Position numbers and translations under genes: made by a program. Below are positions 1 through 64,000 of a stretch of 64,000 nucleotides of DNA, one piece after another. Below the pieces are notes generated by a model. It was not told the DNA's origin. It searched no databases and worked only from the letters and a program-made list of their open reading frames with translations. Origin of the DNA: an uncultured Gammaproteobacteria bacterium (GTDB taxonomy: Bacteria; Patescibacteriota; Patescibacteriia; Buchananbacterales; UBA6539); the NCBI GenBank assembly GCA_964540635.1, contig CAZINP010000001.1, positions 93,364 through 157,363 on the forward strand. Direction: 5' to 3'. The first letter of the stretch is position 1. Each line of letters starts with the position of its first letter.

Positions 1-192
1 GCTGCGGCTTCTATCATGGCCAAGGTTACTCGCGATCGGATAATGATTGAACTCGGAAAAAAATACCCGGCTTGGGGGTTTGAAAAACACAAAGGCTATG
101 GAACCAAAAAACACCTTGAGATGATTTCTCAATTTGGAATTTGTCGTCAGCATCGCCAAAGCTTTATGCCGATAAAAAATTTGCTAAAATAG
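1..192 (+). CDS. rnhB: Ribonuclease HII, C-terminal fragment (5' end lies outside the window)
   Basis: Frame 1 translates to ...[48 protein letters not shown]..., a typical RNase HII C-terminus, with a stop at 190-192. Confidence 0.7.
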
Positions 193-237
193 TTATTTAT
201 TGTATACTAAAAAAAGATAATTCATGGCAAAAACAAA

Positions 238-792
238 ATGGTTTATTCAACCAGAGGCAAAGAATTATTGAATCCGGAGGAAATATTTAAGCGCCTGGGC
301 ATCAAAGAGGGTGATCGCGTGGCGCATTTGGGCTGTGGAGGCGCCGCCCAGTTTGTCGTGCCGGCCGCTAAACTCGTGGGCAAAGAATCAATCCTTTACG
401 CGGTTGATATTTTAAAACCGGTTTTAGAAGCCACAATTAGCAAAGCCCGATTGGAAGGAGTTTACAATATAAAAGCCGTTTGGTCCGATTTGGAAGTTTA
501 TGGCGCCACCCGCATTCCGGCCGAAAGCCTAGACAGCGCTTTCCTTATTAATATATTATACGAATCAAAAAATCAGCTTGAGATTATCAAAGAGGCCGCA
601 CGTTTAATAAAACCAAGTGGCAAATTGCTGATTGTTGATTGGAGCCAAAAGCCGGGCCCGATCGGTCCGAGCTTACAGGCTAGAACTAATCAAAAAAAGG
701 TCGAGGAAATGCTTAGAGAAAACAATTTAAAAATTATTGACCAGTTTCAGGCCGGCACTTACCACTACGGCCTGATCGCCGAAAAATCATGA
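238..792 (+). CDS. Class I SAM-dependent methyltransferase
   Basis: SAM-binding glycine-rich motif VAHLGCGGA plus LIKPSGKLLIVDW. Confidence 0.65.
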   Translation: MVYSTRGKELLNPEEIFKRLGIKEGDRVAHLGCGGAAQFVVPAAKLVGKESILYAVDILKPVLEATISKARLEGVYNIKAVWSDLEVYGATRIPAESLDSAFLINILYESKNQLEIIKEAARLIKPSGKLLIVDWSQKPGPIGPSLQARTNQKKVEEMLRENNLKIIDQFQAGTYHYGLIAEKS

Positions 793-1190
793 ATTACTTA
801 ATTTCATTTTTCCGCTTATCACATTTATTTTATCTTCGCCCGCAACCAATGGTTTGGCGTGGGGTGATAATTCTGATTGTAATTAACTGCCTTTTAATCG
901 TTTTGGGCCTTGTTGCTTTTTTTGCCGCACCCAAAATCAAAGACGGGCTGAAAGTTAAAGGTTTGAGAAAAATCGTGCACATGGGTTTAACCATGGGCAT
1001 TCTCGGTTTGGTTTACATCTTTTTTGCCTGGCAAGGTGTGGCTTTTCTTGCTGCCAGGTTTTGGATTTTAATTTGGGCGATTACTATTTTAGTTTGGCTT
1101 GCCTTTATTGCCAAGTATATGATTAAAGAGGTGCCAAAATTACGAGCCAGAATTGAAGACAAAAGAAAATTTGATAAATACATTCCCTAA
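789..1190 (+). CDS. Hypothetical membrane protein
   Basis: Four hydrophobic helices. ATGA start/stop overlap with the upstream gene. Confidence 0.5.
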   Translation: MNYLISFFRLSHLFYLRPQPMVWRGVIILIVINCLLIVLGLVAFFAAPKIKDGLKVKGLRKIVHMGLTMGILGLVYIFFAWQGVAFLAARFWILIWAITILVWLAFIAKYMIKEVPKLRARIEDKRKFDKYIP

Positions 1191-1246
1191 AACACAAGCA
1201 ATCAACATAGCGCCCCGAAAAACGGGGTGCTTTTAATTAAACCAAT

Positions 1247-1612
1247 ATGGACAAAAAACTTCTCGGCCGATTGGGCGAAAGATTGGCTAAAAACTTTTTG
1301 GAAAAAAATGGTTTTGAAATTCTTGAAAAAAATTATTTTGTCGGCAAGCTGGGGGAAATAGATTTAATTGCAAAAAAGAATAATCTTTTGCATTTTATTG
1401 AGGTTAAAACCAGAACCAATAAAAACTTCGGTTGGCCCGAAGAAAGCGTAGGAAAAACAAAATTAGAAAAAATAATTCTTTGTGCTCATGAATATTTAAG
1501 TGAGAATCAATTAAATAATTTATGGGAAATTGATGTTATTGCCATTTCCATAAATTTTCAAAAACGCCAAGCCAACCTCAGATTTATAAAAAATGTTTCA
1601 ATTGATAAATAA
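1247..1612 (+). CDS. YraN-family endonuclease (UPF0102)
   Basis: LGEKLAxxFLxxxGFxIL...IDLIA...LHFIEVKTR motif set. Confidence 0.7.
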   Translation: MDKKLLGRLGERLAKNFLEKNGFEILEKNYFVGKLGEIDLIAKKNNLLHFIEVKTRTNKNFGWPEESVGKTKLEKIILCAHEYLSENQLNNLWEIDVIAISINFQKRQANLRFIKNVSIDK

Positions 1613-1621
1613 AAACCGTTC

Positions 1622-1650
1622 TTGACAAAAACATTAAAATAATCTATACT
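1622..1650 (+). promoter_or_regulatory. Sigma70-like promoter: TTGACA, 17-nt spacer, TATACT
   Basis: Consensus hexamers with 17-nt spacing. Confidence 0.55.
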
Positions 1651-1674
1651 ATTTTTAATAGAGATCAGTTGAAA

Positions 1675-1702
1675 CGGTAGCCAGTGGCTACCGAATTTTT
1701 TT
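1675..1702 (+). terminator. Intrinsic-terminator-like hairpin (cggtagcc/ggctaccg followed by a T7 run) in the nusA leader
   Basis: An 8-bp GC-rich stem followed by aattttttt, lying about 25 nt downstream of the promoter and 40 nt upstream of nusA. Confidence 0.5.
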
Positions 1703-1741
1703 GCCAAATTATTAATTATAAATAAATTAACTTAAAAAAAT

Positions 1742-2995
1742 ATGGATCAACATTCAATTGCCGAAGCCGTCAAACAAATTTGCGACGAAAAGGGAATTTC
1801 CGTTGAGGCTGTTACTCAAACCATTGAAGCGGCTTTAGCGGCCGCTTATCGCAAAGACTTTGGCGAAAAAAACCAAAACATCAAAGCGGAATTTGACTTG
1901 GAAACCGGCAAGGTCAAAGTTTTTGACATTAAAACCGTGGTGGAAGATTTGCCGCCAGAACTTTTGGAAGAACTAAATCGCCAAAAGGAAGAAGAAGCCA
2001 AAGATGCCAAAGATATTAAAAAAGAAGTAAAGAAAAAATTAAAGGAAGAGGTGGAAGAAAAAAAGTCAGAAGCGGCCGAAGGAGACGAAGAAGAAGTCAG
2101 ACGCTTTAATCCTAAAACCGAACTTCAGGTAAGCGATGCCAAAAAAATTAAAAAGTCATACGATGTTGGCGATGAGATAAAAACCCAGTTGGAAGTGCCG
2201 GGTGATTTCGGACGCATGGCCGCTCAGACCGCCAAACAAGTCATTATCCAAAAGCTGCGCGAAACCGAACGCGAAACCATTTTTGAAGACTTCAAAGCCA
2301 AAGAAGGCCAAATCTTAATGGGCACAATTCAGCGCCGAGAAGGCAATTTGGTTTTGGTAGATATGGGCCGAATCAGCGCCATTTTACCGCCGGAAGAACA
2401 AATCCGCGGTGAAAATTATACCCCGGGTGCCGGCATGAAATTTTTTGTCGTCTCGGTCAATTCCACGACCAAAGGTCCGGAAGTGGTTGTTTCGCGCTCT
2501 CATCCGGAAATTGTCAAAAAATTATTTGATTTGGAAATTCCGGAAATTCAATCCGGTGTGGTGGTTATTAAATCCGTAGCCAGAGAAGCCGGCTCTAGAA
2601 GTAAAATCGCCGTCTTTACCGACCAAGAAAATATTGATCCGATCGGTTCGTGCATTGGCCAGCGCGGCGCCAGAATCCAAACCATCATCTCTGAACTCAA
2701 AGGTGAAAAAATTGATATCATTAAATATTCTGATGATCCCAAAGAATTTATCACCAATGCTTTGTCACCGGCCAAGATAAATGAAATCACCATAAACGAA
2801 GAAGAAAAAGTGGCAACTGCCAAAGTGCCGGAAGATCAATTGTCTTTAGCCATTGGGCGCTCCGGCCAAAATGTCAGATTAGCCGCCAAATTAACGGGCT
2901 GGAAAATTGACATTGTTTCCGAGTCAGGCAAAAAAATTGATGAGGAAGAAATTGAACAAGAAGAATCGGAAGAAGAATCTTCTGACGAAGAATAA
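1742..2995 (+). CDS. nusA: Transcription termination/antitermination factor NusA
   Basis: N-terminal domain, an S1 region, KH motifs (IGSCIGQRGARIQ, IGRSGQNVRLA) and an acidic tail. Confidence 0.9.
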   Translation: MDQHSIAEAVKQICDEKGISVEAVTQTIEAALAAAYRKDFGEKNQNIKAEFDLETGKVKVFDIKTVVEDLPPELLEELNRQKEEEAKDAKDIKKEVKKKLKEEVEEKKSEAAEGDEEEVRRFNPKTELQVSDAKKIKKSYDVGDEIKTQLEVPGDFGRMAAQTAKQVIIQKLRETERETIFEDFKAKEGQILMGTIQRREGNLVLVDMGRISAILPPEEQIRGENYTPGAGMKFFVVSVNSTTKGPEVVVSRSHPEIVKKLFDLEIPEIQSGVVVIKSVAREAGSRSKIAVFTDQENIDPIGSCIGQRGARIQTIISELKGEKIDIIKYSDDPKEFITNALSPAKINEITINEEEKVATAKVPEDQLSLAIGRSGQNVRLAAKLTGWKIDIVSESGKKIDEEEIEQEESEEESSDEE

Positions 2996-3033
2996 AACAG
3001 TATTAATTAATTTGTTTATCCCAATTATTGCTT

Positions 3034-4320
3034 ATGAAAATTGAAGTAAAATCCCTGCCCCGAGCTCAAGCTGAAATCGTGGTGGAACTAAGCCTAGAAG
3101 AATATCAACCTCACTTAGAACAAGCGGCAATTAGAATTTCCGAGCAAATTAAAATTCCCGGCTTTCGCCCGGGTAAAGCCGGTTTGGATATTGTCAAAGC
3201 CAAAGTCGGCGAAAAGGAAATCTGGACCGAAGCTTTTGAAGGCGCGGTCAAAAAAACCTTGTTTGCCGCTTTGCTAGAGAAAAAAATCGATTCAGTCGGC
3301 CAGCCGGAAATTGACATAGTCAAATTGGAACCGGGCCAGCCCGTTATCTACAAAGCCATTGTTAATTTGTTTCCGGAAATAAAACTGGCTGACTACAAAA
3401 ATTTAAGCGTCACCAAAAAACCGATTGAAATCAAAGAAGAAAAGGTTGAGCAAACGCTTAAAGACTTGCAAAAAATGCGCGCCAAAGAAGTTTTGGTGGA
3501 GCGCCCGGCAAAAAAAGGCGATAAAGCCGAAATTAATTTTGCCGCCTTTATGGACAAGGTGCCAATTGAAAACGGCCAACACCAAAAATACCCGATTGTC
3601 ATTGGCGACGGCCAATTCATTCCCGGCTTTGAAGATAATTTAGTCGGCATGAAAAAAGATGAAGAAAAAACTTTCCCCCTAAAATTTCCGGAAAATTATC
3701 CGCAAAAGAATTTAAGCGGCCGCGAAGTGGAATTCAAAGTTAAAATGCTTGCCGTCTACGAAAGAGAATTGCCGGAAATCAACGACGAATTTGCCGCCGG
3801 TTTTGGCCAGTTTAAAAATTTAGCCGAAGCCAAAGAAAAAATCAGAGATAACTTAAAACACGAAGCCGAACACGAAGCGCATCATCAGCTAGAAGAATCA
3901 ATTATTGATTTGCTGATTGAAAAAAGCGAATTTTCCGATGTGCCGGATTTGCTGGTCAACTCTGAAGCCAAAAAAATGATGGAAGAACTGGAACAAAACG
4001 TAATGATGCAAGGCATGCCGTTTGATCAATATTTGGAAGGGTTGAAAAAGACCAAAGACGAAATGCTTTTGGAATTTGCCCCGCAAGCCTTAAAGCGCGT
4101 CAAAGGCGCTTTGGTTATGCGTCAGGTGGCTACGGCCGAAAACGTTCAAGCAACCGACGAGGAAATCAAGGCTGAAATTGAACGCATGTTAGCCTACTAC
4201 GGCAATGATGCGGAAATGGCCAAGAACTTCCAAACACCCAGCTACAAAGAATATGTTAAAAACATTCTGGCTTCCAGAAAAACCATGGCTAAACTGGAAG
4301 AAATAATGGTTAAAGAATAA
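3034..4320 (+). CDS. tig: Trigger factor
   Basis: FRPGKAG ribosome-binding signature and an FKBP-like PPIase segment (PGFEDNLVGMKKDE). Confidence 0.9.
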   Translation: MKIEVKSLPRAQAEIVVELSLEEYQPHLEQAAIRISEQIKIPGFRPGKAGLDIVKAKVGEKEIWTEAFEGAVKKTLFAALLEKKIDSVGQPEIDIVKLEPGQPVIYKAIVNLFPEIKLADYKNLSVTKKPIEIKEEKVEQTLKDLQKMRAKEVLVERPAKKGDKAEINFAAFMDKVPIENGQHQKYPIVIGDGQFIPGFEDNLVGMKKDEEKTFPLKFPENYPQKNLSGREVEFKVKMLAVYERELPEINDEFAAGFGQFKNLAEAKEKIRDNLKHEAEHEAHHQLEESIIDLLIEKSEFSDVPDLLVNSEAKKMMEELEQNVMMQGMPFDQYLEGLKKTKDEMLLEFAPQALKRVKGALVMRQVATAENVQATDEEIKAEIERMLAYYGNDAEMAKNFQTPSYKEYVKNILASRKTMAKLEEIMVKE

Positions 4321-4410
4321 AAAACTCAAATAGCAGACCGCCCCGAGTCTTCGGGGCGGTTTTGTATTAAAAGCGTTATTTTGATAGAATTAAGGCGGGA
4401 TATAATACCA
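4279..4410. repeat. Direct repeat copy 1 (tig 3' end, terminator and downstream sequence)
   Basis: About 92% identical to 7088-7218, including compensatory changes in the terminator loop. Confidence 0.85.
4337..4367 (+). terminator. Intrinsic terminator after tig
   Basis: accgccccga / tcggggcggt stem followed by a T tract. Confidence 0.7.
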
Positions 4411-4479
4411 ATATATTAACAATAATTAGGAATTCAATATAAAAAGTGTGTTGATTTTATTAAATAACTCAATAAAACT

Positions 4480-5127
4480 ATGAAAAAAACTGTTCTAATC
4501 GCTCTGCTTGGTTTTAGTTTAACTTTGATTGGTTGTGTTCAACAAACTCCGGCAGAAAACCAAGACATAAGTCAGCCAACACTAAATGTTAATCAAAGCA
4601 CAAATCAACCGGCTGTAAATCTTAATCAGGGTGCTAACACCAACCAACCAACCGCAAATGTGAATCAAAATGTAAATACTAACACCAATAAACCAGTTGA
4701 TGCTTATGCAGATTGGCGAACTTACACTCACCCGTTCTATGGCTGGAAAATTAAATATCCAAAAGATTGGCAGTTTAAAGAATTTAATCAAAGTATTGCT
4801 TTTGCTCCACAAAATATCTCTTTGGAGCAAGAGTGGACTTCGGGCGCTATTGTATGGATAGTCTACCAAAATCCTGATCAACTAAGCTTGGAAGAATTTT
4901 TTAATGGCACGAATCAACCAAACTACTTCAATGACGCCGCAAATGGAATAGCAAACATTACTGTCGATGGGGTTTTGTCGAAAAAATTTAACGGCGTACC
5001 CGGCATGGTAGCATATACTATTTCTACAATTCCAAAAGGTGCAGTAATTGTTGAGCTTAGGGATAATGGAGAAAAACATAAAACTGATGGTATTTATGAT
5101 ATGATGCTTCAAAGTATAGATTTCTAA
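4480..5127 (+). CDS. Lipoprotein with an N/Q-rich low-complexity region
   Basis: Signal peptide and lipobox LTLIGC, followed by NQ-rich repeats (NVNQSTNQPAVNLNQGANTNQP...). Confidence 0.6.
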   Translation: MKKTVLIALLGFSLTLIGCVQQTPAENQDISQPTLNVNQSTNQPAVNLNQGANTNQPTANVNQNVNTNTNKPVDAYADWRTYTHPFYGWKIKYPKDWQFKEFNQSIAFAPQNISLEQEWTSGAIVWIVYQNPDQLSLEEFFNGTNQPNYFNDAANGIANITVDGVLSKKFNGVPGMVAYTISTIPKGAVIVELRDNGEKHKTDGIYDMMLQSIDF

Positions 5128-5305
5128 GTAATAAAAATAAATACAACGGCATGTAACGCGGTTTTGGCTAAAACAGGCAAAGACCGAATCACTAAAACCC
5201 GACGCTATGTGTAATACATTTTGGAACACTAGGAATACGAATTTACTCTTTTCAGTCCATAAATTAAAGCGATTAGAACTTTCAATAAACTCTAATTAAA
5301 AAACT

Positions 5306-7054
5306 ATGGCATATGAAAAAATAAGGCCAAAATTTGGCAAAAAATTATTAGGACTAACTTTATTTGTATTGGTACTAATTGGTATGGGGGGAGGAACTGT
5401 CTATGCGTCAACCAGCGCTTTACCGGGCGATCTACTTTATCCAATAAAAGTAAACTTTACCGAGGAATTGGAGGCAGCCACTAAACTATCCGATCAAGCA
5501 AAAGCCGAATGGGCAATTGAAAGAATCAATAGAAGGCTGAACGAAATAGATCAGATACTTTTAGTATTGGATGATGTTGACCCAAAAATCATTCAATCAA
5601 TTCAGACAAATGTGGAAAAAAGCGGTTCAAACGCCATAATAGCCGCCCAATCCTTAGACTCTGAATCTGTTTCAAAGATTTTATCCAAATTGCAAACAGC
5701 AACCGAATCATACAGTACCACCTTAGGTTCTATCCCCGAAAATACAACTGACGAAGAAATTGGAACTGCCTTAAACACAATTCTTGAAAATGTCCAGGAC
5801 GTAGAAAAAGAAACGCAAAAAATCGCTTTAAGTTTTTTCGTGGGACAAAATTTTTTTCCGGATGACAAAAACACACAACCTAAAAATAATCAAAATATTG
5901 GGAAAATAAATATTATTAGTCCCAAAATCGGAACCCAATTAGTTTCCGGGGTAGCCACAACCATTGCTTGGGAGCCTGTAGAAAAGGCCAGATCATACGA
6001 AGTGACTGTTACTCATCCGGGAGGTGAAGTAATCGGCCTCATTTTTGGTCAGATTCGCAGAACATCGGATGCTTCATATCAAATGGAAACGAGCATTCTC
6101 TGGCCCGCTGACTATTATCACGGACCTGCGCCGGAACTTAAAATAAATACTCTTGCGCCAGGTTACTATAAAATCAAAATAAGGGCCGAGGATTTTGATG
6201 GGAATGTATATATTGGAGAGTCAGAAAACTTTTCCATTGTAGCGCCCGAAAGCGACCGAGGAATACTGGCCGTGGAAATAATAAATCAAAAAGATAACCC
6301 AATCAATGAAAGCAAAGTCAAAATTGAATCGCAGTCAAATCAACAAAATTACGAGGCGACCGCCGATTCGAATGGCTTAGCTGTCATCAATCATATGCAA
6401 CCGGGCATATATAATGTTGAAGTGATTCCACCGAACTCATATTACAGCGCCAGATTCTCAGTTTATATTCAAGCGGGAAAAACCGCCCATCGAATTGTTC
6501 GCCTGGGCAGTAAAACCGAACCATTATCACAAGAATATGAAAATAAAGATGATTATGTTTCACCCACGATAAAAGTAAACGTGGAGGACGTATTGCCAAG
6601 CTCTATCTCGGCTAAAGAAAACTCCGGAAAATCCATCCTATTTGCACGCGCAAGTTTGACGCCGGATGATTCTATTGCATTTAATCGATTAAAACTTGGT
6701 TGTGCCGGCGACAGTCGCGCCTTCAGCGGTGCAACACTTACTACAAGCAACGGCATTTCCAAAAATATCCAAATGCGCCCAACATACGGCGGATTTGAAT
6801 TGGAAGTTGCCGTAAAAGATATCGATTTCAGTATTTTAAAAGATGAAACAACTACGATTTCGCTTTTCTTGAATGTTCGTGACTTAGACCAAGCCATTGC
6901 ATCAGGCGCACAATATCCAAAAAAAATCTCATGCGGTTTACAAGAGATTACTTTTGTAAGTCAGCGAACAGGTCGTCCAATATCACAAAAATATTTTGAC
7001 ATTAATGTAATTACAGCAATACGGGCACTAAAAACTACTCTGACAAAAGAATAA
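5306..7054 (+). CDS. N-terminally membrane-anchored secreted protein, hypothetical
   Basis: Single N-terminal TM helix, then a PGDLLYPIK motif region. Long ORF with uniform coding bias. Confidence 0.55.
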   Translation: MAYEKIRPKFGKKLLGLTLFVLVLIGMGGGTVYASTSALPGDLLYPIKVNFTEELEAATKLSDQAKAEWAIERINRRLNEIDQILLVLDDVDPKIIQSIQTNVEKSGSNAIIAAQSLDSESVSKILSKLQTATESYSTTLGSIPENTTDEEIGTALNTILENVQDVEKETQKIALSFFVGQNFFPDDKNTQPKNNQNIGKINIISPKIGTQLVSGVATTIAWEPVEKARSYEVTVTHPGGEVIGLIFGQIRRTSDASYQMETSILWPADYYHGPAPELKINTLAPGYYKIKIRAEDFDGNVYIGESENFSIVAPESDRGILAVEIINQKDNPINESKVKIESQSNQQNYEATADSNGLAVINHMQPGIYNVEVIPPNSYYSARFSVYIQAGKTAHRIVRLGSKTEPLSQEYENKDDYVSPTIKVNVEDVLPSSISAKENSGKSILFARASLTPDDSIAFNRLKLGCAGDSRAFSGATLTTSNGISKNIQMRPTYGGFELEVAVKDIDFSILKDETTTISLFLNVRDLDQAIASGAQYPKKISCGLQEITFVSQRTGRPISQKYFDINVITAIRALKTTLTKE

Positions 7055-7087
7055 TTCAACCATAGATTTTAATGATTAGCCTTCCAC

Positions 7088-7218
7088 AAAACCATGGCCA
7101 AAATCGAAGAAATAATGGTTAAAGAATAAAAACCTCAAATAGCAAACCGCCCCGAAGATTCGGGGCGGTTTTGTATTAAAAGCGGTATTTTGATAGAATT
7201 AAGGCGGGATATAATGAT
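7088..7218. repeat. Direct repeat copy 2 (orphan duplicate of the tig 3' end and terminator)
   Basis: Encodes a KTMAKIEEIMVKE* remnant followed by the same hairpin. Confidence 0.85.
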
Positions 7219-7308
7219 ATTATGTGCTCAATAAATTTTAATTATTTTCTCTAAAAATAGGCAAAATAATTGCCTGTTCGCATAAAAGTAGTTAAGTGAA
7301 ATTGAATT

Positions 7309-7743
7309 TTGGTTTATACTTCAAGCCGAGTCTTATTCAATAACAAAAAGCGTATGAAAATTTTTGCACAATTTGTTTCGAGTCTTGTGGGCGGCATATT
7401 GTTGGGCATCGTTGGTTTAGCTATTGGTGCTACAATTGGCGGCAATTTCGGCTTTCCAGAATTTGGAGGTAACGCCGGTTATGAATCTGGCGGTGTATTT
7501 TTTGCAATTGTTGGGATCTCACTTGGTAGCTTGCTCGGAATTATGGCAGTAAAAAAAATGCAAAAAGAGCAACACAAGTATACGGTCGCCTCAATTGCCG
7601 CCACCATTATGATTGTCATCGATGTTCTCTTGTTTGATTACAATATGCCGCCAGTTATTGCACTCACAATACTTTTGATGCCACCAATAGTATTAACAGT
7701 AATAACAAATTGGCAAAAATTTTCCAAAACAAAAAACTCATAA
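7309..7743 (+). CDS. Gly-rich small membrane protein
   Basis: Hydrophobic, glycine-rich helices. Confidence 0.45.
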   Translation: MVYTSSRVLFNNKKRMKIFAQFVSSLVGGILLGIVGLAIGATIGGNFGFPEFGGNAGYESGGVFFAIVGISLGSLLGIMAVKKMQKEQHKYTVASIAATIMIVIDVLLFDYNMPPVIALTILLMPPIVLTVITNWQKFSKTKNS

Positions 7744-7772
7744 CCAGAACCAAAATTCAACATCACTTAACA

Positions 7773-7874
7773 CGGCATAAGCGGCTACACTCCCTTTGGT
7801 CGTTTCGCCCATATTTGGCGCTGGTGTAGCACTCCGTGCTAAAATTGTACCAGCGCCAAACATCGTTTATGCCG
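7773..7874. repeat. Palindromic structured element A (nested stems)
   Basis: Outer stem cggcataa/ttatgccg, inner stem ggcgctggt/accagcgcc, central hairpin tagcac-tcc-gtgcta. Confidence 0.6.
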
Positions 7875-7908
7875 GGACGTTAGTAAAAATACTAGCAATT
7901 TTATAAAC

Positions 7909-9339
7909 ATGAAATTCTCTGAATTATTTAACGTAAAACGGAATCGTAATGATGACTGGTTTGATCCCATATTGGAATATGACACCAAACTTTTCATTGA
8001 TCCTTTTATAATATATAAAAAAGGATCAGGAATTTTTCAAGGTGCACATAAAAAAATTATTAATTTTTTCAATGAATCTTTAAAGGTTGTTGCGAAAGCT
8101 GACACTGACACTAAAAATTTATTTTACAAAAAATCGAAATCAATATTAGTCTTTCCCGAGGTTGAAGAATTATGCTTGGGTTATACAGTCGCAGGAACCA
8201 GTGGCGCCGGCTCAGGTCTAGAATTTGCTGAAATTATGATAGAGGCAATAAAGACTGCGCTAGCTAGGGGGGTTCAAAATATTCAGCACCTTGAAGAATT
8301 AGAAATTCTAAATACTGGTATTGGCGCCGATCGCATAAGCGATATCACAGCAAATATTTTAAAAAAAGAACTGATTGCTTATACTCAAAATATTTGCAAA
8401 AAATACAGCATACCAACAGCGCAAATCAAAATTAGAAATTCTGATTTCGATTTTAATAATCAAAGGTGGCTTTCTGAATCTATTAATCTACCGATTAACC
8501 CCAAAAATTCTAAAGCAATACTACTGGTACCTCAAAATTTTTTAGATGAACTTCCAGAAATCAACTCATCTAATTTCTGGGATTATTTATGCAACTACGA
8601 GAACAAAAGACTGAGAAACGATTTTAATTTTGACATATCGCAAAAAGTTGATAAAAAAACTATCGTGGAAATTGCGAGAAATCATCCCGATCTTCTTAAA
8701 AAGTATATTGATCGTGAAGAAAGCCATGGAAAAGCGACTCCATACAACTTTAAACAAGATTATAAAAATTTGATAAAATGGCACGATCGTGGCCAAATTT
8801 TTGTCAATAATAATCCCATACAATTAAAATCGCCAAATACAAACTCAGAATTTGATGAAGTGATCAAAAAAATTACTAATGCCTACAAAAATTTTGTTGA
8901 AAACCAAGGTGGCAATGAACTTCTTTGGAATGATAATGGTACTAAGCGAAATGAAAGTGCTGCTCAAAGAGCCTTTGCTGGTATAGCCATTCCTTATTGC
9001 CAAATTAATAATATAGACGTATCCAAGGAGGCAAATTTTGGTCGAGGCCCAGTAGATTTTAAATTTTCTACTGGCTACCATGCTAGAAAACTTATCGAAG
9101 TTAAGAAAGCTAGTACTGCCAGTAGATTAATTGAAAAAATTAAAAATCAGCTACCAACCTATCTAAAGGCAGAAGATGTCAAGAAAGGTACTTACTTGAT
9201 AATCAAATACTCAAGAAATGATGAAAAAATAATTGATAAAATAAAAAAAGAGATCAATAATCTGAATAAAAATTCTAATTTTGACATTGATTATCAAGTA
9301 GTTAGTGCAGAAAAATTCCCTAGTGCATCACGATTATAA
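7909..9339 (+). CDS. Hypothetical protein with a C-terminal PD-(D/E)xK-like nuclease motif
   Basis: GRGPVDFKF...KLIEVKK has D...ExK spacing typical of restriction-endonuclease-fold proteins. The N-terminal 350 aa are unrecognised. Confidence 0.45.
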   Translation: MKFSELFNVKRNRNDDWFDPILEYDTKLFIDPFIIYKKGSGIFQGAHKKIINFFNESLKVVAKADTDTKNLFYKKSKSILVFPEVEELCLGYTVAGTSGAGSGLEFAEIMIEAIKTALARGVQNIQHLEELEILNTGIGADRISDITANILKKELIAYTQNICKKYSIPTAQIKIRNSDFDFNNQRWLSESINLPINPKNSKAILLVPQNFLDELPEINSSNFWDYLCNYENKRLRNDFNFDISQKVDKKTIVEIARNHPDLLKKYIDREESHGKATPYNFKQDYKNLIKWHDRGQIFVNNNPIQLKSPNTNSEFDEVIKKITNAYKNFVENQGGNELLWNDNGTKRNESAAQRAFAGIAIPYCQINNIDVSKEANFGRGPVDFKFSTGYHARKLIEVKKASTASRLIEKIKNQLPTYLKAEDVKKGTYLIIKYSRNDEKIIDKIKKEINNLNKNSNFDIDYQVVSAEKFPSASRL

Positions 9340-9363
9340 AAATTGCTAGTACTTCTACTAACA

Positions 9364-9451
9364 CCTGCTATACGAACATTGCTTGTCCCCGTTCGTGATG
9401 GACTCCGTCCAATTTTATCACGACGGTGACGGCGCAACGTCGTATAGCAGG
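9364..9451. repeat. Palindromic structured element B
   Basis: cctgctatacga / tcgtatagcagg 12-bp stem with inner stems ccgttcgtgat / atcacgacgg and gacg-gcgcaa-cgtc. Confidence 0.55.
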
Positions 9452-9481
9452 GTAACGTTGTATGCAATAAAATTAATTTTT

Positions 9482-9970
9482 ATGGAAATAAATTCAAAAA
9501 ATATTTTTAAAGTTTTTACAATTATAATATCAATTGTTGCTTTAGTTTTTTCATTTCTTGCGTGGCAGGTTAATAATAAACAATTTTTGTCTTCAGCAAG
9601 ACCATATGTTATCGCTGAAAATTTTGGTACGCTTACTAACAACTACTCATATATACCTCAACCAAGTGCTCTAGCTATAATTGTTCTTAATGTACCTGCA
9701 AAAATAATACGCGAAGAAGTAATTTATTATTCAGACAAAAATATTGTTTATAATAGCACTAATACAGATGAAGTATTAATACCTGGAAATCAGATGCAAT
9801 ATAAAAGGGAATGCCCAGAAGAGATACTAAATAAGCCAAACTTGACAAGATTTGTAAAAATTGATTATAAATGGTTGTCTGGATCAAATGAAAAATATTT
9901 TTTTGAAGCAAGTTGGAAGTTTAACACACAGGATAAAAGATGGGAATTAGAATACCAAAAAGCAAATTAA
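9482..9970 (+). CDS. Membrane-anchored hypothetical protein
   Basis: Start placed at MEINSKNIFKVF, which precedes a TM helix. The annotated upstream extension overlaps element B. Confidence 0.45.
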   Translation: MEINSKNIFKVFTIIISIVALVFSFLAWQVNNKQFLSSARPYVIAENFGTLTNNYSYIPQPSALAIIVLNVPAKIIREEVIYYSDKNIVYNSTNTDEVLIPGNQMQYKRECPEEILNKPNLTRFVKIDYKWLSGSNEKYFFEASWKFNTQDKRWELEYQKAN

Positions 9971-10026
9971 TTTTACTGCATACAACACGGTTTTAGCGAA
10001 ATTAAAACTTCGCCAAAACCGGGAAC

Positions 10027-11074
10027 GTTAGGGGAAATATGACTTGCTTCCTGAAAAAAAGACCACGCCCCTTGTCGAAGCGTGGTAAGAAACCAGTTTG
10101 GCATTGTTTGGCGGCGAAGGCCGAGAATCAGCTCTTGAATAGCTCCATTGCCACATCGGCGCCGGGAACATGACCTAAGCGAGCCATGAATTCCCAAAGC
10201 AAGAGAGCAACGGCAATGTATGCTACTGCTGAGCCAGCGATTCCTACGCCATTCATAGCCGGATGTTCTGTACGCCTCTTATACTCGACGATGAGTTCGA
10301 GGCTGCCAACAATAAGCAGGATGAAAAACAGAACAAGACCAACTTTGAAGGCAAGAAAACCAGAGGCGATCACCCCGATAGTAAGAAACACCAGACCAAT
10401 GCCGGAATTCACGGAGTAGGCGATGGATTTCATGATTCTGCCGCCATCTAAGGGATTAATCGGCAGAAGGTTGAAAAGATTGACCATTGCCATCCAGCTG
10501 GCTGCAGCGGCGAAAAGCGGATTTTCGGTCAAGACATAGATAAGGCCGGTAAACAGCACCAGGGCAAAGCCCCAGAGCGGCCCCATGATCGCGATAACCA
10601 CTTCCGCCCCTCGTGAAGGAAATTCCGCATCCGCAACAGCGGCGGCACCGAGGAATGGCAAAAAGTAGATACCTTTCGTCTTGATTCCGTATCGCCTCAT
10701 CGCCCAAATGTGCCCACTCTCGTGGATGAACAGCATAACCATGATCATCACAGCAAACTGCCAGCTCAGAAGATAGGCATAGGATGCCATAGAGGTAACC
10801 GCAAGGCCTACCTTACCTACCTTTAATCCCTTAACCACCTTGGCAAGAACCGCTATGATCTTCGGTCCCACTTTGATGATAAGGGCAATCATCCCTGCGC
10901 CAAACTTTCTCATTCTATATTCTCCTTCCAAGGTTCAATATCATGATCCTCTCATGACAGAGGTCTCCACACTGGAAAACACTTTATGTTAGCATAATTA
11001 TTGACATATGTCAACCGCAAAAACCACAACTAACTATTTACATAACTAGTAACGCAAGTCATACTTCCCCTAAC
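10027..11074. mobile_element. High-GC cassette bounded by 21-bp inverted repeats (20/21 match)
   Basis: gttaggggaaatatgacttgc at 10027-10047 against gcaagtcatacttcccctaac at 11054-11074. Interior GC is roughly 52%, against roughly 35-40% in the flanks. Confidence 0.6.
10128..10931 (-). CDS. Site-2-protease family (M50) zinc metalloprotease
   Basis: HESGH (HExxH) within a TM helix plus NLLPINPLDGGR (LDG motif). Own promoter TTGACA-17-TAACAT, whose -35 lies inside the palindrome TTGACATATGTCAA. SD ggaaggag. Own terminator at 10060-10092. Confidence 0.75.
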   Translation of the reverse strand: MEGEYRMRKFGAGMIALIIKVGPKIIAVLAKVVKGLKVGKVGLAVTSMASYAYLLSWQFAVMIMVMLFIHESGHIWAMRRYGIKTKGIYFLPFLGAAAVADAEFPSRGAEVVIAIMGPLWGFALVLFTGLIYVLTENPLFAAAASWMAMVNLFNLLPINPLDGGRIMKSIAYSVNSGIGLVFLTIGVIASGFLAFKVGLVLFFILLIVGSLELIVEYKRRTEHPAMNGVGIAGSAVAYIAVALLLWEFMARLGHVPGADVAMELFKS

Positions 11075-11120
11075 ACTTTTTATCTGGCTCACTCACTAAA
11101 TAAAATTACTTATAAACACT

Positions 11121-11495
11121 ATGGGCAGTTACATCGAAATAAACGACACACTTCAAATTACTAAAAAACAAGGGTTTCCTTCCGAGCTAGATTTTAAAAA
11201 ACATAGAAATCACCCGCTTACTGCGAATAACTTTAAAGGTAAAATTTTTAAATTTAGAAACAAAGATAAAATCAGAATCTACCACGCTCCGCCAGTCAGA
11301 AATTTTCTTGTTCAAAATATCGACAATAAATGGTTATACTGGGGCTTGATCCATATACTTGAAGTCACCCACAATCAAGTTAAAAAAACTACTTCTGGAA
11401 AATTTAAAATTGTTTATATTTACACTCCCGAAGAAATGAAGCAAGCCCATAAACTGATTGATAGAAATAAGAAAACGGATTATTTTAATAATTAA
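11121..11495 (+). CDS. Hypothetical protein
   Basis: ORF only. Confidence 0.35.
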   Translation: MGSYIEINDTLQITKKQGFPSELDFKKHRNHPLTANNFKGKIFKFRNKDKIRIYHAPPVRNFLVQNIDNKWLYWGLIHILEVTHNQVKKTTSGKFKIVYIYTPEEMKQAHKLIDRNKKTDYFNN

Positions 11496-11548
11496 TTTTA
11501 TTCAACCGCGCATCCGAATTAACTACTCCACACATTATTTAAATTTAC

Positions 11549-12184
11549 ATGGCAACACCCATAGTTCACGTCGTTTTGACGGATAAAATATTCAATAAAT
11601 TTTTTATTAACAGAAATAAAAAAGATTTTTTTATTGGCACATCTTTTCCCGACATAAGATACTTAAGAATTATCAAAAGAGAAAAAACGCATTTTGAAAA
11701 TGTCAAAATGAAAGATATTGAAAAAGAAAATGATTTTACGGCCGGATTAAAATTTCATTCTATTTTAGATCAAATCAGAGAAGATTTTATTGTTAAAAAC
11801 AATGCCTATGATTTATTTCCCAACTCAAAACTTTCCACTCTTGCCTTAAAGCTGGCAGAGGATAGGATCTTATACAATAATACTCAAGACTGGCAAGAAT
11901 ATATTGATTATTTAAATGAGGTTTTAGTGGATGAAATTAATTTTGGGCTGAAGGCAGATGATATAAAAAAATGGCACGAATTGCTTCAACAACTGTTTTC
12001 TCATTCACCAAATAGACAATCAATCCAAGATTTTGCCTCTGAAATCTTCTTTTCAAATCATGATATTAACGAGCTTGATAAAATGGCGACTCAACTTAGT
12101 GCCAATAAAAAACTGATTAAAATTATAAAAAATTTGTACGCCAACTTTGAAACTTTAACCCAAAATTATATAAAAAATAATTAA
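11549..12184 (+). CDS. Hypothetical protein
   Basis: ORF only. Confidence 0.35.
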   Translation: MATPIVHVVLTDKIFNKFFINRNKKDFFIGTSFPDIRYLRIIKREKTHFENVKMKDIEKENDFTAGLKFHSILDQIREDFIVKNNAYDLFPNSKLSTLALKLAEDRILYNNTQDWQEYIDYLNEVLVDEINFGLKADDIKKWHELLQQLFSHSPNRQSIQDFASEIFFSNHDINELDKMATQLSANKKLIKIIKNLYANFETLTQNYIKNN

Positions 12185-12197
12185 TAATTTTATTATT

Positions 12198-12494
12198 ATG
12201 AAAAAATCAATCGAATCTATGTCCCAAGAGGGTAAAAAACCTGAATCGTTGAATGTCCCAAGCGAAAAGTTAAGCTTAGGAAGATCGGGAAATTTAAGAG
12301 ATGCAATTGAGCAACTCAAGGGCAAAGAGCCGGGAACATACATATCATATGTATCAGAAAAGTTTAATATTCAAGGTGAAGTAGAACAAGCATGCGCTGA
12401 GCAAGGATTAGAAAATATTACCGTCGAGAATCTTCCTTACTGGGGCGGGGAACGGATGTACAGAATAACGGTTCAAAAATCAGAGAAAGAATAA
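12198..12494 (+). CDS. Hypothetical protein
   Basis: ORF only. Confidence 0.3.
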   Translation: MKKSIESMSQEGKKPESLNVPSEKLSLGRSGNLRDAIEQLKGKEPGTYISYVSEKFNIQGEVEQACAEQGLENITVENLPYWGGERMYRITVQKSEKE

Positions 12495-12541
12495 CCAATA
12501 ATTATTCGGACAAAACAAAAAAATAATAAACTCAAAAAATT

Positions 12542-13237
12542 ATGAGAAAATTATTAATTTTGACAATTGCAATTTTAAGCGTTGCGACTGTTGGATGTTC
12601 TAATATAAATTATTCAAAAAAGAACGTTATAAAAACAGGCGGTGAGGAATACGTTGTTGACTCAAGCGATCTTTACAACGTAGATCCGATTGAAACAAAC
12701 TCAAATCTAGAAAAACTCAACGAAAATGAGCAAAATTGGCTAATCCACATGCGCGAAGAAGAAAAGTTGGCGCGAGACGTATACGAAACCCTTGGCAAAA
12801 AATGGCAAATGAATATTTTTATAAACATTGCCAAATCAGAACAAACACACACCGACTCAATCAAAACACTTCTTGAGCGCTATAATATACAAGACCCGGT
12901 AAAAAATGACGCCATCGGAGAATTTAATCTTGCAGAAATAAAACAACTCTATAATGACTTAATCCAAAAAGGAAATAATAGCCTTGTTGACGCACTTGTG
13001 GTAGGTGCGACAATAGAAGATTTGGATATCTTTGATTTAGATGTTGCCATTAAAGAATCAAGCAAAACAGATATTAATACCGTGTATGCAAACCTGCAAA
13101 AAGGGTCACGAAATCATATGCGTGCGTTTATAAAACAGATAAATAATCAAGGAAGCACTTATTCTCCCTCATATATATCCGAAGAAACATACAACGGCAT
13201 AATATCTTCATCTCAAGAAAAAGGAAGGGTGCAATAG
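12542..13237 (+). CDS. Ferritin-like (DUF2202-type) lipoprotein
   Basis: Lipobox VGCSN. EEEKLARDVYE...SEQTHTD diiron-like ferritin-fold motifs. Confidence 0.55.
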   Translation: MRKLLILTIAILSVATVGCSNINYSKKNVIKTGGEEYVVDSSDLYNVDPIETNSNLEKLNENEQNWLIHMREEEKLARDVYETLGKKWQMNIFINIAKSEQTHTDSIKTLLERYNIQDPVKNDAIGEFNLAEIKQLYNDLIQKGNNSLVDALVVGATIEDLDIFDLDVAIKESSKTDINTVYANLQKGSRNHMRAFIKQINNQGSTYSPSYISEETYNGIISSSQEKGRVQ

Positions 13238-13251
13238 GTTTTAAAAAATAT

Positions 13252-13677
13252 ATGGCTTACTACAATAAAATTGGATTATTGGTTTTAAATGAAGACAAAA
13301 CAAAATTTTTAGTTTGTGAACCAGGATCACTTTACAAAGAAAAAAGCGTAACGCAATATTTAATGCCCGGCGGACAATTTCAAGAAGAAACAATAGAAGA
13401 ATGCTTGAAGGCGGAAATAAAAGAAGAGCTTGATTGCGATGTTGATCTTAACAGCATTGAATTTATTGATGACTATGTTGATGTTGCTGCGTCAAATCCC
13501 AAAAGAGATGTTTTAATTAAATTATACAAGGGCTCTTTGGTCGGCACACCAACCCCGTCCACAGAAATTGGGGCAATCCACTGGCTGAGCAAAGATGATA
13601 TAACAAATGAAAAAGTATCGCCAATAATCAGAAATAAAATAATCCCGGATTTAATCGCCAAAAAAATATTGAGATAA
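13252..13677 (+). CDS. NUDIX hydrolase
   Basis: Nudix box GGQFQEETIEECLKAEIKEELD. Confidence 0.7.
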   Translation: MAYYNKIGLLVLNEDKTKFLVCEPGSLYKEKSVTQYLMPGGQFQEETIEECLKAEIKEELDCDVDLNSIEFIDDYVDVAASNPKRDVLIKLYKGSLVGTPTPSTEIGAIHWLSKDDITNEKVSPIIRNKIIPDLIAKKILR

Positions 13678-13785
13678 AATTAATACTCGCAAGGTTAAAC
13701 CCTTGCCAATATAAACATCAAGTGTTAATCTGAAACCGGCAATTACGCCGAAAAAACGAAAAGCAACTTAATGGAGGATAATCTC

Positions 13786-14037
13786 GTGCCTATTCAAAGT
13801 ATGGATGAGGTCGCCATTCAAGACGGAAAAGGTGGCCGGGCAGTTGTCCGGCCGGGCAACAAAGTGTGGTTGTCGCCGGAGGGAAACAACGAATCCATGC
13901 GCCAGTTTTGTCACGGCCAAGAGCCATACACAATCAAGTGGATTGGCAAATGGCCGTGCGGCGGAGTAAATCTTTATCTAGAGGGGCGAGGCGAGGGAGC
14001 TTCAAGCAGAAACTTTCAGAGCTCCCCGAGAGAATAA
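13786..14037 (+). CDS. Small high-GC hypothetical protein (GTG start)
   Basis: SD ggagg 7 nt before the GTG. GC-rich coding run with its own terminator at 14057-14090. Confidence 0.35.
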   Translation: MPIQSMDEVAIQDGKGGRAVVRPGNKVWLSPEGNNESMRQFCHGQEPYTIKWIGKWPCGGVNLYLEGRGEGASSRNFQSSPRE

Positions 14038-14109
14038 ATCTCTTAAAACGGATGTCACATTGGGAGGCAAAATTTGTCTCCCTATTTTTTAAATATTGAT
14101 TTTTATTTT

Positions 14110-14175
14110 CCTTGTTAACCACTATTGACAATTAGGTTAACCTATGTTAACCTTAATATATAGTACGGTTAACAA
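14110..14175 (+). promoter_or_regulatory. Operator-like array of four GTTAAC(C) half-palindromes around a TTGACA -35
   Basis: GTTAACC at 14114, 14136 and 14146; GTTAAC at 14168. Located directly upstream of the antitoxin gene. Confidence 0.5.
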
Positions 14176-14180
14176 AAAAT

Positions 14181-14456
14181 ATGGAAAAAATCACCAAAAA
14201 CTACATATCCGTAGCTGAATTAGCTAAATTACTTGGCGTTAGCCGAATTGCCGTTTTTAAACGCATTAAAAAAGGCCAAATCCCGGCTGAAAAAATTGGT
14301 CGTGCTTATGCCATTAGCGCCGAGGTGGCCAATGAAATTCTTGCTGACGGAAAAGATCAAGAATTAAGTGCGGAGAAGAAAAAAATAATCCAAGAGGCAG
14401 TCACCAAGGTCGTCAAAGATTACGGTGAAACCTTAAAGTTGTTAGGCAAAGAATAA
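14181..14456 (+). CDS. HTH (excisionase/AlpA-like) DNA-binding antitoxin
   Basis: ISVAELAKLLGVSRIAVFKRIKKGQIP helix-turn-helix. Only a 3-nt gap to the toxin gene. Confidence 0.6.
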   Translation: MEKITKNYISVAELAKLLGVSRIAVFKRIKKGQIPAEKIGRAYAISAEVANEILADGKDQELSAEKKKIIQEAVTKVVKDYGETLKLLGKE

Positions 14457-14459
14457 TTT

Positions 14460-14882
14460 ATGTTTACCCAAAGACTGACAATTTCTGAGGTTAAGGACGT
14501 GGCGCATCGTTTGGCTCAGCAAACCTTGGGTTGGAGCGAACCAATTCCGGACTTTGCCACTCGTTTTGACAACGTCCTGGAGAGTTGTCTTGATCAGCCA
14601 TTCCAAACCTTTGCCAGAAAATCGCTTTATCCGGGATTTATTAAAAAGGCGGCCACGCTTTTTTATCTGATGATTAAAAATCATCCGTTTAAAAACGGCA
14701 ACAAAAGAATTGCCATGACCACTTTGTTTTATTTTTTGTATAAAAATAAAAAATGGCTGAGAGTTGATAATCACGAATTGTACAACTTTGCCAAATGGGT
14801 GGCTGAAAGCAATCCGAAATTAAAAAACGCAACCGTTGATGCGATTGAAATTTTTTTAAAAGAATATTTAACAGAAATATAA
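14460..14882 (+). CDS. doc: Doc (death-on-curing) / Fic-family toxin
   Basis: Doc signature HPFKNGNKR (HxFx[DN]GNKR). Confidence 0.7.
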   Translation: MFTQRLTISEVKDVAHRLAQQTLGWSEPIPDFATRFDNVLESCLDQPFQTFARKSLYPGFIKKAATLFYLMIKNHPFKNGNKRIAMTTLFYFLYKNKKWLRVDNHELYNFAKWVAESNPKLKNATVDAIEIFLKEYLTEI

Positions 14883-14894
14883 ATTATTACAATT

Positions 14895-15338
14895 ATGAAA
14901 TGGTATTTTGCCTCCAGAACTCGTCATCAAAATTCAATTGATAATATTGTTGACTTTCTCAAAACCCAAAACGAAAGCATTGTTTTTGAGTGGTCAAAAC
15001 TGGGCGTGCTCACCCCTTTTAAAGAAAATTTTGAGCAATCTGCGCGTATTGCCGAGCAAATCAGCTCAGCTCTCAAAGAAGCTGAAATTTTTGTTTTAAT
15101 TTCTGATGAAGCGGGAACGGATATGTTTATTGAACTGGGAATTGCCCTGGGCAATTGGCTCCAAAACAAAAAAGTTAAAATATACGCCATTGGAAAATTT
15201 AACGATCGATCGCTAATGCATTTTCATCCGGCCATTAGACAGGTTGAAAAATTAAGTGATGTTTTTAAAATTGAAAATCCTAATTTACTCGGCCAACCCG
15301 GAGCCGAAGTTATTATTAATTTTGACCCTCACGCTTAA
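14895..15338 (+). CDS. Nucleoside 2-deoxyribosyltransferase-like protein
   Basis: DEAGTDMFIELGIALG matches the NDT D-x-G-T-x-x-E-x-G-x-A active-site region. Confidence 0.45.
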   Translation: MKWYFASRTRHQNSIDNIVDFLKTQNESIVFEWSKLGVLTPFKENFEQSARIAEQISSALKEAEIFVLISDEAGTDMFIELGIALGNWLQNKKVKIYAIGKFNDRSLMHFHPAIRQVEKLSDVFKIENPNLLGQPGAEVIINFDPHA

Positions 15339-15392
15339 TCATAAAAAAAGCACGTCCGTTGACGTGCGAGGTGCAATTTTGGAGGGCAAGAC

Positions 15393-15605
15393 TTACTTTC
15401 CCCAGACGACTTTGATTCCAATGGAGACGATGATAAAGGCGGTGGAGAACAGGAGGTTGTAAACATCTAAAACTTCGGCTGTTCCACCGTTGAAATTCTT
15501 AATCATCATTATAAGCCAGTTGAATGTCACCAAAAAAATCCCAACAACAAAAACAAAGCACGACGCAAATTTCATAGCCATTTCCTTTCGCCAATCAATC
15601 CACAT
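15393..15605 (-). CDS. Small hydrophobic protein (uncertain)
   Basis: 70-aa ORF with two hydrophobic helices. Confidence 0.25.
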   Translation of the reverse strand: MWIDWRKEMAMKFASCFVFVVGIFLVTFNWLIMMIKNFNGGTAEVLDVYNLLFSTAFIIVSIGIKVVWGK

Positions 15606-15704
15606 CCATCGGCAATCCTATTATCCAAATAGGATTATTTTATTCAAAGAACGAATTTATTTTATATTTAGACGATCATAAAGTCAAGAAATTTAAAAAA
15701 GGCT

Positions 15705-15866
15705 CCAACCAGCAAGACGGCGGGGAGGAATGGTGGGGGTCTTGCTGGCTGAAGCGAAAGTGGGGGTTGATGGAGGGGAGGAACTAGCCGTCGCATAGGG
15801 AACTTGGCCGGATGGCCATTGCTGTTTTATACGGCAGACGGCCGGGGAAGGGTCATCAACCCCCAC
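15705..15866. ncRNA. GC-rich nested-stem element of unknown family; strand undetermined
   Basis: 10-bp stem ccagcaagac/gtcttgctgg and 13-bp stem gtgggggttgatg/catcaacccccac enclosing inner stems gccgtc/gacggc and tggcc/ggcca. Roughly 60% GC in an AT-rich spacer. Confidence 0.4.
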
Positions 15867-15979
15867 GGGAAAACACAAAGAGCGTAAATTAATCATACCA
15901 AATTATTCCAATTTGTAAATATGCTTGAAAAATCGGTTTTTTTTGCTATAATAACCTTGTTTTAAACTAATCGTTTTCT

Positions 15980-17539
15980 ATGAAAAATAAATTCCTAGTT
16001 TCAGCAATCTTGCTTACATTAATTTTACCGCAAACAGCGGCCGCCGAATTAATAAAAAGCCAAAATGGTAACACCGTCTATTATTTAGACAATTTTAATA
16101 ATCGCCACCCTTTTCCCAACTTAACCACTTTTCAAAGTTGGTTTGGAAATGATTTTTCAAGCACAAAAATCGTCTCCGAAGAAGCTTTAGCCAAATTGCC
16201 TTTGGGAAAAAATATAACCATTCGTCCGGGTACATTTCTGATAAAAGCCCAAACCGCACCCACGGTTTATGCCGTTGAGCAGGGCGGGGTCATCAGGCCG
16301 ATTTCAAGCGAAATTGCGGCCGAAGAAGTTTTTGGGCAAAACTGGAATAAAAAAATTGTTGATGTGCCCGATGTTTTTTTTGGCAACTACACCCTAGGCA
16401 AAACCATTACCAGCGACAACGATATTCCGGACAATGTTTTATACTATAATACCAACAAGAAAAAATATTATTTTAAATCAATGGGAATTGTGCGACCGTT
16501 TTCTTCTGAAAGCGCTGTTTTGGCCAATCATCTTAAGCTAAGCGATGCTATTGCCAAGCCGTATGACTTTTCCGAAAGAGAAAAACCAATAACCGGGTTG
16601 GATAAAAGCGTTTTTAATCCGGCCGAATCAGCTTATGTTTCAAGAGTTGATTGTGAAAATAAAAAATTAAAAGCCGCCGTTATCGTGGTGGCCGCTCAAG
16701 AAACCAAGGGCGAGGAATTAAGTAAAGTTGAATTGATAAAAAATAAAATCAGCGAAACCTATTCTTGGGCCACCAGCGGACTTTCCGAAATCGATCTGAA
16801 TTATCCCACTTCTGTAATTTATGACAACGGTTATATTTTATCTACAAACGAAGACGGAACAACCGAAATCAAAAGTGAGTTATTAAACACTTTCTATGAG
16901 ACCAACCCGGATGATTTTGATATTATTTTCATTTTTACCAATTTCAAAACCCCGGAAGAAAACACCAACGAAATTGCGCATTACGCCACCATCACCAACC
17001 GTCAAACCGGCACCGGTCGCTATCAAATTGAATCGGCTCACGTTTACGGTTCAGCCGGCAAATTAAAAGGCGCGATTGTTATGGGCAACATCAATAAATA
17101 CGATTTTGCCACTGAAAAAGGCAAAAACCAAGTTTTAGACATAATCTTACATGAAATCGGCCACCAGTGGTTGGCTTATATCAACTACTACGACGGCACC
17201 GAGACGGCAAATTACGGCTTGTTGCGAGACGACAAAATTCACTGGAGCTACTATGCCGGTTTTATCTCTCCCTTGGGCGGTTCCGGTTGGATTGATAATG
17301 GGGACGGCACTTTTACTTCCGCCCTGGCTCAATTGCCCGAAGGATCATTAAGAAAATACAGCACGCTTGATTTATATTTAATGGGCCTTATTCCGGCTCA
17401 AGTTGTTGGCCCCGTTTTTTACGTTCAACCAACTATTCCAAATCAAGTCGGAAATATCATTGACGGCAAAAAAGTTATGGTAAATATTGATCAAATTATC
17501 AGAGGCAACGGGCCAATCCAATGCAATTTAAGTAAATAA
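15980..17539 (+). CDS. Secreted putative zinc metallopeptidase (HExxH)
   Basis: Signal peptide; LHEIGHQWL motif. Promoter TTGAAA...TGcTATAAT upstream. Confidence 0.45.
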   Translation: MKNKFLVSAILLTLILPQTAAAELIKSQNGNTVYYLDNFNNRHPFPNLTTFQSWFGNDFSSTKIVSEEALAKLPLGKNITIRPGTFLIKAQTAPTVYAVEQGGVIRPISSEIAAEEVFGQNWNKKIVDVPDVFFGNYTLGKTITSDNDIPDNVLYYNTNKKKYYFKSMGIVRPFSSESAVLANHLKLSDAIAKPYDFSEREKPITGLDKSVFNPAESAYVSRVDCENKKLKAAVIVVAAQETKGEELSKVELIKNKISETYSWATSGLSEIDLNYPTSVIYDNGYILSTNEDGTTEIKSELLNTFYETNPDDFDIIFIFTNFKTPEENTNEIAHYATITNRQTGTGRYQIESAHVYGSAGKLKGAIVMGNINKYDFATEKGKNQVLDIILHEIGHQWLAYINYYDGTETANYGLLRDDKIHWSYYAGFISPLGGSGWIDNGDGTFTSALAQLPEGSLRKYSTLDLYLMGLIPAQVVGPVFYVQPTIPNQVGNIIDGKKVMVNIDQIIRGNGPIQCNLSK

Positions 17540-17548
17540 TATAAAAAT

Positions 17549-17926
17549 ATGACCAAACTTAGCCGCTTAATCTTTTGGCTGCCAAGAGCCCTCTCCATCA
17601 TTTTTATTTTATTTTTAAGTTTGTTCTCGCTTGATGTTTTTGGAAACGGTTACAATTTTTGGCAGACCGTTCAAGCTTTATTAATTCACAACATTCCTTC
17701 AATTGTTCTGCTCATAATTTTATTGGTTGCCTGGAAATACGAACTGGTGGGAACAATCATTTATGCGCTATTTGGAATTTTATATTTTGTTCTGGTCTTA
17801 AAAACAATTTTGAACAATGGGTTTGAGTGGTTTTATTTGTCGTGGGTGTTTTCAATTTCGGGTCCGGCGTTTTTGGTGGCACTACTTTTTTTCATCGGTT
17901 GGTTAAAAAAGAAAAAAATAAATTGA
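17549..17926 (+). CDS. Integral membrane protein, hypothetical
   Basis: Four TM helices. Confidence 0.45.
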   Translation: MTKLSRLIFWLPRALSIIFILFLSLFSLDVFGNGYNFWQTVQALLIHNIPSIVLLIILLVAWKYELVGTIIYALFGILYFVLVLKTILNNGFEWFYLSWVFSISGPAFLVALLFFIGWLKKKKIN

Positions 17927-18003
17927 CAAAAAGGTTTTAAAATGATATAATGAATATATCAAGGTAGAGAAATTGCTACCTTTTTATATTTGTAAAAATC
18001 AAA

Positions 18004-18765
18004 ATGAAAAAAACCAAAATAAAATTGGCTTCCAGTCTGGCCGTCTTAACTTTATTTTTTTGTTTTTATCCAAATTTTGCAGCCGCCAAGGCGGTTGATT
18101 CTGATGCAGACGGCATAAGTGATGAAAAAGAAACAAGCTTTTTCCATACTGATCCAAAAAATCCCGACACCGATGGTGATGGCATTAATGATTGGCAAGA
18201 AATTCAAGACGGCTCTAGTCCGCGCCACGCTGGCAACGTCAGACTGTCTTCTCTGGATTCAGACAACGACGGCTTAATTGACAGCTGGGAAATAAGAATT
18301 GGCACCGATTTATTAAACCCTGATTCAGACAACGATGGCTATTCGGACTGGACAGAGGTCAAAAACAGCTACAACCCCAACAATCAAAACCGTGTTAAGA
18401 TCGAAAAACTGATTAAGGTTTCAATCGCCGATCAAAAACTGGCTTACTACTTTGGGAAAACCAAGCTTGATGAATTTAAAATCTCAAGCGGTGTTAGGGG
18501 TATGGAAACGCCACAGGGGGAATTTTCTATTTTAGACAAAGTGCCATCAAAAAATTACGGTGGGTACGGCTACAACTTTTATTACCCTGATACAAAATGG
18601 AATTTACACTTTACCACTAAAAAATATCGTTACTATATCCACGGCGCTTATTGGCACGACAAATTTGGCCAGCCGATGTCTCACGGTTGTGTTAATGTGG
18701 CCTACAAAGACATGGAAAAGCTTTACACTTTTGCCCAGGTAGGCACAAAATTATTGATAAATTGA
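18004..18765 (+). CDS. Secreted L,D-transpeptidase (YkuD domain) with thrombospondin-type-3-like Ca-binding repeats
   Basis: Signal peptide; four DxDxDG-type repeats (DSDADGISD, DTDGDGINDW, DSDNDGLIDSW, DSDNDGYSDW). Catalytic motif HGAYW...SHGCVNV. Confidence 0.65.
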   Translation: MKKTKIKLASSLAVLTLFFCFYPNFAAAKAVDSDADGISDEKETSFFHTDPKNPDTDGDGINDWQEIQDGSSPRHAGNVRLSSLDSDNDGLIDSWEIRIGTDLLNPDSDNDGYSDWTEVKNSYNPNNQNRVKIEKLIKVSIADQKLAYYFGKTKLDEFKISSGVRGMETPQGEFSILDKVPSKNYGGYGYNFYYPDTKWNLHFTTKKYRYYIHGAYWHDKFGQPMSHGCVNVAYKDMEKLYTFAQVGTKLLIN

Positions 18766-18786
18766 GATTTGTGGTAAAATCTAGCT

Positions 18787-20550
18787 ATGGAAATCACACA
18801 TAAAACTCTAGTCCAAAGCAAGGCCGAAAAGGCTGTTTTTGCTGAAATTAGCGAAAAACTAAAAACGGCCCTAGGCAAGGACTTTAATAAAAAATTTATC
18901 AGTATTGATTATCCGGCAAACGGGGTAAAGGCTGATTTTTGCGTGCCCTGTTTTTTGATGGCTAAAAAATATAAAAAATCTCCGGCCGAAGTCGCCAAAG
19001 ATTTAGCGGAAAAAATTACGGCCGGTGAAATTATTTCACGAACCGAAGCCGTTGGTCCATACTTGAATTTTTATTTAAACCCGGAAAAATTCAATCAATT
19101 GGTTCTAACCGAAATTGCCAAAGCCAAAGAAGATTATGGGAGCAGCAAAGTTGGCAAAAACGAAAAAGTAATGATTGAATTTTTTTCACCCAATACCAAC
19201 AAACCTCTCACCATTGGCCACTTGCGCAATCTTTGTTTAGGTGCCAGCTTGGCCGAATTAATGAAATTTACCGGCCACAAGATAATAAAATCAACAATTT
19301 ATAATGACCGCGGCATTGCCATTGCCAAGGCCATGGTTGGCTATCAAAAATGGGGTGAAAACAAAACTCCGGCTCAAGCAAACTTAAAACCCGATCACTT
19401 TGTCGGCAGTTTTTATATTAGATTTTGCAGCCAAGCCAAAGACGATCAAAATTTGGAAAAAGAGGCTCAGCGCATGCTTATTGCCTGGGAAAAAGGGCAA
19501 AAAGAAACCAAGGCCTTATGGCAAAAATTAATGATTTGGGTGCTTGACGGCTTTAAGGAAACATTAAAAAAATTAGGCGTGCCTTCTTTTGATGAAGAAT
19601 ACTATGAAAGCGAATACTACCAAGAGGGCAAAGAAATTGTTGAGCGCGGACTAAAAGAGGGGGTTTTTGTTAAAAGCCCTGAGGGTGTAATTTTAGCCCC
19701 GCTGGAAAAATACGGCTTGCCGGATAAAATCGTTTTAAGGCCGGACGAAACCGCACTATACATCACTCAAGATTTATACTTAGCTTATCTTAAAAACAAA
19801 CACAAGCTTGACCAATCAGTTTATGTCGTTGGTTCTGAACAAGATTTATATTTCAAACAATTGTTTAAGATATTAGAGCTGCTCGGTTTTGAAAAAGCAA
19901 AAAATTATCATCACTTATCTTATGGCATGATTCGTTTGCCGGACGGAAAAATCAAATCAAGAGAGGGCTTGGTGCCCGGAACCGGCGCCGATGACTTAAT
20001 GGCCGAGTTGGAAGAATTGGCGGCGGCCGAAATTAAAAAACGCGAACCGGAACTTGATTTGGCTGAGCTAAAAAATCGCGCCAAACAAATTTCTTTAGGC
20101 GCTCTTAAATACTATATCTTGGCCGTAAAACCTCAAACAACCATGGTTTTTGAGCCTCAAAAATCAATTGCCTTGGTTGGCAAAACCGGACCATATTTAC
20201 AATATGTTTTCGCCAGAATCAGCAGCATCTTTGCCAAAGAAAAAATTAAAAAAGTGTCAGCCAAAGTTGATTTTTCTGCCTTAACCGATGAGCTGGAATT
20301 GAATTTGTGCAAAACCCTATCACAATTTCCGCGCATCATAAATTCTTCTGTCCTTGAATATGATACATCAATTTTGGCCGGATATTTGTTTGATTTGGCC
20401 AAAGACTTCAGCTTATTCTACGAAAAATTGCCAGTATTACAAGCTGAGGCAAAAACCAAAGCCGCCAGATTACTCTTAATTAACGATGTTAAAATTGTTT
20501 TAAGTACCGGGCTTAACCTGCTGGGCATTTCTGCCATGGAAAAAATGTAA
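18787..20550 (+). CDS. argS: Arginine--tRNA ligase
   Basis: FSPNTNKPLTIGHLRN (HIGH region); size and C-terminal DALR-like region. Confidence 0.85.
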   Translation: MEITHKTLVQSKAEKAVFAEISEKLKTALGKDFNKKFISIDYPANGVKADFCVPCFLMAKKYKKSPAEVAKDLAEKITAGEIISRTEAVGPYLNFYLNPEKFNQLVLTEIAKAKEDYGSSKVGKNEKVMIEFFSPNTNKPLTIGHLRNLCLGASLAELMKFTGHKIIKSTIYNDRGIAIAKAMVGYQKWGENKTPAQANLKPDHFVGSFYIRFCSQAKDDQNLEKEAQRMLIAWEKGQKETKALWQKLMIWVLDGFKETLKKLGVPSFDEEYYESEYYQEGKEIVERGLKEGVFVKSPEGVILAPLEKYGLPDKIVLRPDETALYITQDLYLAYLKNKHKLDQSVYVVGSEQDLYFKQLFKILELLGFEKAKNYHHLSYGMIRLPDGKIKSREGLVPGTGADDLMAELEELAAAEIKKREPELDLAELKNRAKQISLGALKYYILAVKPQTTMVFEPQKSIALVGKTGPYLQYVFARISSIFAKEKIKKVSAKVDFSALTDELELNLCKTLSQFPRIINSSVLEYDTSILAGYLFDLAKDFSLFYEKLPVLQAEAKTKAARLLLINDVKIVLSTGLNLLGISAMEKM

Positions 20551-20553
20551 AAT

Positions 20554-20856
20554 ATGGAGAGAAGAAAACCATTTAATGATCAAGACGGTGAAAGAAACAG
20601 AATAATCAATGAACAGATTATTTTTGCACAAGAAAGTGGAAAACGTAATGGATTTGAAATAGGTCAAACCGTTGCCCACCCGAGCGATGATTTTGCCTAT
20701 GCCCTTAAAGAAATTAATGGCGACCAGGCTGTGGTTTGGTTTGGGCCGGGACGAGAAGATACGATCAAAATATTTCCACTGAATGAATTGTTTGACCCAA
20801 ATTTGTTAAAAAAAAGATCAATCATTAAAGATGCTTCCAAGCGTCAAGAAAATTAA
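20554..20856 (+). CDS. Hypothetical protein
   Basis: ORF only. Confidence 0.35.
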   Translation: MERRKPFNDQDGERNRIINEQIIFAQESGKRNGFEIGQTVAHPSDDFAYALKEINGDQAVVWFGPGREDTIKIFPLNELFDPNLLKKRSIIKDASKRQEN

Positions 20857-20877
20857 ATAACCATTAAACATAAAACT

Positions 20878-21057
20878 ATGGGAAAACCAACTGTTAACCA
20901 AGACACCTGCATCGGCTGCGGCAGCTGCGAATCAATCTGCCCGGCGGTTTTTAAACTTGAGGGCGGCAAAGCGCAAGTTATGGAAGCCGACTACGAAGCA
21001 AACAAAGAATGCATTGACGATGCCTTAAACTCCTGCCCGGTTGGCGCAATCAGCTAA
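20878..21057 (+). CDS. 4Fe-4S ferredoxin (59 aa; absent from the ORF track)
   Basis: CIGCGSCESICP plus a C-terminal Cys/Pro pair (NSCPVGAIS), typical of a small single-cluster ferredoxin. Confidence 0.7.
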   Translation: MGKPTVNQDTCIGCGSCESICPAVFKLEGGKAQVMEADYEANKECIDDALNSCPVGAIS

Positions 21058-21070
21058 CCAGACAAATATA

Positions 21071-21106
21071 AAAAAGTCCGGACTCAAGTCCGGACTTTTT
21101 TATATT
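21071..21106. terminator. Bidirectional intrinsic terminator
   Basis: Tandem palindromes agtccggact-ca-agtccggact flanked by A and T runs, between two convergent genes. Confidence 0.7.
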
Positions 21107-21109
21107 TTT

Positions 21110-21385
21110 TTATTCAGCCGAGAGTTCGGCGCTTTTCAAATCCATGACCGGAATTTTTTTCACGTTATCCGTCACTACCATTTTATCCTTGTCAATAGAA
21201 ATCACTTGCGAAAAATCAACAACCAATTGCTGCGAAAGCAAATCTTTAATCAACCCCGTTTTTACAAAAAAAGTTATAATTTTTCCGGTTTCAGCTTCCA
21301 TTTCAAATCCGGCAATCTTGCCCAAGGGCACTGAGCTTTGCGTAAAAACCGGCAAATTAATCAATTCGTGATTTGAAAGATTCAT
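21110..21385 (-). CDS. PRC-barrel-like small protein
   Basis: Weak resemblance only. Position is downstream of yidC. Confidence 0.35.
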   Translation of the reverse strand: MNLSNHELINLPVFTQSSVPLGKIAGFEMEAETGKIITFFVKTGLIKDLLSQQLVVDFSQVISIDKDKMVVTDNVKKIPVMDLKSAELSAE

Positions 21386-21390
21386 GTCTT

Positions 21391-22137
21391 TTATTTTATT
21401 TCAGTTGGATTGTTATTCTTTTTTTTAATGCCAAACATTAAATACTGCTGGGCAACGGTTAAAAGGGTCATGGCAAACCAATAAAGCACCAAGCCGGAAG
21501 GCAGAGAAAAACCGATAAAAAAAGTCATAAGCGGCATCATAAAAAGCATTTGTTTATTCATCATCGCCATCATATCCTCATCCTTTGCGCCTTCCTTATC
21601 TTTAATTTCTTTTGGCGGAGTTTTGGTTGAAAGCATTTTGGTCTGCCAAAACTGAGCCAAGGCGGTAATGCCGGCTAAAATTATATTGGGCTTGCTTAAA
21701 TCAAAAATGCCCAAAGAAATCGCATTCAGATGACCGGGATTGGAAACAAACGGATAAAGCAATTGTAGGCTTTCGGACTTTAAACCGCTGGCAAACACCC
21801 GATACACGGCAAACAAAAAAGGCAACTGAATCAAAAGTGGCAAACAAGATGACATCGGATTAACTTTATTTTCTTTATATAAATCCATCATTGCCTTTGC
21901 TTGTTGCTCCTTATTGTCTTTAAATTTCTTTTTTACTTCTTCAATTTTTGGCTGCAACTCTTGCATTGCCTTTTGCGACTTTATCGTTTGATGGGTCAGA
22001 GGATAAAGCAAAGCTTTTATGGCAATCGTTAAAATTACAATCGCCACCCCCAAGTCGTTGCCGGGAATTATATTATAAAGAAAAATCAAAGCATTAAAAA
22101 GCGGTTGAACAAGAAAGGTGGTAAAAAATTGAGACAT
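21391..22137 (-). CDS. yidC: Membrane protein insertase YidC
   Basis: YidC/Oxa1 core helices (MSSCLPLLIQLPFLFAVYR). Confidence 0.85.
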   Translation of the reverse strand: MSQFFTTFLVQPLFNALIFLYNIIPGNDLGVAIVILTIAIKALLYPLTHQTIKSQKAMQELQPKIEEVKKKFKDNKEQQAKAMMDLYKENKVNPMSSCLPLLIQLPFLFAVYRVFASGLKSESLQLLYPFVSNPGHLNAISLGIFDLSKPNIILAGITALAQFWQTKMLSTKTPPKEIKDKEGAKDEDMMAMMNKQMLFMMPLMTFFIGFSLPSGLVLYWFAMTLLTVAQQYLMFGIKKKNNNPTEIK

Positions 22138-22143
22138 ATAATT

Positions 22144-22377
22144 TTATTTTAGCGGATCGTGGCCTCCGGCAGAAAACGGATTGCAGCGCAAAATGCGATA
22201 AATTGCTTTCAGCGAGCCTTTCAATAATCCATATTTATTAATTGCCTGATAACCATACTCCGAACAGGTGGGATAAAATCGACAACAACCAAAAGGATAA
22301 CGTCTTTTTAGGATGCCGTGATCAGGAGAAATGGTGTTTTGATAAAGCCTAATAATTGATAAAACTAATTTCTTCAT
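22144..22377 (-). CDS. yidD: Membrane protein insertion efficiency factor YidD
   Basis: YQxxISPxxG...CRFxPTCSxY motif. Confidence 0.85.
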
Positions 22378-22385
22378 AATTTGAC

Positions 22386-22727
22386 TTATTTTAGCAATTT
22401 TGCTTTGAAAATCAAATCAGATAGCTGGTCTTTTATGCCCTGAAAGTCTAATTCCAAAGCTTGGGCGTTTGCTGTCAGGACTAAATCATATCCAACAATT
22501 ATTTTGTCTAAATTTATCCTAAATATCTCTCTAATTTGACGTTTTAAACGATTTCGAACAACAGCTTTTTTGCTAACTTTAGCGGAAATTACAACGGTTA
22601 AACGTATTCGCTCAAGATCATTTTTTGAATACTTTAAACGGAAATAGGGAGAATACACGGATCTCCCTAATCTTATAGTCTTTTTTATATCTTTTTCTTG
22701 ATGTAGGCGGTTTTTAGCCGGCAACAT
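22386..22727 (-). CDS. rnpA: RNase P protein component
   Basis: Basic protein of 113 aa; RnpA-like RLKR motif; conserved position in the cluster. Confidence 0.8.
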
Positions 22728-22736
22728 ATTGAAGCT

Positions 22737-22874
22737 CTAAATACTCAAGCTTTTTCGACCCTTGGCTCTGCGTCTCTTAATCACATTTTTGCCGTTCTTT
22801 GTGGACATGCGTTTTCGAAAACCATGAGTCTTGGCCTTTCTGCGGGTATTAGGCTGATAAGTTCTTTTTGGCAT
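22737..22874 (-). CDS. rpmH: 50S ribosomal protein L34 (absent from the ORF track)
   Basis: The reverse complement translates to [45 protein letters not shown]. Confidence 0.9.
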
Positions 22875-22974
22875 AACAAAAATTTATTTAACTAGCTAAT
22901 ATAGCATAACAAAAACAACCCAATATGTCAAAAGTAGGGGCTTGACCATTTCAAATAAAAATAATAATTTAATA

Positions 22975-23052
22975 TACACAGCTAATCCACAGGCTATTCA
23001 CGTTTAGGCACCATAAAACGTTTTTGTGGATAATTGGTTTGTGCTATAATAA
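22975..23052. promoter_or_regulatory. DnaA boxes (TAATCCACA, and TGTGGATAA which equals TTATCCACA) overlapping the dnaA promoter
   Basis: A perfect consensus box at 23025-23033 and a 1-mismatch box at 22983-22991. TGcTATAAT extended -10 at 23042-23050. Confidence 0.65.
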
Positions 23053-23122
23053 AAAAGCTAAAAATAAATATAAATTTTAAGATTTATATTTATCATTTAC
23101 ACTGAATATTTATCTAAATTTC

Positions 23123-24496
23123 ATGGAGGAAAATAAAATTTGGCAAGCCGCTTTGGGAGAATTAGAACTGGCTTTATCAAAAGCGAATTTTACCACTTGG
23201 TTTAAAAACACATTTATCTCATCCATTGAACCGGATCAGATTATTATTGGTGTTCCCAATACCTTTACCAAGGCTTGGTTGGAAAAAAAATATCACAGCG
23301 CTATCTTAAAGGCTCTGCAAAAAATAACCGGCGCCAGAATTCATAATATTATTTATCGCGTTGAAACCAGGCTTAAAGCTGACGGCAACGAACCGGCTGC
23401 TCCTATCGTTGAGGTTGAAGAAAAAATTATTGAAAAAACCCCAAGCCATACCGCTGAACTTTCTTCGGTAAATGAATTCGGCTTAAATGCCAAATACAAT
23501 TTTTCCTCTTATATTATCGGCAAAGCAAACGAACTTGCCCACGCAGCGGCTCTAGCAATTTCGCAAAGGCCGGGAACGGTTTACAATCCTTTATTTATTT
23601 ATGGCGGCGTTGGTTTGGGCAAAACCCACTTGGTTCAAGCTATTGGCAATCAGATTTTGCGGCTCTATCCGGACAAAAAAGTATTATACGTTTCTTGCGA
23701 AAAATTTACGACCGACTTCATTAAATCAATCTCCAGCAATCGGGCGGATAAATTTAAAGAGACTTATCGCTCGGTTGATGTTTTGTTAATTGATGATATT
23801 CAATTTATGGCCGGAAAAGACGGCACTCAAGAACAATTTTTTCACACCTTCAACGAATTACACCAATCAAACAAACAGATAGTTATAACCTCTGACAGAC
23901 CACCAAAGGCCATTCCGGCCCTTGAAAGCCGCTTGGTTTCACGCTTTGAGTGGGGGATGATTGCTGATATTTCTACCCCCGACCTAGAAACCAGATCGGC
24001 GATTTTAAGGGCAAAATGCCGCGAAAAACTCTGCGAGCTTGAAGAAGATGTTATAAACTATGTTGCAACCAACGTCCAAAATAACGTTCGCGAGCTTGAG
24101 GGCGCTTTAAACAAGCTTTTGGCCTATAATCAGCTTAACGGCACCATTTTAAACCTAGAAAACGTTAAAAAAATCCTTTCCAGTCTTACCTCGGTTTCAC
24201 GCAAAAAATCTACCACCCCAAAACAAATAATCAATGTTGTCGCTGAATTCTACGATATCGCCGTGGAAGATTTAATTGGCAGCTGCCGCAAAAAAGATCT
24301 GGCTGAACCCCGCCAAATTGCCATGTATTTAATGCGCGAGGAATTAAAAAATTCTTACCCAACCATTGGGCAAGAAATCGGCAATCGCGACCACACCACA
24401 GCCATGCACGCTTATTTAAAAATTTCCAACATTATTAATCAGGACGAAAAGATTAACCAAGACATAAAACTGATTAAAGAAAAATTGTATAACTAA
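23123..24496 (+). CDS. dnaA: Chromosomal replication initiator DnaA
   Basis: GGVGLGKTHL Walker A; C-terminal DNA-binding domain. Confidence 0.95.
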   Translation: MEENKIWQAALGELELALSKANFTTWFKNTFISSIEPDQIIIGVPNTFTKAWLEKKYHSAILKALQKITGARIHNIIYRVETRLKADGNEPAAPIVEVEEKIIEKTPSHTAELSSVNEFGLNAKYNFSSYIIGKANELAHAAALAISQRPGTVYNPLFIYGGVGLGKTHLVQAIGNQILRLYPDKKVLYVSCEKFTTDFIKSISSNRADKFKETYRSVDVLLIDDIQFMAGKDGTQEQFFHTFNELHQSNKQIVITSDRPPKAIPALESRLVSRFEWGMIADISTPDLETRSAILRAKCREKLCELEEDVINYVATNVQNNVRELEGALNKLLAYNQLNGTILNLENVKKILSSLTSVSRKKSTTPKQIINVVAEFYDIAVEDLIGSCRKKDLAEPRQIAMYLMREELKNSYPTIGQEIGNRDHTTAMHAYLKISNIINQDEKINQDIKLIKEKLYN

Positions 24497-24758
24497 TAAG
24501 CTTGGGATGAGTTGTTGATAAGTTAAAAAATTTTGTGGCCAGTTGTTTGGAAAAATTTGAGGATAAAATGAAAATCAACGGTGTATGAAAATCAGACAAA
24601 TTTAAAAGGTAAAATTTATCAAAAGGCCATCAACAATTATCAACAAAAAATATCAACAAGCAAATCTGTAAATCAGCCCAGTTTTAAAGGATAAAAAAAT
24701 TATCCCCAACAATCCACACCCCTTATTATAATAATAAATATATAAATAAGAAAATATT
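24497..24758. other. Putative oriC (dnaA-dnaN intergenic region) with a DnaA-box-like cluster and an AT-rich unwinding stretch
   Basis: Multiple TTATCAACA and TTATCCCCA variants on both strands. Run of aataataaatatataaataag at the 3' side. Confidence 0.55.
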
Positions 24759-25913
24759 ATGAAAATCTCCTGCACCCAAGAAAATTTAAATCAAGGATTG
24801 TTTGTTACCAGCCATATTGCTTCTAAGAGTACGGCTTTGCCAATCTTAAATAACATTTTGGTCCAGGCGGGAGTTAATGAAATTAAACTTTCAGCTACAA
24901 ATTTAGAGATGGGTATTACCTGTTTAATAAGGGGTAAGGTTGAGTCCGAAGGAGAGCTGACAATCCCTTCCAGGTTATTGGCTGATTATGTCTCAACTTT
25001 ACCAAAAGAAAGAGTTGACCTAACGGCTAATCAAGACGGAACCGACAGTGGCAGCCTAACCCTAACTGTGAAGTGCAAAAATCACTCAACAAAAATTAAG
25101 GGCCAGCCCGCGGTTGATTTTCCTCTTATCCCTCAAATTAATAAGGGCGAAGGATATTTATTAAATTATACTGAGCTTAAGCAAGCAATATCACAAGTTA
25201 TATTTGCAGTTTCAGCCGCTGAAACCAGGCCGGAAATTAATGGCGTTTTATTTAATTTTGAAAAAGATAAATTAATTTTAGCGGCAACCGACAGTTACAG
25301 GTTGGCCGAAAAAACATTGGCGCTTGATAAAAAATCGAAAGGAAGGGCTCAAAAAGTTATTGTTCCCACCAAGACGTTGCAGGAGTTATTAAGAATTTTG
25401 GGTAGTTTTAAGGATCCGGCGGCAATCTCACAACTTGATGAAATTGGCATTTATGTTTCAGAAAATCAAATTTTGTTTGTGATTGGCAGCATTGAATTAA
25501 TTTCGCGTTTGGTTGAGGGTCAATATCCCGATTATCAACAAATTATCCCTACCCAATCAAATACCATTGCCTCTGCCAGCACGGCTGAATTGATTGGGGT
25601 GACAAAAACCGCCAGCCTTTTTGCCCGCAGCGGAATTTATGATGTAAATTTGGAGTTCAGCCCGGAAAAGAAAGAAATAATTATCTCATCTGCCAATTCC
25701 CAGTTGGGTGAAAATATTTCAAATATTGGTGCCGAGGTCTCGGGCAAGGCTAATAATATCATTATGAATTATCGCTATTTACTTGATGGCCTTCAAAACG
25801 TTAATTATGACCAAGTTAAACTGGAGGTGATAGATGCAGCCAGCCCTTGCGTTTTAAGGCCGGCCCAAAAAGAAAGTGATTATTTGTATATTATTATGCC
25901 GATTAAACAGTAA
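24759..25913 (+). CDS. dnaN: DNA polymerase III beta sliding clamp
   Basis: Three-domain clamp of 384 aa, placed right after dnaA. Confidence 0.9.
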   Translation: MKISCTQENLNQGLFVTSHIASKSTALPILNNILVQAGVNEIKLSATNLEMGITCLIRGKVESEGELTIPSRLLADYVSTLPKERVDLTANQDGTDSGSLTLTVKCKNHSTKIKGQPAVDFPLIPQINKGEGYLLNYTELKQAISQVIFAVSAAETRPEINGVLFNFEKDKLILAATDSYRLAEKTLALDKKSKGRAQKVIVPTKTLQELLRILGSFKDPAAISQLDEIGIYVSENQILFVIGSIELISRLVEGQYPDYQQIIPTQSNTIASASTAELIGVTKTASLFARSGIYDVNLEFSPEKKEIIISSANSQLGENISNIGAEVSGKANNIIMNYRYLLDGLQNVNYDQVKLEVIDAASPCVLRPAQKESDYLYIIMPIKQ

Positions 25914-26043
25914 AAACAATAATTTAAACAGAGGCTCAGCCCCCGATTTGGGGGCTTTTTTTAACCCTTGACATAATCTAATTTTGTGATATTTTGTGTA
26001 TTATTAAAATTGAAGGCTCCAACCAAGGCAAAGGAGTATTTCT

Positions 26044-26307
26044 GTGCGCATAGTATATGTCAGTGACTCAAAGAGCCTTTTCGGACTCTTTCGTTGCACA
26101 AGTTGCAATCAAACATGGGCGCCGGGGAATTTGCCCAGACACATTAACTGTGTTGAAAAGCCGGACATTGAACTTGTGGTTGGCCCCGCGGCCTGTGGTG
26201 AACTTGAGAGCTGGGCCAAAAAACACGGTGAAGATGAACCCCATTTTTCCATGGGAATTTCGTTAAACGAGTTTCGCCGGCAAGTGTCAGAGTCGGCTAG
26301 GGTTTAG
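26044..26307 (+). CDS. Small high-GC Cys-containing hypothetical protein (GTG start)
   Basis: SD aaggag 7 nt upstream; CxxC...C...C. Own promoter around 25963 and terminator at 26315-26340. Confidence 0.4.
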   Translation: MRIVYVSDSKSLFGLFRCTSCNQTWAPGNLPRHINCVEKPDIELVVGPAACGELESWAKKHGEDEPHFSMGISLNEFRRQVSESARV

Positions 26308-26397
26308 TGAAAAATTGGTCTTTGTATTTGACTCGCTTAGGCGAGTTTTTTTATAACCAAAAAGCCCGCTTGGAGGCGGGCTTGCTTTTGATAAATA

Positions 26398-29250
26398 TTA
26401 TTGAATGTTGATTTTAAGTGGCGATGTTTTGTAAGTATAACCGTCGTCGTTTGTGATTCTGGCGAATAGGTAGTAGGTTCCGGTTTCGCTCGGACCATTA
26501 AACCACTTCAGGTTTATTTCTGAGTCTGGAAATTGTCTGGCCGTGTTTATAAAATTTTCTTGGCCGGCTTCATTTTGATAAAAAATATCAATTTTAGAAA
26601 CTGCTTCCGGGCTGCTTAATTTGGCCTTAAGTGATATTGGGAAATCTGATTGCTTTAAACTAATTCCATCACTTAAGCCTTCCCAGTTAAAGTTTGCTTG
26701 GATTTGTGGCAGCTTGAAGTTAAGGTCAATGCCGGCAATATTGTTATTATCCAAATCATCATAAGCAATTGCTTCAAAAGTATAATAGCCGGTGGTGATT
26801 GAAGCGTCCGCCAAGGTCACTTGCAGGCTAAAAGGCGCCTCAGTGACCGATTTGAGCAATTGATGGTTTAAATAGTACTCAACCTTTTTTATACCTCGTG
26901 GCGCGCTAACGGAAACGGTGGCAAAGAAGTCTCGGCTTGTGATTAGTTGGTTGGGTTGTGGGCTGGTAATGGTAACCTGTGGTCTGTCCGCGGCGCTATG
27001 GGTATCATCAAATTCCGTGGGTGGCTCTTCAGAAATTATATTGTTTCTGTTGGCCCAATCCAGGACCGCCTCTTCCCAGCGCTGAAATTGAAGACTGGAG
27101 CGATCAGGCGGGGTATCGCCTCTCGGGTCGTCTTTGTCAATGTAGTATAAAATTGAGTGAACCTGGCGGTAAGTTCTCTCCTCAACCAGAGATTCCGGTG
27201 TTAAGTTGGTGGCGAGCTTGCCGCTGATTCTGTCAACTTTAACCTTTACGCCTTCGGCAATTGAACCGTTTAAAACCGGCTTGTCAGTCTCAATTGGGTC
27301 GTAAGGGGTAAATTCTTCAACCGGCATGTCTTTGAGGGCTCCTTGCATAAATTTATTCCAAATTGGGGCAGCCAAGACGCTACCGTCTGCGCCACGCTTC
27401 ATTTCTCTGTTGTCGGCATTGCCCACCCAAACGCCGGCCACTAAATTGGGTGTATAGCCCAAGGTCCAGGCATCATGAAAATCATTGGTGGTACCGGTTT
27501 TGGCGGCCACGGGCCTGTTGGGCAAGGTTAAATAGTTTTTTTCGCCAAAGGTAAATGCTCTGGCGGCATTGTCAGATAAAATACTGGAAACTTGCCTGGC
27601 AATCTGTGTGTCTAAAACTTTCTTTTCGCTTTTTTCATATTTTTCCAAAACATTACCGTCTTTATCGGTTACTTCCAAAATGCCAACCGGTGGATGATAC
27701 TCGCCTTCAGTGGCAAAGACCGAATAAGCGGCCACATGATCAATCATTTTGACTTCGCCGCCGCCCAAAACCAAAGATAGGCCAAATCGGCTCTTGTCTT
27801 TGAATGTGGTATAACCTAAATCATCGGCCAGTTTCAAAACATTATCAACGCCGGTTAAATAAATAGCTTTAACCGCGGGAATGTTTAATGATCCGGCCAG
27901 GGCTTTTCTGATTGATACCGGACCGTTTTCTTTTAGGTTGTAATTTTTAGGTTCGTAGTTTTTACCGTCATAATTTATAAAAACGGTGTTAACGTCATAA
28001 AGTATGGTTTCCGGAGTGTAGCCTTTGATAAATGAAGCGGCATAAACAATTGGTTTAAAAGATGAGCCAGGTTGTCTGGGACTGATGGTAATATTGACCT
28101 GGCCGTCTATATCATCGTTAAAATAGTCGCGAGAGCCAACCATGGCTAAAATTTGGCCGTTTTTTGGGTCTAAGGCTAGAAGCGCGGCATTGGTGGCATC
28201 TGATTTTAAATTTTTTTCTACATATTCTTGTACAGCCTCTTCGGCGGCTTGTTGCTTGTCCCAATCAAGGGTGGTAATAATTTTTAGGCCGCCTTGATCA
28301 ACTGTTTGTTCATCGTATTTTTCCGAGAGGTACTCTTTAATATACATGACAAAATGCGGGGCATAAATTGATTCGGTTTTTTTCTTAAAAACAACTTCTT
28401 CTTCCTTGGCTTTTTGTGCATCCTCTTTGGTGATGTAGCCAAGCTCGGCCATACTGTCTAAAATCCAGGCTTGTCGGGCAAAGAGGCTGTCGGTGTGGCT
28501 GCCATAAGGTGAATAATAAGTAGGGGCTTGCGGCAAGGCGGCCAAAATTGTGCACTCGCTTAAGTTCAAATCTTTAACGCTTTTGCCGAAGTAAGTTTGA
28601 GCGGCCGCCTCAGCACCGTAGGCGACTGAACCGTAAGGAATCTCATTGAAATACATCTGTAAAATTTCATCTTTGCTGAATCTTTTTTCAATTTGATATG
28701 ATAAAATCGCTTCTTTGATTTTTCGGGTGTAGGTTTTTTCCGGAGAGAGAATGGCGCTTTTAACCAATTGTTGTGTTAAGGTTGAGCCGCCAACTTTGCT
28801 ACCCGTTAAGACATTTTTTATCATGGAGCGGATGATGCCGGTAAATGATATGCCCTTGTGTTGATAAAATTCTCGATCCTCGGCAGTTAAGGTCGCATTT
28901 TTGAGATTTGTCGGGATGTCTTCAAGCTTAACAAATGTTCTTTTTTCCGTGCCGTGAATATCATAAAGAAGGTGTTCGCCGGTTCGGTCATATATTTTAC
29001 TTGAAAGGGCCACCGACCTGTCAATGATGCGATTTGGGTCAGGCAGGCTGGCTGCAGCCCAGGCTAATAAGATTACACTAAAAACGCCCAAAACCGCTAT
29101 GCCGGCCAGGCCGACTGTGACCAAGCTTTTGAAGTTCACCTTAAATGGCAATTTAAATTTTTTCTTTTTTTTGAAATATGAGCCCGAATAAGATTTTATA
29201 GGCATATTTTTATTATCAATCTTTTTAATTTTTAATTGAGGAATTGGCAT
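26398..29250 (-). CDS. Class A penicillin-binding protein (transglycosylase/transpeptidase) with a long C-terminal beta-rich extension
   Basis: GT51 motifs (EDxxFxxHxG); SxxK (GSSFKP), SLN and KTGT motifs. Confidence 0.85.
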   Translation of the reverse strand: MPIPQLKIKKIDNKNMPIKSYSGSYFKKKKKFKLPFKVNFKSLVTVGLAGIAVLGVFSVILLAWAAASLPDPNRIIDRSVALSSKIYDRTGEHLLYDIHGTEKRTFVKLEDIPTNLKNATLTAEDREFYQHKGISFTGIIRSMIKNVLTGSKVGGSTLTQQLVKSAILSPEKTYTRKIKEAILSYQIEKRFSKDEILQMYFNEIPYGSVAYGAEAAAQTYFGKSVKDLNLSECTILAALPQAPTYYSPYGSHTDSLFARQAWILDSMAELGYITKEDAQKAKEEEVVFKKKTESIYAPHFVMYIKEYLSEKYDEQTVDQGGLKIITTLDWDKQQAAEEAVQEYVEKNLKSDATNAALLALDPKNGQILAMVGSRDYFNDDIDGQVNITISPRQPGSSFKPIVYAASFIKGYTPETILYDVNTVFINYDGKNYEPKNYNLKENGPVSIRKALAGSLNIPAVKAIYLTGVDNVLKLADDLGYTTFKDKSRFGLSLVLGGGEVKMIDHVAAYSVFATEGEYHPPVGILEVTDKDGNVLEKYEKSEKKVLDTQIARQVSSILSDNAARAFTFGEKNYLTLPNRPVAAKTGTTNDFHDAWTLGYTPNLVAGVWVGNADNREMKRGADGSVLAAPIWNKFMQGALKDMPVEEFTPYDPIETDKPVLNGSIAEGVKVKVDRISGKLATNLTPESLVEERTYRQVHSILYYIDKDDPRGDTPPDRSSLQFQRWEEAVLDWANRNNIISEEPPTEFDDTHSAADRPQVTITSPQPNQLITSRDFFATVSVSAPRGIKKVEYYLNHQLLKSVTEAPFSLQVTLADASITTGYYTFEAIAYDDLDNNNIAGIDLNFKLPQIQANFNWEGLSDGISLKQSDFPISLKAKLSSPEAVSKIDIFYQNEAGQENFINTARQFPDSEINLKWFNGPSETGTYYLFARITNDDGYTYKTSPLKINIQ

Positions 29251-29353
29251 CTGCTTAAAATTTTCTTTTTATACTCTAACATTTTTTGGCTTATTTTTCA
29301 ACCTTTATAATAAAAAACACCTTGGATTGTCCAAGGTGTTTTTGGTGATATTT

Positions 29354-30376
29354 TTAATTTTGTAGCGACTGATTTTTTGCGGCGTAATTTTTTAGGGCCG
29401 GCACTAAGTCTTTGCGGCCTAATAATTCTTGAGTTGAACCAAACTCTTCAACCTCTCGATTAAAATTTTCACCGTCAATGATCAAGGCGATTCTTTTGTT
29501 TTCCGGTAAAGTATATTCAAATGCTTTTCTGATTTCCAAGGTGTTGTTATCTTTGTCAAAAAATGCCAGGCAATTTTTGATTTCATCAACGGTTTCAGCG
29601 CCGACTCGCGTAATGACCTTGTCGTTTGCGCCATCGTTTTTTGGGCAGTCGGCGAGATTAACGGGAGTGATATCCTCAACGCTTCTGATTTGGCGCAGGA
29701 TCTCAAGAGTTTTTATCAGCTGCTCTTCTTGGCCGGCGTGGCGTCGTCTGGCTTTTTCGTATCTATCTTTGAGGTCTGCTTGTCTTTTTGCCAGCTGACG
29801 CATTTTTTCATCAATTGCCAGATCAAGCCTGCCTTCATTTTGGTAAAAAACCATTAAGCTATAATGACTTTTTCCACTTGGCAAGACTTCTTGAGCAATG
29901 GTTAATTCTTCTCTGGTTTCAGCTTCAATGGTTTCTGATGGTTTTTCACCGCAACGTCCGGCTGGTCCGGTCAGGCAGCCCGGGTCGGCTTTTGCGTCTT
30001 CTGAGCGTTTAAGTAGAACTAATTTTGACTCTTGATTTTGTCTAAACCAAACAAAGCTGCCGGCCGAGATTAAAGATAAGCCGCTTTTATTGTCTCTCCT
30101 CAAGTCAGAAACCAATGGTGAGGATGTGCCAAATTCTTCGTTGGCAAATTGGTCAATGGCCGCAGTCGGGTCGCCGGCACCAATTTCAACTTGCCAAACG
30201 CCATTTTCAAATTTTACGTGGCCGGTGATAAAAAATCTATCGTGGCCGGGCCAATCGGCTCGGGGTGGATTTTTTAGGAGTTCGGCAGAATATTCCAAAT
30301 TTTGAGAAAGTTGAATTTCCCTGGTTTCATTTTCCGGCGCCGTTTGACCCATTACTTCAATTGATCTTCTAGACAT
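29354..30376 (-). CDS. Hypothetical cytoplasmic protein
   Basis: 340-aa ORF with host-like codon usage. Confidence 0.45.
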   Translation of the reverse strand: MSRRSIEVMGQTAPENETREIQLSQNLEYSAELLKNPPRADWPGHDRFFITGHVKFENGVWQVEIGAGDPTAAIDQFANEEFGTSSPLVSDLRRDNKSGLSLISAGSFVWFRQNQESKLVLLKRSEDAKADPGCLTGPAGRCGEKPSETIEAETREELTIAQEVLPSGKSHYSLMVFYQNEGRLDLAIDEKMRQLAKRQADLKDRYEKARRRHAGQEEQLIKTLEILRQIRSVEDITPVNLADCPKNDGANDKVITRVGAETVDEIKNCLAFFDKDNNTLEIRKAFEYTLPENKRIALIIDGENFNREVEEFGSTQELLGRKDLVPALKNYAAKNQSLQN

Positions 30377-30423
30377 AAAATTTAGTTATTATTTTGCAAA
30401 ATTTTAACTCCTTTTAAGCGAAA

Positions 30424-30666
30424 TTATTTTGTTTTTGGCTGCCAGCCAAGTTCTGATTGATTTGGACAATCTCCAATATCGCACATGGCAAAGTCACATT
30501 TTTTGCCTGTTTTGTTTTCGCAATCTTCTTGTGAAATATATTTTGGAGCATCAATTTCGTAATTTTCATCAATATTAATTAGATTTGCCTCGGTTTTTGT
30601 TTTTCCTAAAGAGCAGCCGCTAAGCAGTAAGAGAGTGACAACAAGAAAGATGTTGATTTTTTTCAT
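30424..30666 (-). CDS. Small Cys-rich lipoprotein
   Basis: Lipobox LLSGC. Confidence 0.45.
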   Translation of the reverse strand: MKKINIFLVVTLLLLSGCSLGKTKTEANLINIDENYEIDAPKYISQEDCENKTGKKCDFAMCDIGDCPNQSELGWQPKTK

Positions 30667-31163
30667 ATTATTTTTAAAATTTTATTGATAAAGCCCTCTT
30701 TGCATTGTCGGTATTTTTTGCCGTCGCCCCTCGCCTTCTTAACGGCTAGTTTTTTTATTTTTTCGTATTCTTTAATTGCACTTTTGTTTTTTATGAAGTA
30801 ATTTCTGAAATTAATCATCGTTTTCCATTCTGATTTATTATATTCAACCAGGTGAAGATGAACGCGTCTTTTACGGTTTTTGTATGGGTAATCGGCTCTA
30901 AAGAATAATCGTTTTGGATAGCTGGCAATTTCTCTAAATTCCCAACCGCCTAAAATAAGTTTTTCTTTTGCTTTGTTGAATTTGGATTTACTAACGCCAA
31001 CGGCAATGTCAATAATTCCCTTGCCGCCCAAATTGGGGATTGAAGTTGAGCCAACATGCTCTATCTTTGCATTTTTTTTCAGGGCGTTTGCGATTTTTCT
31101 TTTTTCAATTTGAAAAAATTTTTTAAAGTCCGGATTATATCTGTGAAAAACGTATTTATTCAC
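30663..31163 (-). CDS. GrpB-family (UPF0157) nucleotidyltransferase-fold protein
   Basis: IEHVGSTSIPNLGGKGIIDI motif. Confidence 0.55.
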   Translation of the reverse strand: MNKYVFHRYNPDFKKFFQIEKRKIANALKKNAKIEHVGSTSIPNLGGKGIIDIAVGVSKSKFNKAKEKLILGGWEFREIASYPKRLFFRADYPYKNRKRRVHLHLVEYNKSEWKTMINFRNYFIKNKSAIKEYEKIKKLAVKKARGDGKKYRQCKEGFINKILKII

Positions 31164-31932
31164 AAGAGACGTTTCGTTTTATTTTGATATAGCACTTAAA
31201 GTATTGCCAGTGCCAGAGAATATGAAAAATGGAAATTATGGTCATGGCAATGCCGGCTTCAACGTGCCAAAAAAGCATATTAAAGGGCAAGGGAAAGACG
31301 ATTTGGAAATTAATTCTTATTACCAAAAGTATGCCAAGTATGGCGCTAACCAAAAAGCTGGTCAGCAAAGCAAGGTTCCAAATTCGACGATGATTAACAA
31401 GACTGATTTTTTTAATTTTAGAAAGCCAAAGGGTAAAGAGATAAAAAACAATAGTGGCAAGGGCGATTGATCCTAAATGATAATTTTTTTCGGCTGATGT
31501 TGATGTTCTGGCGGCGGTTGGGATCTGGTCTTTTAGGTTTTGGGCAATTTCTTTGGCTTGGCTTGGTTCGAGGCCGTAGTTGTCGTGCAGAGTCTGAAAA
31601 CTATTTCCGGTTTTTATGGTTATCTTATAATAATCAGACAGGGCTTGAGCATATTTGTCCGGATCAATTTGATAAATCTCGGCAACCTCTTTAACGTTTT
31701 TTGTTTTTAGATCTTGGCCGGAAATTAAATCTTCTGCCACGGTTTGGGTGGCGCTGGTTGTTGTTTCTTCGGTTTCTGATAAATCGCAAATGTCATTGCT
31801 GTTTTCGTCAACATAACGGCCGCAATTACCCGGGTATGGATCATTGGTTAAGCCATAAGGGCAAGACTCAAGCGCTAAGGCAGCCAGAGGGAATAAAATA
31901 GTTAAGGTGGTTAGGATGATAATTTTTTTCAT
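31156..31932 (-). CDS. Secreted Cys-rich domain protein with a C-terminal 4-TM region
   Basis: Signal peptide, several Cys residues, then four TM helices. Confidence 0.45.
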   Translation of the reverse strand: MKKIIILTTLTILFPLAALALESCPYGLTNDPYPGNCGRYVDENSNDICDLSETEETTTSATQTVAEDLISGQDLKTKNVKEVAEIYQIDPDKYAQALSDYYKITIKTGNSFQTLHDNYGLEPSQAKEIAQNLKDQIPTAARTSTSAEKNYHLGSIALATIVFYLFTLWLSKIKKISLVNHRRIWNLALLTSFLVSAILGILLVIRINFQIVFPLPFNMLFWHVEAGIAMTIISIFHILWHWQYFKCYIKIKRNVSCE

Positions 31933-32876
31933 TTGGTTTTTCCTCTAAAAAATTTAGCCGCGTCTTCGGGCGCAACCGGGTTAATGATCATGCCTGAGCC
32001 GATTTCCACGCCGGCCCAAACCGAACCGCGGGGAGTTATTTTCATATATAAATGTTGATCCTCGTCTTTTATGACTTGATGGAAGTAATAGTTATAAGGC
32101 AAGCCGAGTTCGCATATTTTTTTAAGAATTTTTTTAAGAGCTTTGGCGAAAGAATCTCTTTCGGCCGGTGTGAGTTGAGTGATATTGTCAATGTGTCTTT
32201 TGGGCATTAACCAAACTTCGTAATTGTGTATGGGCGCCCAAGGGCAAAAACAAACAATATTTTTATCTTGGCAAATTAAACGTGGCGAGTGACTTTCTTT
32301 TTTAATTACATCGCAGTAAACACACGTACCCTTTTTGAGCTTGTAGGCTTGAACCCTTTGTGATTTGTCGCGCAGATGAGGCGGCAGAAATTCGGTGGCA
32401 AAAATTTGGGAATGAGCATGTTTAAGTGAAGCACCGGCCGGACCGCCATCGTTTTTAAAAATTAAAATGTAGTTGATTTTTTTATCTTTGGAAATCGCCT
32501 CGGTTCTTTTGGCGTAAACTTCAAGAATTTCAGCAATGCGTTTGGCGCTTAAATCGTCGGTTTCCAAAAGATGATTTGGCGTTTCAATAACCACTTCTTG
32601 CTGGCCATAAGCTTTTTTATTTTTTGTGCTTACAGCTGGAAATTTGTTGGCAATAACTTTAATGGCCCAAGGTTCATTTTTTTCCTTGCTTTTATTAACC
32701 GTTAAAAGGGCTTTACCGGATTTTTTAACATTTTCAGGGCAAAAGGCGCACTCACTTTTTTTGAGTTGGCTGGGAGGAATTGCCCTTTCAGTATCATGTG
32801 GCCGCTTACCGCGGCGTGGGGCGATAATAACGTATTTTTCTTGAATATAATCTTTTCTAATTTCTGGATTTTTCAT
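31929..32876 (-). CDS. galT: Galactose-1-phosphate uridylyltransferase-like (HIT superfamily)
   Basis: CAFCPEN zinc knuckle and HAHSQI (HxHxQ) motif. Confidence 0.7.
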   Translation of the reverse strand: MKNPEIRKDYIQEKYVIIAPRRGKRPHDTERAIPPSQLKKSECAFCPENVKKSGKALLTVNKSKEKNEPWAIKVIANKFPAVSTKNKKAYGQQEVVIETPNHLLETDDLSAKRIAEILEVYAKRTEAISKDKKINYILIFKNDGGPAGASLKHAHSQIFATEFLPPHLRDKSQRVQAYKLKKGTCVYCDVIKKESHSPRLICQDKNIVCFCPWAPIHNYEVWLMPKRHIDNITQLTPAERDSFAKALKKILKKICELGLPYNYYFHQVIKDEDQHLYMKITPRGSVWAGVEIGSGMIINPVAPEDAAKFFRGKTK

Positions 32877-32887
32877 ATTTATATTTT

Positions 32888-33466
32888 TTATTTTTTAATA
32901 ATCGAAAGTATTTTTTCAGTTGATTCTTTAACTGACGATGAGTTGTCTATTATAATTGGTTTAAATTTCTTATAACCATTTTCGGTTTTATCAAAAAGAC
33001 TGCCTTTGGTTTTTTTCTTTAAGTCATCAGGGTTATTTAAGGCGCGACCCATTAATCTTTCAGCCCTTATTTTTTCCGGAACAGTAATTAAAAAATAATA
33101 GTCTGGTTCTATGATGCCAAGTTTTTTATAAGGTGGTAAATCTTTTATATTGGCACCGCGCAATTGATGATAGACGAGGGTGGAAAAAATATATCGATCG
33201 CAGACAACCCAATTTTTCTTAAGAAGGTTTTTGATTATCTGTGATTTATAAATTGCCGAAGCAATATAAAAATATAAACTAGCGCTAATGGGCGTTTCTG
33301 ATTTAATAAAGGGTTTTATGAGGTTGAAGCCATGGTTTTTATTTTCAATGTCTTCGTAACAAACGGCATTAATTTTTTTTCTTTTCAGTTCTTTGACCAA
33401 ACTTCTACACAATAATGATTTGCCGGAGCCGTCAATGCCTTCAAAAACGATTAATTTATTTTTCAT
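32888..33466 (-). CDS. tmk: Thymidylate kinase
   Basis: P-loop FEGIDGSGKS and DRY motif. Confidence 0.85.
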   Translation of the reverse strand: MKNKLIVFEGIDGSGKSLLCRSLVKELKRKKINAVCYEDIENKNHGFNLIKPFIKSETPISASLYFYIASAIYKSQIIKNLLKKNWVVCDRYIFSTLVYHQLRGANIKDLPPYKKLGIIEPDYYFLITVPEKIRAERLMGRALNNPDDLKKKTKGSLFDKTENGYKKFKPIIIDNSSSVKESTEKILSIIKK

Positions 33467-34479
33467 AACATTTTTAGAATATTTCTAACTCTGGTTAAAA
33501 CCTTTTTATCCTCTTGTCCGGCCGCCACTTCAAATTTATATCTTATTAAACGTCGACAGATTTCTGCAGCCGCTTCTTTTTGAACCACTTCGTCGTTGAC
33601 AATTGAGCGACCAATCATATTTATTCCCATGCTGGTGGCCGAAGAAATGGTTTTTAGTTTTTTGCCGTTTACTGGGAATTTTTTGGCTAATTCATGCAGT
33701 AATTCGTAATTTTCTAAATCACGGTTGTATGATGTGGCCTGGTGGCAGCGTCGATCTTTCATGCAAACGTCATAAAAATCGGCCGAGGCGGCCATAAAGG
33801 CTAAATTAAGAGGATGAGTAATAGGCAAATTATAAACAGGGAATGTTTCAAATTTTATATAGTATGGTGCTTTATTGTTTTTAAGCTCGTGGTAAAGTTG
33901 GCTTAGGCAAACACCAAATTTTCCACTGCCCCCGCCCGGACTTAAAATAACCGTTAATTTTTTTTGAGTGCAAATGAAATTGTTTTTGTCAAAGTCATTA
34001 AAGTCAATATTTTTTTTGGGGTAGTCTTTAATGCTGGCAAAATAATGAACCTTTACCTTTTGCCTTTTTAAATTTTTGGTAAAACGTTTTATCTCCTCGG
34101 GTAAATTTTTTGGATCATCTATTCGAGTAATAACAACATTTTTGACTCTAATCTTGTTTTCTTTGAAAATTTTAAGAACTCGTATTGATTCCCTGTCGTA
34201 GGTAATTTTGTGGTCCCCCCTAACTCTTTTTCTAACAATATCTTTAGCTGAAACAACAAAAACGATTTCGGCCGAACGGCAGATTTTTTTTAAAAGTAAA
34301 AGCTTGGCATTTTCCGGGTAGCCCGGCAAAACCCTGGCAGAATGTTTATCGTCAACAATTTTGCCGCCGAACTCAATGTAAGTTTTTGTTCCGGCGCGAT
34401 CAATTAGGTCTTTAATTCTTTTTGATTGCAATCGTAAATATAAATTGGAATTAAAGCCGATTTTTTGATAATTGGCCAT
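33463..34479 (-). CDS. Hypothetical protein
   Basis: 338-aa ORF translationally coupled to tmk. Confidence 0.4.
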   Translation of the reverse strand: MANYQKIGFNSNLYLRLQSKRIKDLIDRAGTKTYIEFGGKIVDDKHSARVLPGYPENAKLLLLKKICRSAEIVFVVSAKDIVRKRVRGDHKITYDRESIRVLKIFKENKIRVKNVVITRIDDPKNLPEEIKRFTKNLKRQKVKVHYFASIKDYPKKNIDFNDFDKNNFICTQKKLTVILSPGGGSGKFGVCLSQLYHELKNNKAPYYIKFETFPVYNLPITHPLNLAFMAASADFYDVCMKDRRCHQATSYNRDLENYELLHELAKKFPVNGKKLKTISSATSMGINMIGRSIVNDEVVQKEAAAEICRRLIRYKFEVAAGQEDKKVLTRVRNILKML

Positions 34480-34499
34480 TTATTTATATATTAAATTGA

Positions 34500-34976
34500 C
34501 TAATTTGCTCCGCAAACGGCAATGGCTAAGGCATCAGCCGCATCATCCGGCTTAGGTATTTCTTTAAGGTTTAGCACAACCTTGGTCATTTGTTGAATTT
34601 GTTTTTTGTCCGCTTTGCCGTAACCGGTTAAGGCGATTTTGACTTGCAGCGGGGTGTATTCTTTTACGTCCAGGCAATTCTGGCCCGCACAAAGCATGGC
34701 TACGCCGCGCGCTTGCCCTACGGCAATCGCGGTTTTGGCATTATTGCAAAAGAAGAGTTTTTCTACAGCAACACAATCTGGTTTATATTTTTTAAATATT
34801 TTATCCAACTCTTCTTTAATTTGACTCAATCTGACTTCGTCGCTAAGTTTTGATTTGGTTTTAATAGAACCGTAATCAAGTGCTTTGAGTTTATAGCCTT
34901 CTTTTTCAATCACGCCAAAACCCATATCCGCAATTCCCGGGTCAATGCCTAAAATAATTTTTTTAGCTTTTGCCAT
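34500..34976 (-). CDS. ruvC: Crossover junction endodeoxyribonuclease RuvC
   Basis: ILGIDPG...VAVE catalytic motifs. Start placed at MAKAKK. Confidence 0.85.
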   Translation of the reverse strand: MAKAKKIILGIDPGIADMGFGVIEKEGYKLKALDYGSIKTKSKLSDEVRLSQIKEELDKIFKKYKPDCVAVEKLFFCNNAKTAIAVGQARGVAMLCAGQNCLDVKEYTPLQVKIALTGYGKADKKQIQQMTKVVLNLKEIPKPDDAADALAIAVCGAN

Positions 34977-34977
34977 T

Positions 34978-35688
34978 TTAATCTTCCAGGTTGGTATAAT
35001 AATCACTGACGTCATCGTTATCGTCTAATTCAGCGGCCATTTTATCAAGTCTCTCCTGGACTTCTGGTGAAGCTTTCTTTTTCTCTTTGGGCACCATTTC
35101 GTTTTCAGCATAATCAACGGTTAAATTGTTTTGTTCCAGCCAATCTTTGACTTTATTTAAATCATTGGGCTGAGTGTAGATGGTTGTGCCTTCGTCTTCG
35201 CGTACCAAATCCAAAGCGCCGGCATCAATCAATTCCAATTCTTGCCCCTCGTTAATTTGGCCGGTTCTAATTACACCCTTGGCCTCAAAAAGCCAAGCCA
35301 CCGCTCCCGGACCGCCCAAATTTCCGCCGTATTTTGTGAGGATGTGCTTAACATCCGAGCTGGTTCGGTTGCGATTGTCGGTCAGAGCTTCAATCATAAT
35401 AGCGATTCCATCTGGTCCAAAACCTTCATAGGTAATGGTTTCAATTGGTCCGCCGCCCAATTCGCCCGTGCCGCGCTTAATTGCCCTTTCAATGTTTTCT
35501 TTTGGCATGCTTGCGCCCCTGGCCTTATCAATTGCAAGTCTTAAGCGAAAATTTATATCCGGGTTTGACCCGCCTAATTTTGCGGCGATAGTAATGGCGT
35601 TGGCTAGTTTGGTAAACATTGCGCCGCGCTTGGCATCAGCTGCGCCTTTGGCCCTTTTGGTTGTTGCCCATTTACTGTGTCCTGACAT
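34978..35688 (-). CDS. yebC: YebC/PmpR-family transcriptional regulator
   Basis: MSGHSKWATTKRxKxxxDAKRG N-terminus. Confidence 0.9.
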   Translation of the reverse strand: MSGHSKWATTKRAKGAADAKRGAMFTKLANAITIAAKLGGSNPDINFRLRLAIDKARGASMPKENIERAIKRGTGELGGGPIETITYEGFGPDGIAIMIEALTDNRNRTSSDVKHILTKYGGNLGGPGAVAWLFEAKGVIRTGQINEGQELELIDAGALDLVREDEGTTIYTQPNDLNKVKDWLEQNNLTVDYAENEMVPKEKKKASPEVQERLDKMAAELDDNDDVSDYYTNLED

Positions 35689-35819
35689 AAAAAAGATAAA
35701 ATAAAAAATGATTTAACTCTAAATATTTTAACAAATTTTTGTGATTTTTTCAATCTTTTATTTTTTGCTCATAAATATAAAAAATGGTATAATTAGCCTA
35801 TAAATCTTAATAATTTTTT

Positions 35820-36893
35820 ATGCATCAACTTGACGATTTGGCTAAAATTAAGAAGTTGGACGGCGGTAATGTTTTGGATTCAATCCAACTGCTGGATAAA
35901 CAATTAAACCAGGCTTGGTTTGATTTTAAAAAGGTAAAGGTGCCGCTTGCTTTTGCCAAGATTAATAAAATTGTTGTAAATGGCATGGGTGGATCGGCTT
36001 TGGGTAGCGATATTATTAAAAATTTATTTGCCAGCAGTCTAAGGGTGCCGATAATTATTACAAATAGTTATGAAGCTCTGGGCTGTGTTGACGACAAAAC
36101 ATTATTTATTGCTTCTTCTTATTCCGGGACAACCGAGGAAACTTTAAGTGCAATCAAGCAGGCACAGGCAAAGAAAGCAAAAATTTTTGGCATCACTTCC
36201 GGTGGCCCATTGGGCGAAATGATTAGAAAAAATAAAATATCTGGCTTTGTTTTTGATCCAAAATTCAACCCTTCAAACCAACCGCGAATGGGTTTGGGAT
36301 ATTCTCTGGCGGCACAACTGGCCTTGTTTTCCAGATTAAATTTTTTGAAATTTTCCCAAAAAGATGTTGATAGCGCAGCTAAGACAATTGTAAAGTTTAA
36401 TCGACTTTTTGGTGCCAAAGTTCACTTATCTTCAAATTTGGCCAAACAACTATCAGTCTCAATACAAAAAAAAATTCCAGTGATAGTTTCGGCCGAATTT
36501 CTTGGTGGCAATGCCCATGTTTTAGCTAATCAAATAAACGAAAACGCCAAAAATTACGCCAGCTATTATTTAATTCCCGAGATGAACCATCATTTATTGG
36601 AAGGCTTAACTTTTCCCAGAGATAATCAGGGGATTTTGCACTTTTTGTTTTTTGGCAGCCGGCTTTATTCTCAAAAGAATCAAGCGCGTCTTCACATCAC
36701 CAAAGACGTGGTTAATAAAAATAAAATTAAATTTTTCAGTTATGAGTTAACGGCAAAAGATCGAATTTCTCAAGCTTTTGAGATGCTGGTCTTTGGCAGT
36801 TATTTTAGTTTTTATTTGGCAATTTTATATCAACTTAATCCCTCTAAAATTCCCTGGGTTGATTATTTTAAAGCTCAACTGAAAAACTACTAA
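35820..36893 (+). CDS. Bifunctional phosphoglucose/phosphomannose isomerase (SIS domain)
   Basis: VNGMGGSALG and SYSGTTEE SIS motifs. Confidence 0.65.
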   Translation: MHQLDDLAKIKKLDGGNVLDSIQLLDKQLNQAWFDFKKVKVPLAFAKINKIVVNGMGGSALGSDIIKNLFASSLRVPIIITNSYEALGCVDDKTLFIASSYSGTTEETLSAIKQAQAKKAKIFGITSGGPLGEMIRKNKISGFVFDPKFNPSNQPRMGLGYSLAAQLALFSRLNFLKFSQKDVDSAAKTIVKFNRLFGAKVHLSSNLAKQLSVSIQKKIPVIVSAEFLGGNAHVLANQINENAKNYASYYLIPEMNHHLLEGLTFPRDNQGILHFLFFGSRLYSQKNQARLHITKDVVNKNKIKFFSYELTAKDRISQAFEMLVFGSYFSFYLAILYQLNPSKIPWVDYFKAQLKNY

Positions 36894-36899
36894 TTTTTT

Positions 36900-38456
36900 A
36901 TGAAATTATTCAATAAGATCTGGCGGCAATTTGAAAACCAAATTTTTTGGCAGTATTTTTTGCTTTTTGTTTTGTCACTTTTTCTTTTTGGATATCTTCA
37001 GGCCGGTCCGACCTTGGCAGATCCCGATTCTTTTTATCACGCAAAAATTTCACAGCTGATTTATGAGCAGGGCATTGTTAAAGATTTTCCTTGGCTTACG
37101 GCCACCAATCTTTCGCAGGATTTTATTGATCATCACTTGCTTTATCATTTGATTTTAGTCCCGTTTGTGGCAGTTTTTAATCCTTTGGTTGGGATTAAAA
37201 TTGCCTCGGTACTTTTTGCCACGGCCTTTGTCTTGGTTTTTTTCTGGTTTTTAAGAAGCTTTAAGGTTCGTGGCGCTTTATGGTTCAGCCTGTTTTTACT
37301 TACGATTAACCCTTTTATTTTCCGGCTCAATTTAGCTAAAGCCCCGGCCCTGGTTTTAATTTTATTTTTTTTGATTATCAATTTTCTCTTTCAGCGGCGA
37401 TATTTGGCCTTGTCGCTTTGTTCTTTTATTTTTGTTTGGCTTTATGGCGGTTGGCCCAGCGCTTTGGGGTTGAGTTTTATTTATTTATTTTTAAATTTGA
37501 TTTTACCGGCTTCCTGGCGAGGCAATGTGGCGGTCAGGCTGGGAAAAATGAAAGTTACCTGGCAGGCACTGGTTGGCTTTTTGGCTTCGGTTTTTGGAGT
37601 GAGTATTGGCATAATTTTATCGCCATACTTTCCGCAAAACTTAAAATTTTATTGGCAGCAAGTTGTTGAAATCGCCTTGATAAATTATCAGGGGGTAATT
37701 AACGTTGGAGCAGAGTGGTATCCGTATTTACCTCAAGATTTAATTTTAACCTCTTTGCCCTTTGCGATTTTTGTTGGCTTGGCTTTGATTATTTTTATTT
37801 TAAATATTAGGCACCAGCCCATAGTTAATTGGTACATTTTAATTTTAACCTTGATTTTTGCCGCTTTAACCTTTAAATCTAGGCGTTATGTTGAATACTT
37901 TATTCCTTTATCATGGTCTTTTGTGGCTTTAACGATAAATAATTCTTTGGATGAAATTAGAAATTATTTTTCAAAAATTTTACCTTTGCCGTATCAACGG
38001 CTTTTTCCTCTTATTTTATTTTTGGCCTTTTTGCCGATATTTTATCATGATTTAAGTCTTGTTAGAAATGATTTTTTGAATGGCGTTTCTTTTTCGCGTT
38101 TTGCCCAGTCCTCGGTTTGGTTAGAAAAAAATTCAAACCAAGGCGACATTGTTTTTCATTCTGATTGGGATGAATTTCCAATTCTTTTTTATCACAATCA
38201 CCTTAATTATTATTTGGCGGGCTTGGATCCAACTTTTACTTATAAATATGATCAGAACGTTTATCGCCTTTGGACCCAGATTACGGCCGGGTACAATGTA
38301 GGCAATTTGTCCAGAATAATAAGTCAGGTTTTTGGCGCTCGTTATGTTTTTATTGATGTTAATCAAAATTCTGATATGGTTAATCTTTTCTCCAATCAAA
38401 TGGATTTTAAAGAGGTCTATCGTGATCAGGAGGCAGTAATTTACGAAATTAAATGA
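36900..38456 (+). CDS. Polytopic membrane protein, putative GT-C-fold glycosyltransferase
   Basis: About 13 TM helices with an early periplasmic-loop acidic motif (ADPDSFYH). Confidence 0.45.
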   Translation: MKLFNKIWRQFENQIFWQYFLLFVLSLFLFGYLQAGPTLADPDSFYHAKISQLIYEQGIVKDFPWLTATNLSQDFIDHHLLYHLILVPFVAVFNPLVGIKIASVLFATAFVLVFFWFLRSFKVRGALWFSLFLLTINPFIFRLNLAKAPALVLILFFLIINFLFQRRYLALSLCSFIFVWLYGGWPSALGLSFIYLFLNLILPASWRGNVAVRLGKMKVTWQALVGFLASVFGVSIGIILSPYFPQNLKFYWQQVVEIALINYQGVINVGAEWYPYLPQDLILTSLPFAIFVGLALIIFILNIRHQPIVNWYILILTLIFAALTFKSRRYVEYFIPLSWSFVALTINNSLDEIRNYFSKILPLPYQRLFPLILFLAFLPIFYHDLSLVRNDFLNGVSFSRFAQSSVWLEKNSNQGDIVFHSDWDEFPILFYHNHLNYYLAGLDPTFTYKYDQNVYRLWTQITAGYNVGNLSRIISQVFGARYVFIDVNQNSDMVNLFSNQMDFKEVYRDQEAVIYEIK

Positions 38457-39700
38457 TAAAAATTTTTTTTAAATATCTTGATGTCACCAAGCTGGAAAAG
38501 GTGATACTTGTTGATATCATTTTTTTCTTTTTTGCGGCTGTTTTGTTTTTTAACTTTTTCTTACCAAATACTGAGTTTAAAAATTTCATTGAAAACGGAG
38601 CGGAGTTTAGTCAATTGTCCGAGTCATTTCTTTCTGGCCGCCTTGACTTACAAAAACCCGGTGATTTGGATTGTTCTTATGGTAACGAAAAATGCTATTG
38701 GGCTTTGGGCCCGGCGCCCGCCGTGTTTTTATTGCCGTTTGTTTTTTTAGCTAAGCTTTTTGGGCAATTTTTTTTCCAAGGTTATTTGAATTTTTTCCTG
38801 GTTGTTTTTATATTTTTAATTTGTTGGCTTCTAGCTAAAAGATTTGGTTTTGATAAACATGATTCTTTGTGGCTTGCTTTTGCCTTTTGTTTTGCTTCGG
38901 TTTTTTTAAGCGCTGCTTTTTATTCAAGTTCTTGGCATTTTTCCCATGTTGTTAATACGTTTTTTTTATTATTAAGTTTCTTGGAATTTTTTGGCAAAAA
39001 ACGTTATTGGCTTATTGGAGTTTTCTTGGGTGCTGTTTTTGCTACACGTTTAAACTCCGGACTTGCCATTATCTTTTTTATCTTGGAAATTTTGTTTGAT
39101 CGTGAGGCGGTGTGGAAAGAAAAAATTAAATCACTAAGCTTGATTTTTTTACCAATTTTTGTTTGTTTTTTGGCTTTGGGCGCTTATAATTATGCTCGTT
39201 TTGATAATTTTTTTGATACGGGTTATGCCAGGGCTCAGAATGGCCAACCATTTCAACAATATTTGAAAGAAAAATTTGGTCTTTTTAGCTGGCACTATTT
39301 ATTAACAAACGCTTATTACTCACTTCTTAAATTGCCCGAGCCAATTCTTGATTTTGGATATATGCTAAAGGCGCCGTATTTTAGAGTTAGTCCTCTGGGC
39401 CTTAGTTTCTTTTTTGTCTCACCAATATTCTTTTGGATATTTTTTGCCGGATTTAAAACAAAAACCTTGAAATTTCTTTATTTAACTTCGTTTCTGATTT
39501 TGCTCTCGGTTCTTTTGTATTTTAATAGCGGATACCTTCAGTTTGGTCCTCGATATTTTATGGATTTTCTACCCTTGCTGTTCATTGTTTTGCTTTATAG
39601 TTTTAAAAATTCAAGGCTTACGGCCAAATCAAAAATTTTAATTACCACAAGCGCTTTTCTTAATTTGTATTTATTCTTAGGTTTTTTTATCCTGTTTTAG
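38453..39700 (+). CDS. Polytopic membrane protein, putative GT-C-fold glycosyltransferase
   Basis: About 11 TM helices; ATGA overlap with the upstream gene. Confidence 0.45.
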   Translation: MIKIFFKYLDVTKLEKVILVDIIFFFFAAVLFFNFFLPNTEFKNFIENGAEFSQLSESFLSGRLDLQKPGDLDCSYGNEKCYWALGPAPAVFLLPFVFLAKLFGQFFFQGYLNFFLVVFIFLICWLLAKRFGFDKHDSLWLAFAFCFASVFLSAAFYSSSWHFSHVVNTFFLLLSFLEFFGKKRYWLIGVFLGAVFATRLNSGLAIIFFILEILFDREAVWKEKIKSLSLIFLPIFVCFLALGAYNYARFDNFFDTGYARAQNGQPFQQYLKEKFGLFSWHYLLTNAYYSLLKLPEPILDFGYMLKAPYFRVSPLGLSFFFVSPIFFWIFFAGFKTKTLKFLYLTSFLILLSVLLYFNSGYLQFGPRYFMDFLPLLFIVLLYSFKNSRLTAKSKILITTSAFLNLYLFLGFFILF

Positions 39701-39703
39701 TAT

Positions 39704-40426
39704 ATGAAAATTGTTATTGCCGTACCGGCATATAATGAAGGAAAAATTATTGAAGCCAATATTTTAAAGCTGGCGGAGTTTGCCGGCCAAAAAATAAAAG
39801 ACGAATGGGTGGTGGTGGTTGCCGACAATGCTTCACTTGATAATACTGCCGAGATTGTTAAACGCATGGCGCTCAAATTTTTGCCAATTAAATATCTTTT
39901 TGTGCCCGAGAAGGGCAAGGGCCATGCGATTAAGGCGGCCTGGGAGTCAGAGCTTGCCGATATTTATATTTTTATGGATGCTGATTTATCGACGGACATT
40001 TCGGCCCTACCTGAGTTGATAGAAAAAATAAAAGCCGGTAACGACTTGGCCGTCGGTTCGCGTTATTTGGCTGACTCTAAGGTAACTCGATCAATTTGGC
40101 GAATTATTTTTTCAAGATTTTATTTTTTTATTTTAAAAATGTTAATTGGCCTTAAGTCAAGCGATGCTCCTTGCGGTTTTAAGGCCATAAATAGTAAAAC
40201 TAAAGATATAATTTTGCCCCAAGTTGAAAATTTAGAATGGTTCTTTGATTCGGAACTATTGATATTATCCGAGAAAAATCATTTTTTGATTTCCGAGGTT
40301 CCCGTGGTTTGGCGAGATATTCGTGAAAGCAATGATAAAAGTCGGGTCAACCCCTTTGTGGTTGGATGGGATTATTTGAAAGAAGTAATTAGGCTTAAAA
40401 AAAGTATAAAGTCCAAAATAAGTTAA
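39704..40426 (+). CDS. GT2 glycosyltransferase (polyprenyl-phosphate sugar synthase-like)
   Basis: VPAYNEG ... VVVADNASLDNT ... DAD motifs. Confidence 0.7.
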   Translation: MKIVIAVPAYNEGKIIEANILKLAEFAGQKIKDEWVVVVADNASLDNTAEIVKRMALKFLPIKYLFVPEKGKGHAIKAAWESELADIYIFMDADLSTDISALPELIEKIKAGNDLAVGSRYLADSKVTRSIWRIIFSRFYFFILKMLIGLKSSDAPCGFKAINSKTKDIILPQVENLEWFFDSELLILSEKNHFLISEVPVVWRDIRESNDKSRVNPFVVGWDYLKEVIRLKKSIKSKIS

Positions 40427-40449
40427 TAATCTAATTTACATTAAAAAAT

Positions 40450-41157
40450 ATGGAAAAAATTTTTATAATTATCCCGACATATAACGAGAAGGAAAATTTA
40501 AAAAAATTATTGCCCCAAATTTTTGATTTAAATATTGAAGGCTTAAGCGTCTTGGTGGTAGATGATAATTCGCCCGATGGTACAGGTGAATTGGTTGAAG
40601 AATTAAAAAAAGATAATTTAAGCTTGGATGTTTTGCACCGTGAGCAAAAAATGGGTTTGGGTCGGGCCTATGTGGCCGGCTTTAAGGAGGCTTTGGCTCG
40701 AGGGGCGGATTATATTTTTGAAATGGACGCTGATCTTTCTCATGATCCAAAATATTTGCCCGATTTTTTAGAGGAGATAAAAATGGCCGATTTAGTTTTG
40801 GGTTCGCGCTACATCAAAGGCGGCGGGGTTTCAAATTGGAATTTACCGAGGCGTTTAATTAGCCGTTTTGGGAATATCTATGCTCGTAACATTCTCTGGA
40901 TGAAACCTCATGATTTAACGGGTGGCTACAAGTGCTATCGACGGCAAGTTTTAGAAAAAATCGGTTTGGATGAATTAAGTTCGGTCGGATATAATTTCCA
41001 AATAGAAACAACCTATAAGGTATACAAGCTTGGATTTAAAATCGTTGAAACCCCAATTATTTTTACCGAACGAGCCGAGGGGAAATCAAAATTCAGTCCG
41101 AAGATTATGTTGGAAAGTTTTTGGCGCGTCTTAATTTTAAGATTTAAAAAAATATAG
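40450..41157 (+). CDS. GT2 dolichyl/polyprenyl-phosphate mannose synthase-like
   Basis: IIPTYNEKENL ... VVDDNSPDGT ... EMDADLSHDP. Confidence 0.75.
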   Translation: MEKIFIIIPTYNEKENLKKLLPQIFDLNIEGLSVLVVDDNSPDGTGELVEELKKDNLSLDVLHREQKMGLGRAYVAGFKEALARGADYIFEMDADLSHDPKYLPDFLEEIKMADLVLGSRYIKGGGVSNWNLPRRLISRFGNIYARNILWMKPHDLTGGYKCYRRQVLEKIGLDELSSVGYNFQIETTYKVYKLGFKIVETPIIFTERAEGKSKFSPKIMLESFWRVLILRFKKI

Positions 41158-41167
41158 AATTTGAGCT

Positions 41168-41851
41168 ATGAAGGTTTCCGTGGTAATCCCGGTCTATAAC
41201 GAACAAGAATATATTTTGAAAACAATTGAAGCCGTTAGGGCTCTGGATTTTGGTGGTTGGGAAAAAGAGATTATTGTGGTTGATGACGGTTCCAGTGATC
41301 GTACGCCGGATATATTAAAATCAGAGTCAGGGATAAAGATTATTTTGAGTGACAAAAATCATGGCAAGGGTCATGCGCTTGCCCTTGGCTTTAATCAAGC
41401 AACCGGCGATATTATTGCCATTCAAGATGCGGATCTGGAATATTGTCCTTCAAACTTAATCGGTTTAATCAACCAAATTGTTAACAATAAAGCTCAGGTG
41501 GTTTTTGGAAGCCGGATGAAGGGCAATAATCCAATAGGTCATTGGCGATATTATTTGGGCAATCTTTTTGTTTCTTTTTTGCTTAATTTATTTTTTAATG
41601 CCCGTCTGTCGGATGTTGAAACCGGGCATAAAGTTTTTCTCAGGTCAGTAATAAGTGATATTGATTTTAAGGAGAAGGGATTCGGTTTTGAAATAGAGTT
41701 TACGGCAAGGGTTTTAAGAAAAAAAATTTTAATAACCGAGATGCCAATTATCTATTCTCCTCGCAAATTTTGCCAAGGCAAAAAGATTAAATGGCTTGAC
41801 GGCCTGGAGGCAATTTGGTTGATAATAAAGTATCGTTTTATCAGGTTATGA
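41168..41851 (+). CDS. GT2 glycosyltransferase
   Basis: VIPVYNE ... VVDDGSSDRT ... QDADLEY. Confidence 0.7.
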   Translation: MKVSVVIPVYNEQEYILKTIEAVRALDFGGWEKEIIVVDDGSSDRTPDILKSESGIKIILSDKNHGKGHALALGFNQATGDIIAIQDADLEYCPSNLIGLINQIVNNKAQVVFGSRMKGNNPIGHWRYYLGNLFVSFLLNLFFNARLSDVETGHKVFLRSVISDIDFKEKGFGFEIEFTARVLRKKILITEMPIIYSPRKFCQGKKIKWLDGLEAIWLIIKYRFIRL

Positions 41852-43512
41852 CATTTTTTAGATTAATCCGGTCAATTCAGAAAAAGGAATGGCGCTTTGT
41901 CATTCTTTTGTCGTCGGTGCTTATTTTTATAACATCATTACCTTTAATTTTTGGCTGGCTAATCAGACCAATTAATACGCAATTTACCGGGGTTCATATG
42001 GCCATGCTTAACGATTGGTTTGTTTACTTTTCATACATTGAGCAAGTTAAGCAGGGTCATTTTTTATTACTTGATCTTTTTACCTCAGAGTCTCATCGGG
42101 CGGTATTTAACCCTTTTTGGTTAACGGTTGGTCTGCTGGCAAAATGTTTTAAATTATCAAATATTTTAGCTTTTAATTTTGTTAGAGTTTTGTTGATACC
42201 AATATTTGTTGGCCTAAGTTACTTGTTTGTTTCGATAATTTTTAATGATTTAAAAAAGAGAAGGGTTGCCTTATTAATTCTTTCGTTTTCTTCCGGTGCC
42301 GGCTTTTTATTGATTGATCGGCTGGTTCGTTTTCAAGGAAATTTTGTTGATGGTCGGTTTAATTGGCCAATGGATTTGTGGGTGCCGGAGTCAAACATTT
42401 TTGCAACTCTATACTACTCACCCCACTTAATTGCTTCTTTAATTTTAATTCTTTTTATTTTATTGTTTACAGTTTTGTTTGTTGACAATAAAAAAATAAT
42501 TTATTCGATACCAACCGGATTGGCATCTTTATTCCTAATTTTATTTCATCCGTTTCATGCCCTAACAATATTCAGCGTTATTTTGGTTTATCTAGGTTTA
42601 ATTATTCTGGTTAAGCGGCAAATAATTTGGTCATATATTTTTTATTATTTTATTATTGCCTTAATTTCTTTTCCGGCAATAATTTATTATTCCACCCTTA
42701 TCAGACATGATTATGTTACTCGACTGAAATATGTTCAAAATGTTTGTTTAACGCCGCCTTTTTGGATAACGGTTTTTGGTTTTGGGATTTTATTTTTTTT
42801 GGCGCTCGGTGGAATTTGGCTGTTGTTAAGAAAAAAGATGTCAAATTTAAAAGTTGATTCACCCTTGGTTTTTTTGGGTGTCTGGTTTTTGGTTCAGTTT
42901 TGTCTTTTGTTTTCACCCATTTTATTCCAGCGTCGACTGGTTGAAGGTTTGCATTTTCCAATGGTTGTTTTAAGTTTAATTGCTTGGTATTATTTTTATG
43001 AGCATTATTTGAAAGAAAAGAGCAAATTAAAACAATTAATTGACAATCAAAAAGAAGTAATTTTTATTTTTATCTTGATTTTTTTAAGTTTATCAAATTT
43101 CTTTCTTGTCTCCGGTGATATATATATGTATCAAAGTCGCAAAGAGTTTACATATATTGATAAAAGTTTAATTGAGGCGATGGATTTTTTAAAAAATAAA
43201 AAAAATAGTTTTGTTATTTTTAATACTTCACAGAATATTGTCAATATTGTCCCGGCCTTTACCGGTAAAAGTGTTTACGTCGGTCATGGCGTGGAAACAG
43301 TTAACTTCTTTTCAAAGCAAAATGAGGTTGATTGGTTTTTTGACACAAATCGTCAAGAAAAGATAGAAAAAGATTTTTTAGCAAACCGTTCAATTGATTA
43401 CATTTTTTATACCGATAAAGAGCAGCAACTTGGAGAATATGATCCTCAAGCTAAGGATTATCTCCAACTTGTATTTGAGAACGATAAAGTTAAAATATAT
43501 CAAGTTAAATAG
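41848..43512 (+). CDS. Polytopic membrane protein, GT-C-like, tandem paralog 1
   Basis: N-terminal multi-TM region and C-terminal soluble domain ending in KVKIYQVK. Start placed at the ATGA overlap. Confidence 0.5.
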   Translation: MTFFRLIRSIQKKEWRFVILLSSVLIFITSLPLIFGWLIRPINTQFTGVHMAMLNDWFVYFSYIEQVKQGHFLLLDLFTSESHRAVFNPFWLTVGLLAKCFKLSNILAFNFVRVLLIPIFVGLSYLFVSIIFNDLKKRRVALLILSFSSGAGFLLIDRLVRFQGNFVDGRFNWPMDLWVPESNIFATLYYSPHLIASLILILFILLFTVLFVDNKKIIYSIPTGLASLFLILFHPFHALTIFSVILVYLGLIILVKRQIIWSYIFYYFIIALISFPAIIYYSTLIRHDYVTRLKYVQNVCLTPPFWITVFGFGILFFLALGGIWLLLRKKMSNLKVDSPLVFLGVWFLVQFCLLFSPILFQRRLVEGLHFPMVVLSLIAWYYFYEHYLKEKSKLKQLIDNQKEVIFIFILIFLSLSNFFLVSGDIYMYQSRKEFTYIDKSLIEAMDFLKNKKNSFVIFNTSQNIVNIVPAFTGKSVYVGHGVETVNFFSKQNEVDWFFDTNRQEKIEKDFLANRSIDYIFYTDKEQQLGEYDPQAKDYLQLVFENDKVKIYQVK

Positions 43513-43514
43513 TT

Positions 43515-45176
43515 ATGAAAAAAATATTCAAACTTTTTGAGAAAAAAGAAGTAATTTTTTTAATGTTCATGACATTTATTATTGCGGTTTTGATTATGAC
43601 CCCCCTTATTATTGGATATTTGTTTGCACCGGCGGGATATACTTATAGCGGTATTGGCAGTTTAACTCCGGGTGACAATCCTGTTTACTATTCTTACATT
43701 AATCAAATAAAGAACGGACAATGGTTAATTAAAGATTTTTTTACCGGAGAGAGGCAAGATTACGGAATGTTTAATATTTTCTGGTTTTTGGCCGGAAAGT
43801 TTGCTTGGCTTTTTGATTTATCGCCAATTTTTACTTTTCATTTTTTAAAACTCTGCTTGTTACCTTTTTTTATTTTGACAGCCTATTGGTTTATTTCGTT
43901 TTTCTTTGAAGAAATTAAACAAAGACGCATCGCCACTTATTTTTTTCTTTTGGCCGGAGGTCTTGGCGCCTATATAATTTTGCCTCTGACCTACGCGACC
44001 GATTTAATGACAAAAAAAGGATACTGGACGCCAAATGATATTTGGATTCCCGAGTCCTTAGCTTTTTTGTCGCTTTATAAAACGCCACATTTTATTGCTT
44101 CGTGGATCATGATGATGCTGATTTTATTAATTCTGTTTTTGGCAATAAGTAGAAATAAACCCATTTTTTTTGTGGTTGGCGGTTTTTTGTCTTTGGTATA
44201 TTTTAACTTTCATCCGTTTTATGTCCCCATGATTTTTTTAACCAGCGGCGTTTATCTTTTGTATGAAATTTTCAAAGAGAAAAGAATATTGTGGAAAAAA
44301 TGTTTTTGGTTTTGCGTTTTTGTTTTGATTTCCAGTCCTTCAATTTTTTATCATGCTTGGCTTCTAAAAAAAGAACCGGCTTTAAGTTCGCGGGCTTGGC
44401 AGAATATTACTTTGGCGCCGCCCTTTATTTTTATTATTGTTGGGTACGGCTTTCTTTTTGTTTTTGGCCTTCTTGGAATTTATGGTTTATTTAAAACTAA
44501 AAAAATTAAAGATAACCATATATTCTTGTTAATTTGGCTTCTGGTTTCCATTGCTTTGGTGTTGGCTCCTTGGCAATTTCAAAGCCGTAATACGCAGGGG
44601 ATTCATTTGCCCTTGGCAATTTTTTCAGCTTATGGTTATTTATTTTTTAGAGATGGTCTATTTTTTAAAAATATTTTTGCGAAAGTAAAGTTTATTTTGA
44701 ATGACAAGTTTTTGATTTTTTTGTTTTTTATTTTAATCTTTTTTCCTTCAATTGCTTTTAATTTGGTTAGAGATATTTATTATTATGTTGCCAAACCCAA
44801 AGATGTTGTTGATTTATTCTTTGTAAACAACGAAAGACTGTTTGGTATTCATTTTTTAGATGAAGCCGATTCTGGCCAAGTAATTATCTCACACCCGTTA
44901 AATGGTTTATATGTTGGGGCACTAACCCAAAATAGATCATATTTTGCCCACCCGATTGAGACAACCGATTTTAAAAGTAAGTCGTTGTGGGTTTTGTGGT
45001 TTTATAAAGATAATAATCACGGACAAGAAAAGGAGAAGTTTTTGAGTGAAAATAATATTAATTACGTTTTTTACTCTTCTTTGGAGAAGGAGCTGGGTTC
45101 TTTTGAGCCTGGGACCCAAGACTATTTAAGTGAAGTTTATTCAAATGATGAAGTAAAGATATATAAAGTCAAATAG
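43515..45176 (+). CDS. Polytopic membrane protein, GT-C-like, tandem paralog 2
   Basis: Shares YYSYINQIKNGQ and WIPES motifs and the C-terminus EVKIYKVK with the neighbouring genes. Confidence 0.5.
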   Translation: MKKIFKLFEKKEVIFLMFMTFIIAVLIMTPLIIGYLFAPAGYTYSGIGSLTPGDNPVYYSYINQIKNGQWLIKDFFTGERQDYGMFNIFWFLAGKFAWLFDLSPIFTFHFLKLCLLPFFILTAYWFISFFFEEIKQRRIATYFFLLAGGLGAYIILPLTYATDLMTKKGYWTPNDIWIPESLAFLSLYKTPHFIASWIMMMLILLILFLAISRNKPIFFVVGGFLSLVYFNFHPFYVPMIFLTSGVYLLYEIFKEKRILWKKCFWFCVFVLISSPSIFYHAWLLKKEPALSSRAWQNITLAPPFIFIIVGYGFLFVFGLLGIYGLFKTKKIKDNHIFLLIWLLVSIALVLAPWQFQSRNTQGIHLPLAIFSAYGYLFFRDGLFFKNIFAKVKFILNDKFLIFLFFILIFFPSIAFNLVRDIYYYVAKPKDVVDLFFVNNERLFGIHFLDEADSGQVIISHPLNGLYVGALTQNRSYFAHPIETTDFKSKSLWVLWFYKDNNHGQEKEKFLSENNINYVFYSSLEKELGSFEPGTQDYLSEVYSNDEVKIYKVK

Positions 45177-45184
45177 AAATTTTT

Positions 45185-46843
45185 ATGATAAATTTGATAA
45201 AATCCATAACGAAATCTGAGTGGAAGCTGATTTTTCTTGTAACGGTTATTGTGATTATTTTAACCCAACTCCCTGTTGTTTTTGGTTATCTTAATTCAAC
45301 ATCAGAAAAGGCGTATATTGGCATTCACTCTCAGACCTCGGTTGATATTTTGGTTTATTTTTCTTACATCAAGCAAATAATGGGCAATAAATTTTTACTT
45401 CTTGATAATTTTACGGGAGAGATGCAAGACTATGGCACATTTAACATCGTTTGGTTTTTGGTCGGGCTTCTTGGCCGGGCTTTGGGCTTAACGCCTGGTA
45501 TTGCCTTTCATCTTGCTCGGGCCATATTGGCGCCATTTTTATTGATAACGGTATATATTTTTTTAAGCTATGTTTTTGAGGATAAATTCAGGAGACGTCT
45601 TGGTTTTATTTTTATTTCTTTTGCCTCCGGTCTTGGTTTTTACTTATTTCCACTTTTTTTGTCTGGGTTTTATGATCCAAATAATTTTTTCCGGCAAGCT
45701 TGGTGGCCACACGATTTATCTCAACCAGAGATTTCAATTTTTAATACGATTTATCAAAGCCCGCACTTTATATTATCTTGGATTTGCACCCTTTGGATTT
45801 TTTTATTTGCCCTGTTGGCATTTGAAAAAAGACGTCCGTCTTACGGTTTTTATGCCGGTCTGATTGCTCTGGCTTATTTTAATTTTCATCCCTATTTTAT
45901 TCCTTTGATATTTGGAGTAATAGGAGTTTATGGAGTCTATTATTTTTTAAAACATCGTTTATTTGATTTTAATTTATTATTTGGCTTTATTTTTGGGGCT
46001 GTTGTTGCCAGCCTTTCTATTGGTTATCATTTTTTTCTTTTAAAAAATAGCTATGTGATCTCGACTCGGGCAACTCAGAATGTGACATTGGTTTTTTATC
46101 TTTGGCCGGCAATTGTTGGCTTTGGCGCACAGCTACCATTTGCGTTTTTGGGTTTTGTTTGGGCCTATATTCGCAAGGAGCTAGATGATAAGTTTATATT
46201 TTTTACAATATGGCTTTTGGTTAGCATTATTCTTCTTTTCGCCCCGATTCAGTTTCAGTCAAGATATTTTCAGGGAATGCAATTTCCGTTGGTTATATTT
46301 ATTACTTATGGTTTGAATTTGCTTTGGCAATATTTAAAATCAAATTCAAATTTATCAAAAATAAAATTTTTAGTTAACCCGTATTTGATCACCTTGGTTT
46401 TTATTTTATTGTTTTGCATGAGTAATATTTTTAACCTTTTTAGGGATTATTACTATTGCACAAACAGACTTTCGCTATTTTATATTAACCGTGATGCTTT
46501 AAACGGGTTTAATTGGCTTGATCAGCAGCCCGATAAAAACAAATTGGTTGTTGCAAGAGAATATTATGGGCATCTTGTTCCGGGTTTTAGCGGAAATAAA
46601 GTTTATTTTGCACATGGTCACGAGACTTTATTTTACGACTCAAAAAAGATAGAAGTAAACAATTTCTTTTCTTCAAGCACCACCCAAGAAAAAAAATATT
46701 CCTGGCTTTTGGACAGAAATATTTCTTATATTTTTGATGATATGGAGGATGGTACGGTTGTTTCTCGCTTTGAGTCACTTCCTTATTTGAAAAAAGTTTT
46801 TGACGCGCCCAAGGCAAAGATTTACGAAGTGATTAAAGATTAA
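45185..46843 (+). CDS. Polytopic membrane protein, GT-C-like, tandem paralog 3
   Basis: Same architecture; C-terminus KAKIYEVIKD. Confidence 0.5.
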   Translation: MINLIKSITKSEWKLIFLVTVIVIILTQLPVVFGYLNSTSEKAYIGIHSQTSVDILVYFSYIKQIMGNKFLLLDNFTGEMQDYGTFNIVWFLVGLLGRALGLTPGIAFHLARAILAPFLLITVYIFLSYVFEDKFRRRLGFIFISFASGLGFYLFPLFLSGFYDPNNFFRQAWWPHDLSQPEISIFNTIYQSPHFILSWICTLWIFLFALLAFEKRRPSYGFYAGLIALAYFNFHPYFIPLIFGVIGVYGVYYFLKHRLFDFNLLFGFIFGAVVASLSIGYHFFLLKNSYVISTRATQNVTLVFYLWPAIVGFGAQLPFAFLGFVWAYIRKELDDKFIFFTIWLLVSIILLFAPIQFQSRYFQGMQFPLVIFITYGLNLLWQYLKSNSNLSKIKFLVNPYLITLVFILLFCMSNIFNLFRDYYYCTNRLSLFYINRDALNGFNWLDQQPDKNKLVVAREYYGHLVPGFSGNKVYFAHGHETLFYDSKKIEVNNFFSSSTTQEKKYSWLLDRNISYIFDDMEDGTVVSRFESLPYLKKVFDAPKAKIYEVIKD

Positions 46844-48803
46844 TTTCGCCCAAATCTATTTTCGGTCCAACACTTTGAGTTTTGTCAATTTTTATTCTTG
46901 TTGAGCGCCAAGGAGTAATAGTAAGCTGGCCGACTTCTATCTTTTCAATTTGTATAAATAAGCGACAGGGGTAATAAGGTTGCAAAGAAATAATTTTTAA
47001 CCAATGATTGGACTGAACATAAATTTGATTTAAGGTGTCGTTTTTGTTCAGCAGGCCATAATTAAATAATTGATATTTTTCGTATACAATTTTGTTATCT
47101 CTTTCGCAGGTAAGATGTTGCTGGTAGTCGGTGGCAAGAGGAGAATTAATTTTCCAAAATAGTTTAAGTTGATTGTTTACCGAATCAAATCCAAGAAAGT
47201 CTATTGAAGCATTAATTGATGCTTGTTTTTTTATTTTAATATCAGGCATTTCTTGATATATTTTTACTAAGTCTATTTGGTCACCCTCTCCGCGTTTTAG
47301 GATTGCTCCTTGGCTGTTGGCAAAGATTAAGCCAAAGCCCGAAAGGTTTTTTGTCCAATTTTCCACGGCGAGATCATATTCTTTAGCAAAGGCTTTATTT
47401 AGGCCATATTGAATTTTGTAAGAAAAAATATCTTGAAAATCAATAATAATATATTCAGTTGAGCTTGGCAGGGCATAGTCTTTGAGTAAAAATTGCTGTT
47501 TATTTAAGAAAACATAATTAAAAGAGTAAACTTCTTTTCTTGAGCTCAGCGGGGCTAAGAATTTATAGCTAGCGGCAACAGATGATTGTTTTGGTATCTT
47601 GTTTATTAATTCATTGTAGGCGGCGATTTCTTGCTTATCACTTGGTTTAAATAATTCTTGTGCCAAGCCGGGCAAGGGACCAAAACCAAAACCGCTATAA
47701 GCAACCGCAGCAATCACAATTACCAGTGTTAATTTTTTTTCCAAAAACAAATAATTTAAATATTTTGGCGGATGATAGTTGACGTCGGTAATAGCTTTTG
47801 TGCCAAATATCCAGGCAATAAAAATTCCTGGTAAAAGCAGGGCTGAATATTGAGTATATAAAATCATTCCTAAAAACATCCAATAAACACCGCTGACCAA
47901 TTGAATAAAAATTAAAGCACTCAGCAGTAGATAACGCGGCTTAAATAGTGACACATAAGCGCTAGGCAAAAGCAGGGCAGTAAAAAGAATTAAGCTTCCC
48001 GGGCTGAATATTTTTGGCAATATTAACCATGGGTGCAATAATAAATTTTTTATCATTTCATCAAGGCTGTTTCCCAGCCAAGAATAATAGAGAAGAAATT
48101 TATATGAACCGCTTAGGGAATAGTAGCTACTTATCTTGATTGCAAATATAAAATAAAAGACACTAAAAATAAACGGACAAATTATCCATTTAATTTTTTT
48201 TCTATCAAAGAGGGCTAGTATCGAAAAAACCACCATGACCAAAGCAACATCCTCGCGGCACATTAAACCTAAAGCCATTGCCAAAATAAATAAAGTAAAT
48301 TGATTTTTTTGGTAAAAATAAAAAGTCCAAAAAATCGCCAGAGTGGCAAAAGGCAAAAAACTTACTTCAAATAAATTAATATTTTGAACAAAGGGATTGA
48401 AAAGCCAAAGAAAGGCAAAGAGAAATCCCCAACCTGACCCCAATTTATTTTTGGCAATTAAATATATCGGTTGGGCGCAAAGAGCTAGGGTTAGCGTCTG
48501 AAGTAAAATTAAGAAGGTTGGTTGTGGCCAAAGTTTATAAAATGGTAATAATAAAAATAAAATCGGACTAAAGTGATCACCTAAATAAGTTGGCGGATGA
48601 ATACTTGAAGCAAAAAAGTTTCCGTGGCTGGAATTATAAAAAACATTATTAATAATGCCTAAGTCCATGGCCTCATACCCATAATGAAAATACTTTATTA
48701 AAACAATTGTACCAAAGGTGATTAAATAACCAATAACAAGTAATAAAGTAATTACCGGTTCGTATTTATATAAAAAATTTTTTAATTTTTGCCTTAAGTC
48801 CAT
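46833..48803 (-). CDS. Large polytopic membrane protein (DUF2079-like, putative GT-C-type)
   Basis: N-terminus EAMDLGIINNVFYNSSHG, followed by about 12 TM helices and a C-terminal domain. Confidence 0.45.
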   Translation of the reverse strand: MDLRQKLKNFLYKYEPVITLLLVIGYLITFGTIVLIKYFHYGYEAMDLGIINNVFYNSSHGNFFASSIHPPTYLGDHFSPILFLLLPFYKLWPQPTFLILLQTLTLALCAQPIYLIAKNKLGSGWGFLFAFLWLFNPFVQNINLFEVSFLPFATLAIFWTFYFYQKNQFTLFILAMALGLMCREDVALVMVVFSILALFDRKKIKWIICPFIFSVFYFIFAIKISSYYSLSGSYKFLLYYSWLGNSLDEMIKNLLLHPWLILPKIFSPGSLILFTALLLPSAYVSLFKPRYLLLSALIFIQLVSGVYWMFLGMILYTQYSALLLPGIFIAWIFGTKAITDVNYHPPKYLNYLFLEKKLTLVIVIAAVAYSGFGFGPLPGLAQELFKPSDKQEIAAYNELINKIPKQSSVAASYKFLAPLSSRKEVYSFNYVFLNKQQFLLKDYALPSSTEYIIIDFQDIFSYKIQYGLNKAFAKEYDLAVENWTKNLSGFGLIFANSQGAILKRGEGDQIDLVKIYQEMPDIKIKKQASINASIDFLGFDSVNNQLKLFWKINSPLATDYQQHLTCERDNKIVYEKYQLFNYGLLNKNDTLNQIYVQSNHWLKIISLQPYYPCRLFIQIEKIEVGQLTITPWRSTRIKIDKTQSVGPKIDLGEINL

Positions 48804-48879
48804 GATATTATATTAATATTAAATTGTATAAAAGACAATAAAAAAAATCGGGGAGAGCGTCCCCGATTTTTTGTAAATT

Positions 48880-49302
48880 TTATTCAATTCCACCGGCGCC
48901 GGTCGCAATCAATAAATTATCAATGACAAAGTAGGTAATAATATAGGCGCAAACTACAATGGCAACGCCAATAACAGCCGCACTGATAATACCTTTGGCC
49001 TTGCTAATTTTATCATCATTGCCAGCGGCTGTCATCCAGGTAAAGCCCGCATATAAAATTAGAACCAAGAATATAATTCCCAAAAAGCCTAGAGCGATTT
49101 TGACGATGTTAGAAATTGATTCAGCCAAGGTGTTTGAGGAAACGTCATCTTGACCGTATATATCTTTAACCGGTTCAAGTTGTTCACCGATTAAATTTCC
49201 AATTTCGTCCCCGGCCGCAAAAGTCAGGGCTGGCGCGATTGCCACTGTCATTAAGTTGATGGCCAAGATTAGGCCAATCAAGCTAAAAACTTTAAATTTC
49301 AT
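48880..49302 (-). CDS. Pilin-like two-helix membrane protein, paralog 1 (VirB2/TrbC-like topology)
   Basis: Signal peptide, variable region, TM1 ending in YAGFTWMTAAGNDDKISKAKGII, then TM2. Confidence 0.55.
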   Translation of the reverse strand: MKFKVFSLIGLILAINLMTVAIAPALTFAAGDEIGNLIGEQLEPVKDIYGQDDVSSNTLAESISNIVKIALGFLGIIFLVLILYAGFTWMTAAGNDDKISKAKGIISAAVIGVAIVVCAYIITYFVIDNLLIATGAGGIE

Positions 49303-49430
49303 AGGCTTTTATTTATATTTAATTTACTTTTTTATTATATCAAATTTTATATAGATTGACAAATAAGCTTAAATGTGGTAATATTTAATGTTTCTTGGTG
49401 TGAAAATAAGGCAAAATAGGAGAATCTGCC

Positions 49431-49805
49431 ATGAAAAAAGTGCTCTTTGCGGCTGTGGCCGCGATGGTGCTTGGCGTTGGATGCGCCACGGTACCAAATG
49501 AAAACCTGTTGCGCCAAGGCGCACTGGTTAACTACTGCACCGACAATGCGGTGGTGTTTCTGGTCGTCGGTGATTCCGGCGACGGGTCGGTTTGCACCAC
49601 GGTGCCCAAGGCCCTTAAAACGCCCGAAGGCATCAAACCCGGTGTCGCCCCCGTCAGCCTGTATGGGAAGCGGTACTACTGGGTCGAGACGACCAAGGTC
49701 GGGTGTCAGCACCCTTATCAAAAAGGGAATATCTGGGTGGACAAGTTTCGCTCCGATACCCAAATTGAGGGGGTAGCTTACGACTTCGGGATTTACGCCC
49801 GATAG
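49431..49805 (+). CDS. High-GC lipoprotein, hypothetical
   Basis: Lipobox LGVGCAT. GC about 58%. Promoter TTGACA-17-TAATAT at 49359-49387; SD aggaga. Terminator at 49839-49872. Confidence 0.55.
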   Translation: MKKVLFAAVAAMVLGVGCATVPNENLLRQGALVNYCTDNAVVFLVVGDSGDGSVCTTVPKALKTPEGIKPGVAPVSLYGKRYYWVETTKVGCQHPYQKGNIWVDKFRSDTQIEGVAYDFGIYAR

Positions 49806-49922
49806 TCAACACCTTCCACCGGTTTTACCCGAGGCGGAGCGCTCTTAGCGCCCCGCCTCTTTCTTTTGCTGGAATAAAAAAAGACGGGACGCTAGGTCCC
49901 GTCTCGGATAATTTTATAATGT

Positions 49923-50354
49923 TTAATCCAGGCCAGCCCCACCGCGCGTTGCCTCAAGGGCCTGATCAATAACAAAGTAGGTAATAACGTAAGCCATTAA
50001 AATTATAAGCAAACCAATGACTGCTCCTTTCATGATGGCCTTGGCTTTATCAATTTTTTCCTCATTGCCGGCTGAGGTCATCCATAAAAAACCGGAGTAT
50101 AAAATTAACAGAAAGAAAAGTAAGCCTAAAAACGAAAGCAGCATTTTAAGAACCGCGCTAACCATTGAGCCGATTGAATATTGAGTGCCAAGGCCGGAGG
50201 TTTCAATAAAAGCCTGATTTTGCTTATCCAGCTCAGCTTGAGATTCGCTGTCTAGGAGTTGCATCTCTTGCTGGGCCAAAGCCGGCATTGCCATAAAACC
50301 CAAAGCAAAAATCATGGCGGTTAAAATTAAATTTTTTAAAATTGTTTTTTTCAT
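49923..50354 (-). CDS. Pilin-like paralog 2
   Basis: YSGFLWMTSAGNEEKIDKAKAIM motif. Terminator hairpin at 49884-49910. Confidence 0.55.
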   Translation of the reverse strand: MKKTILKNLILTAMIFALGFMAMPALAQQEMQLLDSESQAELDKQNQAFIETSGLGTQYSIGSMVSAVLKMLLSFLGLLFFLLILYSGFLWMTSAGNEEKIDKAKAIMKGAVIGLLIILMAYVITYFVIDQALEATRGGAGLD

Positions 50355-50356
50355 AT

Positions 50357-50779
50357 TTATGAGCTATAAGGCACCGAGGAAGTGCCGCTGATTAACATAT
50401 TGGCGACAAAAGTGTAAATGGCGGCCGCACAGATGATAATAATAATTCCAATAATTCCATTCTTAATTATGCTCTTGGCTTTTTCAATTTTTTCCTCATT
50501 GCCGGCAGAAGTTAGATATAGGAAGCCGCCGTAGACGGTAAAAGAAACGAAGATTATGCCAATTAGGGAGATAACCGTTTTGACGATTGTGCCAACGACT
50601 CTGGACAGTCCGGTTTCGTCAACCGAGGTGTCATAACCGGCGCCATTGCTGCCAGCAGCTTGGTTTAAAACTGAATTTATTGTATCGGGTTGAGTCGCCG
50701 CGGTCGGACTTTGGGCCAAGACGCTAAATGGTATTGTAAGAGCAGCAATCAAGCAAACGAATAAAATAATTTTTTTCAT
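50357..50779 (-). CDS. Pilin-like paralog 3
   Basis: Start placed at MKKIILF. YGGFLYLTSAGNEEKIEKAKSII motif. Confidence 0.5.
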   Translation of the reverse strand: MKKIILFVCLIAALTIPFSVLAQSPTAATQPDTINSVLNQAAGSNGAGYDTSVDETGLSRVVGTIVKTVISLIGIIFVSFTVYGGFLYLTSAGNEEKIEKAKSIIKNGIIGIIIIICAAAIYTFVANMLISGTSSVPYSS

Positions 50780-50792
50780 AAGTATAAGAATA

Positions 50793-51236
50793 TTAATCGG
50801 TGGTTTCAAATGGCTCATCCGATTGTGAACCGACATTATAACTCGTGGCGCGCCCAACGCCATATATAACAAAGCGGGTAATGGCGTAGGCGGATAAAAC
50901 AATAATTAGGCCAATAATACTGCCGCGCAAGATTGACTTTGCTTTATCAACTTTTTCCTCATTGCCGGCTGAAATTAAGTAAAGGTAGCCGGCGTAAACC
51001 GTATAGGTTAAAAAAATTAGACCAAGAATTGATAAGAAGACATTTATAATCTGGCCGATTGTTTGGGCAATTGGTCTGGAGCCAAAACCGGCCGACGAAC
51101 CAACCGTAGCTAGTTTGCCGGATATATTAAGGGTGCTTGCAGTACTGCCGGTTGTCTGAGCAAGAGCGCCTAGAGGTATGGCAACCAAGAAGGTGAGTAA
51201 GAAAATTGCAATTAATTTTTTTTGGATTATTTTCAT
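50793..51236 (-). CDS. Pilin-like paralog 4
   Basis: Start placed at MKIIQKK. YAGYLYLISAGNEEKVDKAKSIL motif. Confidence 0.5.
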   Translation of the reverse strand: MKIIQKKLIAIFLLTFLVAIPLGALAQTTGSTASTLNISGKLATVGSSAGFGSRPIAQTIGQIINVFLSILGLIFLTYTVYAGYLYLISAGNEEKVDKAKSILRGSIIGLIIVLSAYAITRFVIYGVGRATSYNVGSQSDEPFETTD

Positions 51237-51237
51237 A

Positions 51238-51630
51238 TTATTTGATTGTTTTTTCAAGGCTGGTGGTGACAAAGTAACTGATGCCGTAAGCAGAAAGCAC
51301 GACAATTAAACCGACTACGGCTGCTTTAATGATGTCTTTGGCTTTTTCAATTTCATCTTCTCGGCCCATGGCCATTAACCATTTATAACCGCCATAAATT
51401 ATTAAAACCAGAAAAATAACACCCAAAAAGCTAAGAAAAACACTGATGGCCGAGCCAACAATATTTAAGGCTTTGGTGTCATCCGACCCGGTAGAGGGCA
51501 GGTTAACGGCACTTAGAGCCCCTTGCATTTGAGTGGTTATGCCACTTGCTGCCAAGCAACCTAGGGTGGGGACGGCAATAATTGTTGAGGCGAGAATCAG
51601 GCTGAAAAAGATTTTTTTGTATTTATTCAT
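51238..51630 (-). CDS. Pilin-like paralog 5
   Basis: YGGYKWLMAMGREDEIEKAKDII; a divergent member. Confidence 0.5.
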   Translation of the reverse strand: MNKYKKIFFSLILASTIIAVPTLGCLAASGITTQMQGALSAVNLPSTGSDDTKALNIVGSAISVFLSFLGVIFLVLIIYGGYKWLMAMGREDEIEKAKDIIKAAVVGLIVVLSAYGISYFVTTSLEKTIK

Positions 51631-51638
51631 AATTAAAT

Positions 51639-52049
51639 TTAAGCCGAAACACGGCCGATATTAATTAAGATGAATTCGGTAATTATTCTGGCAGAAATTA
51701 TGATTATCAAGCCAATAATAAATTGTTTAATCATCTCTTTGGCCTTTTCGATTTGTTCTTCATTGCCTTTAGCTGTCATCCACAAAAAGCCGGCATAAAT
51801 TACGCCCAACAAGAAAACGGTGCCCAAAAAAGTCAAAAGATAATTAACAATTTTCATTAAACTGTTTAAAAATGTGGTTTGATCAACCTTAACCGCCTGT
51901 CCGCCACCAATAGCCGTATCGGTGTAAGTTTTTACGCTTCCAGAAATTCGATCAAATACCGAAGCGGCATACAAACCGGGGGCAAAGGTTAATGCTAAAA
52001 ATAGGGAGATCAGTATTAAGGCGAATAAATGTTTTTTTAAATTTTTCAT
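51639..52049 (-). CDS. Pilin-like paralog 6
   Basis: YAGFLWMTAKGNEEQIEKAKEMI. Confidence 0.55.
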   Translation of the reverse strand: MKNLKKHLFALILISLFLALTFAPGLYAASVFDRISGSVKTYTDTAIGGGQAVKVDQTTFLNSLMKIVNYLLTFLGTVFLLGVIYAGFLWMTAKGNEEQIEKAKEMIKQFIIGLIIIISARIITEFILINIGRVSA

Positions 52050-52456
52050 GAGGTTTGAATAGTGGTTCCTAAAATAAATAAGGCGATTTCAACTATAATG
52101 CGTGCAGAGAGAATAATGGCTAAGCCGATAACGGCGTTAATCATAAGGCTCTTGGCTCTGGTTACCTGCTCTTCGTTGCCCTTGGCCATAAACCAAAGAT
52201 AGCCGGCATAAATGATATTTACCATAAAAAGCGCTCCCATTAGAAACAGCATGCCATTTAGGAAATTTACCCAAGCCGGAACAAATTCAATTGATGGTTT
52301 ACCGTCACTTCCTTGGCTGTATCCCGCACTTTTACCGGTGGCGGAAAATCCTTTGATAATTGTGTCAAAGGCGCTGGCCGAAGCGGCTTGGGCCCAAAGT
52401 AATCCAAAAGTTAAAATCGAAGCAGTATTAAAAATTTTTTGACCGATATTTTTCAT
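52046..52456 (-). CDS. Pilin-like paralog 7
   Basis: YAGYLWFMAKGNEEQVTRAKSLM. Confidence 0.55.
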   Translation of the reverse strand: MKNIGQKIFNTASILTFGLLWAQAASASAFDTIIKGFSATGKSAGYSQGSDGKPSIEFVPAWVNFLNGMLFLMGALFMVNIIYAGYLWFMAKGNEEQVTRAKSLMINAVIGLAIILSARIIVEIALFILGTTIQTS

Positions 52457-52459
52457 ATA

Positions 52460-52852
52460 TTAATTTCCGGTTGCTGCTTTAAGGGCGGCCAGCATGGTAT
52501 AAACCAAAGCGTATGAAAGAAAAATAACAATCATGCCGTTTATGCCGTTGACAATAAAGCCTTTGGCTTTGCCGATTTTCTCTTCGTTGCCGCCAGCTGT
52601 CATCCATAAGTAACCCCCAACCAAAGTAATTGTCATAAACACGACACCAACAACGGCAAACATATAATTTACAAATCGTCCGATTATTGTTGGCAGGTCG
52701 TTACTGGTTTTAAGGCCGGTATCGCCGGCAGTTTGATTGAGTCCGGCCTGGACCTGTCCCAAGCCGGTTGAGGCCGTGTCAGCTAAAACTAAACCCGGCA
52801 GAATAATTAGAGCCAGAAGACAGAAAATAAATATGTGTTTTTTAAATCTCAT
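52460..52852 (-). CDS. Pilin-like paralog 8
   Basis: VGGYLWMTAGGNEEKIGKAKGFI. Confidence 0.55.
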   Translation of the reverse strand: MRFKKHIFIFCLLALIILPGLVLADTASTGLGQVQAGLNQTAGDTGLKTSNDLPTIIGRFVNYMFAVVGVVFMTITLVGGYLWMTAGGNEEKIGKAKGFIVNGINGMIVIFLSYALVYTMLAALKAATGN

Positions 52853-52935
52853 GTCCGTAGTGTGTTAAAGGGGAGACCCCAGAAAAAACCGGCAGCCTCC
52901 CCTTGTTTTCGTATGTGAGTTAAGAAATTCTGAAA

Positions 52936-53295
52936 TTAGATTGCGCCAGTTGCGGTTAAAAGCTGAGAAATCACAAAGGTAGCCAAAGCGTAGGCCGTGA
53001 AAATAATTACCAAGCCGATAATGCCGGCAGTAATTACCTTTTTGGCTTCACCAACTTTTTCCTCATTGCCGCCGGAAGTCATCCACCTGAAGCCACCCCA
53101 GAGAATAATGATGATGGCTAAAATGCCCAAGAAGCCCAATAAAACGTTGACGACATTCATAACGCCCTCGCGAATATCATTGGTACCTAAGCCGGTGTAA
53201 GTGCCATATTCAATACCGGTGTCTAAAGCCAAAACCGGCATTACGCTTAAAGCGAATATGGTGGTTACGGTCATTAGGGTTGCGATTTTTTTCAT
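52936..53295 (-). CDS. Pilin-like paralog 9
   Basis: Start placed at MKKIATL with SD gggagg. WGGFRWMTSGGNEEKVGEAKKVI. Confidence 0.5.
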   Translation of the reverse strand: MKKIATLMTVTTIFALSVMPVLALDTGIEYGTYTGLGTNDIREGVMNVVNVLLGFLGILAIIIILWGGFRWMTSGGNEEKVGEAKKVITAGIIGLVIIFTAYALATFVISQLLTATGAI

Positions 53296-53423
53296 TTTTT
53301 TTGCACCTCCCTTCAAAACTTTTGTTTTGAAAAATTATTAAATTTTAATTAATATTCTTATCTAATTATAATAAATTATGTATAACTGTGTCAAACAATA
53401 GTTTTACCACAGTTATACATAAT

Positions 53424-54230
53424 TCATTCAGTAAAAAGGTTAGAGCAAGTGCAGCTGAAGTTTGTGCTGACCGCCTCACCAGCTTCATTTTGTCCGCCAA
53501 CCATCAATACATTACACGTGCAATCGGGGCAAGATTCGGCACAGCTGCTTTGACAAAGACTTTGAGCCTCACTGTATGTTATTTCTTTGTCGGTATAAGA
53601 AAAGCTACACCTGTGTTCTTCCCTTGTTTCATCTGCTTGAGGTGTTGGTTGAGCTTCTATGTTTGGCGCCACTGCCGTGTTGGGGTTTGATTGTGTATTT
53701 TCTGATGGCGTCTGTGAATTACTCTGACTTTGGGTGGCGCCAGAACCGGGTGATTCAATTTGTTGGGTTTGAAACCAATTTTGGTTAAAAATTTGAGCGG
53801 TGGCGCCAACTTGACCTTTGGTTAAAGCGGCGATGGTGGTATTTACGATTAACCAAGAAGTTAGCATGATTACCAGGCCGACAACGGCCGCGGTTATTGC
53901 TTGCTTGCCCTTTTCTATCATTTCCGGTTTACCGGCAGAAAGTATCCAGAGTACTCCGCCGTACAAAAAGGCCAAAAGCGCCAAGCTACCGGCTAGGCCG
54001 AGCAATAATTGTGTAAAATTTACTACTGTTTGCATTATTTCGTTAAGACCGCAATCATTGACATTTCCACTTGAAGCTCCGGTATCAGTACACTTGCTTG
54101 GTATTAATCTGCCGCCTGATATGCCGATGGCGGAAAGAAAAGCGTTACCTTCAGCGGCTAGGGCGGGAGTTATTAAAAATAAAAACCCAATTAAAATCAG
54201 GCCTACGGTCAAGAAGTGTTTTTTTCTCAT
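53424..54230 (-). CDS. Pilin-like paralog 10 with a C-terminal S/T/Q-rich linker and Cys-rich domain
   Basis: YGGVLWILSAGKPEMIEKGKQAI core. After it comes a roughly 130-aa extension with 9 Cys (CSFSY...CQSSCAESCPDCTCN...CTCS). Confidence 0.5.
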   Translation of the reverse strand: MRKKHFLTVGLILIGFLFLITPALAAEGNAFLSAIGISGGRLIPSKCTDTGASSGNVNDCGLNEIMQTVVNFTQLLLGLAGSLALLAFLYGGVLWILSAGKPEMIEKGKQAITAAVVGLVIMLTSWLIVNTTIAALTKGQVGATAQIFNQNWFQTQQIESPGSGATQSQSNSQTPSENTQSNPNTAVAPNIEAQPTPQADETREEHRCSFSYTDKEITYSEAQSLCQSSCAESCPDCTCNVLMVGGQNEAGEAVSTNFSCTCSNLFTE

Positions 54231-54246
54231 ATTATATTTATTCTAA

Positions 54247-55638
54247 CTAGTAAGTTTGCTGAATTTTTTGAACCGCCAATTCAACCGCATCTTTTAATTC
54301 TTGGCCATTTCTGACCATTTCAATCATGGAATTAAAATTTTGCTGCATTGTTTGCGGATCTTTGCCTTGGTACCAGCTTTTAGCGGTTAAAAGTTGATCG
54401 GCAAAAACTTTTAATTTATCGTTTGCCTGTTGATCAGTAACCAGCGCGCGCAAAGCCGTGGGCTTGCCGGTGGCCGTAAGATACTTTTCCGCTTCGGCTT
54501 TTTTGGAGATGAATTGAACAAAGTCCCAAGCTTCATTGATATTTTTACTCTTTTTTGAAACGGTATTTATGCTGTAATTGGCAAAATTAATTTCCGGACG
54601 GCCTTCAATTTGCGGAATTTTGCTGATACCATAATTGAGCTTGCCGCCGCGCTTGGTTTCTAAATATTTAATGTCGCTGAAATAGCCAAAAATCATAGCG
54701 ACTCTGCCCTGGGCAAAAGCATCCAAAGAATTAGGAAATGAATCGTTCCAGGTATAGACTTCCCTTGAGGGGTTGGAAAAATCAGTAAAAAATCTGATGG
54801 CTTCCGGACCGGGATTGTAATTTTTTATTGTAATATCTTGTGGAACAACACCAAAAGTGACTTGATTGCCGGTTGTCATTTTTGCCCCATTCTGCATCAT
54901 AAGAAGTGATAAAATGTCGGCTGAATAATTAATGTTTTTTCCAGACCCCAAGGCCGCACCCGACTGAACCAATTCGCCGTTTTTATCTTGATAGGTCAAA
55001 GCCTTTACGTTTTGTTGCAAGGCCAGCCAATTGGTTGGCGGTAAAGGGATGCCGGCGTTATTCATCAGGTCGCGATTATAAAACATAACCAGGGTGTCCA
55101 TATAAAGCGGCAAGCCGTAGATTTTATCGTCCCTGACAACATCACCATAAACTACATCCAAATAAGCGTCTTTTAATTGAGACGGAGTAATACTTGTGTT
55201 TTCCCTGACTTCGGTGATAGTTTCTTCTTTGATATTTAAAGTTTTTTGAACATACTGATAAGCTACTTTGGTTTTGGCTGGCATGGGTTCAATCTTTGAA
55301 AGATATTTGGTAAGCAAGGTGTTGTTAATGGTGAAAATGTCCGGACCGCGATCTTCGGCCAAAGCATTGAGAAGCTCTTTCTCAAATTCTTCTTCCCTAA
55401 GCTTGCGATAGGTAATGGTGATGTGCGGGTGCTGGGCGCGATAATCGTTAATCATTTGTTCATAAGAAGTTGAGTCATCTTCAAAGCCCCACCAGGTCAG
55501 TTCAACCGGCTGCAGCGCTTGTTGTTCGGAGGGAGTAATAAAATTACAGCGAAAACCTGAGCCAAGCAAAAAAGAAATTAAGAGAAGTGAAACCGTGATT
55601 TTTAATTTTTTGTTTTTCATAAATTTATTCCAGACCAA
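54247..55638 (-). CDS. Extracellular solute-binding protein (family 1, sugar-type), lipoprotein
   Basis: Signal peptide and Cys; LTWWGFEDD...YRKL SBP_bac_1-like N-terminal half. No permease or ATPase genes adjacent. Confidence 0.6.
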   Translation of the reverse strand: MVWNKFMKNKKLKITVSLLLISFLLGSGFRCNFITPSEQQALQPVELTWWGFEDDSTSYEQMINDYRAQHPHITITYRKLREEEFEKELLNALAEDRGPDIFTINNTLLTKYLSKIEPMPAKTKVAYQYVQKTLNIKEETITEVRENTSITPSQLKDAYLDVVYGDVVRDDKIYGLPLYMDTLVMFYNRDLMNNAGIPLPPTNWLALQQNVKALTYQDKNGELVQSGAALGSGKNINYSADILSLLMMQNGAKMTTGNQVTFGVVPQDITIKNYNPGPEAIRFFTDFSNPSREVYTWNDSFPNSLDAFAQGRVAMIFGYFSDIKYLETKRGGKLNYGISKIPQIEGRPEINFANYSINTVSKKSKNINEAWDFVQFISKKAEAEKYLTATGKPTALRALVTDQQANDKLKVFADQLLTAKSWYQGKDPQTMQQNFNSMIEMVRNGQELKDAVELAVQKIQQTY

Positions 55639-55658
55639 TTTTTAAAATTAATGTCGGG

Positions 55659-56525
55659 TTAAATTATTTTTTTTAAATATTTTTTGAATTCATCTTTTAT
55701 GTCTTTGTCCTTAAGGCCGAATTCAACATTGGCTTTAAGCCAGCCAAATTTATTGCCCAGATCATAAACTTCGCCTTCAACAACTTTGGCATAAATTGGG
55801 CGCTTTTTAAGTAAATTGGCAATAGCATCAACCAGCCAGAGTTCGTTGTCTTTGCCTAATTTGGTATTCTCCAAAGCCTCAAAAATATCAGGAGTTAAAA
55901 TGTAACCGCCCAACGAACCAAGACGACTCTTAGTTTTTTCCGGACCGGGTTTTTCTACAATTGATTTTGATTGATAAACGCCGGGTTCAACCTCAATACC
56001 TTCAATGACCGCATATTTTTTAGTTCCTTCGTCATCAATTTCTCTGGCCGTGATCACGGGGTCGCCGTATTTTTCAAAAGTATCAATTAATTGGCGAATG
56101 TGAGGTTTTTTTCCGCAATTCCAAATATCATCTCCCCAAACAACGGCAAATGGTTCATTGCCAATGATTTGTTTGGCATTGAGGATTGGGGTACCGTTGC
56201 CGTAGGGTCCTTTTTGACGAATATAAATAAAGTTGGCCAGTTCCGCCACTTCTTTGATTGATTCGCACTGTTTGGTTTTTCCGGCCTTGGTTAAATAATT
56301 TTCTAAATATTCATTGCGATCAAAATGATCTTCTATTGCTCGTTTGGTTGAACCGGTAACTAAAATAACGTCAGTAATTCCGGCCTTGGTTGCTTCTTCA
56401 ACTATGTATTGAATGATCGGTTTATCTAAAACCGGCAGCATTTCTTTAGGTTGAGCTTTTGTCGCCGGTAAAAAACGTGTACCTAAGCCGGCAACAGGGA
56501 TGACAATTTTACGAATTTTGGCCAT
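55659..56525 (-). CDS. galU: UTP--glucose-1-phosphate uridylyltransferase
   Basis: KIVIPVAGLGTRFLPATKAQPKEMLPV N-terminal signature. Confidence 0.85.
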   Translation of the reverse strand: MAKIRKIVIPVAGLGTRFLPATKAQPKEMLPVLDKPIIQYIVEEATKAGITDVILVTGSTKRAIEDHFDRNEYLENYLTKAGKTKQCESIKEVAELANFIYIRQKGPYGNGTPILNAKQIIGNEPFAVVWGDDIWNCGKKPHIRQLIDTFEKYGDPVITAREIDDEGTKKYAVIEGIEVEPGVYQSKSIVEKPGPEKTKSRLGSLGGYILTPDIFEALENTKLGKDNELWLVDAIANLLKKRPIYAKVVEGEVYDLGNKFGWLKANVEFGLKDKDIKDEFKKYLKKII

Positions 56526-56694
56526 ATTGGATTTGCTTATGAGATTAAGAGGAGGTTTGAGTTGTTAAATTATTATCTTTTATCCTTAATTTTATTGTCT
56601 CAAGCATTTAAATTATAACAAAAAACCTTCAATTTGTAAAAAACGTTTAAATATGATAAGTTGTAGCTGTTCGTGCCTGCATCCCGTATAAATC

Positions 56695-56779
56695 GGAGGG
56701 GTGGCCGAGTGGTTGAAGGCGACGGTCTCGAACACCGTTTGGGCGCAAGTCCTCGCAGGTTCGAATCCTGTCCCCTCCG
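56695..56779 (+). tRNA. tRNA-Ser (anticodon CGA), class II with long variable arm, no encoded CCA
   Basis: Acceptor GGAGGGG/CCCCUCC, 3-bp D stem, anticodon stem ACGGU/ACCGU with loop CUCGAAC, long variable arm, T loop UUCGAAU. Confidence 0.8.
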
Positions 56780-56875
56780 ATTTATACGGGAAAACCGGTT
56801 TAAGGCCGGTTTTTTTAAATTGTTTTTTATTGGTTTTTTTGTTATATTTATTTAAGTTAATAATTAAAAAATATA

Positions 56876-57381
56876 TGAAAAAACTCTCTACCATTTTTTT
56901 GATTCTGCTTTTGTCGGTATTTTTTGCCGGTTGTTCCAAAGAGAAGGAAAAAGCAAAGGAATCTTTTGGCAGCCAAGATCTTAATTGTCAGGCGGTTTGC
57001 GCCAAAGCTTCATCGCTTTGCCCGACGATTATGCCCAATGAATTTTGTCTGCAGGCTTGCCCTTTTTGGAGCGATGAACAAAAGCAACAATTCAGTCAGA
57101 CCAAAAATTGTCAGGAAATGGCCGGCCTTGATGGTGATGAGGCAGAATCATCAAACCAAGAACAGGAAGATAATACTCAGGCTGACCAGAGTGATTGCGA
57201 ATTAGCTTGCTCTAATTATGCCCTTAAGTGCCTTTCTTCGTCTGAAGATACAAGTCAGGCGGCTTATAATCAAAAATTCTTTTCTTGCATCCAAGACTGT
57301 TCTGGCTGGAAAACAAGCAAGGCCGAGTGCGTGATCAATGCTTTGGACTGTTCTTCCATTACCAATGATTGTGATTTATAA
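56876..57381 (+). CDS. Cys-rich acidic lipoprotein
   Basis: Start placed at MKKLSTIFL; lipobox FAGCS; 16 Cys. The track's upstream extension overlaps the tRNA. Confidence 0.5.
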
Positions 57382-57387
57382 AAAAAT

Positions 57388-58356
57388 ATGAAAAAAGAAT
57401 TGATAATTGGTCTTGGCGCTATTGCGGCCGTCGGGGTGGTTGCTGCCGGCGTTTATTTGAGTAAGGATGAGATTTCCGGGCTTGGCATTGAGCCGCCAAA
57501 GGAGGGGGAATATCAAGAAAAGATTGACGATTTGTATTTTGATGAATTAAAAAATCCGGAACGTTACATTTTTTGCGTAGCGAAAGAAAAAATTTCTGGC
57601 ACTTATTCAAACCAGATTATGGCCGACGAAGAAGGTGAATTAAATTATACTTCCGAGGGCGTTGAAGTTTTTGACAAACAAGACAATAAAATTTATATAC
57701 TGTCACGAGAAATTGTTTATAAATACCAAGGTCAAGCCGTGTCGGAAAATGCAATCGGTTCCGGTTTGATTGAAATTGAAGAAAGTGGCCGCTTGGTTGA
57801 GTATTATAAAAAAAACGATGCACCTATCAGGCTTGATTATAATTCAAATATTTTGTTCCCCGCGCCTGAAAGAAAAACCAAAGATTGGGTCTATGTTAAC
57901 TCGGTTTTAACCGGCACTGCCATGGGCTTGACCCAGAAAACTACCGAAACTAGCAAAGAGGACGCAAAAACTTTTTGCCAACCATTTGGTCTGGGTGGCT
58001 CAGCCTCAAACAAGGGTGCTGTGATTGCGCCCGATTCTTTTTATTTTAGTAAGGATTGCACAACTCCAACCGTTACTCCTGGCGTAAGTTTTTACGGCAA
58101 TTTTGATTATGTCTGCGACAATCTTGATTACCTTAAGGCCGTTGATTTATTGAAGTATTATCGGGATTTGGAAGATTTAAATAAAAATAAACTTGAAAAT
58201 GTTTACGAAACCGAGCCGATTGAAGCAGAAACCGCTTCCCAAAAAATTAAAGAGGACGGTATCAGGGCAAACGATGATGATCTGGAAAAAATTCCAAACG
58301 CCGAAGAATTAAACAAATTGCTGGAAGAAGCTAAGGCAAACGCATCCGCCAACTAG
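57388..58356 (+). CDS. N-terminally anchored secreted hypothetical protein
   Basis: Single TM helix followed by a 300-aa ectodomain. Confidence 0.45.
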   Translation: MKKELIIGLGAIAAVGVVAAGVYLSKDEISGLGIEPPKEGEYQEKIDDLYFDELKNPERYIFCVAKEKISGTYSNQIMADEEGELNYTSEGVEVFDKQDNKIYILSREIVYKYQGQAVSENAIGSGLIEIEESGRLVEYYKKNDAPIRLDYNSNILFPAPERKTKDWVYVNSVLTGTAMGLTQKTTETSKEDAKTFCQPFGLGGSASNKGAVIAPDSFYFSKDCTTPTVTPGVSFYGNFDYVCDNLDYLKAVDLLKYYRDLEDLNKNKLENVYETEPIEAETASQKIKEDGIRANDDDLEKIPNAEELNKLLEEAKANASAN

Positions 58357-58559
58357 TCTCGTGAAATGTTTCAAAAAATCACAAATATTTTTCACTTTTA
58401 ACGTTTTTAAGGGATTAAAAAAAATATTTTGGAGGTTGGCATTTTGAGATGGTTGCTGCTTTGAGGGCTTAATTTTTTGCCTTGATTTTTTGGTCAGTAT
58501 ACCATTTGGTTTGACATTATTCTTTAGAGAAAAACATTTAACAAACTTTAAAAATAATT

Positions 58560-58934
58560 ATGATTAATAAATTTTTTTTATTTTTGATTGTTATTACAAC
58601 CTTTTCTTTAAGTGGTTGTTTGAATCAAAAAAATGAAACATCTAAGCAACCGGCCGATAATTTTCGGGATAGTAATCAGGAATTATTAAAAAATTATGAT
58701 TTTTCTGAGATTACCAAGCACGATTCCAAAGATGATTGCTGGCTTTTAATTGAAAATAAAGTTTATAATGTAACCGATTATGTAAATTCTCACCCCGGTG
58801 GCCAGGCGATAGTTCAAGGTTGCGGCAAAGATTCAACCGAACTTTATAATTCTCGTCCAATGGGTTCGGGCACGTCCCACTCCGATAGTGCCAAGCAGCA
58901 ATTAGAAAAATATTATATTGGAAATTTAAAATAA
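58560..58934 (+). CDS. Cytochrome b5-like heme-binding domain lipoprotein
   Basis: Lipobox LSGC; HPGG motif (NSHPGGQAIV) with conserved His spacing. Confidence 0.6.
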   Translation: MINKFFLFLIVITTFSLSGCLNQKNETSKQPADNFRDSNQELLKNYDFSEITKHDSKDDCWLLIENKVYNVTDYVNSHPGGQAIVQGCGKDSTELYNSRPMGSGTSHSDSAKQQLEKYYIGNLK

Positions 58935-58935
58935 T

Positions 58936-59385
58936 ATGGATAAGCCGCCTCGAGATTCCGCCAGGGCAATTGTTATTAGAGACGGTTTTATTTTGTTAAT
59001 TTACAGATTAAAAAATGGCAAGGAATATTTTGTTTTGCCGGGGGGTGGAATAGAAATGAATGAAACCTCCGAACAAGCAGTTTTACGCGAAGTAAAAGAA
59101 GAAGCCGGCATTACAATTAAACCCGAGAAATTAATTTATGAATTGATTGAAAGCAGTGGAGCCAAACAAGATTTTTGGCTTTGTTTTTATATTGAGGGAG
59201 AACCGAATTTAAGCCAAGACAGTATTGAAAAACAAATTGAGTCGGAAGTTAATGTCTATAGACCGCAATGGTTTGATTTGAAAAAGATTAATGAAATAAT
59301 TTTATTGCCGCCATTAATTAAGGAGGCCCTGGTTTGCGATATTAAGGCCGGTAAATTTGTTTATAAAAAAATTCTTGAAAAATAA
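58936..59385 (+). CDS. NUDIX hydrolase
   Basis: Nudix box GGGIEMNETSEQAVLREVKEEAGI. Confidence 0.7.
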   Translation: MDKPPRDSARAIVIRDGFILLIYRLKNGKEYFVLPGGGIEMNETSEQAVLREVKEEAGITIKPEKLIYELIESSGAKQDFWLCFYIEGEPNLSQDSIEKQIESEVNVYRPQWFDLKKINEIILLPPLIKEALVCDIKAGKFVYKKILEK

Positions 59386-59837
59386 TGAAAAAGTTTTTTT
59401 TAAAAAACCGGAAATTATTTTTTCTTTTAGCAATCATATTTGGAATAATATTTTTTGCGTTGATTTTTAAAGAGTTGCAATATTATCGTCAGGTTACCGT
59501 CGGCTCAACTCAAATTAAAGTAAGACTGGCCCTAACGCCAAATCAACAAGTCAACGGCCTTAGTCGGCAAAAAAATTTTGGCAATGTTCAGGGGGTGCTT
59601 TTTGTTTATAGTCAGCCCGCGAGACCAACCTTTTGGATGAAGGAAATGAATTTTCCAATTGATTTAATTTGGATTGGCAATAAACGGGTGATTGGTTTGG
59701 AAAAAAATCTTTTGCCGGAAGGAAAAAATCCTCAAAATTTATATTCGTCGCCGGGCGAGATTGATTATGTTCTGGAGGTTCCGGCCGGGTTTATTGAGAA
59801 AAACAATATCAAAATTGGAGACGGATTTATTTGGTAA
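59385..59837 (+). CDS. DUF192-family protein
   Basis: Signal-anchor; IDLIWIG...E motif typical of COG1430/DUF192. Confidence 0.5.
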   Translation: MKKFFLKNRKLFFLLAIIFGIIFFALIFKELQYYRQVTVGSTQIKVRLALTPNQQVNGLSRQKNFGNVQGVLFVYSQPARPTFWMKEMNFPIDLIWIGNKRVIGLEKNLLPEGKNPQNLYSSPGEIDYVLEVPAGFIEKNNIKIGDGFIW

Positions 59838-59873
59838 AGCCTCGCTAAATTTATTAATTTTTTACAATATTTT

Positions 59874-60737
59874 ATGGGCATAGGGTTTGCCTTTTTAGCG
59901 CTTTTATCTTGGGGGGTTGGCGATTTCTTAATACAGAGAAGTACGAGGCAGCTTGGCGATTTGGCGGCCTTGTTTTACGTCACGGTTTTTGGGAGTATAA
60001 TGTTTCTCCCATTTGTTTTTTCTGATTTTTTAGAGCTTATTAAAAACTCACCCCAAGATTTGGGCATTCTTTTTTTAACCGCCGTTATCATAATGGTGGC
60101 GGCAATTTTTGACTTTAAGGCTTTGCGTTTAGGTAAAATTTCGGTAGTTGAACCGGTTTTTGCTTTTGAGGTTCCGATTACGGTTATTTTAGGAATGGTT
60201 TTTATCAATGAGTTTTTAACCTCGACGCAACTTTTTTTGATTTTCTTTTTGGTTTTAGGAATAGTTTTGATTGCCGTTAAGAAATTTTCAGATTTTAAAA
60301 ATATCCGTCTTGAAGCGGGTGTTTGGTTGGCGCTAGCCGCGACTTGTGGCATGGGCGTAGTTAATTTTTTGTTTGGGCTCAGCGCTCGGGAAACCAGCCC
60401 ATTAATGATTAATTGGTTTATTAATATTTTTATCGCTTTTGTTCTGTTGTGCCATTTTGTTTTTTCCAAAAAAATAAAAGAAACAATAAATTTGTGGCGA
60501 AGTCATAGGAGTTTAATTATTTCTGTTTCAATTATAGATAATTTTGCCTGGTTATTTTTTGCGGCCGCCACCACCTTCATTCCCATTGCCATTGCTACCG
60601 GTTTTTCGGAAAGTTATATTGCCTTAGCCGCCGGTTTGGGTTTGGTTTTTAATAAAGAGAAGCTAAAATTGCATCAGTGGGTCGGTTTGGTGGTGGTAAT
60701 TTTAGCGGTTACGTTTTTAGCATTTGTCACCAAATAA
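59874..60737 (+). CDS. EamA/DMT-family transporter
   Basis: 10 TM helices in two EamA-like halves. Confidence 0.6.
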   Translation: MGIGFAFLALLSWGVGDFLIQRSTRQLGDLAALFYVTVFGSIMFLPFVFSDFLELIKNSPQDLGILFLTAVIIMVAAIFDFKALRLGKISVVEPVFAFEVPITVILGMVFINEFLTSTQLFLIFFLVLGIVLIAVKKFSDFKNIRLEAGVWLALAATCGMGVVNFLFGLSARETSPLMINWFINIFIAFVLLCHFVFSKKIKETINLWRSHRSLIISVSIIDNFAWLFFAAATTFIPIAIATGFSESYIALAAGLGLVFNKEKLKLHQWVGLVVVILAVTFLAFVTK

Positions 60738-60776
60738 TTTTTCCAATTCACTTAAAAGTGCTATTCTTAATTTAAT

Positions 60777-61445
60777 ATGTCAAAGAAAATATTTCTATTC
60801 TTATTTTTTCTTTTCTTACCCTTGTTTGTTTTTGCCCATCAGCCGAGACTGGCTTCCGGAGTGGAGATGCAGGTTATCCAGGAGCCGGAAATATCAAAGG
60901 CTTATTATGGAGTTTTACGGGGCCAGCCGGAGTATTATCAAATTCAGTCTGATTTAGATTTTAAATTTTATATTAATATTTTGGTGCCGGATTTGCCGGA
61001 AAGTCATCGCGATTTTAAAGTTGAAGTTTATAATGAAGATTATTCGCAATTGCCTTTTTTAATTTTGGATGGTCAAAGCTTTATTTGGCAAAAATACTAC
61101 GAAGAATATGCGGGCGACACATACTTAAAAGGACCGGAAGATAAGCAAGATCTGGGTCCGGGAACATATACGATAAAAGTTTTCTCTGAAAATAACGAGG
61201 GCAAATATGTTTTAGTGGTTGGTGAAAAAGAAGTGTTTGGTTTAGCTCAGGTTTGGGAAATGGTTACGGTTTTGCCGATTATTAAAATGAATTTTTTTAA
61301 TAAATCGCCGTTTATGCTTTTGTATTCGGTTTTTGGGGAGTATTTAATATTTGGATTTTTAGGCCTTTTTGTTTTTGTATTTTTTATTTCATATATAATT
61401 CGTCTTTGGGAGAAGAAAGAATTAAAAAGAAGAAAAAGGCGTTAG
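60777..61445 (+). CDS. Secreted protein with a C-terminal TM anchor, hypothetical
   Basis: Signal peptide, C-terminal TM helix and a KRRKRR tail. Confidence 0.45.
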   Translation: MSKKIFLFLFFLFLPLFVFAHQPRLASGVEMQVIQEPEISKAYYGVLRGQPEYYQIQSDLDFKFYINILVPDLPESHRDFKVEVYNEDYSQLPFLILDGQSFIWQKYYEEYAGDTYLKGPEDKQDLGPGTYTIKVFSENNEGKYVLVVGEKEVFGLAQVWEMVTVLPIIKMNFFNKSPFMLLYSVFGEYLIFGFLGLFVFVFFISYIIRLWEKKELKRRKRR

Positions 61446-61518
61446 CAATTTTTTAGGTAAAAGGAAAGCGGCTCCGATATCCGATCGGAGCCGCTGATTT
61501 TTTACGCGTTGCGCCCGG

Positions 61519-62190
61519 CTAGAAGCCGATGAGCTGGGCGGCCAAGAGCCGCGCCACGGCAAAGCCGGTGAACTGATCACCAAGCCGTGTGGCTTGTCGC
61601 CAGGGCACGAACCGGCAGCCGTAGATCAACTCGGCCATTTTACTGACCGGTTTGACCAGCCCTTCGCGAAACTTGAGAAGGCCATCTTCGGCCGGCTCAA
61701 GCTGAATGGGCAATACTTCCATGGCGTAGTACTTTACGCCTTCACCCATCTGCGCGGTGTCAAAGAAGGCGGAGTTGGAGTTGCCCGCCTCACCGTCCAA
61801 CGCTTTCATGCGTTTGTCCGGGGACAGCCATCCGATCTCTTCTTCCAGTTCCCGCACGGCCGCCTCAAAGTTGTGCTCGCCTGGATCCATAAATCCTCGA
61901 GGCACGTTCCAGACCTTGCCGGCACTCTGCAGGGGGCGGTTCTGCTGGACCAGGCCAACCATCAGCTTGCCTTCAACGACGGAAAACGGGATGGTGACCA
62001 CGCCACCACCGCCGAGTTCGTGGAAGCACCAGGCGTCCCAACCGCCAGGGGTGAGTCCGTAAAGGAGCTCGCCAAACTTGGGGTTGTACAGGCGAAGCAG
62101 AGAAACTTTCTCCACTTTCTTACCGTTTACTTCCAGGCTCCACCCGCGGCTTGCCTGCTGTTCAGCAGGGATTTCTGTAATATAATTCAT
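61519..62190 (-). CDS. High-GC NUDIX hydrolase
   Basis: Nudix box GFMDPGEHNFEAAVRELEEEIG. GC about 58%. Promoter TTGACA-17-TAATAT at about 62330-62366 (minus strand) and a 140-nt leader. Bidirectional terminator at 61468-61500. Confidence 0.65.
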   Translation of the reverse strand: MNYITEIPAEQQASRGWSLEVNGKKVEKVSLLRLYNPKFGELLYGLTPGGWDAWCFHELGGGGVVTIPFSVVEGKLMVGLVQQNRPLQSAGKVWNVPRGFMDPGEHNFEAAVRELEEEIGWLSPDKRMKALDGEAGNSNSAFFDTAQMGEGVKYYAMEVLPIQLEPAEDGLLKFREGLVKPVSKMAELIYGCRFVPWRQATRLGDQFTGFAVARLLAAQLIGF

Positions 62191-62376
62191 TCGCTATACT
62201 CCTTCTTTACCACTTACTTGTGGCAAATAGAAGCCAAAGCAACCGCTTGTCATCCGAGCCAGGCTCAAGACTATTTGCCGAACTTATTCCGGCAAAAGCT
62301 AAATTGCTACAAAAGAACTAAAAAAAGCTTAAAGATAAGCTTTATATATTAGCATAAATTTTAAGTTTTGTCAACC

Positions 62377-63327
62377 TTAAGTCCTTTTTGTTAAATACTG
62401 ATATTTTTCCCTGGCTGCTTGGGCTTTGCCTTGGTTTCTATTGGCTTTTACCTTATCACCCATCTCTTCATAAATTTCAGCAAAAGCGTCTAAGGACATC
62501 ACTTCCAGGTTTGGAATTTTTTTGAGCAAGGCGTAGTTGTGTGCCGCTTTAATTAATTCAAGGGCCATATCCAAATGATCTTTTCTTTCTGATTCTTGCT
62601 TGGTTTGTCTTTGGCGTCTTGCCAGCTCAATGTGAGCCAAGGCCTCGTCAATGCGTGCTCTCATGGCGTCGTAATTATGATCAAGCGCTTCCATGCTGGA
62701 AGCTACCTCTTCAAAACCTTTGATTTTATCTTTAGGCTTTAGGTTTTTAGAAAAGGTTAGGCCGTATTTGATTTTTTCGGCCAGAACGCTATCGCCGGTA
62801 CGGTTGGCGGTTTCCAGGGCTTGGCGATTGTAATCAAGGGCTTTTTGCGGATCTTTTTCTTGACTGGCTTTCCAGCTGGCAATATTATGCAAAACGGTTG
62901 CAATGATGGATTTATCGTCAATTTTTTCTTCATTGTCAAAAATGATGGTTGCCAAGCGATTAAGCAGTGTCTTATCGCGACGCTGAAAAGCTAAATCCAG
63001 GTATTCAACCAAAATTTGCTCTGGCAAATCGTATTCATGAATAAAATCAATTACTTCACTGCCACGGCAGTGATAAATGTTTGTCGGACCGAATTTTTCT
63101 CTAAACAATGAATCAAAGCCTTTTTCTAACAAATCATAGTTTAAATTTTTTTCACCGCGTCGTTGAATTAAGCTTCTTAAATTTTTGGGGTCCTGTAAAA
63201 TTTTTTGAACTTGATTTGTATCTTTTGAGCCTAAAGCGCCTTCTAGGGACTCAACAACCTCCAGAGTTTGCTCCGGTTTTTCGTGGATTTGCCAGTTAAT
63301 TGTCTCTTTGTTTCTATCATTTTCCAT
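62377..63327 (-). CDS. Hypothetical alpha-helical cytoplasmic protein
   Basis: ORF only. Confidence 0.4.
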   Translation of the reverse strand: MENDRNKETINWQIHEKPEQTLEVVESLEGALGSKDTNQVQKILQDPKNLRSLIQRRGEKNLNYDLLEKGFDSLFREKFGPTNIYHCRGSEVIDFIHEYDLPEQILVEYLDLAFQRRDKTLLNRLATIIFDNEEKIDDKSIIATVLHNIASWKASQEKDPQKALDYNRQALETANRTGDSVLAEKIKYGLTFSKNLKPKDKIKGFEEVASSMEALDHNYDAMRARIDEALAHIELARRQRQTKQESERKDHLDMALELIKAAHNYALLKKIPNLEVMSLDAFAEIYEEMGDKVKANRNQGKAQAAREKYQYLTKRT

Positions 63328-63428
63328 GGCTTAATCCTAACAAAAAAGTTAAAAATAAACAATGTTTAGTATTTACCGATCTTAGAAATTGTAATAGAAT
63401 AAAAACGAATAAATATTAACTATAATTT

Positions 63429-63983
63429 ATGTTTGCCAAGGTAAAAGTTTTAGTTGCGGGCTGTTTAGCTTCCGAGTCCGACGGCCGCACCTGCCCGACA
63501 GTGACCTTAGTTCAGGATAAAAATTTGAATATTGTAGTTGATCCGGGGACGGTTTCTGATTTTAATTTAATCACTAAATCTTTAGCCGAAAATGGCTTGG
63601 AATTAAACGATATTAATTTGGTTTTTTTGACCCATTGCCACTTTGATCATTTTTATAATGTTTCAGCATTTAAAAGTGCCGAAGTGTTTGACTTTTGGGG
63701 AATTTGGAAAAATAATTTAATTAGGGAGAACCCCGGTCAGTTAAGTGAAAACATCTCTGTTATTAATACACCGGGCCACAGCTATGATTCGCAAACAATG
63801 TTGGTTAAAACCGAGGAAGGACTGGTGGCAATTTGCGGTGATGTTTACTGGAAGGAAAATTGGCCGGTTATTGACGAGTATGCTTCAAAATTAAATCAGT
63901 TGGCCGAAAGCCGAGATAAAATTTTGAAAGTGGCTGACTTTATTGTCCCCGGTCATGGTTTAATGTATAAAGTGAAAAAATAA
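63429..63983 (+). CDS. MBL-fold metallo-hydrolase
   Basis: THCHFDH motif. Confidence 0.6.
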   Translation: MFAKVKVLVAGCLASESDGRTCPTVTLVQDKNLNIVVDPGTVSDFNLITKSLAENGLELNDINLVFLTHCHFDHFYNVSAFKSAEVFDFWGIWKNNLIRENPGQLSENISVINTPGHSYDSQTMLVKTEEGLVAICGDVYWKENWPVIDEYASKLNQLAESRDKILKVADFIVPGHGLMYKVKK

Positions 63984-64000
63984 TATGAGTGAACCCGAAA

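Follow-up and report, generated by a model that had tools for sequence, protein, structure and literature searches.

The minus strand of the 64-kb window, by which we mean the whole stretch of DNA that was analysed, encodes between positions 48880 and 54230 ten related pilin-like membrane proteins of 119–268 aa. The genome is that of an ultrasmall bacterium of the Patescibacteria (CPR), with Candidatus Buchananbacteria as the closest relatives that bear a name. We consider it fairly probable that this locus is a chromosomal VirB2/TrbC-like propilin array specifying a fixed, ordered set of subunits for a host-contact structure assembled by a T4SS. The starts of the open reading frames were re-chosen, each being set at an ATG preceded by a Shine-Dalgarno site, and the genes are numbered in the order of transcription, from gene 1 (53424–54230) to gene 10 (48880–49302). 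The preliminary description of this DNA spoke of ten consecutive genes; the ten minus-strand pilin genes are indeed there, but a lipoprotein gene on the plus strand intervenes between genes 9 and 10.

All ten proteins match the Pfam family PF18895 (T4SS_pilin) with 29–45 bits, above the gathering score of 26.6, so the likeness reflects a family and not a chance pattern. The TrbC/VirB2 model PF04956 was passed by one of the ten, the product of gene 2, and this Pfam profile check bears out the initial assignment to VirB2/TrbC-type propilins. In NCBIfam, gene 2 scored 43 against a cutoff of 40 with NF045849 ('pilin-like conjugal transfer protein'), and eight other pilins gave sub-threshold matches. 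Every protein has a signal-peptide-like N-terminus followed by a variable leader and two hydrophobic helices, and the alignment of the ten confirmed the shared C-terminal module (consensus ILYGGFLWMTAAGNEEKIxKAK), although only five of its columns, three Gly, one Lys and one Gly, are invariant. The best-conserved part is the polar inter-helix loop of ~10–14 residues, which had been described as basic and is instead mixed-charge (NEEK..KAK; net charge -2 to +1). In nine of the ten pilins the leader comprises ~12–35 residues and the C-terminal tail 2–22. Helical hairpins are predicted by AF2 (genes 1 and 2), in support of the proposed topology. Fold searches were uninformative because so simple a fold as a helical hairpin resembles thousands of structures with no relation to it, and no sequence match was found between the array pilins and any solved pilin. 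Identity between paralogues averages 31% (range, 20–41%), with 23% in the signal peptide and leader versus 35% in the module. At the DNA level they resemble each other only in patches of 28–146 nt (68–86% identity), and no tandem or dispersed repeats were detected in the array. The copies are thus far from near-identical, which excludes assembly collapse or recent duplication.

Gene 1 (53424–54230; 268 aa; PF18895, 41.9 bits) encodes, in this order, a signal peptide, a leader with two conserved Cys residues, the hairpin, a low-complexity linker and a Cys-rich domain of ~60 aa. The presence of a Cys-rich domain in this longest member had been recognized earlier; its position is C-terminal, past helix 2, and it is peculiar to this lineage. 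The gene 1 orthologues in four related genomes (L001, L002, L003 and L057) are only 152–173 aa long and lack the tail, which found no homologue but itself among 1.84 billion representatives. The AF2 model comprises the hairpin (residues 62–155; pLDDT of ~64–86 per 10-residue block, with the peak in mid-hairpin), a disordered linker (159–206) and a small alpha/beta domain (207–268) predicted with low to moderate confidence.

Gene 2 (52936–53295, minus strand; 119 aa) scores 45.1 bits with PF18895 and 32.0 bits with PF04956 (cutoff, 27.9). Its orthologues are 80–83% identical, level with the flanking GalU (77–79%), versus 40–61% for the other pilins, and most arrays in a set of 45 more distant ones keep a reciprocal best match to it. 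The GC3 value is 0.53, against 0.40–0.43 in the other three pilin genes measured, and AF2 (pLDDT 77) predicts a signal helix and two further helices (residues 38–73 and 78–116) joined by a loop (74–77). A second copy of gene 2, 70% identical, lies just outside the window.

Our promoter and terminator scans report consensus matches only, and the 31 promoter-like sites found compare with 19 expected by chance. Upstream of gene 2 is a sigma-70-type promoter (53365–53394, minus strand) that agrees with the consensus in 12 of 12 positions (TTGACA-18-TATAAT). The same TTGACA-N18-TATAAT precedes the gene 2 orthologue in L002, L003 and L057, so that the perfect promoter is kept in four of five genomes, and L001 has a near-match (TTTACA..TATAAT). 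Past the promoter follows a leader of ~70–95 nt that contains a hairpin as well as a strong Shine-Dalgarno site (GGAGG/GGGGG). Directly 3' of gene 2 is a G+C-rich stem-loop (52868–52904, minus strand; GGGGAGGCUGCCGG...CUGGGGUCUCCCC), and the 101-nt intergenic stretch around it has a fold energy of -27.7 kcal/mol (z = -3.3). A GGGGAGACC...GGGGUCUCCCC stem follows the orthologue in all four related genomes, or five of five with this one. The role of the stem-loop is uncertain because it has no clear U-tract; it may act as an attenuator or as an mRNA-stabilising element. The high conservation of gene 2, its perfect promoter and its conserved 3' stem-loop together point to its product as the likely major subunit, and the raised GC3, the counterparts in distant arrays and the second copy point the same way.

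Genes 2 to 9 are tightly packed behind this promoter, with gaps of -4 to +16 nt among genes 3–9. The block continues on the minus strand with gene 3 (52460–52852; 130 aa; PF18895, 37.3 bits; positional orthologues 42–58% identical), gene 4 (52046–52456; 136 aa; 34.6 bits; orthologues 40–61% identical), which begins 3 nt past gene 3, and gene 5 (51639–52049; 136 aa; 39.1 bits), which shares its first 4 nt with the end of gene 4. Gene 6 (51238–51630; 130 aa; 36.4 bits) has the divergent loop GREDEIEKAK; it is followed by gene 7 (50793–51236; 147 aa; 44.8 bits), gene 8 (50357–50776; 139 aa; 44.0 bits) and gene 9 (49923–50354; 143 aa; 29.2 bits), which closes the block. The single terminator past gene 9 is an intrinsic-terminator-like hairpin (49881–49905, minus strand) with a 10-pair stem (6 GC pairs) and a T-run behind it (TTTTTATT); it reads on both strands and so also closes the lipoprotein gene. 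Gene 10 (48880–49302, minus strand; 140 aa; 37.1 bits; orthologues 52–60% identical) is apparently a separate transcription unit. Back-to-back promoter-like sites at 49334–49385 face it on the minus strand (TTGTCA-17-TATAAT) and the lipoprotein gene on the plus strand (TTGACA-17-TAATAT), and it is followed by a bidirectional terminator-like hairpin (48842–48872) with a 13-pair stem and a T-run on each strand.

The intervening orphan lipoprotein gene (49431–49805, plus strand) encodes 124 aa (MKKVLFAAVAAMVLGVGC...) and is GC-rich (GC, 0.57; GC3, 0.68, compared with 0.30–0.43 for most neighbouring genes and 0.53 for gene 2). Its product matches nothing in Pfam or NCBIfam, has only three homologues among 5.8 billion proteins and changes fast between strains. 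GC-rich lipoproteins are encoded on the opposite strand in the equivalent slot of L001, L002 and L003 and on the same strand in L044, and L057 has no counterpart between pilins 9 and 10.

The neighbours of the array are envelope-glycosylation genes. Only 16 nt upstream of gene 1 is a gene for a family-1 carbohydrate-type solute-binding-protein (SBP)-like product (54247–55638, minus strand; PF01547 SBP_bac_1, 100 bits), which we regard as a lipoprotein and which shows weak similarity to GanS/MalE; no ABC permease or ATPase gene adjoins it in the Pfam scan. It is preceded by a gene for a GalU-like UTP-glucose-1-phosphate uridylyltransferase (55659–56525, minus strand; PF00483; TIGR01099 galU, 315 bits, below the cutoff of 326.8). 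The galU-like gene opens a conserved GalU-SBP-array block and has a promoter-like site from the consensus scan at 56612–56640. Among 52 multi-gene arrays, 39 have an SBP homologue no more than 3 kb away in the same orientation; for GalU this number is 32, and in 29 arrays it lies upstream on the same strand.

The order GalU-SBP-array-DUF2079 is conserved in the related genomes, and the pilins have colinear reciprocal best matches there: 10 of 10 in L002 and in L057, nine in L003 and eight in L001. Orthologues are 40–83% identical, as opposed to 20–41% for paralogues. The leaders had been called non-alignable, which holds between paralogues but not between orthologues, where they align with 31–47% identity (88% for gene 2). 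Since leaders align between orthologues and not between paralogues, the array has the marks of subunits that sub-functionalised long ago and are kept by purifying selection, and not those of ongoing diversification. In comparison with a strain of 99% DNA identity, the pilin genes show 40 nucleotide substitutions, 36 of them synonymous, and four amino-acid changes, none of which falls in the hairpin; gene 5 has eight nucleotide changes and no amino-acid change, and gene 10 has 22 and one. The earlier view that the array is more than simple gene dosage is upheld, the copies being old, distinct subunits with one-to-one orthologues. The diversifying surface-protein family proposed at the same time finds no support in the tests made, in view of the colinear orthologues in four other genomes, the yield of four amino-acid changes from 40 nucleotide changes and the packing of genes 2–9 between one promoter and one terminator.

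Confirmed relatives in genome contigs number 480; among the best 80, which were kept, the records either name a Patescibacteria lineage or have labels that say nothing or are plainly wrong, and the closest named homologue is a 'TrbC/VirB2 family protein' of Ca. Buchananbacteria. At 24 of these 80 loci, the pilin module stands at the N-terminal end of giant ORFs (1,245 to >3,400 aa); the one such ORF that was scanned, in L019, contains the adhesin-type domains TIG, Big_5 and DUF4215. Pfam scans of ~70 ORFs found no T4SS ATPase, channel or coupling-protein genes in the window, in agreement with the reported absence of VirB4, VirB6 and VirD4, and none were found in the ~10 kb past its right end. 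Likewise, no conserved VirB4-like neighbour was found among 265 large ORFs that flank 80 related arrays, so dependence on a T4SS is proposed by analogy only.

Several other explanations have to be weighed. Small proteins with two transmembrane helices could belong to a non-pilin family of holins, bacteriocin immunity proteins or toxin-antitoxin membrane peptides, which we consider highly improbable: neither holins nor immunity proteins were matched, the weak Pfam matches to miscellaneous membrane families (FixQ, DUF996 and Yip1) are all below threshold while all ten proteins exceed that of PF18895, no phage or bacteriocin genes were found nearby with Pfam, and the conserved surroundings of the array are of housekeeping and envelope type. 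The pilins also bear a signal peptide, and holins are not characterised by a cleavable one. A holin- or immunity-type identity is thereby effectively refuted. For the virB2 paralogues that Anaplasma and Bartonella carry, surface variation has been proposed, and the ten pilins might similarly be alternative surface subunits that vary the exposed surface or match host strains. In favour of this are the outward-facing leaders, unalignable between paralogues, the separate promoter of gene 10 and the concentration of strain differences around pilin 10 and pilins 5–7; the idea is also offered in a survey of Patescibacteria arrays (PMC12102498). We nevertheless judge it quite unlikely, given the one-to-one colinear orthology without turnover in five genomes, the almost wholly synonymous nature of the clustered differences, the packing of genes 2–9 into one unit of overlapping or near-abutting reading frames, and the failure to find invertible or repeat elements or, among paralogues, identical tracts long enough to support gene conversion.

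Alternatively, the hairpin could be a general Patescibacteria envelope anchor, independent of any T4SS, that keeps short or long ectodomains at the cell surface and for which 'pilin' is a misnomer. The lack of T4SS genes near this array and the 80 related ones, the giant ORFs that begin with the module, the extra C-terminal domain of gene 1 and the adjoining envelope-glycosylation genes would all fit such an anchor. We still find it unlikely, as there is hardly anything that nine of the ten proteins could display, the strong conservation of the loop suggests a specific partner or lipid contact, gene 2 passes the TrbC/VirB2 model, and the essential array of Southlakia epibionticum sits within a T4SS cluster (PMC10633639). 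Taken together, the colinearity, strain and promoter results speak more for an assembly with a fixed set of several subunits than for antigenic variation.

In such an assembly, each pilin would be exported by its Sec-type signal peptide and inserted as a helical hairpin, with the variable leader and the C-terminus outward, as judged from sequence features and from the way in which VirB2 and F-type pilins are established to sit in the membrane. The conserved loop G-N-E-E-K-x-x-K-A-K would be cytoplasmic or, if a filament is assembled, would face its lumen. To our knowledge, a pilus has never been seen for this family. The ten genes would encode an ordered set of distinct subunits made together and not interchangeable variants, with gene 2 as the probable major subunit and genes 3–9, behind its promoter, as probably less abundant, specialised ones; genes 1 and 10 would belong to adjoining transcription units, the former contributing an outward-facing Cys-rich domain. 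Coordinated expression and distinct specificities are both plausible. A T4SS whose genes lie in another part of the genome may build the set into an envelope structure, resembling a pilus or a conduit, that serves host-cell contact.

A host-contact structure has likewise been proposed for the pilin array of S. epibionticum, which is essential (PMC10633639; PMC12857230). VirB2-like pilin arrays are on record for Patescibacteria, with 441 arrays of 2–11 genes in 383 assemblies and a mean within-array identity of 25% (PMC12102498). Arrays of this kind were already described in 2023–2025, and the present one adds the picture of old copies that form a fixed set, are transcribed together and include a single likely major subunit, and not that of a rapidly varying family.

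The array consists of ten minus-strand genes, taken from an ORF listing of 47.5-56 kb and numbered here along the direction of transcription, opposite to the numbering used in the preliminary description: gene 1 (53424-54230), gene 2 (52936-53295), gene 3 (52460-52852), gene 4 (52046-52456), gene 5 (51639-52049), gene 6 (51238-51630), gene 7 (50793-51236), gene 8 (50357-50776), gene 9 (49923-50354) and gene 10 (48880-49302). All ten products match the T4SS_pilin family PF18895 above its gathering score of 26.6 bits (29.2-45.1 bits), and the matches span almost the entire 71-position model. The TrbC/VirB2 family PF04956 (gathering score 27.9 bits) is recognized in gene 2 alone (32.0 bits, E = 1.5e-7), with no match at E <= 0.01 for the other nine genes; both families are assigned to close homologues of gene 2 in precomputed tables. 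Likewise, gene 2 passes the 40-bit cutoff of the NCBIfam model NF045849 with 43.0 bits, eight other genes score 16-39 bits, below the cutoff, and one has no match. An alignment of the ten pilins displays a shared two-helix module (...ILYGGFLWMT[SA][AG]GNEEKIxKAK...) in which only five columns are invariant. Hydropathy and a motif table reveal the same plan in every member, namely a signal-peptide-like N-terminus with an AxA-type site and two hydrophobic helices with a polar loop of mixed charge between them; this is the TrbC/VirB2 propilin plan, with predicted cleavage of the signal peptide. AlphaFold2 models gene 2 as a helical hairpin (pLDDT 77) and gene 1 as a hairpin (pLDDT ~64-86) followed by a linker predicted to be disordered and by a small Cys-rich alpha/beta domain of modest confidence. 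The tandem array of ten pilin-like genes proposed in the preliminary description is thus confirmed, and its placement in the VirB2/TrbC-type family was correct, such arrays having already been published (PMC12102498).

Several other identities were considered for these genes. When the module was checked against the Pfam families for T4SS pilins, TrbC/VirB2 and type IV pilins, the first was found in all ten genes, the second in gene 2 and the third (PF07963) in none; the class III N-methylation motif, G/[FM]T[LV][IL]E, is also absent from all ten, and type IV pilins and T2SS pseudopilins were accordingly rejected. A holin or bacteriocin immunity protein, a match that the preliminary description had named as fatal to its proposal, finds no support among the Pfam and NCBIfam matches, the neighbouring genes encode GalU, a solute-binding protein, DUF2079 and glycosyltransferases, and we consider this reading extremely improbable. 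The other objection raised there, near-identity of the paralogues, does not apply either: their pairwise identity averages 31% (range 20-41%) and repeat and tandem-repeat searches of the DNA detected no DNA-level repeats among the array genes, which excludes assembly collapse or recent duplication. A diversity-generating retroelement (DGR) or a phase-variation mechanism was rejected too, as repeats are lacking and neither a reverse transcriptase nor an invertase appears among the Pfam matches. A profile search of PDB sequences yielded no match to solved pilins, returning designed repeat proteins only (E ~2). The Cys-rich tail of gene 1 has no homologue among 1.84 billion representatives. The same population was assembled independently in Logan, and that assembly breaks at 53568, within the low-complexity linker and Cys-rich tail of this gene; the exact 268-aa product is absent from the protein collection, in which a 262-aa call is present. 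The break and the shorter call could reflect differences among strains in the tail.

The window carries rnpA, yidC, dnaA (23123-24496) and dnaN, and is therefore a chromosomal origin region; the four genes (21391-25913) lie about 25 kb from the pilin array. T4SS genes have been found near dnaA in other classes of Patescibacteria (PMC12102498). Other genes in the window encode a class A PBP, RuvC, YebC, PGI and thymidylate kinase, and a large envelope-glycosylation block (36900-48803) comprises genes for two large polytopic proteins, three GT2-like proteins, three polytopic paralogues of about 550 aa that have no Pfam match, and DUF2079. Immediately upstream of the array, the minus strand also encodes a GalU-like protein (55659-56525) and a family-1 (carbohydrate-type) solute-binding-protein-like product, here SBP (54247-55638), whose gene ends 16 nt before gene 1. 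The sole Rfam match in the window is a tRNA gene (56695-56779, plus strand), which overlaps the start of a mechanically called ORF (56701-57381) that may be spurious or shorter.

No gene for VirB4, VirB6, VirD4 or any other T4SS component was detected in the approximately 70 scanned ORFs of the 64-kb window, so the absence of VirB4, VirB6 and VirD4 noted earlier holds. Logan contigs likewise revealed no T4SS machinery in about 10 kb past the right edge of the window, and no conserved VirB4-like ORF was found near the related arrays (best 80 of 480 relatives). Pilin genes lie away from virB4 in about 40% of the assemblies in a published survey (PMC12102498). Some 3.4 kb past the window's right end, a Logan contig (L082) carries a solo eleventh pilin gene (6281-6649) encoding 122 aa, with both PF04956 and PF18895 and 70% identity to gene 2. 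It adjoins a gene for a 754-aa protein whose only Pfam match is a faint one to an Ig-like domain.

Related loci were collected by a pattern scan that took one genome from each species and matched the module with three of the paralogues; 480 loci were confirmed and the best 80 were analysed. These 80 belong to Patescibacteria MAGs, labelled, where named, as Buchanan-, Magasanik-, Uhr-, Falkow-, Komeili- or Kerfeld-bacteria, groups that we take to make up GTDB class ABY1; the labels of the rest are uninformative or evidently wrong. Among named homologues, the one nearest to gene 2 is a 'TrbC/VirB2 family protein' of Ca. Buchananbacteria (86% identical). According to an HMM of the module, 52 of the best 80 loci have at least four pilin genes, with up to 15 in a locus.

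The four closest loci among these 80 (L001, L002, L003 and L057) contain 10-11 pilin genes in the order seen in the window. Colinear reciprocal best hits were obtained for all ten genes in L002 and L057, for nine in L003 and for eight in L001, and the flanks are syntenic in all four (GalU-SBP-array-DUF2079-membrane glycosyltransferase), including the last four genes of the glycosylation block, the ~550-aa trio and DUF2079. Orthologues of gene 2 are 80-83% identical, as conserved as GalU (77-79%) and more so than SBP (61-64%) and DUF2079 (38-43%), and the nine remaining positions show 40-61% identity. The leaders, the variable stretches between signal peptide and module, are not alignable between paralogues but can be aligned between orthologues, with 31-47% identity (88% in gene 2); the corresponding values for the module are 54-65% and 90%. 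Outside these four loci orthology is blurred, and a gene 2-type reciprocal hit is kept in most arrays.

Because synonymous sites are saturated between species at 40-60% protein identity, selection was judged from a strain pair. A Logan contig (L081, run SRR8925758) is 98.98% identical to the window across 10.6 kb. In the pilin genes, 40 substitutions alter four amino acids, of which two lie in signal peptides and one each in a leader and a C-terminal tail, and a rough estimate from these counts places dN/dS at about 0.03-0.04. The differences cluster in two tracts, 47.8-49.7 kb and 51.0-52.2 kb, which look like recombination imports. The first (47800-49700) covers pilin gene 10 together with the 5' portion of the DUF2079 gene and the first half of the lipoprotein gene described below, the second (51000-52200) covers pilin genes 5-7, and around both tracts 5 kb on either side are identical. 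Taken together, colinear orthology, the levels of conservation and the scarcity of amino-acid changes indicate an old, apparently sub-functionalised set of ten genes under purifying selection, and the orthology and strain pattern give no indication of ongoing diversification. The diversifying surface-protein family envisaged in the preliminary description is not supported, given colinear orthologues whose leaders align and the small yield of amino-acid changes from the substitutions.

Promoter and terminator signals were identified as consensus matches, from which expression can only be inferred. A perfect sigma-70-type promoter (TTGACA-18-TATAAT; 53394-53365, minus strand) lies upstream of gene 2, is conserved in L002, L003 and L057 and almost so in L001, and is followed by a leader with a hairpin and then by a strong Shine-Dalgarno site. 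This 5' leader, of about 70-95 nt (53296-53362, minus strand, in the window; orthologous in the four closest loci), has a hairpin whose sequence varies among genomes with its pairing kept, as judged from covariation by eye; the hairpin may serve as an mRNA stabiliser or a regulatory element. Gene 2 is directly followed by a stem-loop rich in G+C (52868-52904), in an intergenic stretch whose fold energy has z = -3.3; the stem sequence is kept in all five genomes, and there is no U-tract. Genes 3-9 are packed with gaps of -4 to +16 nt and end at a terminator (49905-49881). For gene 10, a separate promoter-like site and a bidirectional terminator were identified. Gene 1 directly adjoins the SBP gene and is probably transcribed as one unit with GalU and SBP. 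GC3 is highest in gene 2 among the four pilin genes for which it was measured. Promoter, stem-loop, gene packing and GC3 thus point to gene 2 as a candidate for the abundant major subunit and to genes 3-9 as co-transcribed, less abundant partners.

These results bear on the possibility that the ten pilins are alternative, variable surface subunits from which the cell draws a repertoire. The leaders are indeed variable and exposed, and such a role has been the subject of published speculation; the colinear orthology, the conservation and the strain comparison contradict it, as do expression signals that would place genes 2-9 in one co-transcribed series, and we regard it as unlikely. A plain membrane anchor that forms no filament appears somewhat less so. 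It would accommodate both the lack of T4SS linkage, here and around related arrays (best 80 of 480), and the occurrence of the module in the giant fusion proteins described below; nine of the proteins, however, have almost no ectodomain to anchor, the loop is the most conserved part of the module, and gene 2 matches TrbC, so that this possibility, too, seems rather doubtful.

The arrays have recurrent companions. Among the 52 multi-gene arrays in the best 80 of 480 loci, an SBP homologue is found on the same strand within 3 kb in 39 and GalU in 32, suggesting that SBP and GalU are functionally linked to the arrays; no ABC permease or ATPase genes lie beside the SBP gene of the window. In many related arrays, the gap before the last pilin gene is occupied by a gene for an MGDG-synthase-like (GT28) glycolipid glycosyltransferase, as in L023 (11776-12900) and similarly in L007, L013, L027, L032, L036, L044, L055, L058, L061, L065 and L067. 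The survey of Patescibacteria arrays (PMC12102498) makes no mention of linkage to SBP, GalU or GT28.

In the window, a GC-rich lipoprotein gene (49431-49805, plus strand) lies between genes 9 and 10, with its own promoter-like and Shine-Dalgarno sites. Its GC3 is 0.68, compared with 0.30-0.43 in most neighbours, and together with its counterparts it spans 0.58-0.68. GC-rich lipoprotein genes on the strand opposite to the array occupy the same slot in L001 (10643-11110), L002 (10741-11322) and L003 (6934-7515), one on the same strand is present in L044 (12597-13124), and the slot in L057 has none. These positional counterparts are barely alignable, with marginal similarity only in pairwise comparison, and the lipoprotein is an orphan in Pfam, NCBIfam and homologue searches. 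It differs from its L081 counterpart at about 12 residues, against one in the adjacent gene 10. DNA repeat searches found no target-site duplications around the insert, and since the Rfam scan of the window returned only the tRNA, the GC-rich island corresponds to no known structured RNA.

The PF18895 module also forms the N-terminus (residues ~45-135) of giant ORFs in 24 of the best 80 of 480 loci, for example L019 (9956-20017), L004 (9896-20278) and L041 (9935-19969), with some 20 further loci. These ORFs encode 1,245 to more than 3,400 aa, and in most cases a further protein of 600-900 aa that also bears the module is encoded ahead of them. In the only one that was domain-scanned, from L019, TIG, Big_5 and DUF4215 domains of adhesin type lie downstream of the module. 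We found no published description of such fusions. Because the module is N-terminal in the giant ORFs, with adhesin-type domains downstream of it in L019, there is indirect support for a C-out topology.

Family, topology features, stability, purifying selection and operon-like packing of the array are observed, and from them a course of assembly can be proposed. The propilins would be exported by Sec and then cleaved, each pilin remaining in the membrane as a hairpin whose leader and C-terminus point outward and whose conserved loop points inward. The subunits would then be extracted by a T4SS encoded at another site and built into a pilus- or conduit-like structure, in which gene 2 would dominate and the nine others would act as specialised components; the Cys-rich domain at the C-terminus of gene 1 would lie exposed. 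A bolder proposal, to which we assign a low probability, below that of either the repertoire or the anchor, is that the array, SBP and GalU, joined in relatives by the MGDG-synthase-like gene, specify a VirB2-like tube or envelope structure of several subunits in fixed composition that is genetically uncoupled from the T4SS ATPase genes, contains glycolipid or glycosylated subunits and serves as a monoderm conduit for nutrients or host contact, the module also tethering giant adhesins. If true, such an uncoupled glycolipid/glycan conduit would be a new use and a new architecture of conjugative-pilin proteins, rather than a conventional T4SS pilus.

Patescibacteria make up a very large, mostly uncultured part of bacterial diversity and appear to live attached to host cells. 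In the sole species tested, Southlakia epibionticum, a T4SS with a pilin array is essential. The window provides a clean example that a ten-gene array can be stable, ordered and apparently co-expressed, with one dominant conserved member, which shifts the working model from antigenic variation to a defined multi-subunit assembly. It also offers testable companions, namely the binding lipoprotein (SBP), GalU and the glycolipid synthase genes of relatives; these leads could guide work in tractable Saccharibacteria and structural modelling of hetero-oligomers.

Arrays of this type are already published, and the window adds one more case, not a new kind of system. A survey of 3,035 Patescibacteria genomes with PF18895 and PF04956 counted 441 'VirB2 arrays', each with 2-11 genes, across 383 assemblies, commonest in Microgenomatia and Saccharimonadia, with a mean within-array identity of 25% and a maximum of 54% (Quinonero-Coronel et al. 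2025, PMC12102498). The window array, ten pilin genes and one lipoprotein gene, falls within the published definition (2-11 tandem genes or one non-pilin interruption, in Patescibacteria), at the upper end of the size range, and within the published divergence. It resembles the known arrays, including the 'Sec-secreted array' of Nanosynbacter lyticus TM7x, in Pfam families, phylum, tandem form and a shared structure with diverged sequence (here a mean of 31% and a maximum of 41%), and differs from those of the survey's richest classes in belonging to the Buchananbacteria, Magasanikbacteria, Uhrbacteria group. In S. epibionticum ML1, a six-gene pilin series lies inside the T4SS cluster and is essential for epibiotic growth (Wang et al. 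2023, PMC10633639), whereas the window array has no adjacent virB4 or other T4SS gene. A 2025 review considers the pilin array a unique feature of the monoderm T4SS (PMC12857230), the function of which has been called completely unknown (PMC11665869), and no pilus of any member of Patescibacteria is reported in the literature that we found. Nor did we find mention there of colinear orthology, of a major-subunit candidate with promoter and stem-loop, or of GalU/SBP linkage; what the window adds is evidence that the ten genes form a fixed, ordered and apparently co-expressed set, with a probable major subunit and with conserved companions that are not T4SS genes.

Agrobacterium VirB2, RP4 TrbC and F TraA share the plan of a long signal peptide, two hydrophobic helices and a short polar loop, but are encoded by one or few pilin genes in a T4SS operon of a diderm host, and the host here is monoderm. 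The virB2 genes of Anaplasma phagocytophilum, Ehrlichia and Bartonella are similar in being diverged tandem chromosomal copies apart from part of the T4SS and are read, according to the survey, as differentially expressed antigenic or host-range variants (PMC12102498); unlike them, the window array appears to be a stable, co-transcribed set under purifying selection. Gene 2 also passes the model for the 'Mbov_0395 family pilin-like conjugal transfer protein' (NF045849) of Mycoplasma ICEs, whose host is likewise monoderm, which fits the MPF-FATA ancestry reported for the T4SS of Patescibacteria (PMC12102498); that protein, however, is the product of a single gene on a mobile element, whereas nine genes of the window do not reach the cutoff and no ICE surrounds them. 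Type IV pili and T2SS pseudopili are built from an unrelated protein family, the window pilins having no class III signal or N-methylation motif, and offer a functional analogy only: an abundant conserved subunit encoded together with diverged, individually conserved minor ones.
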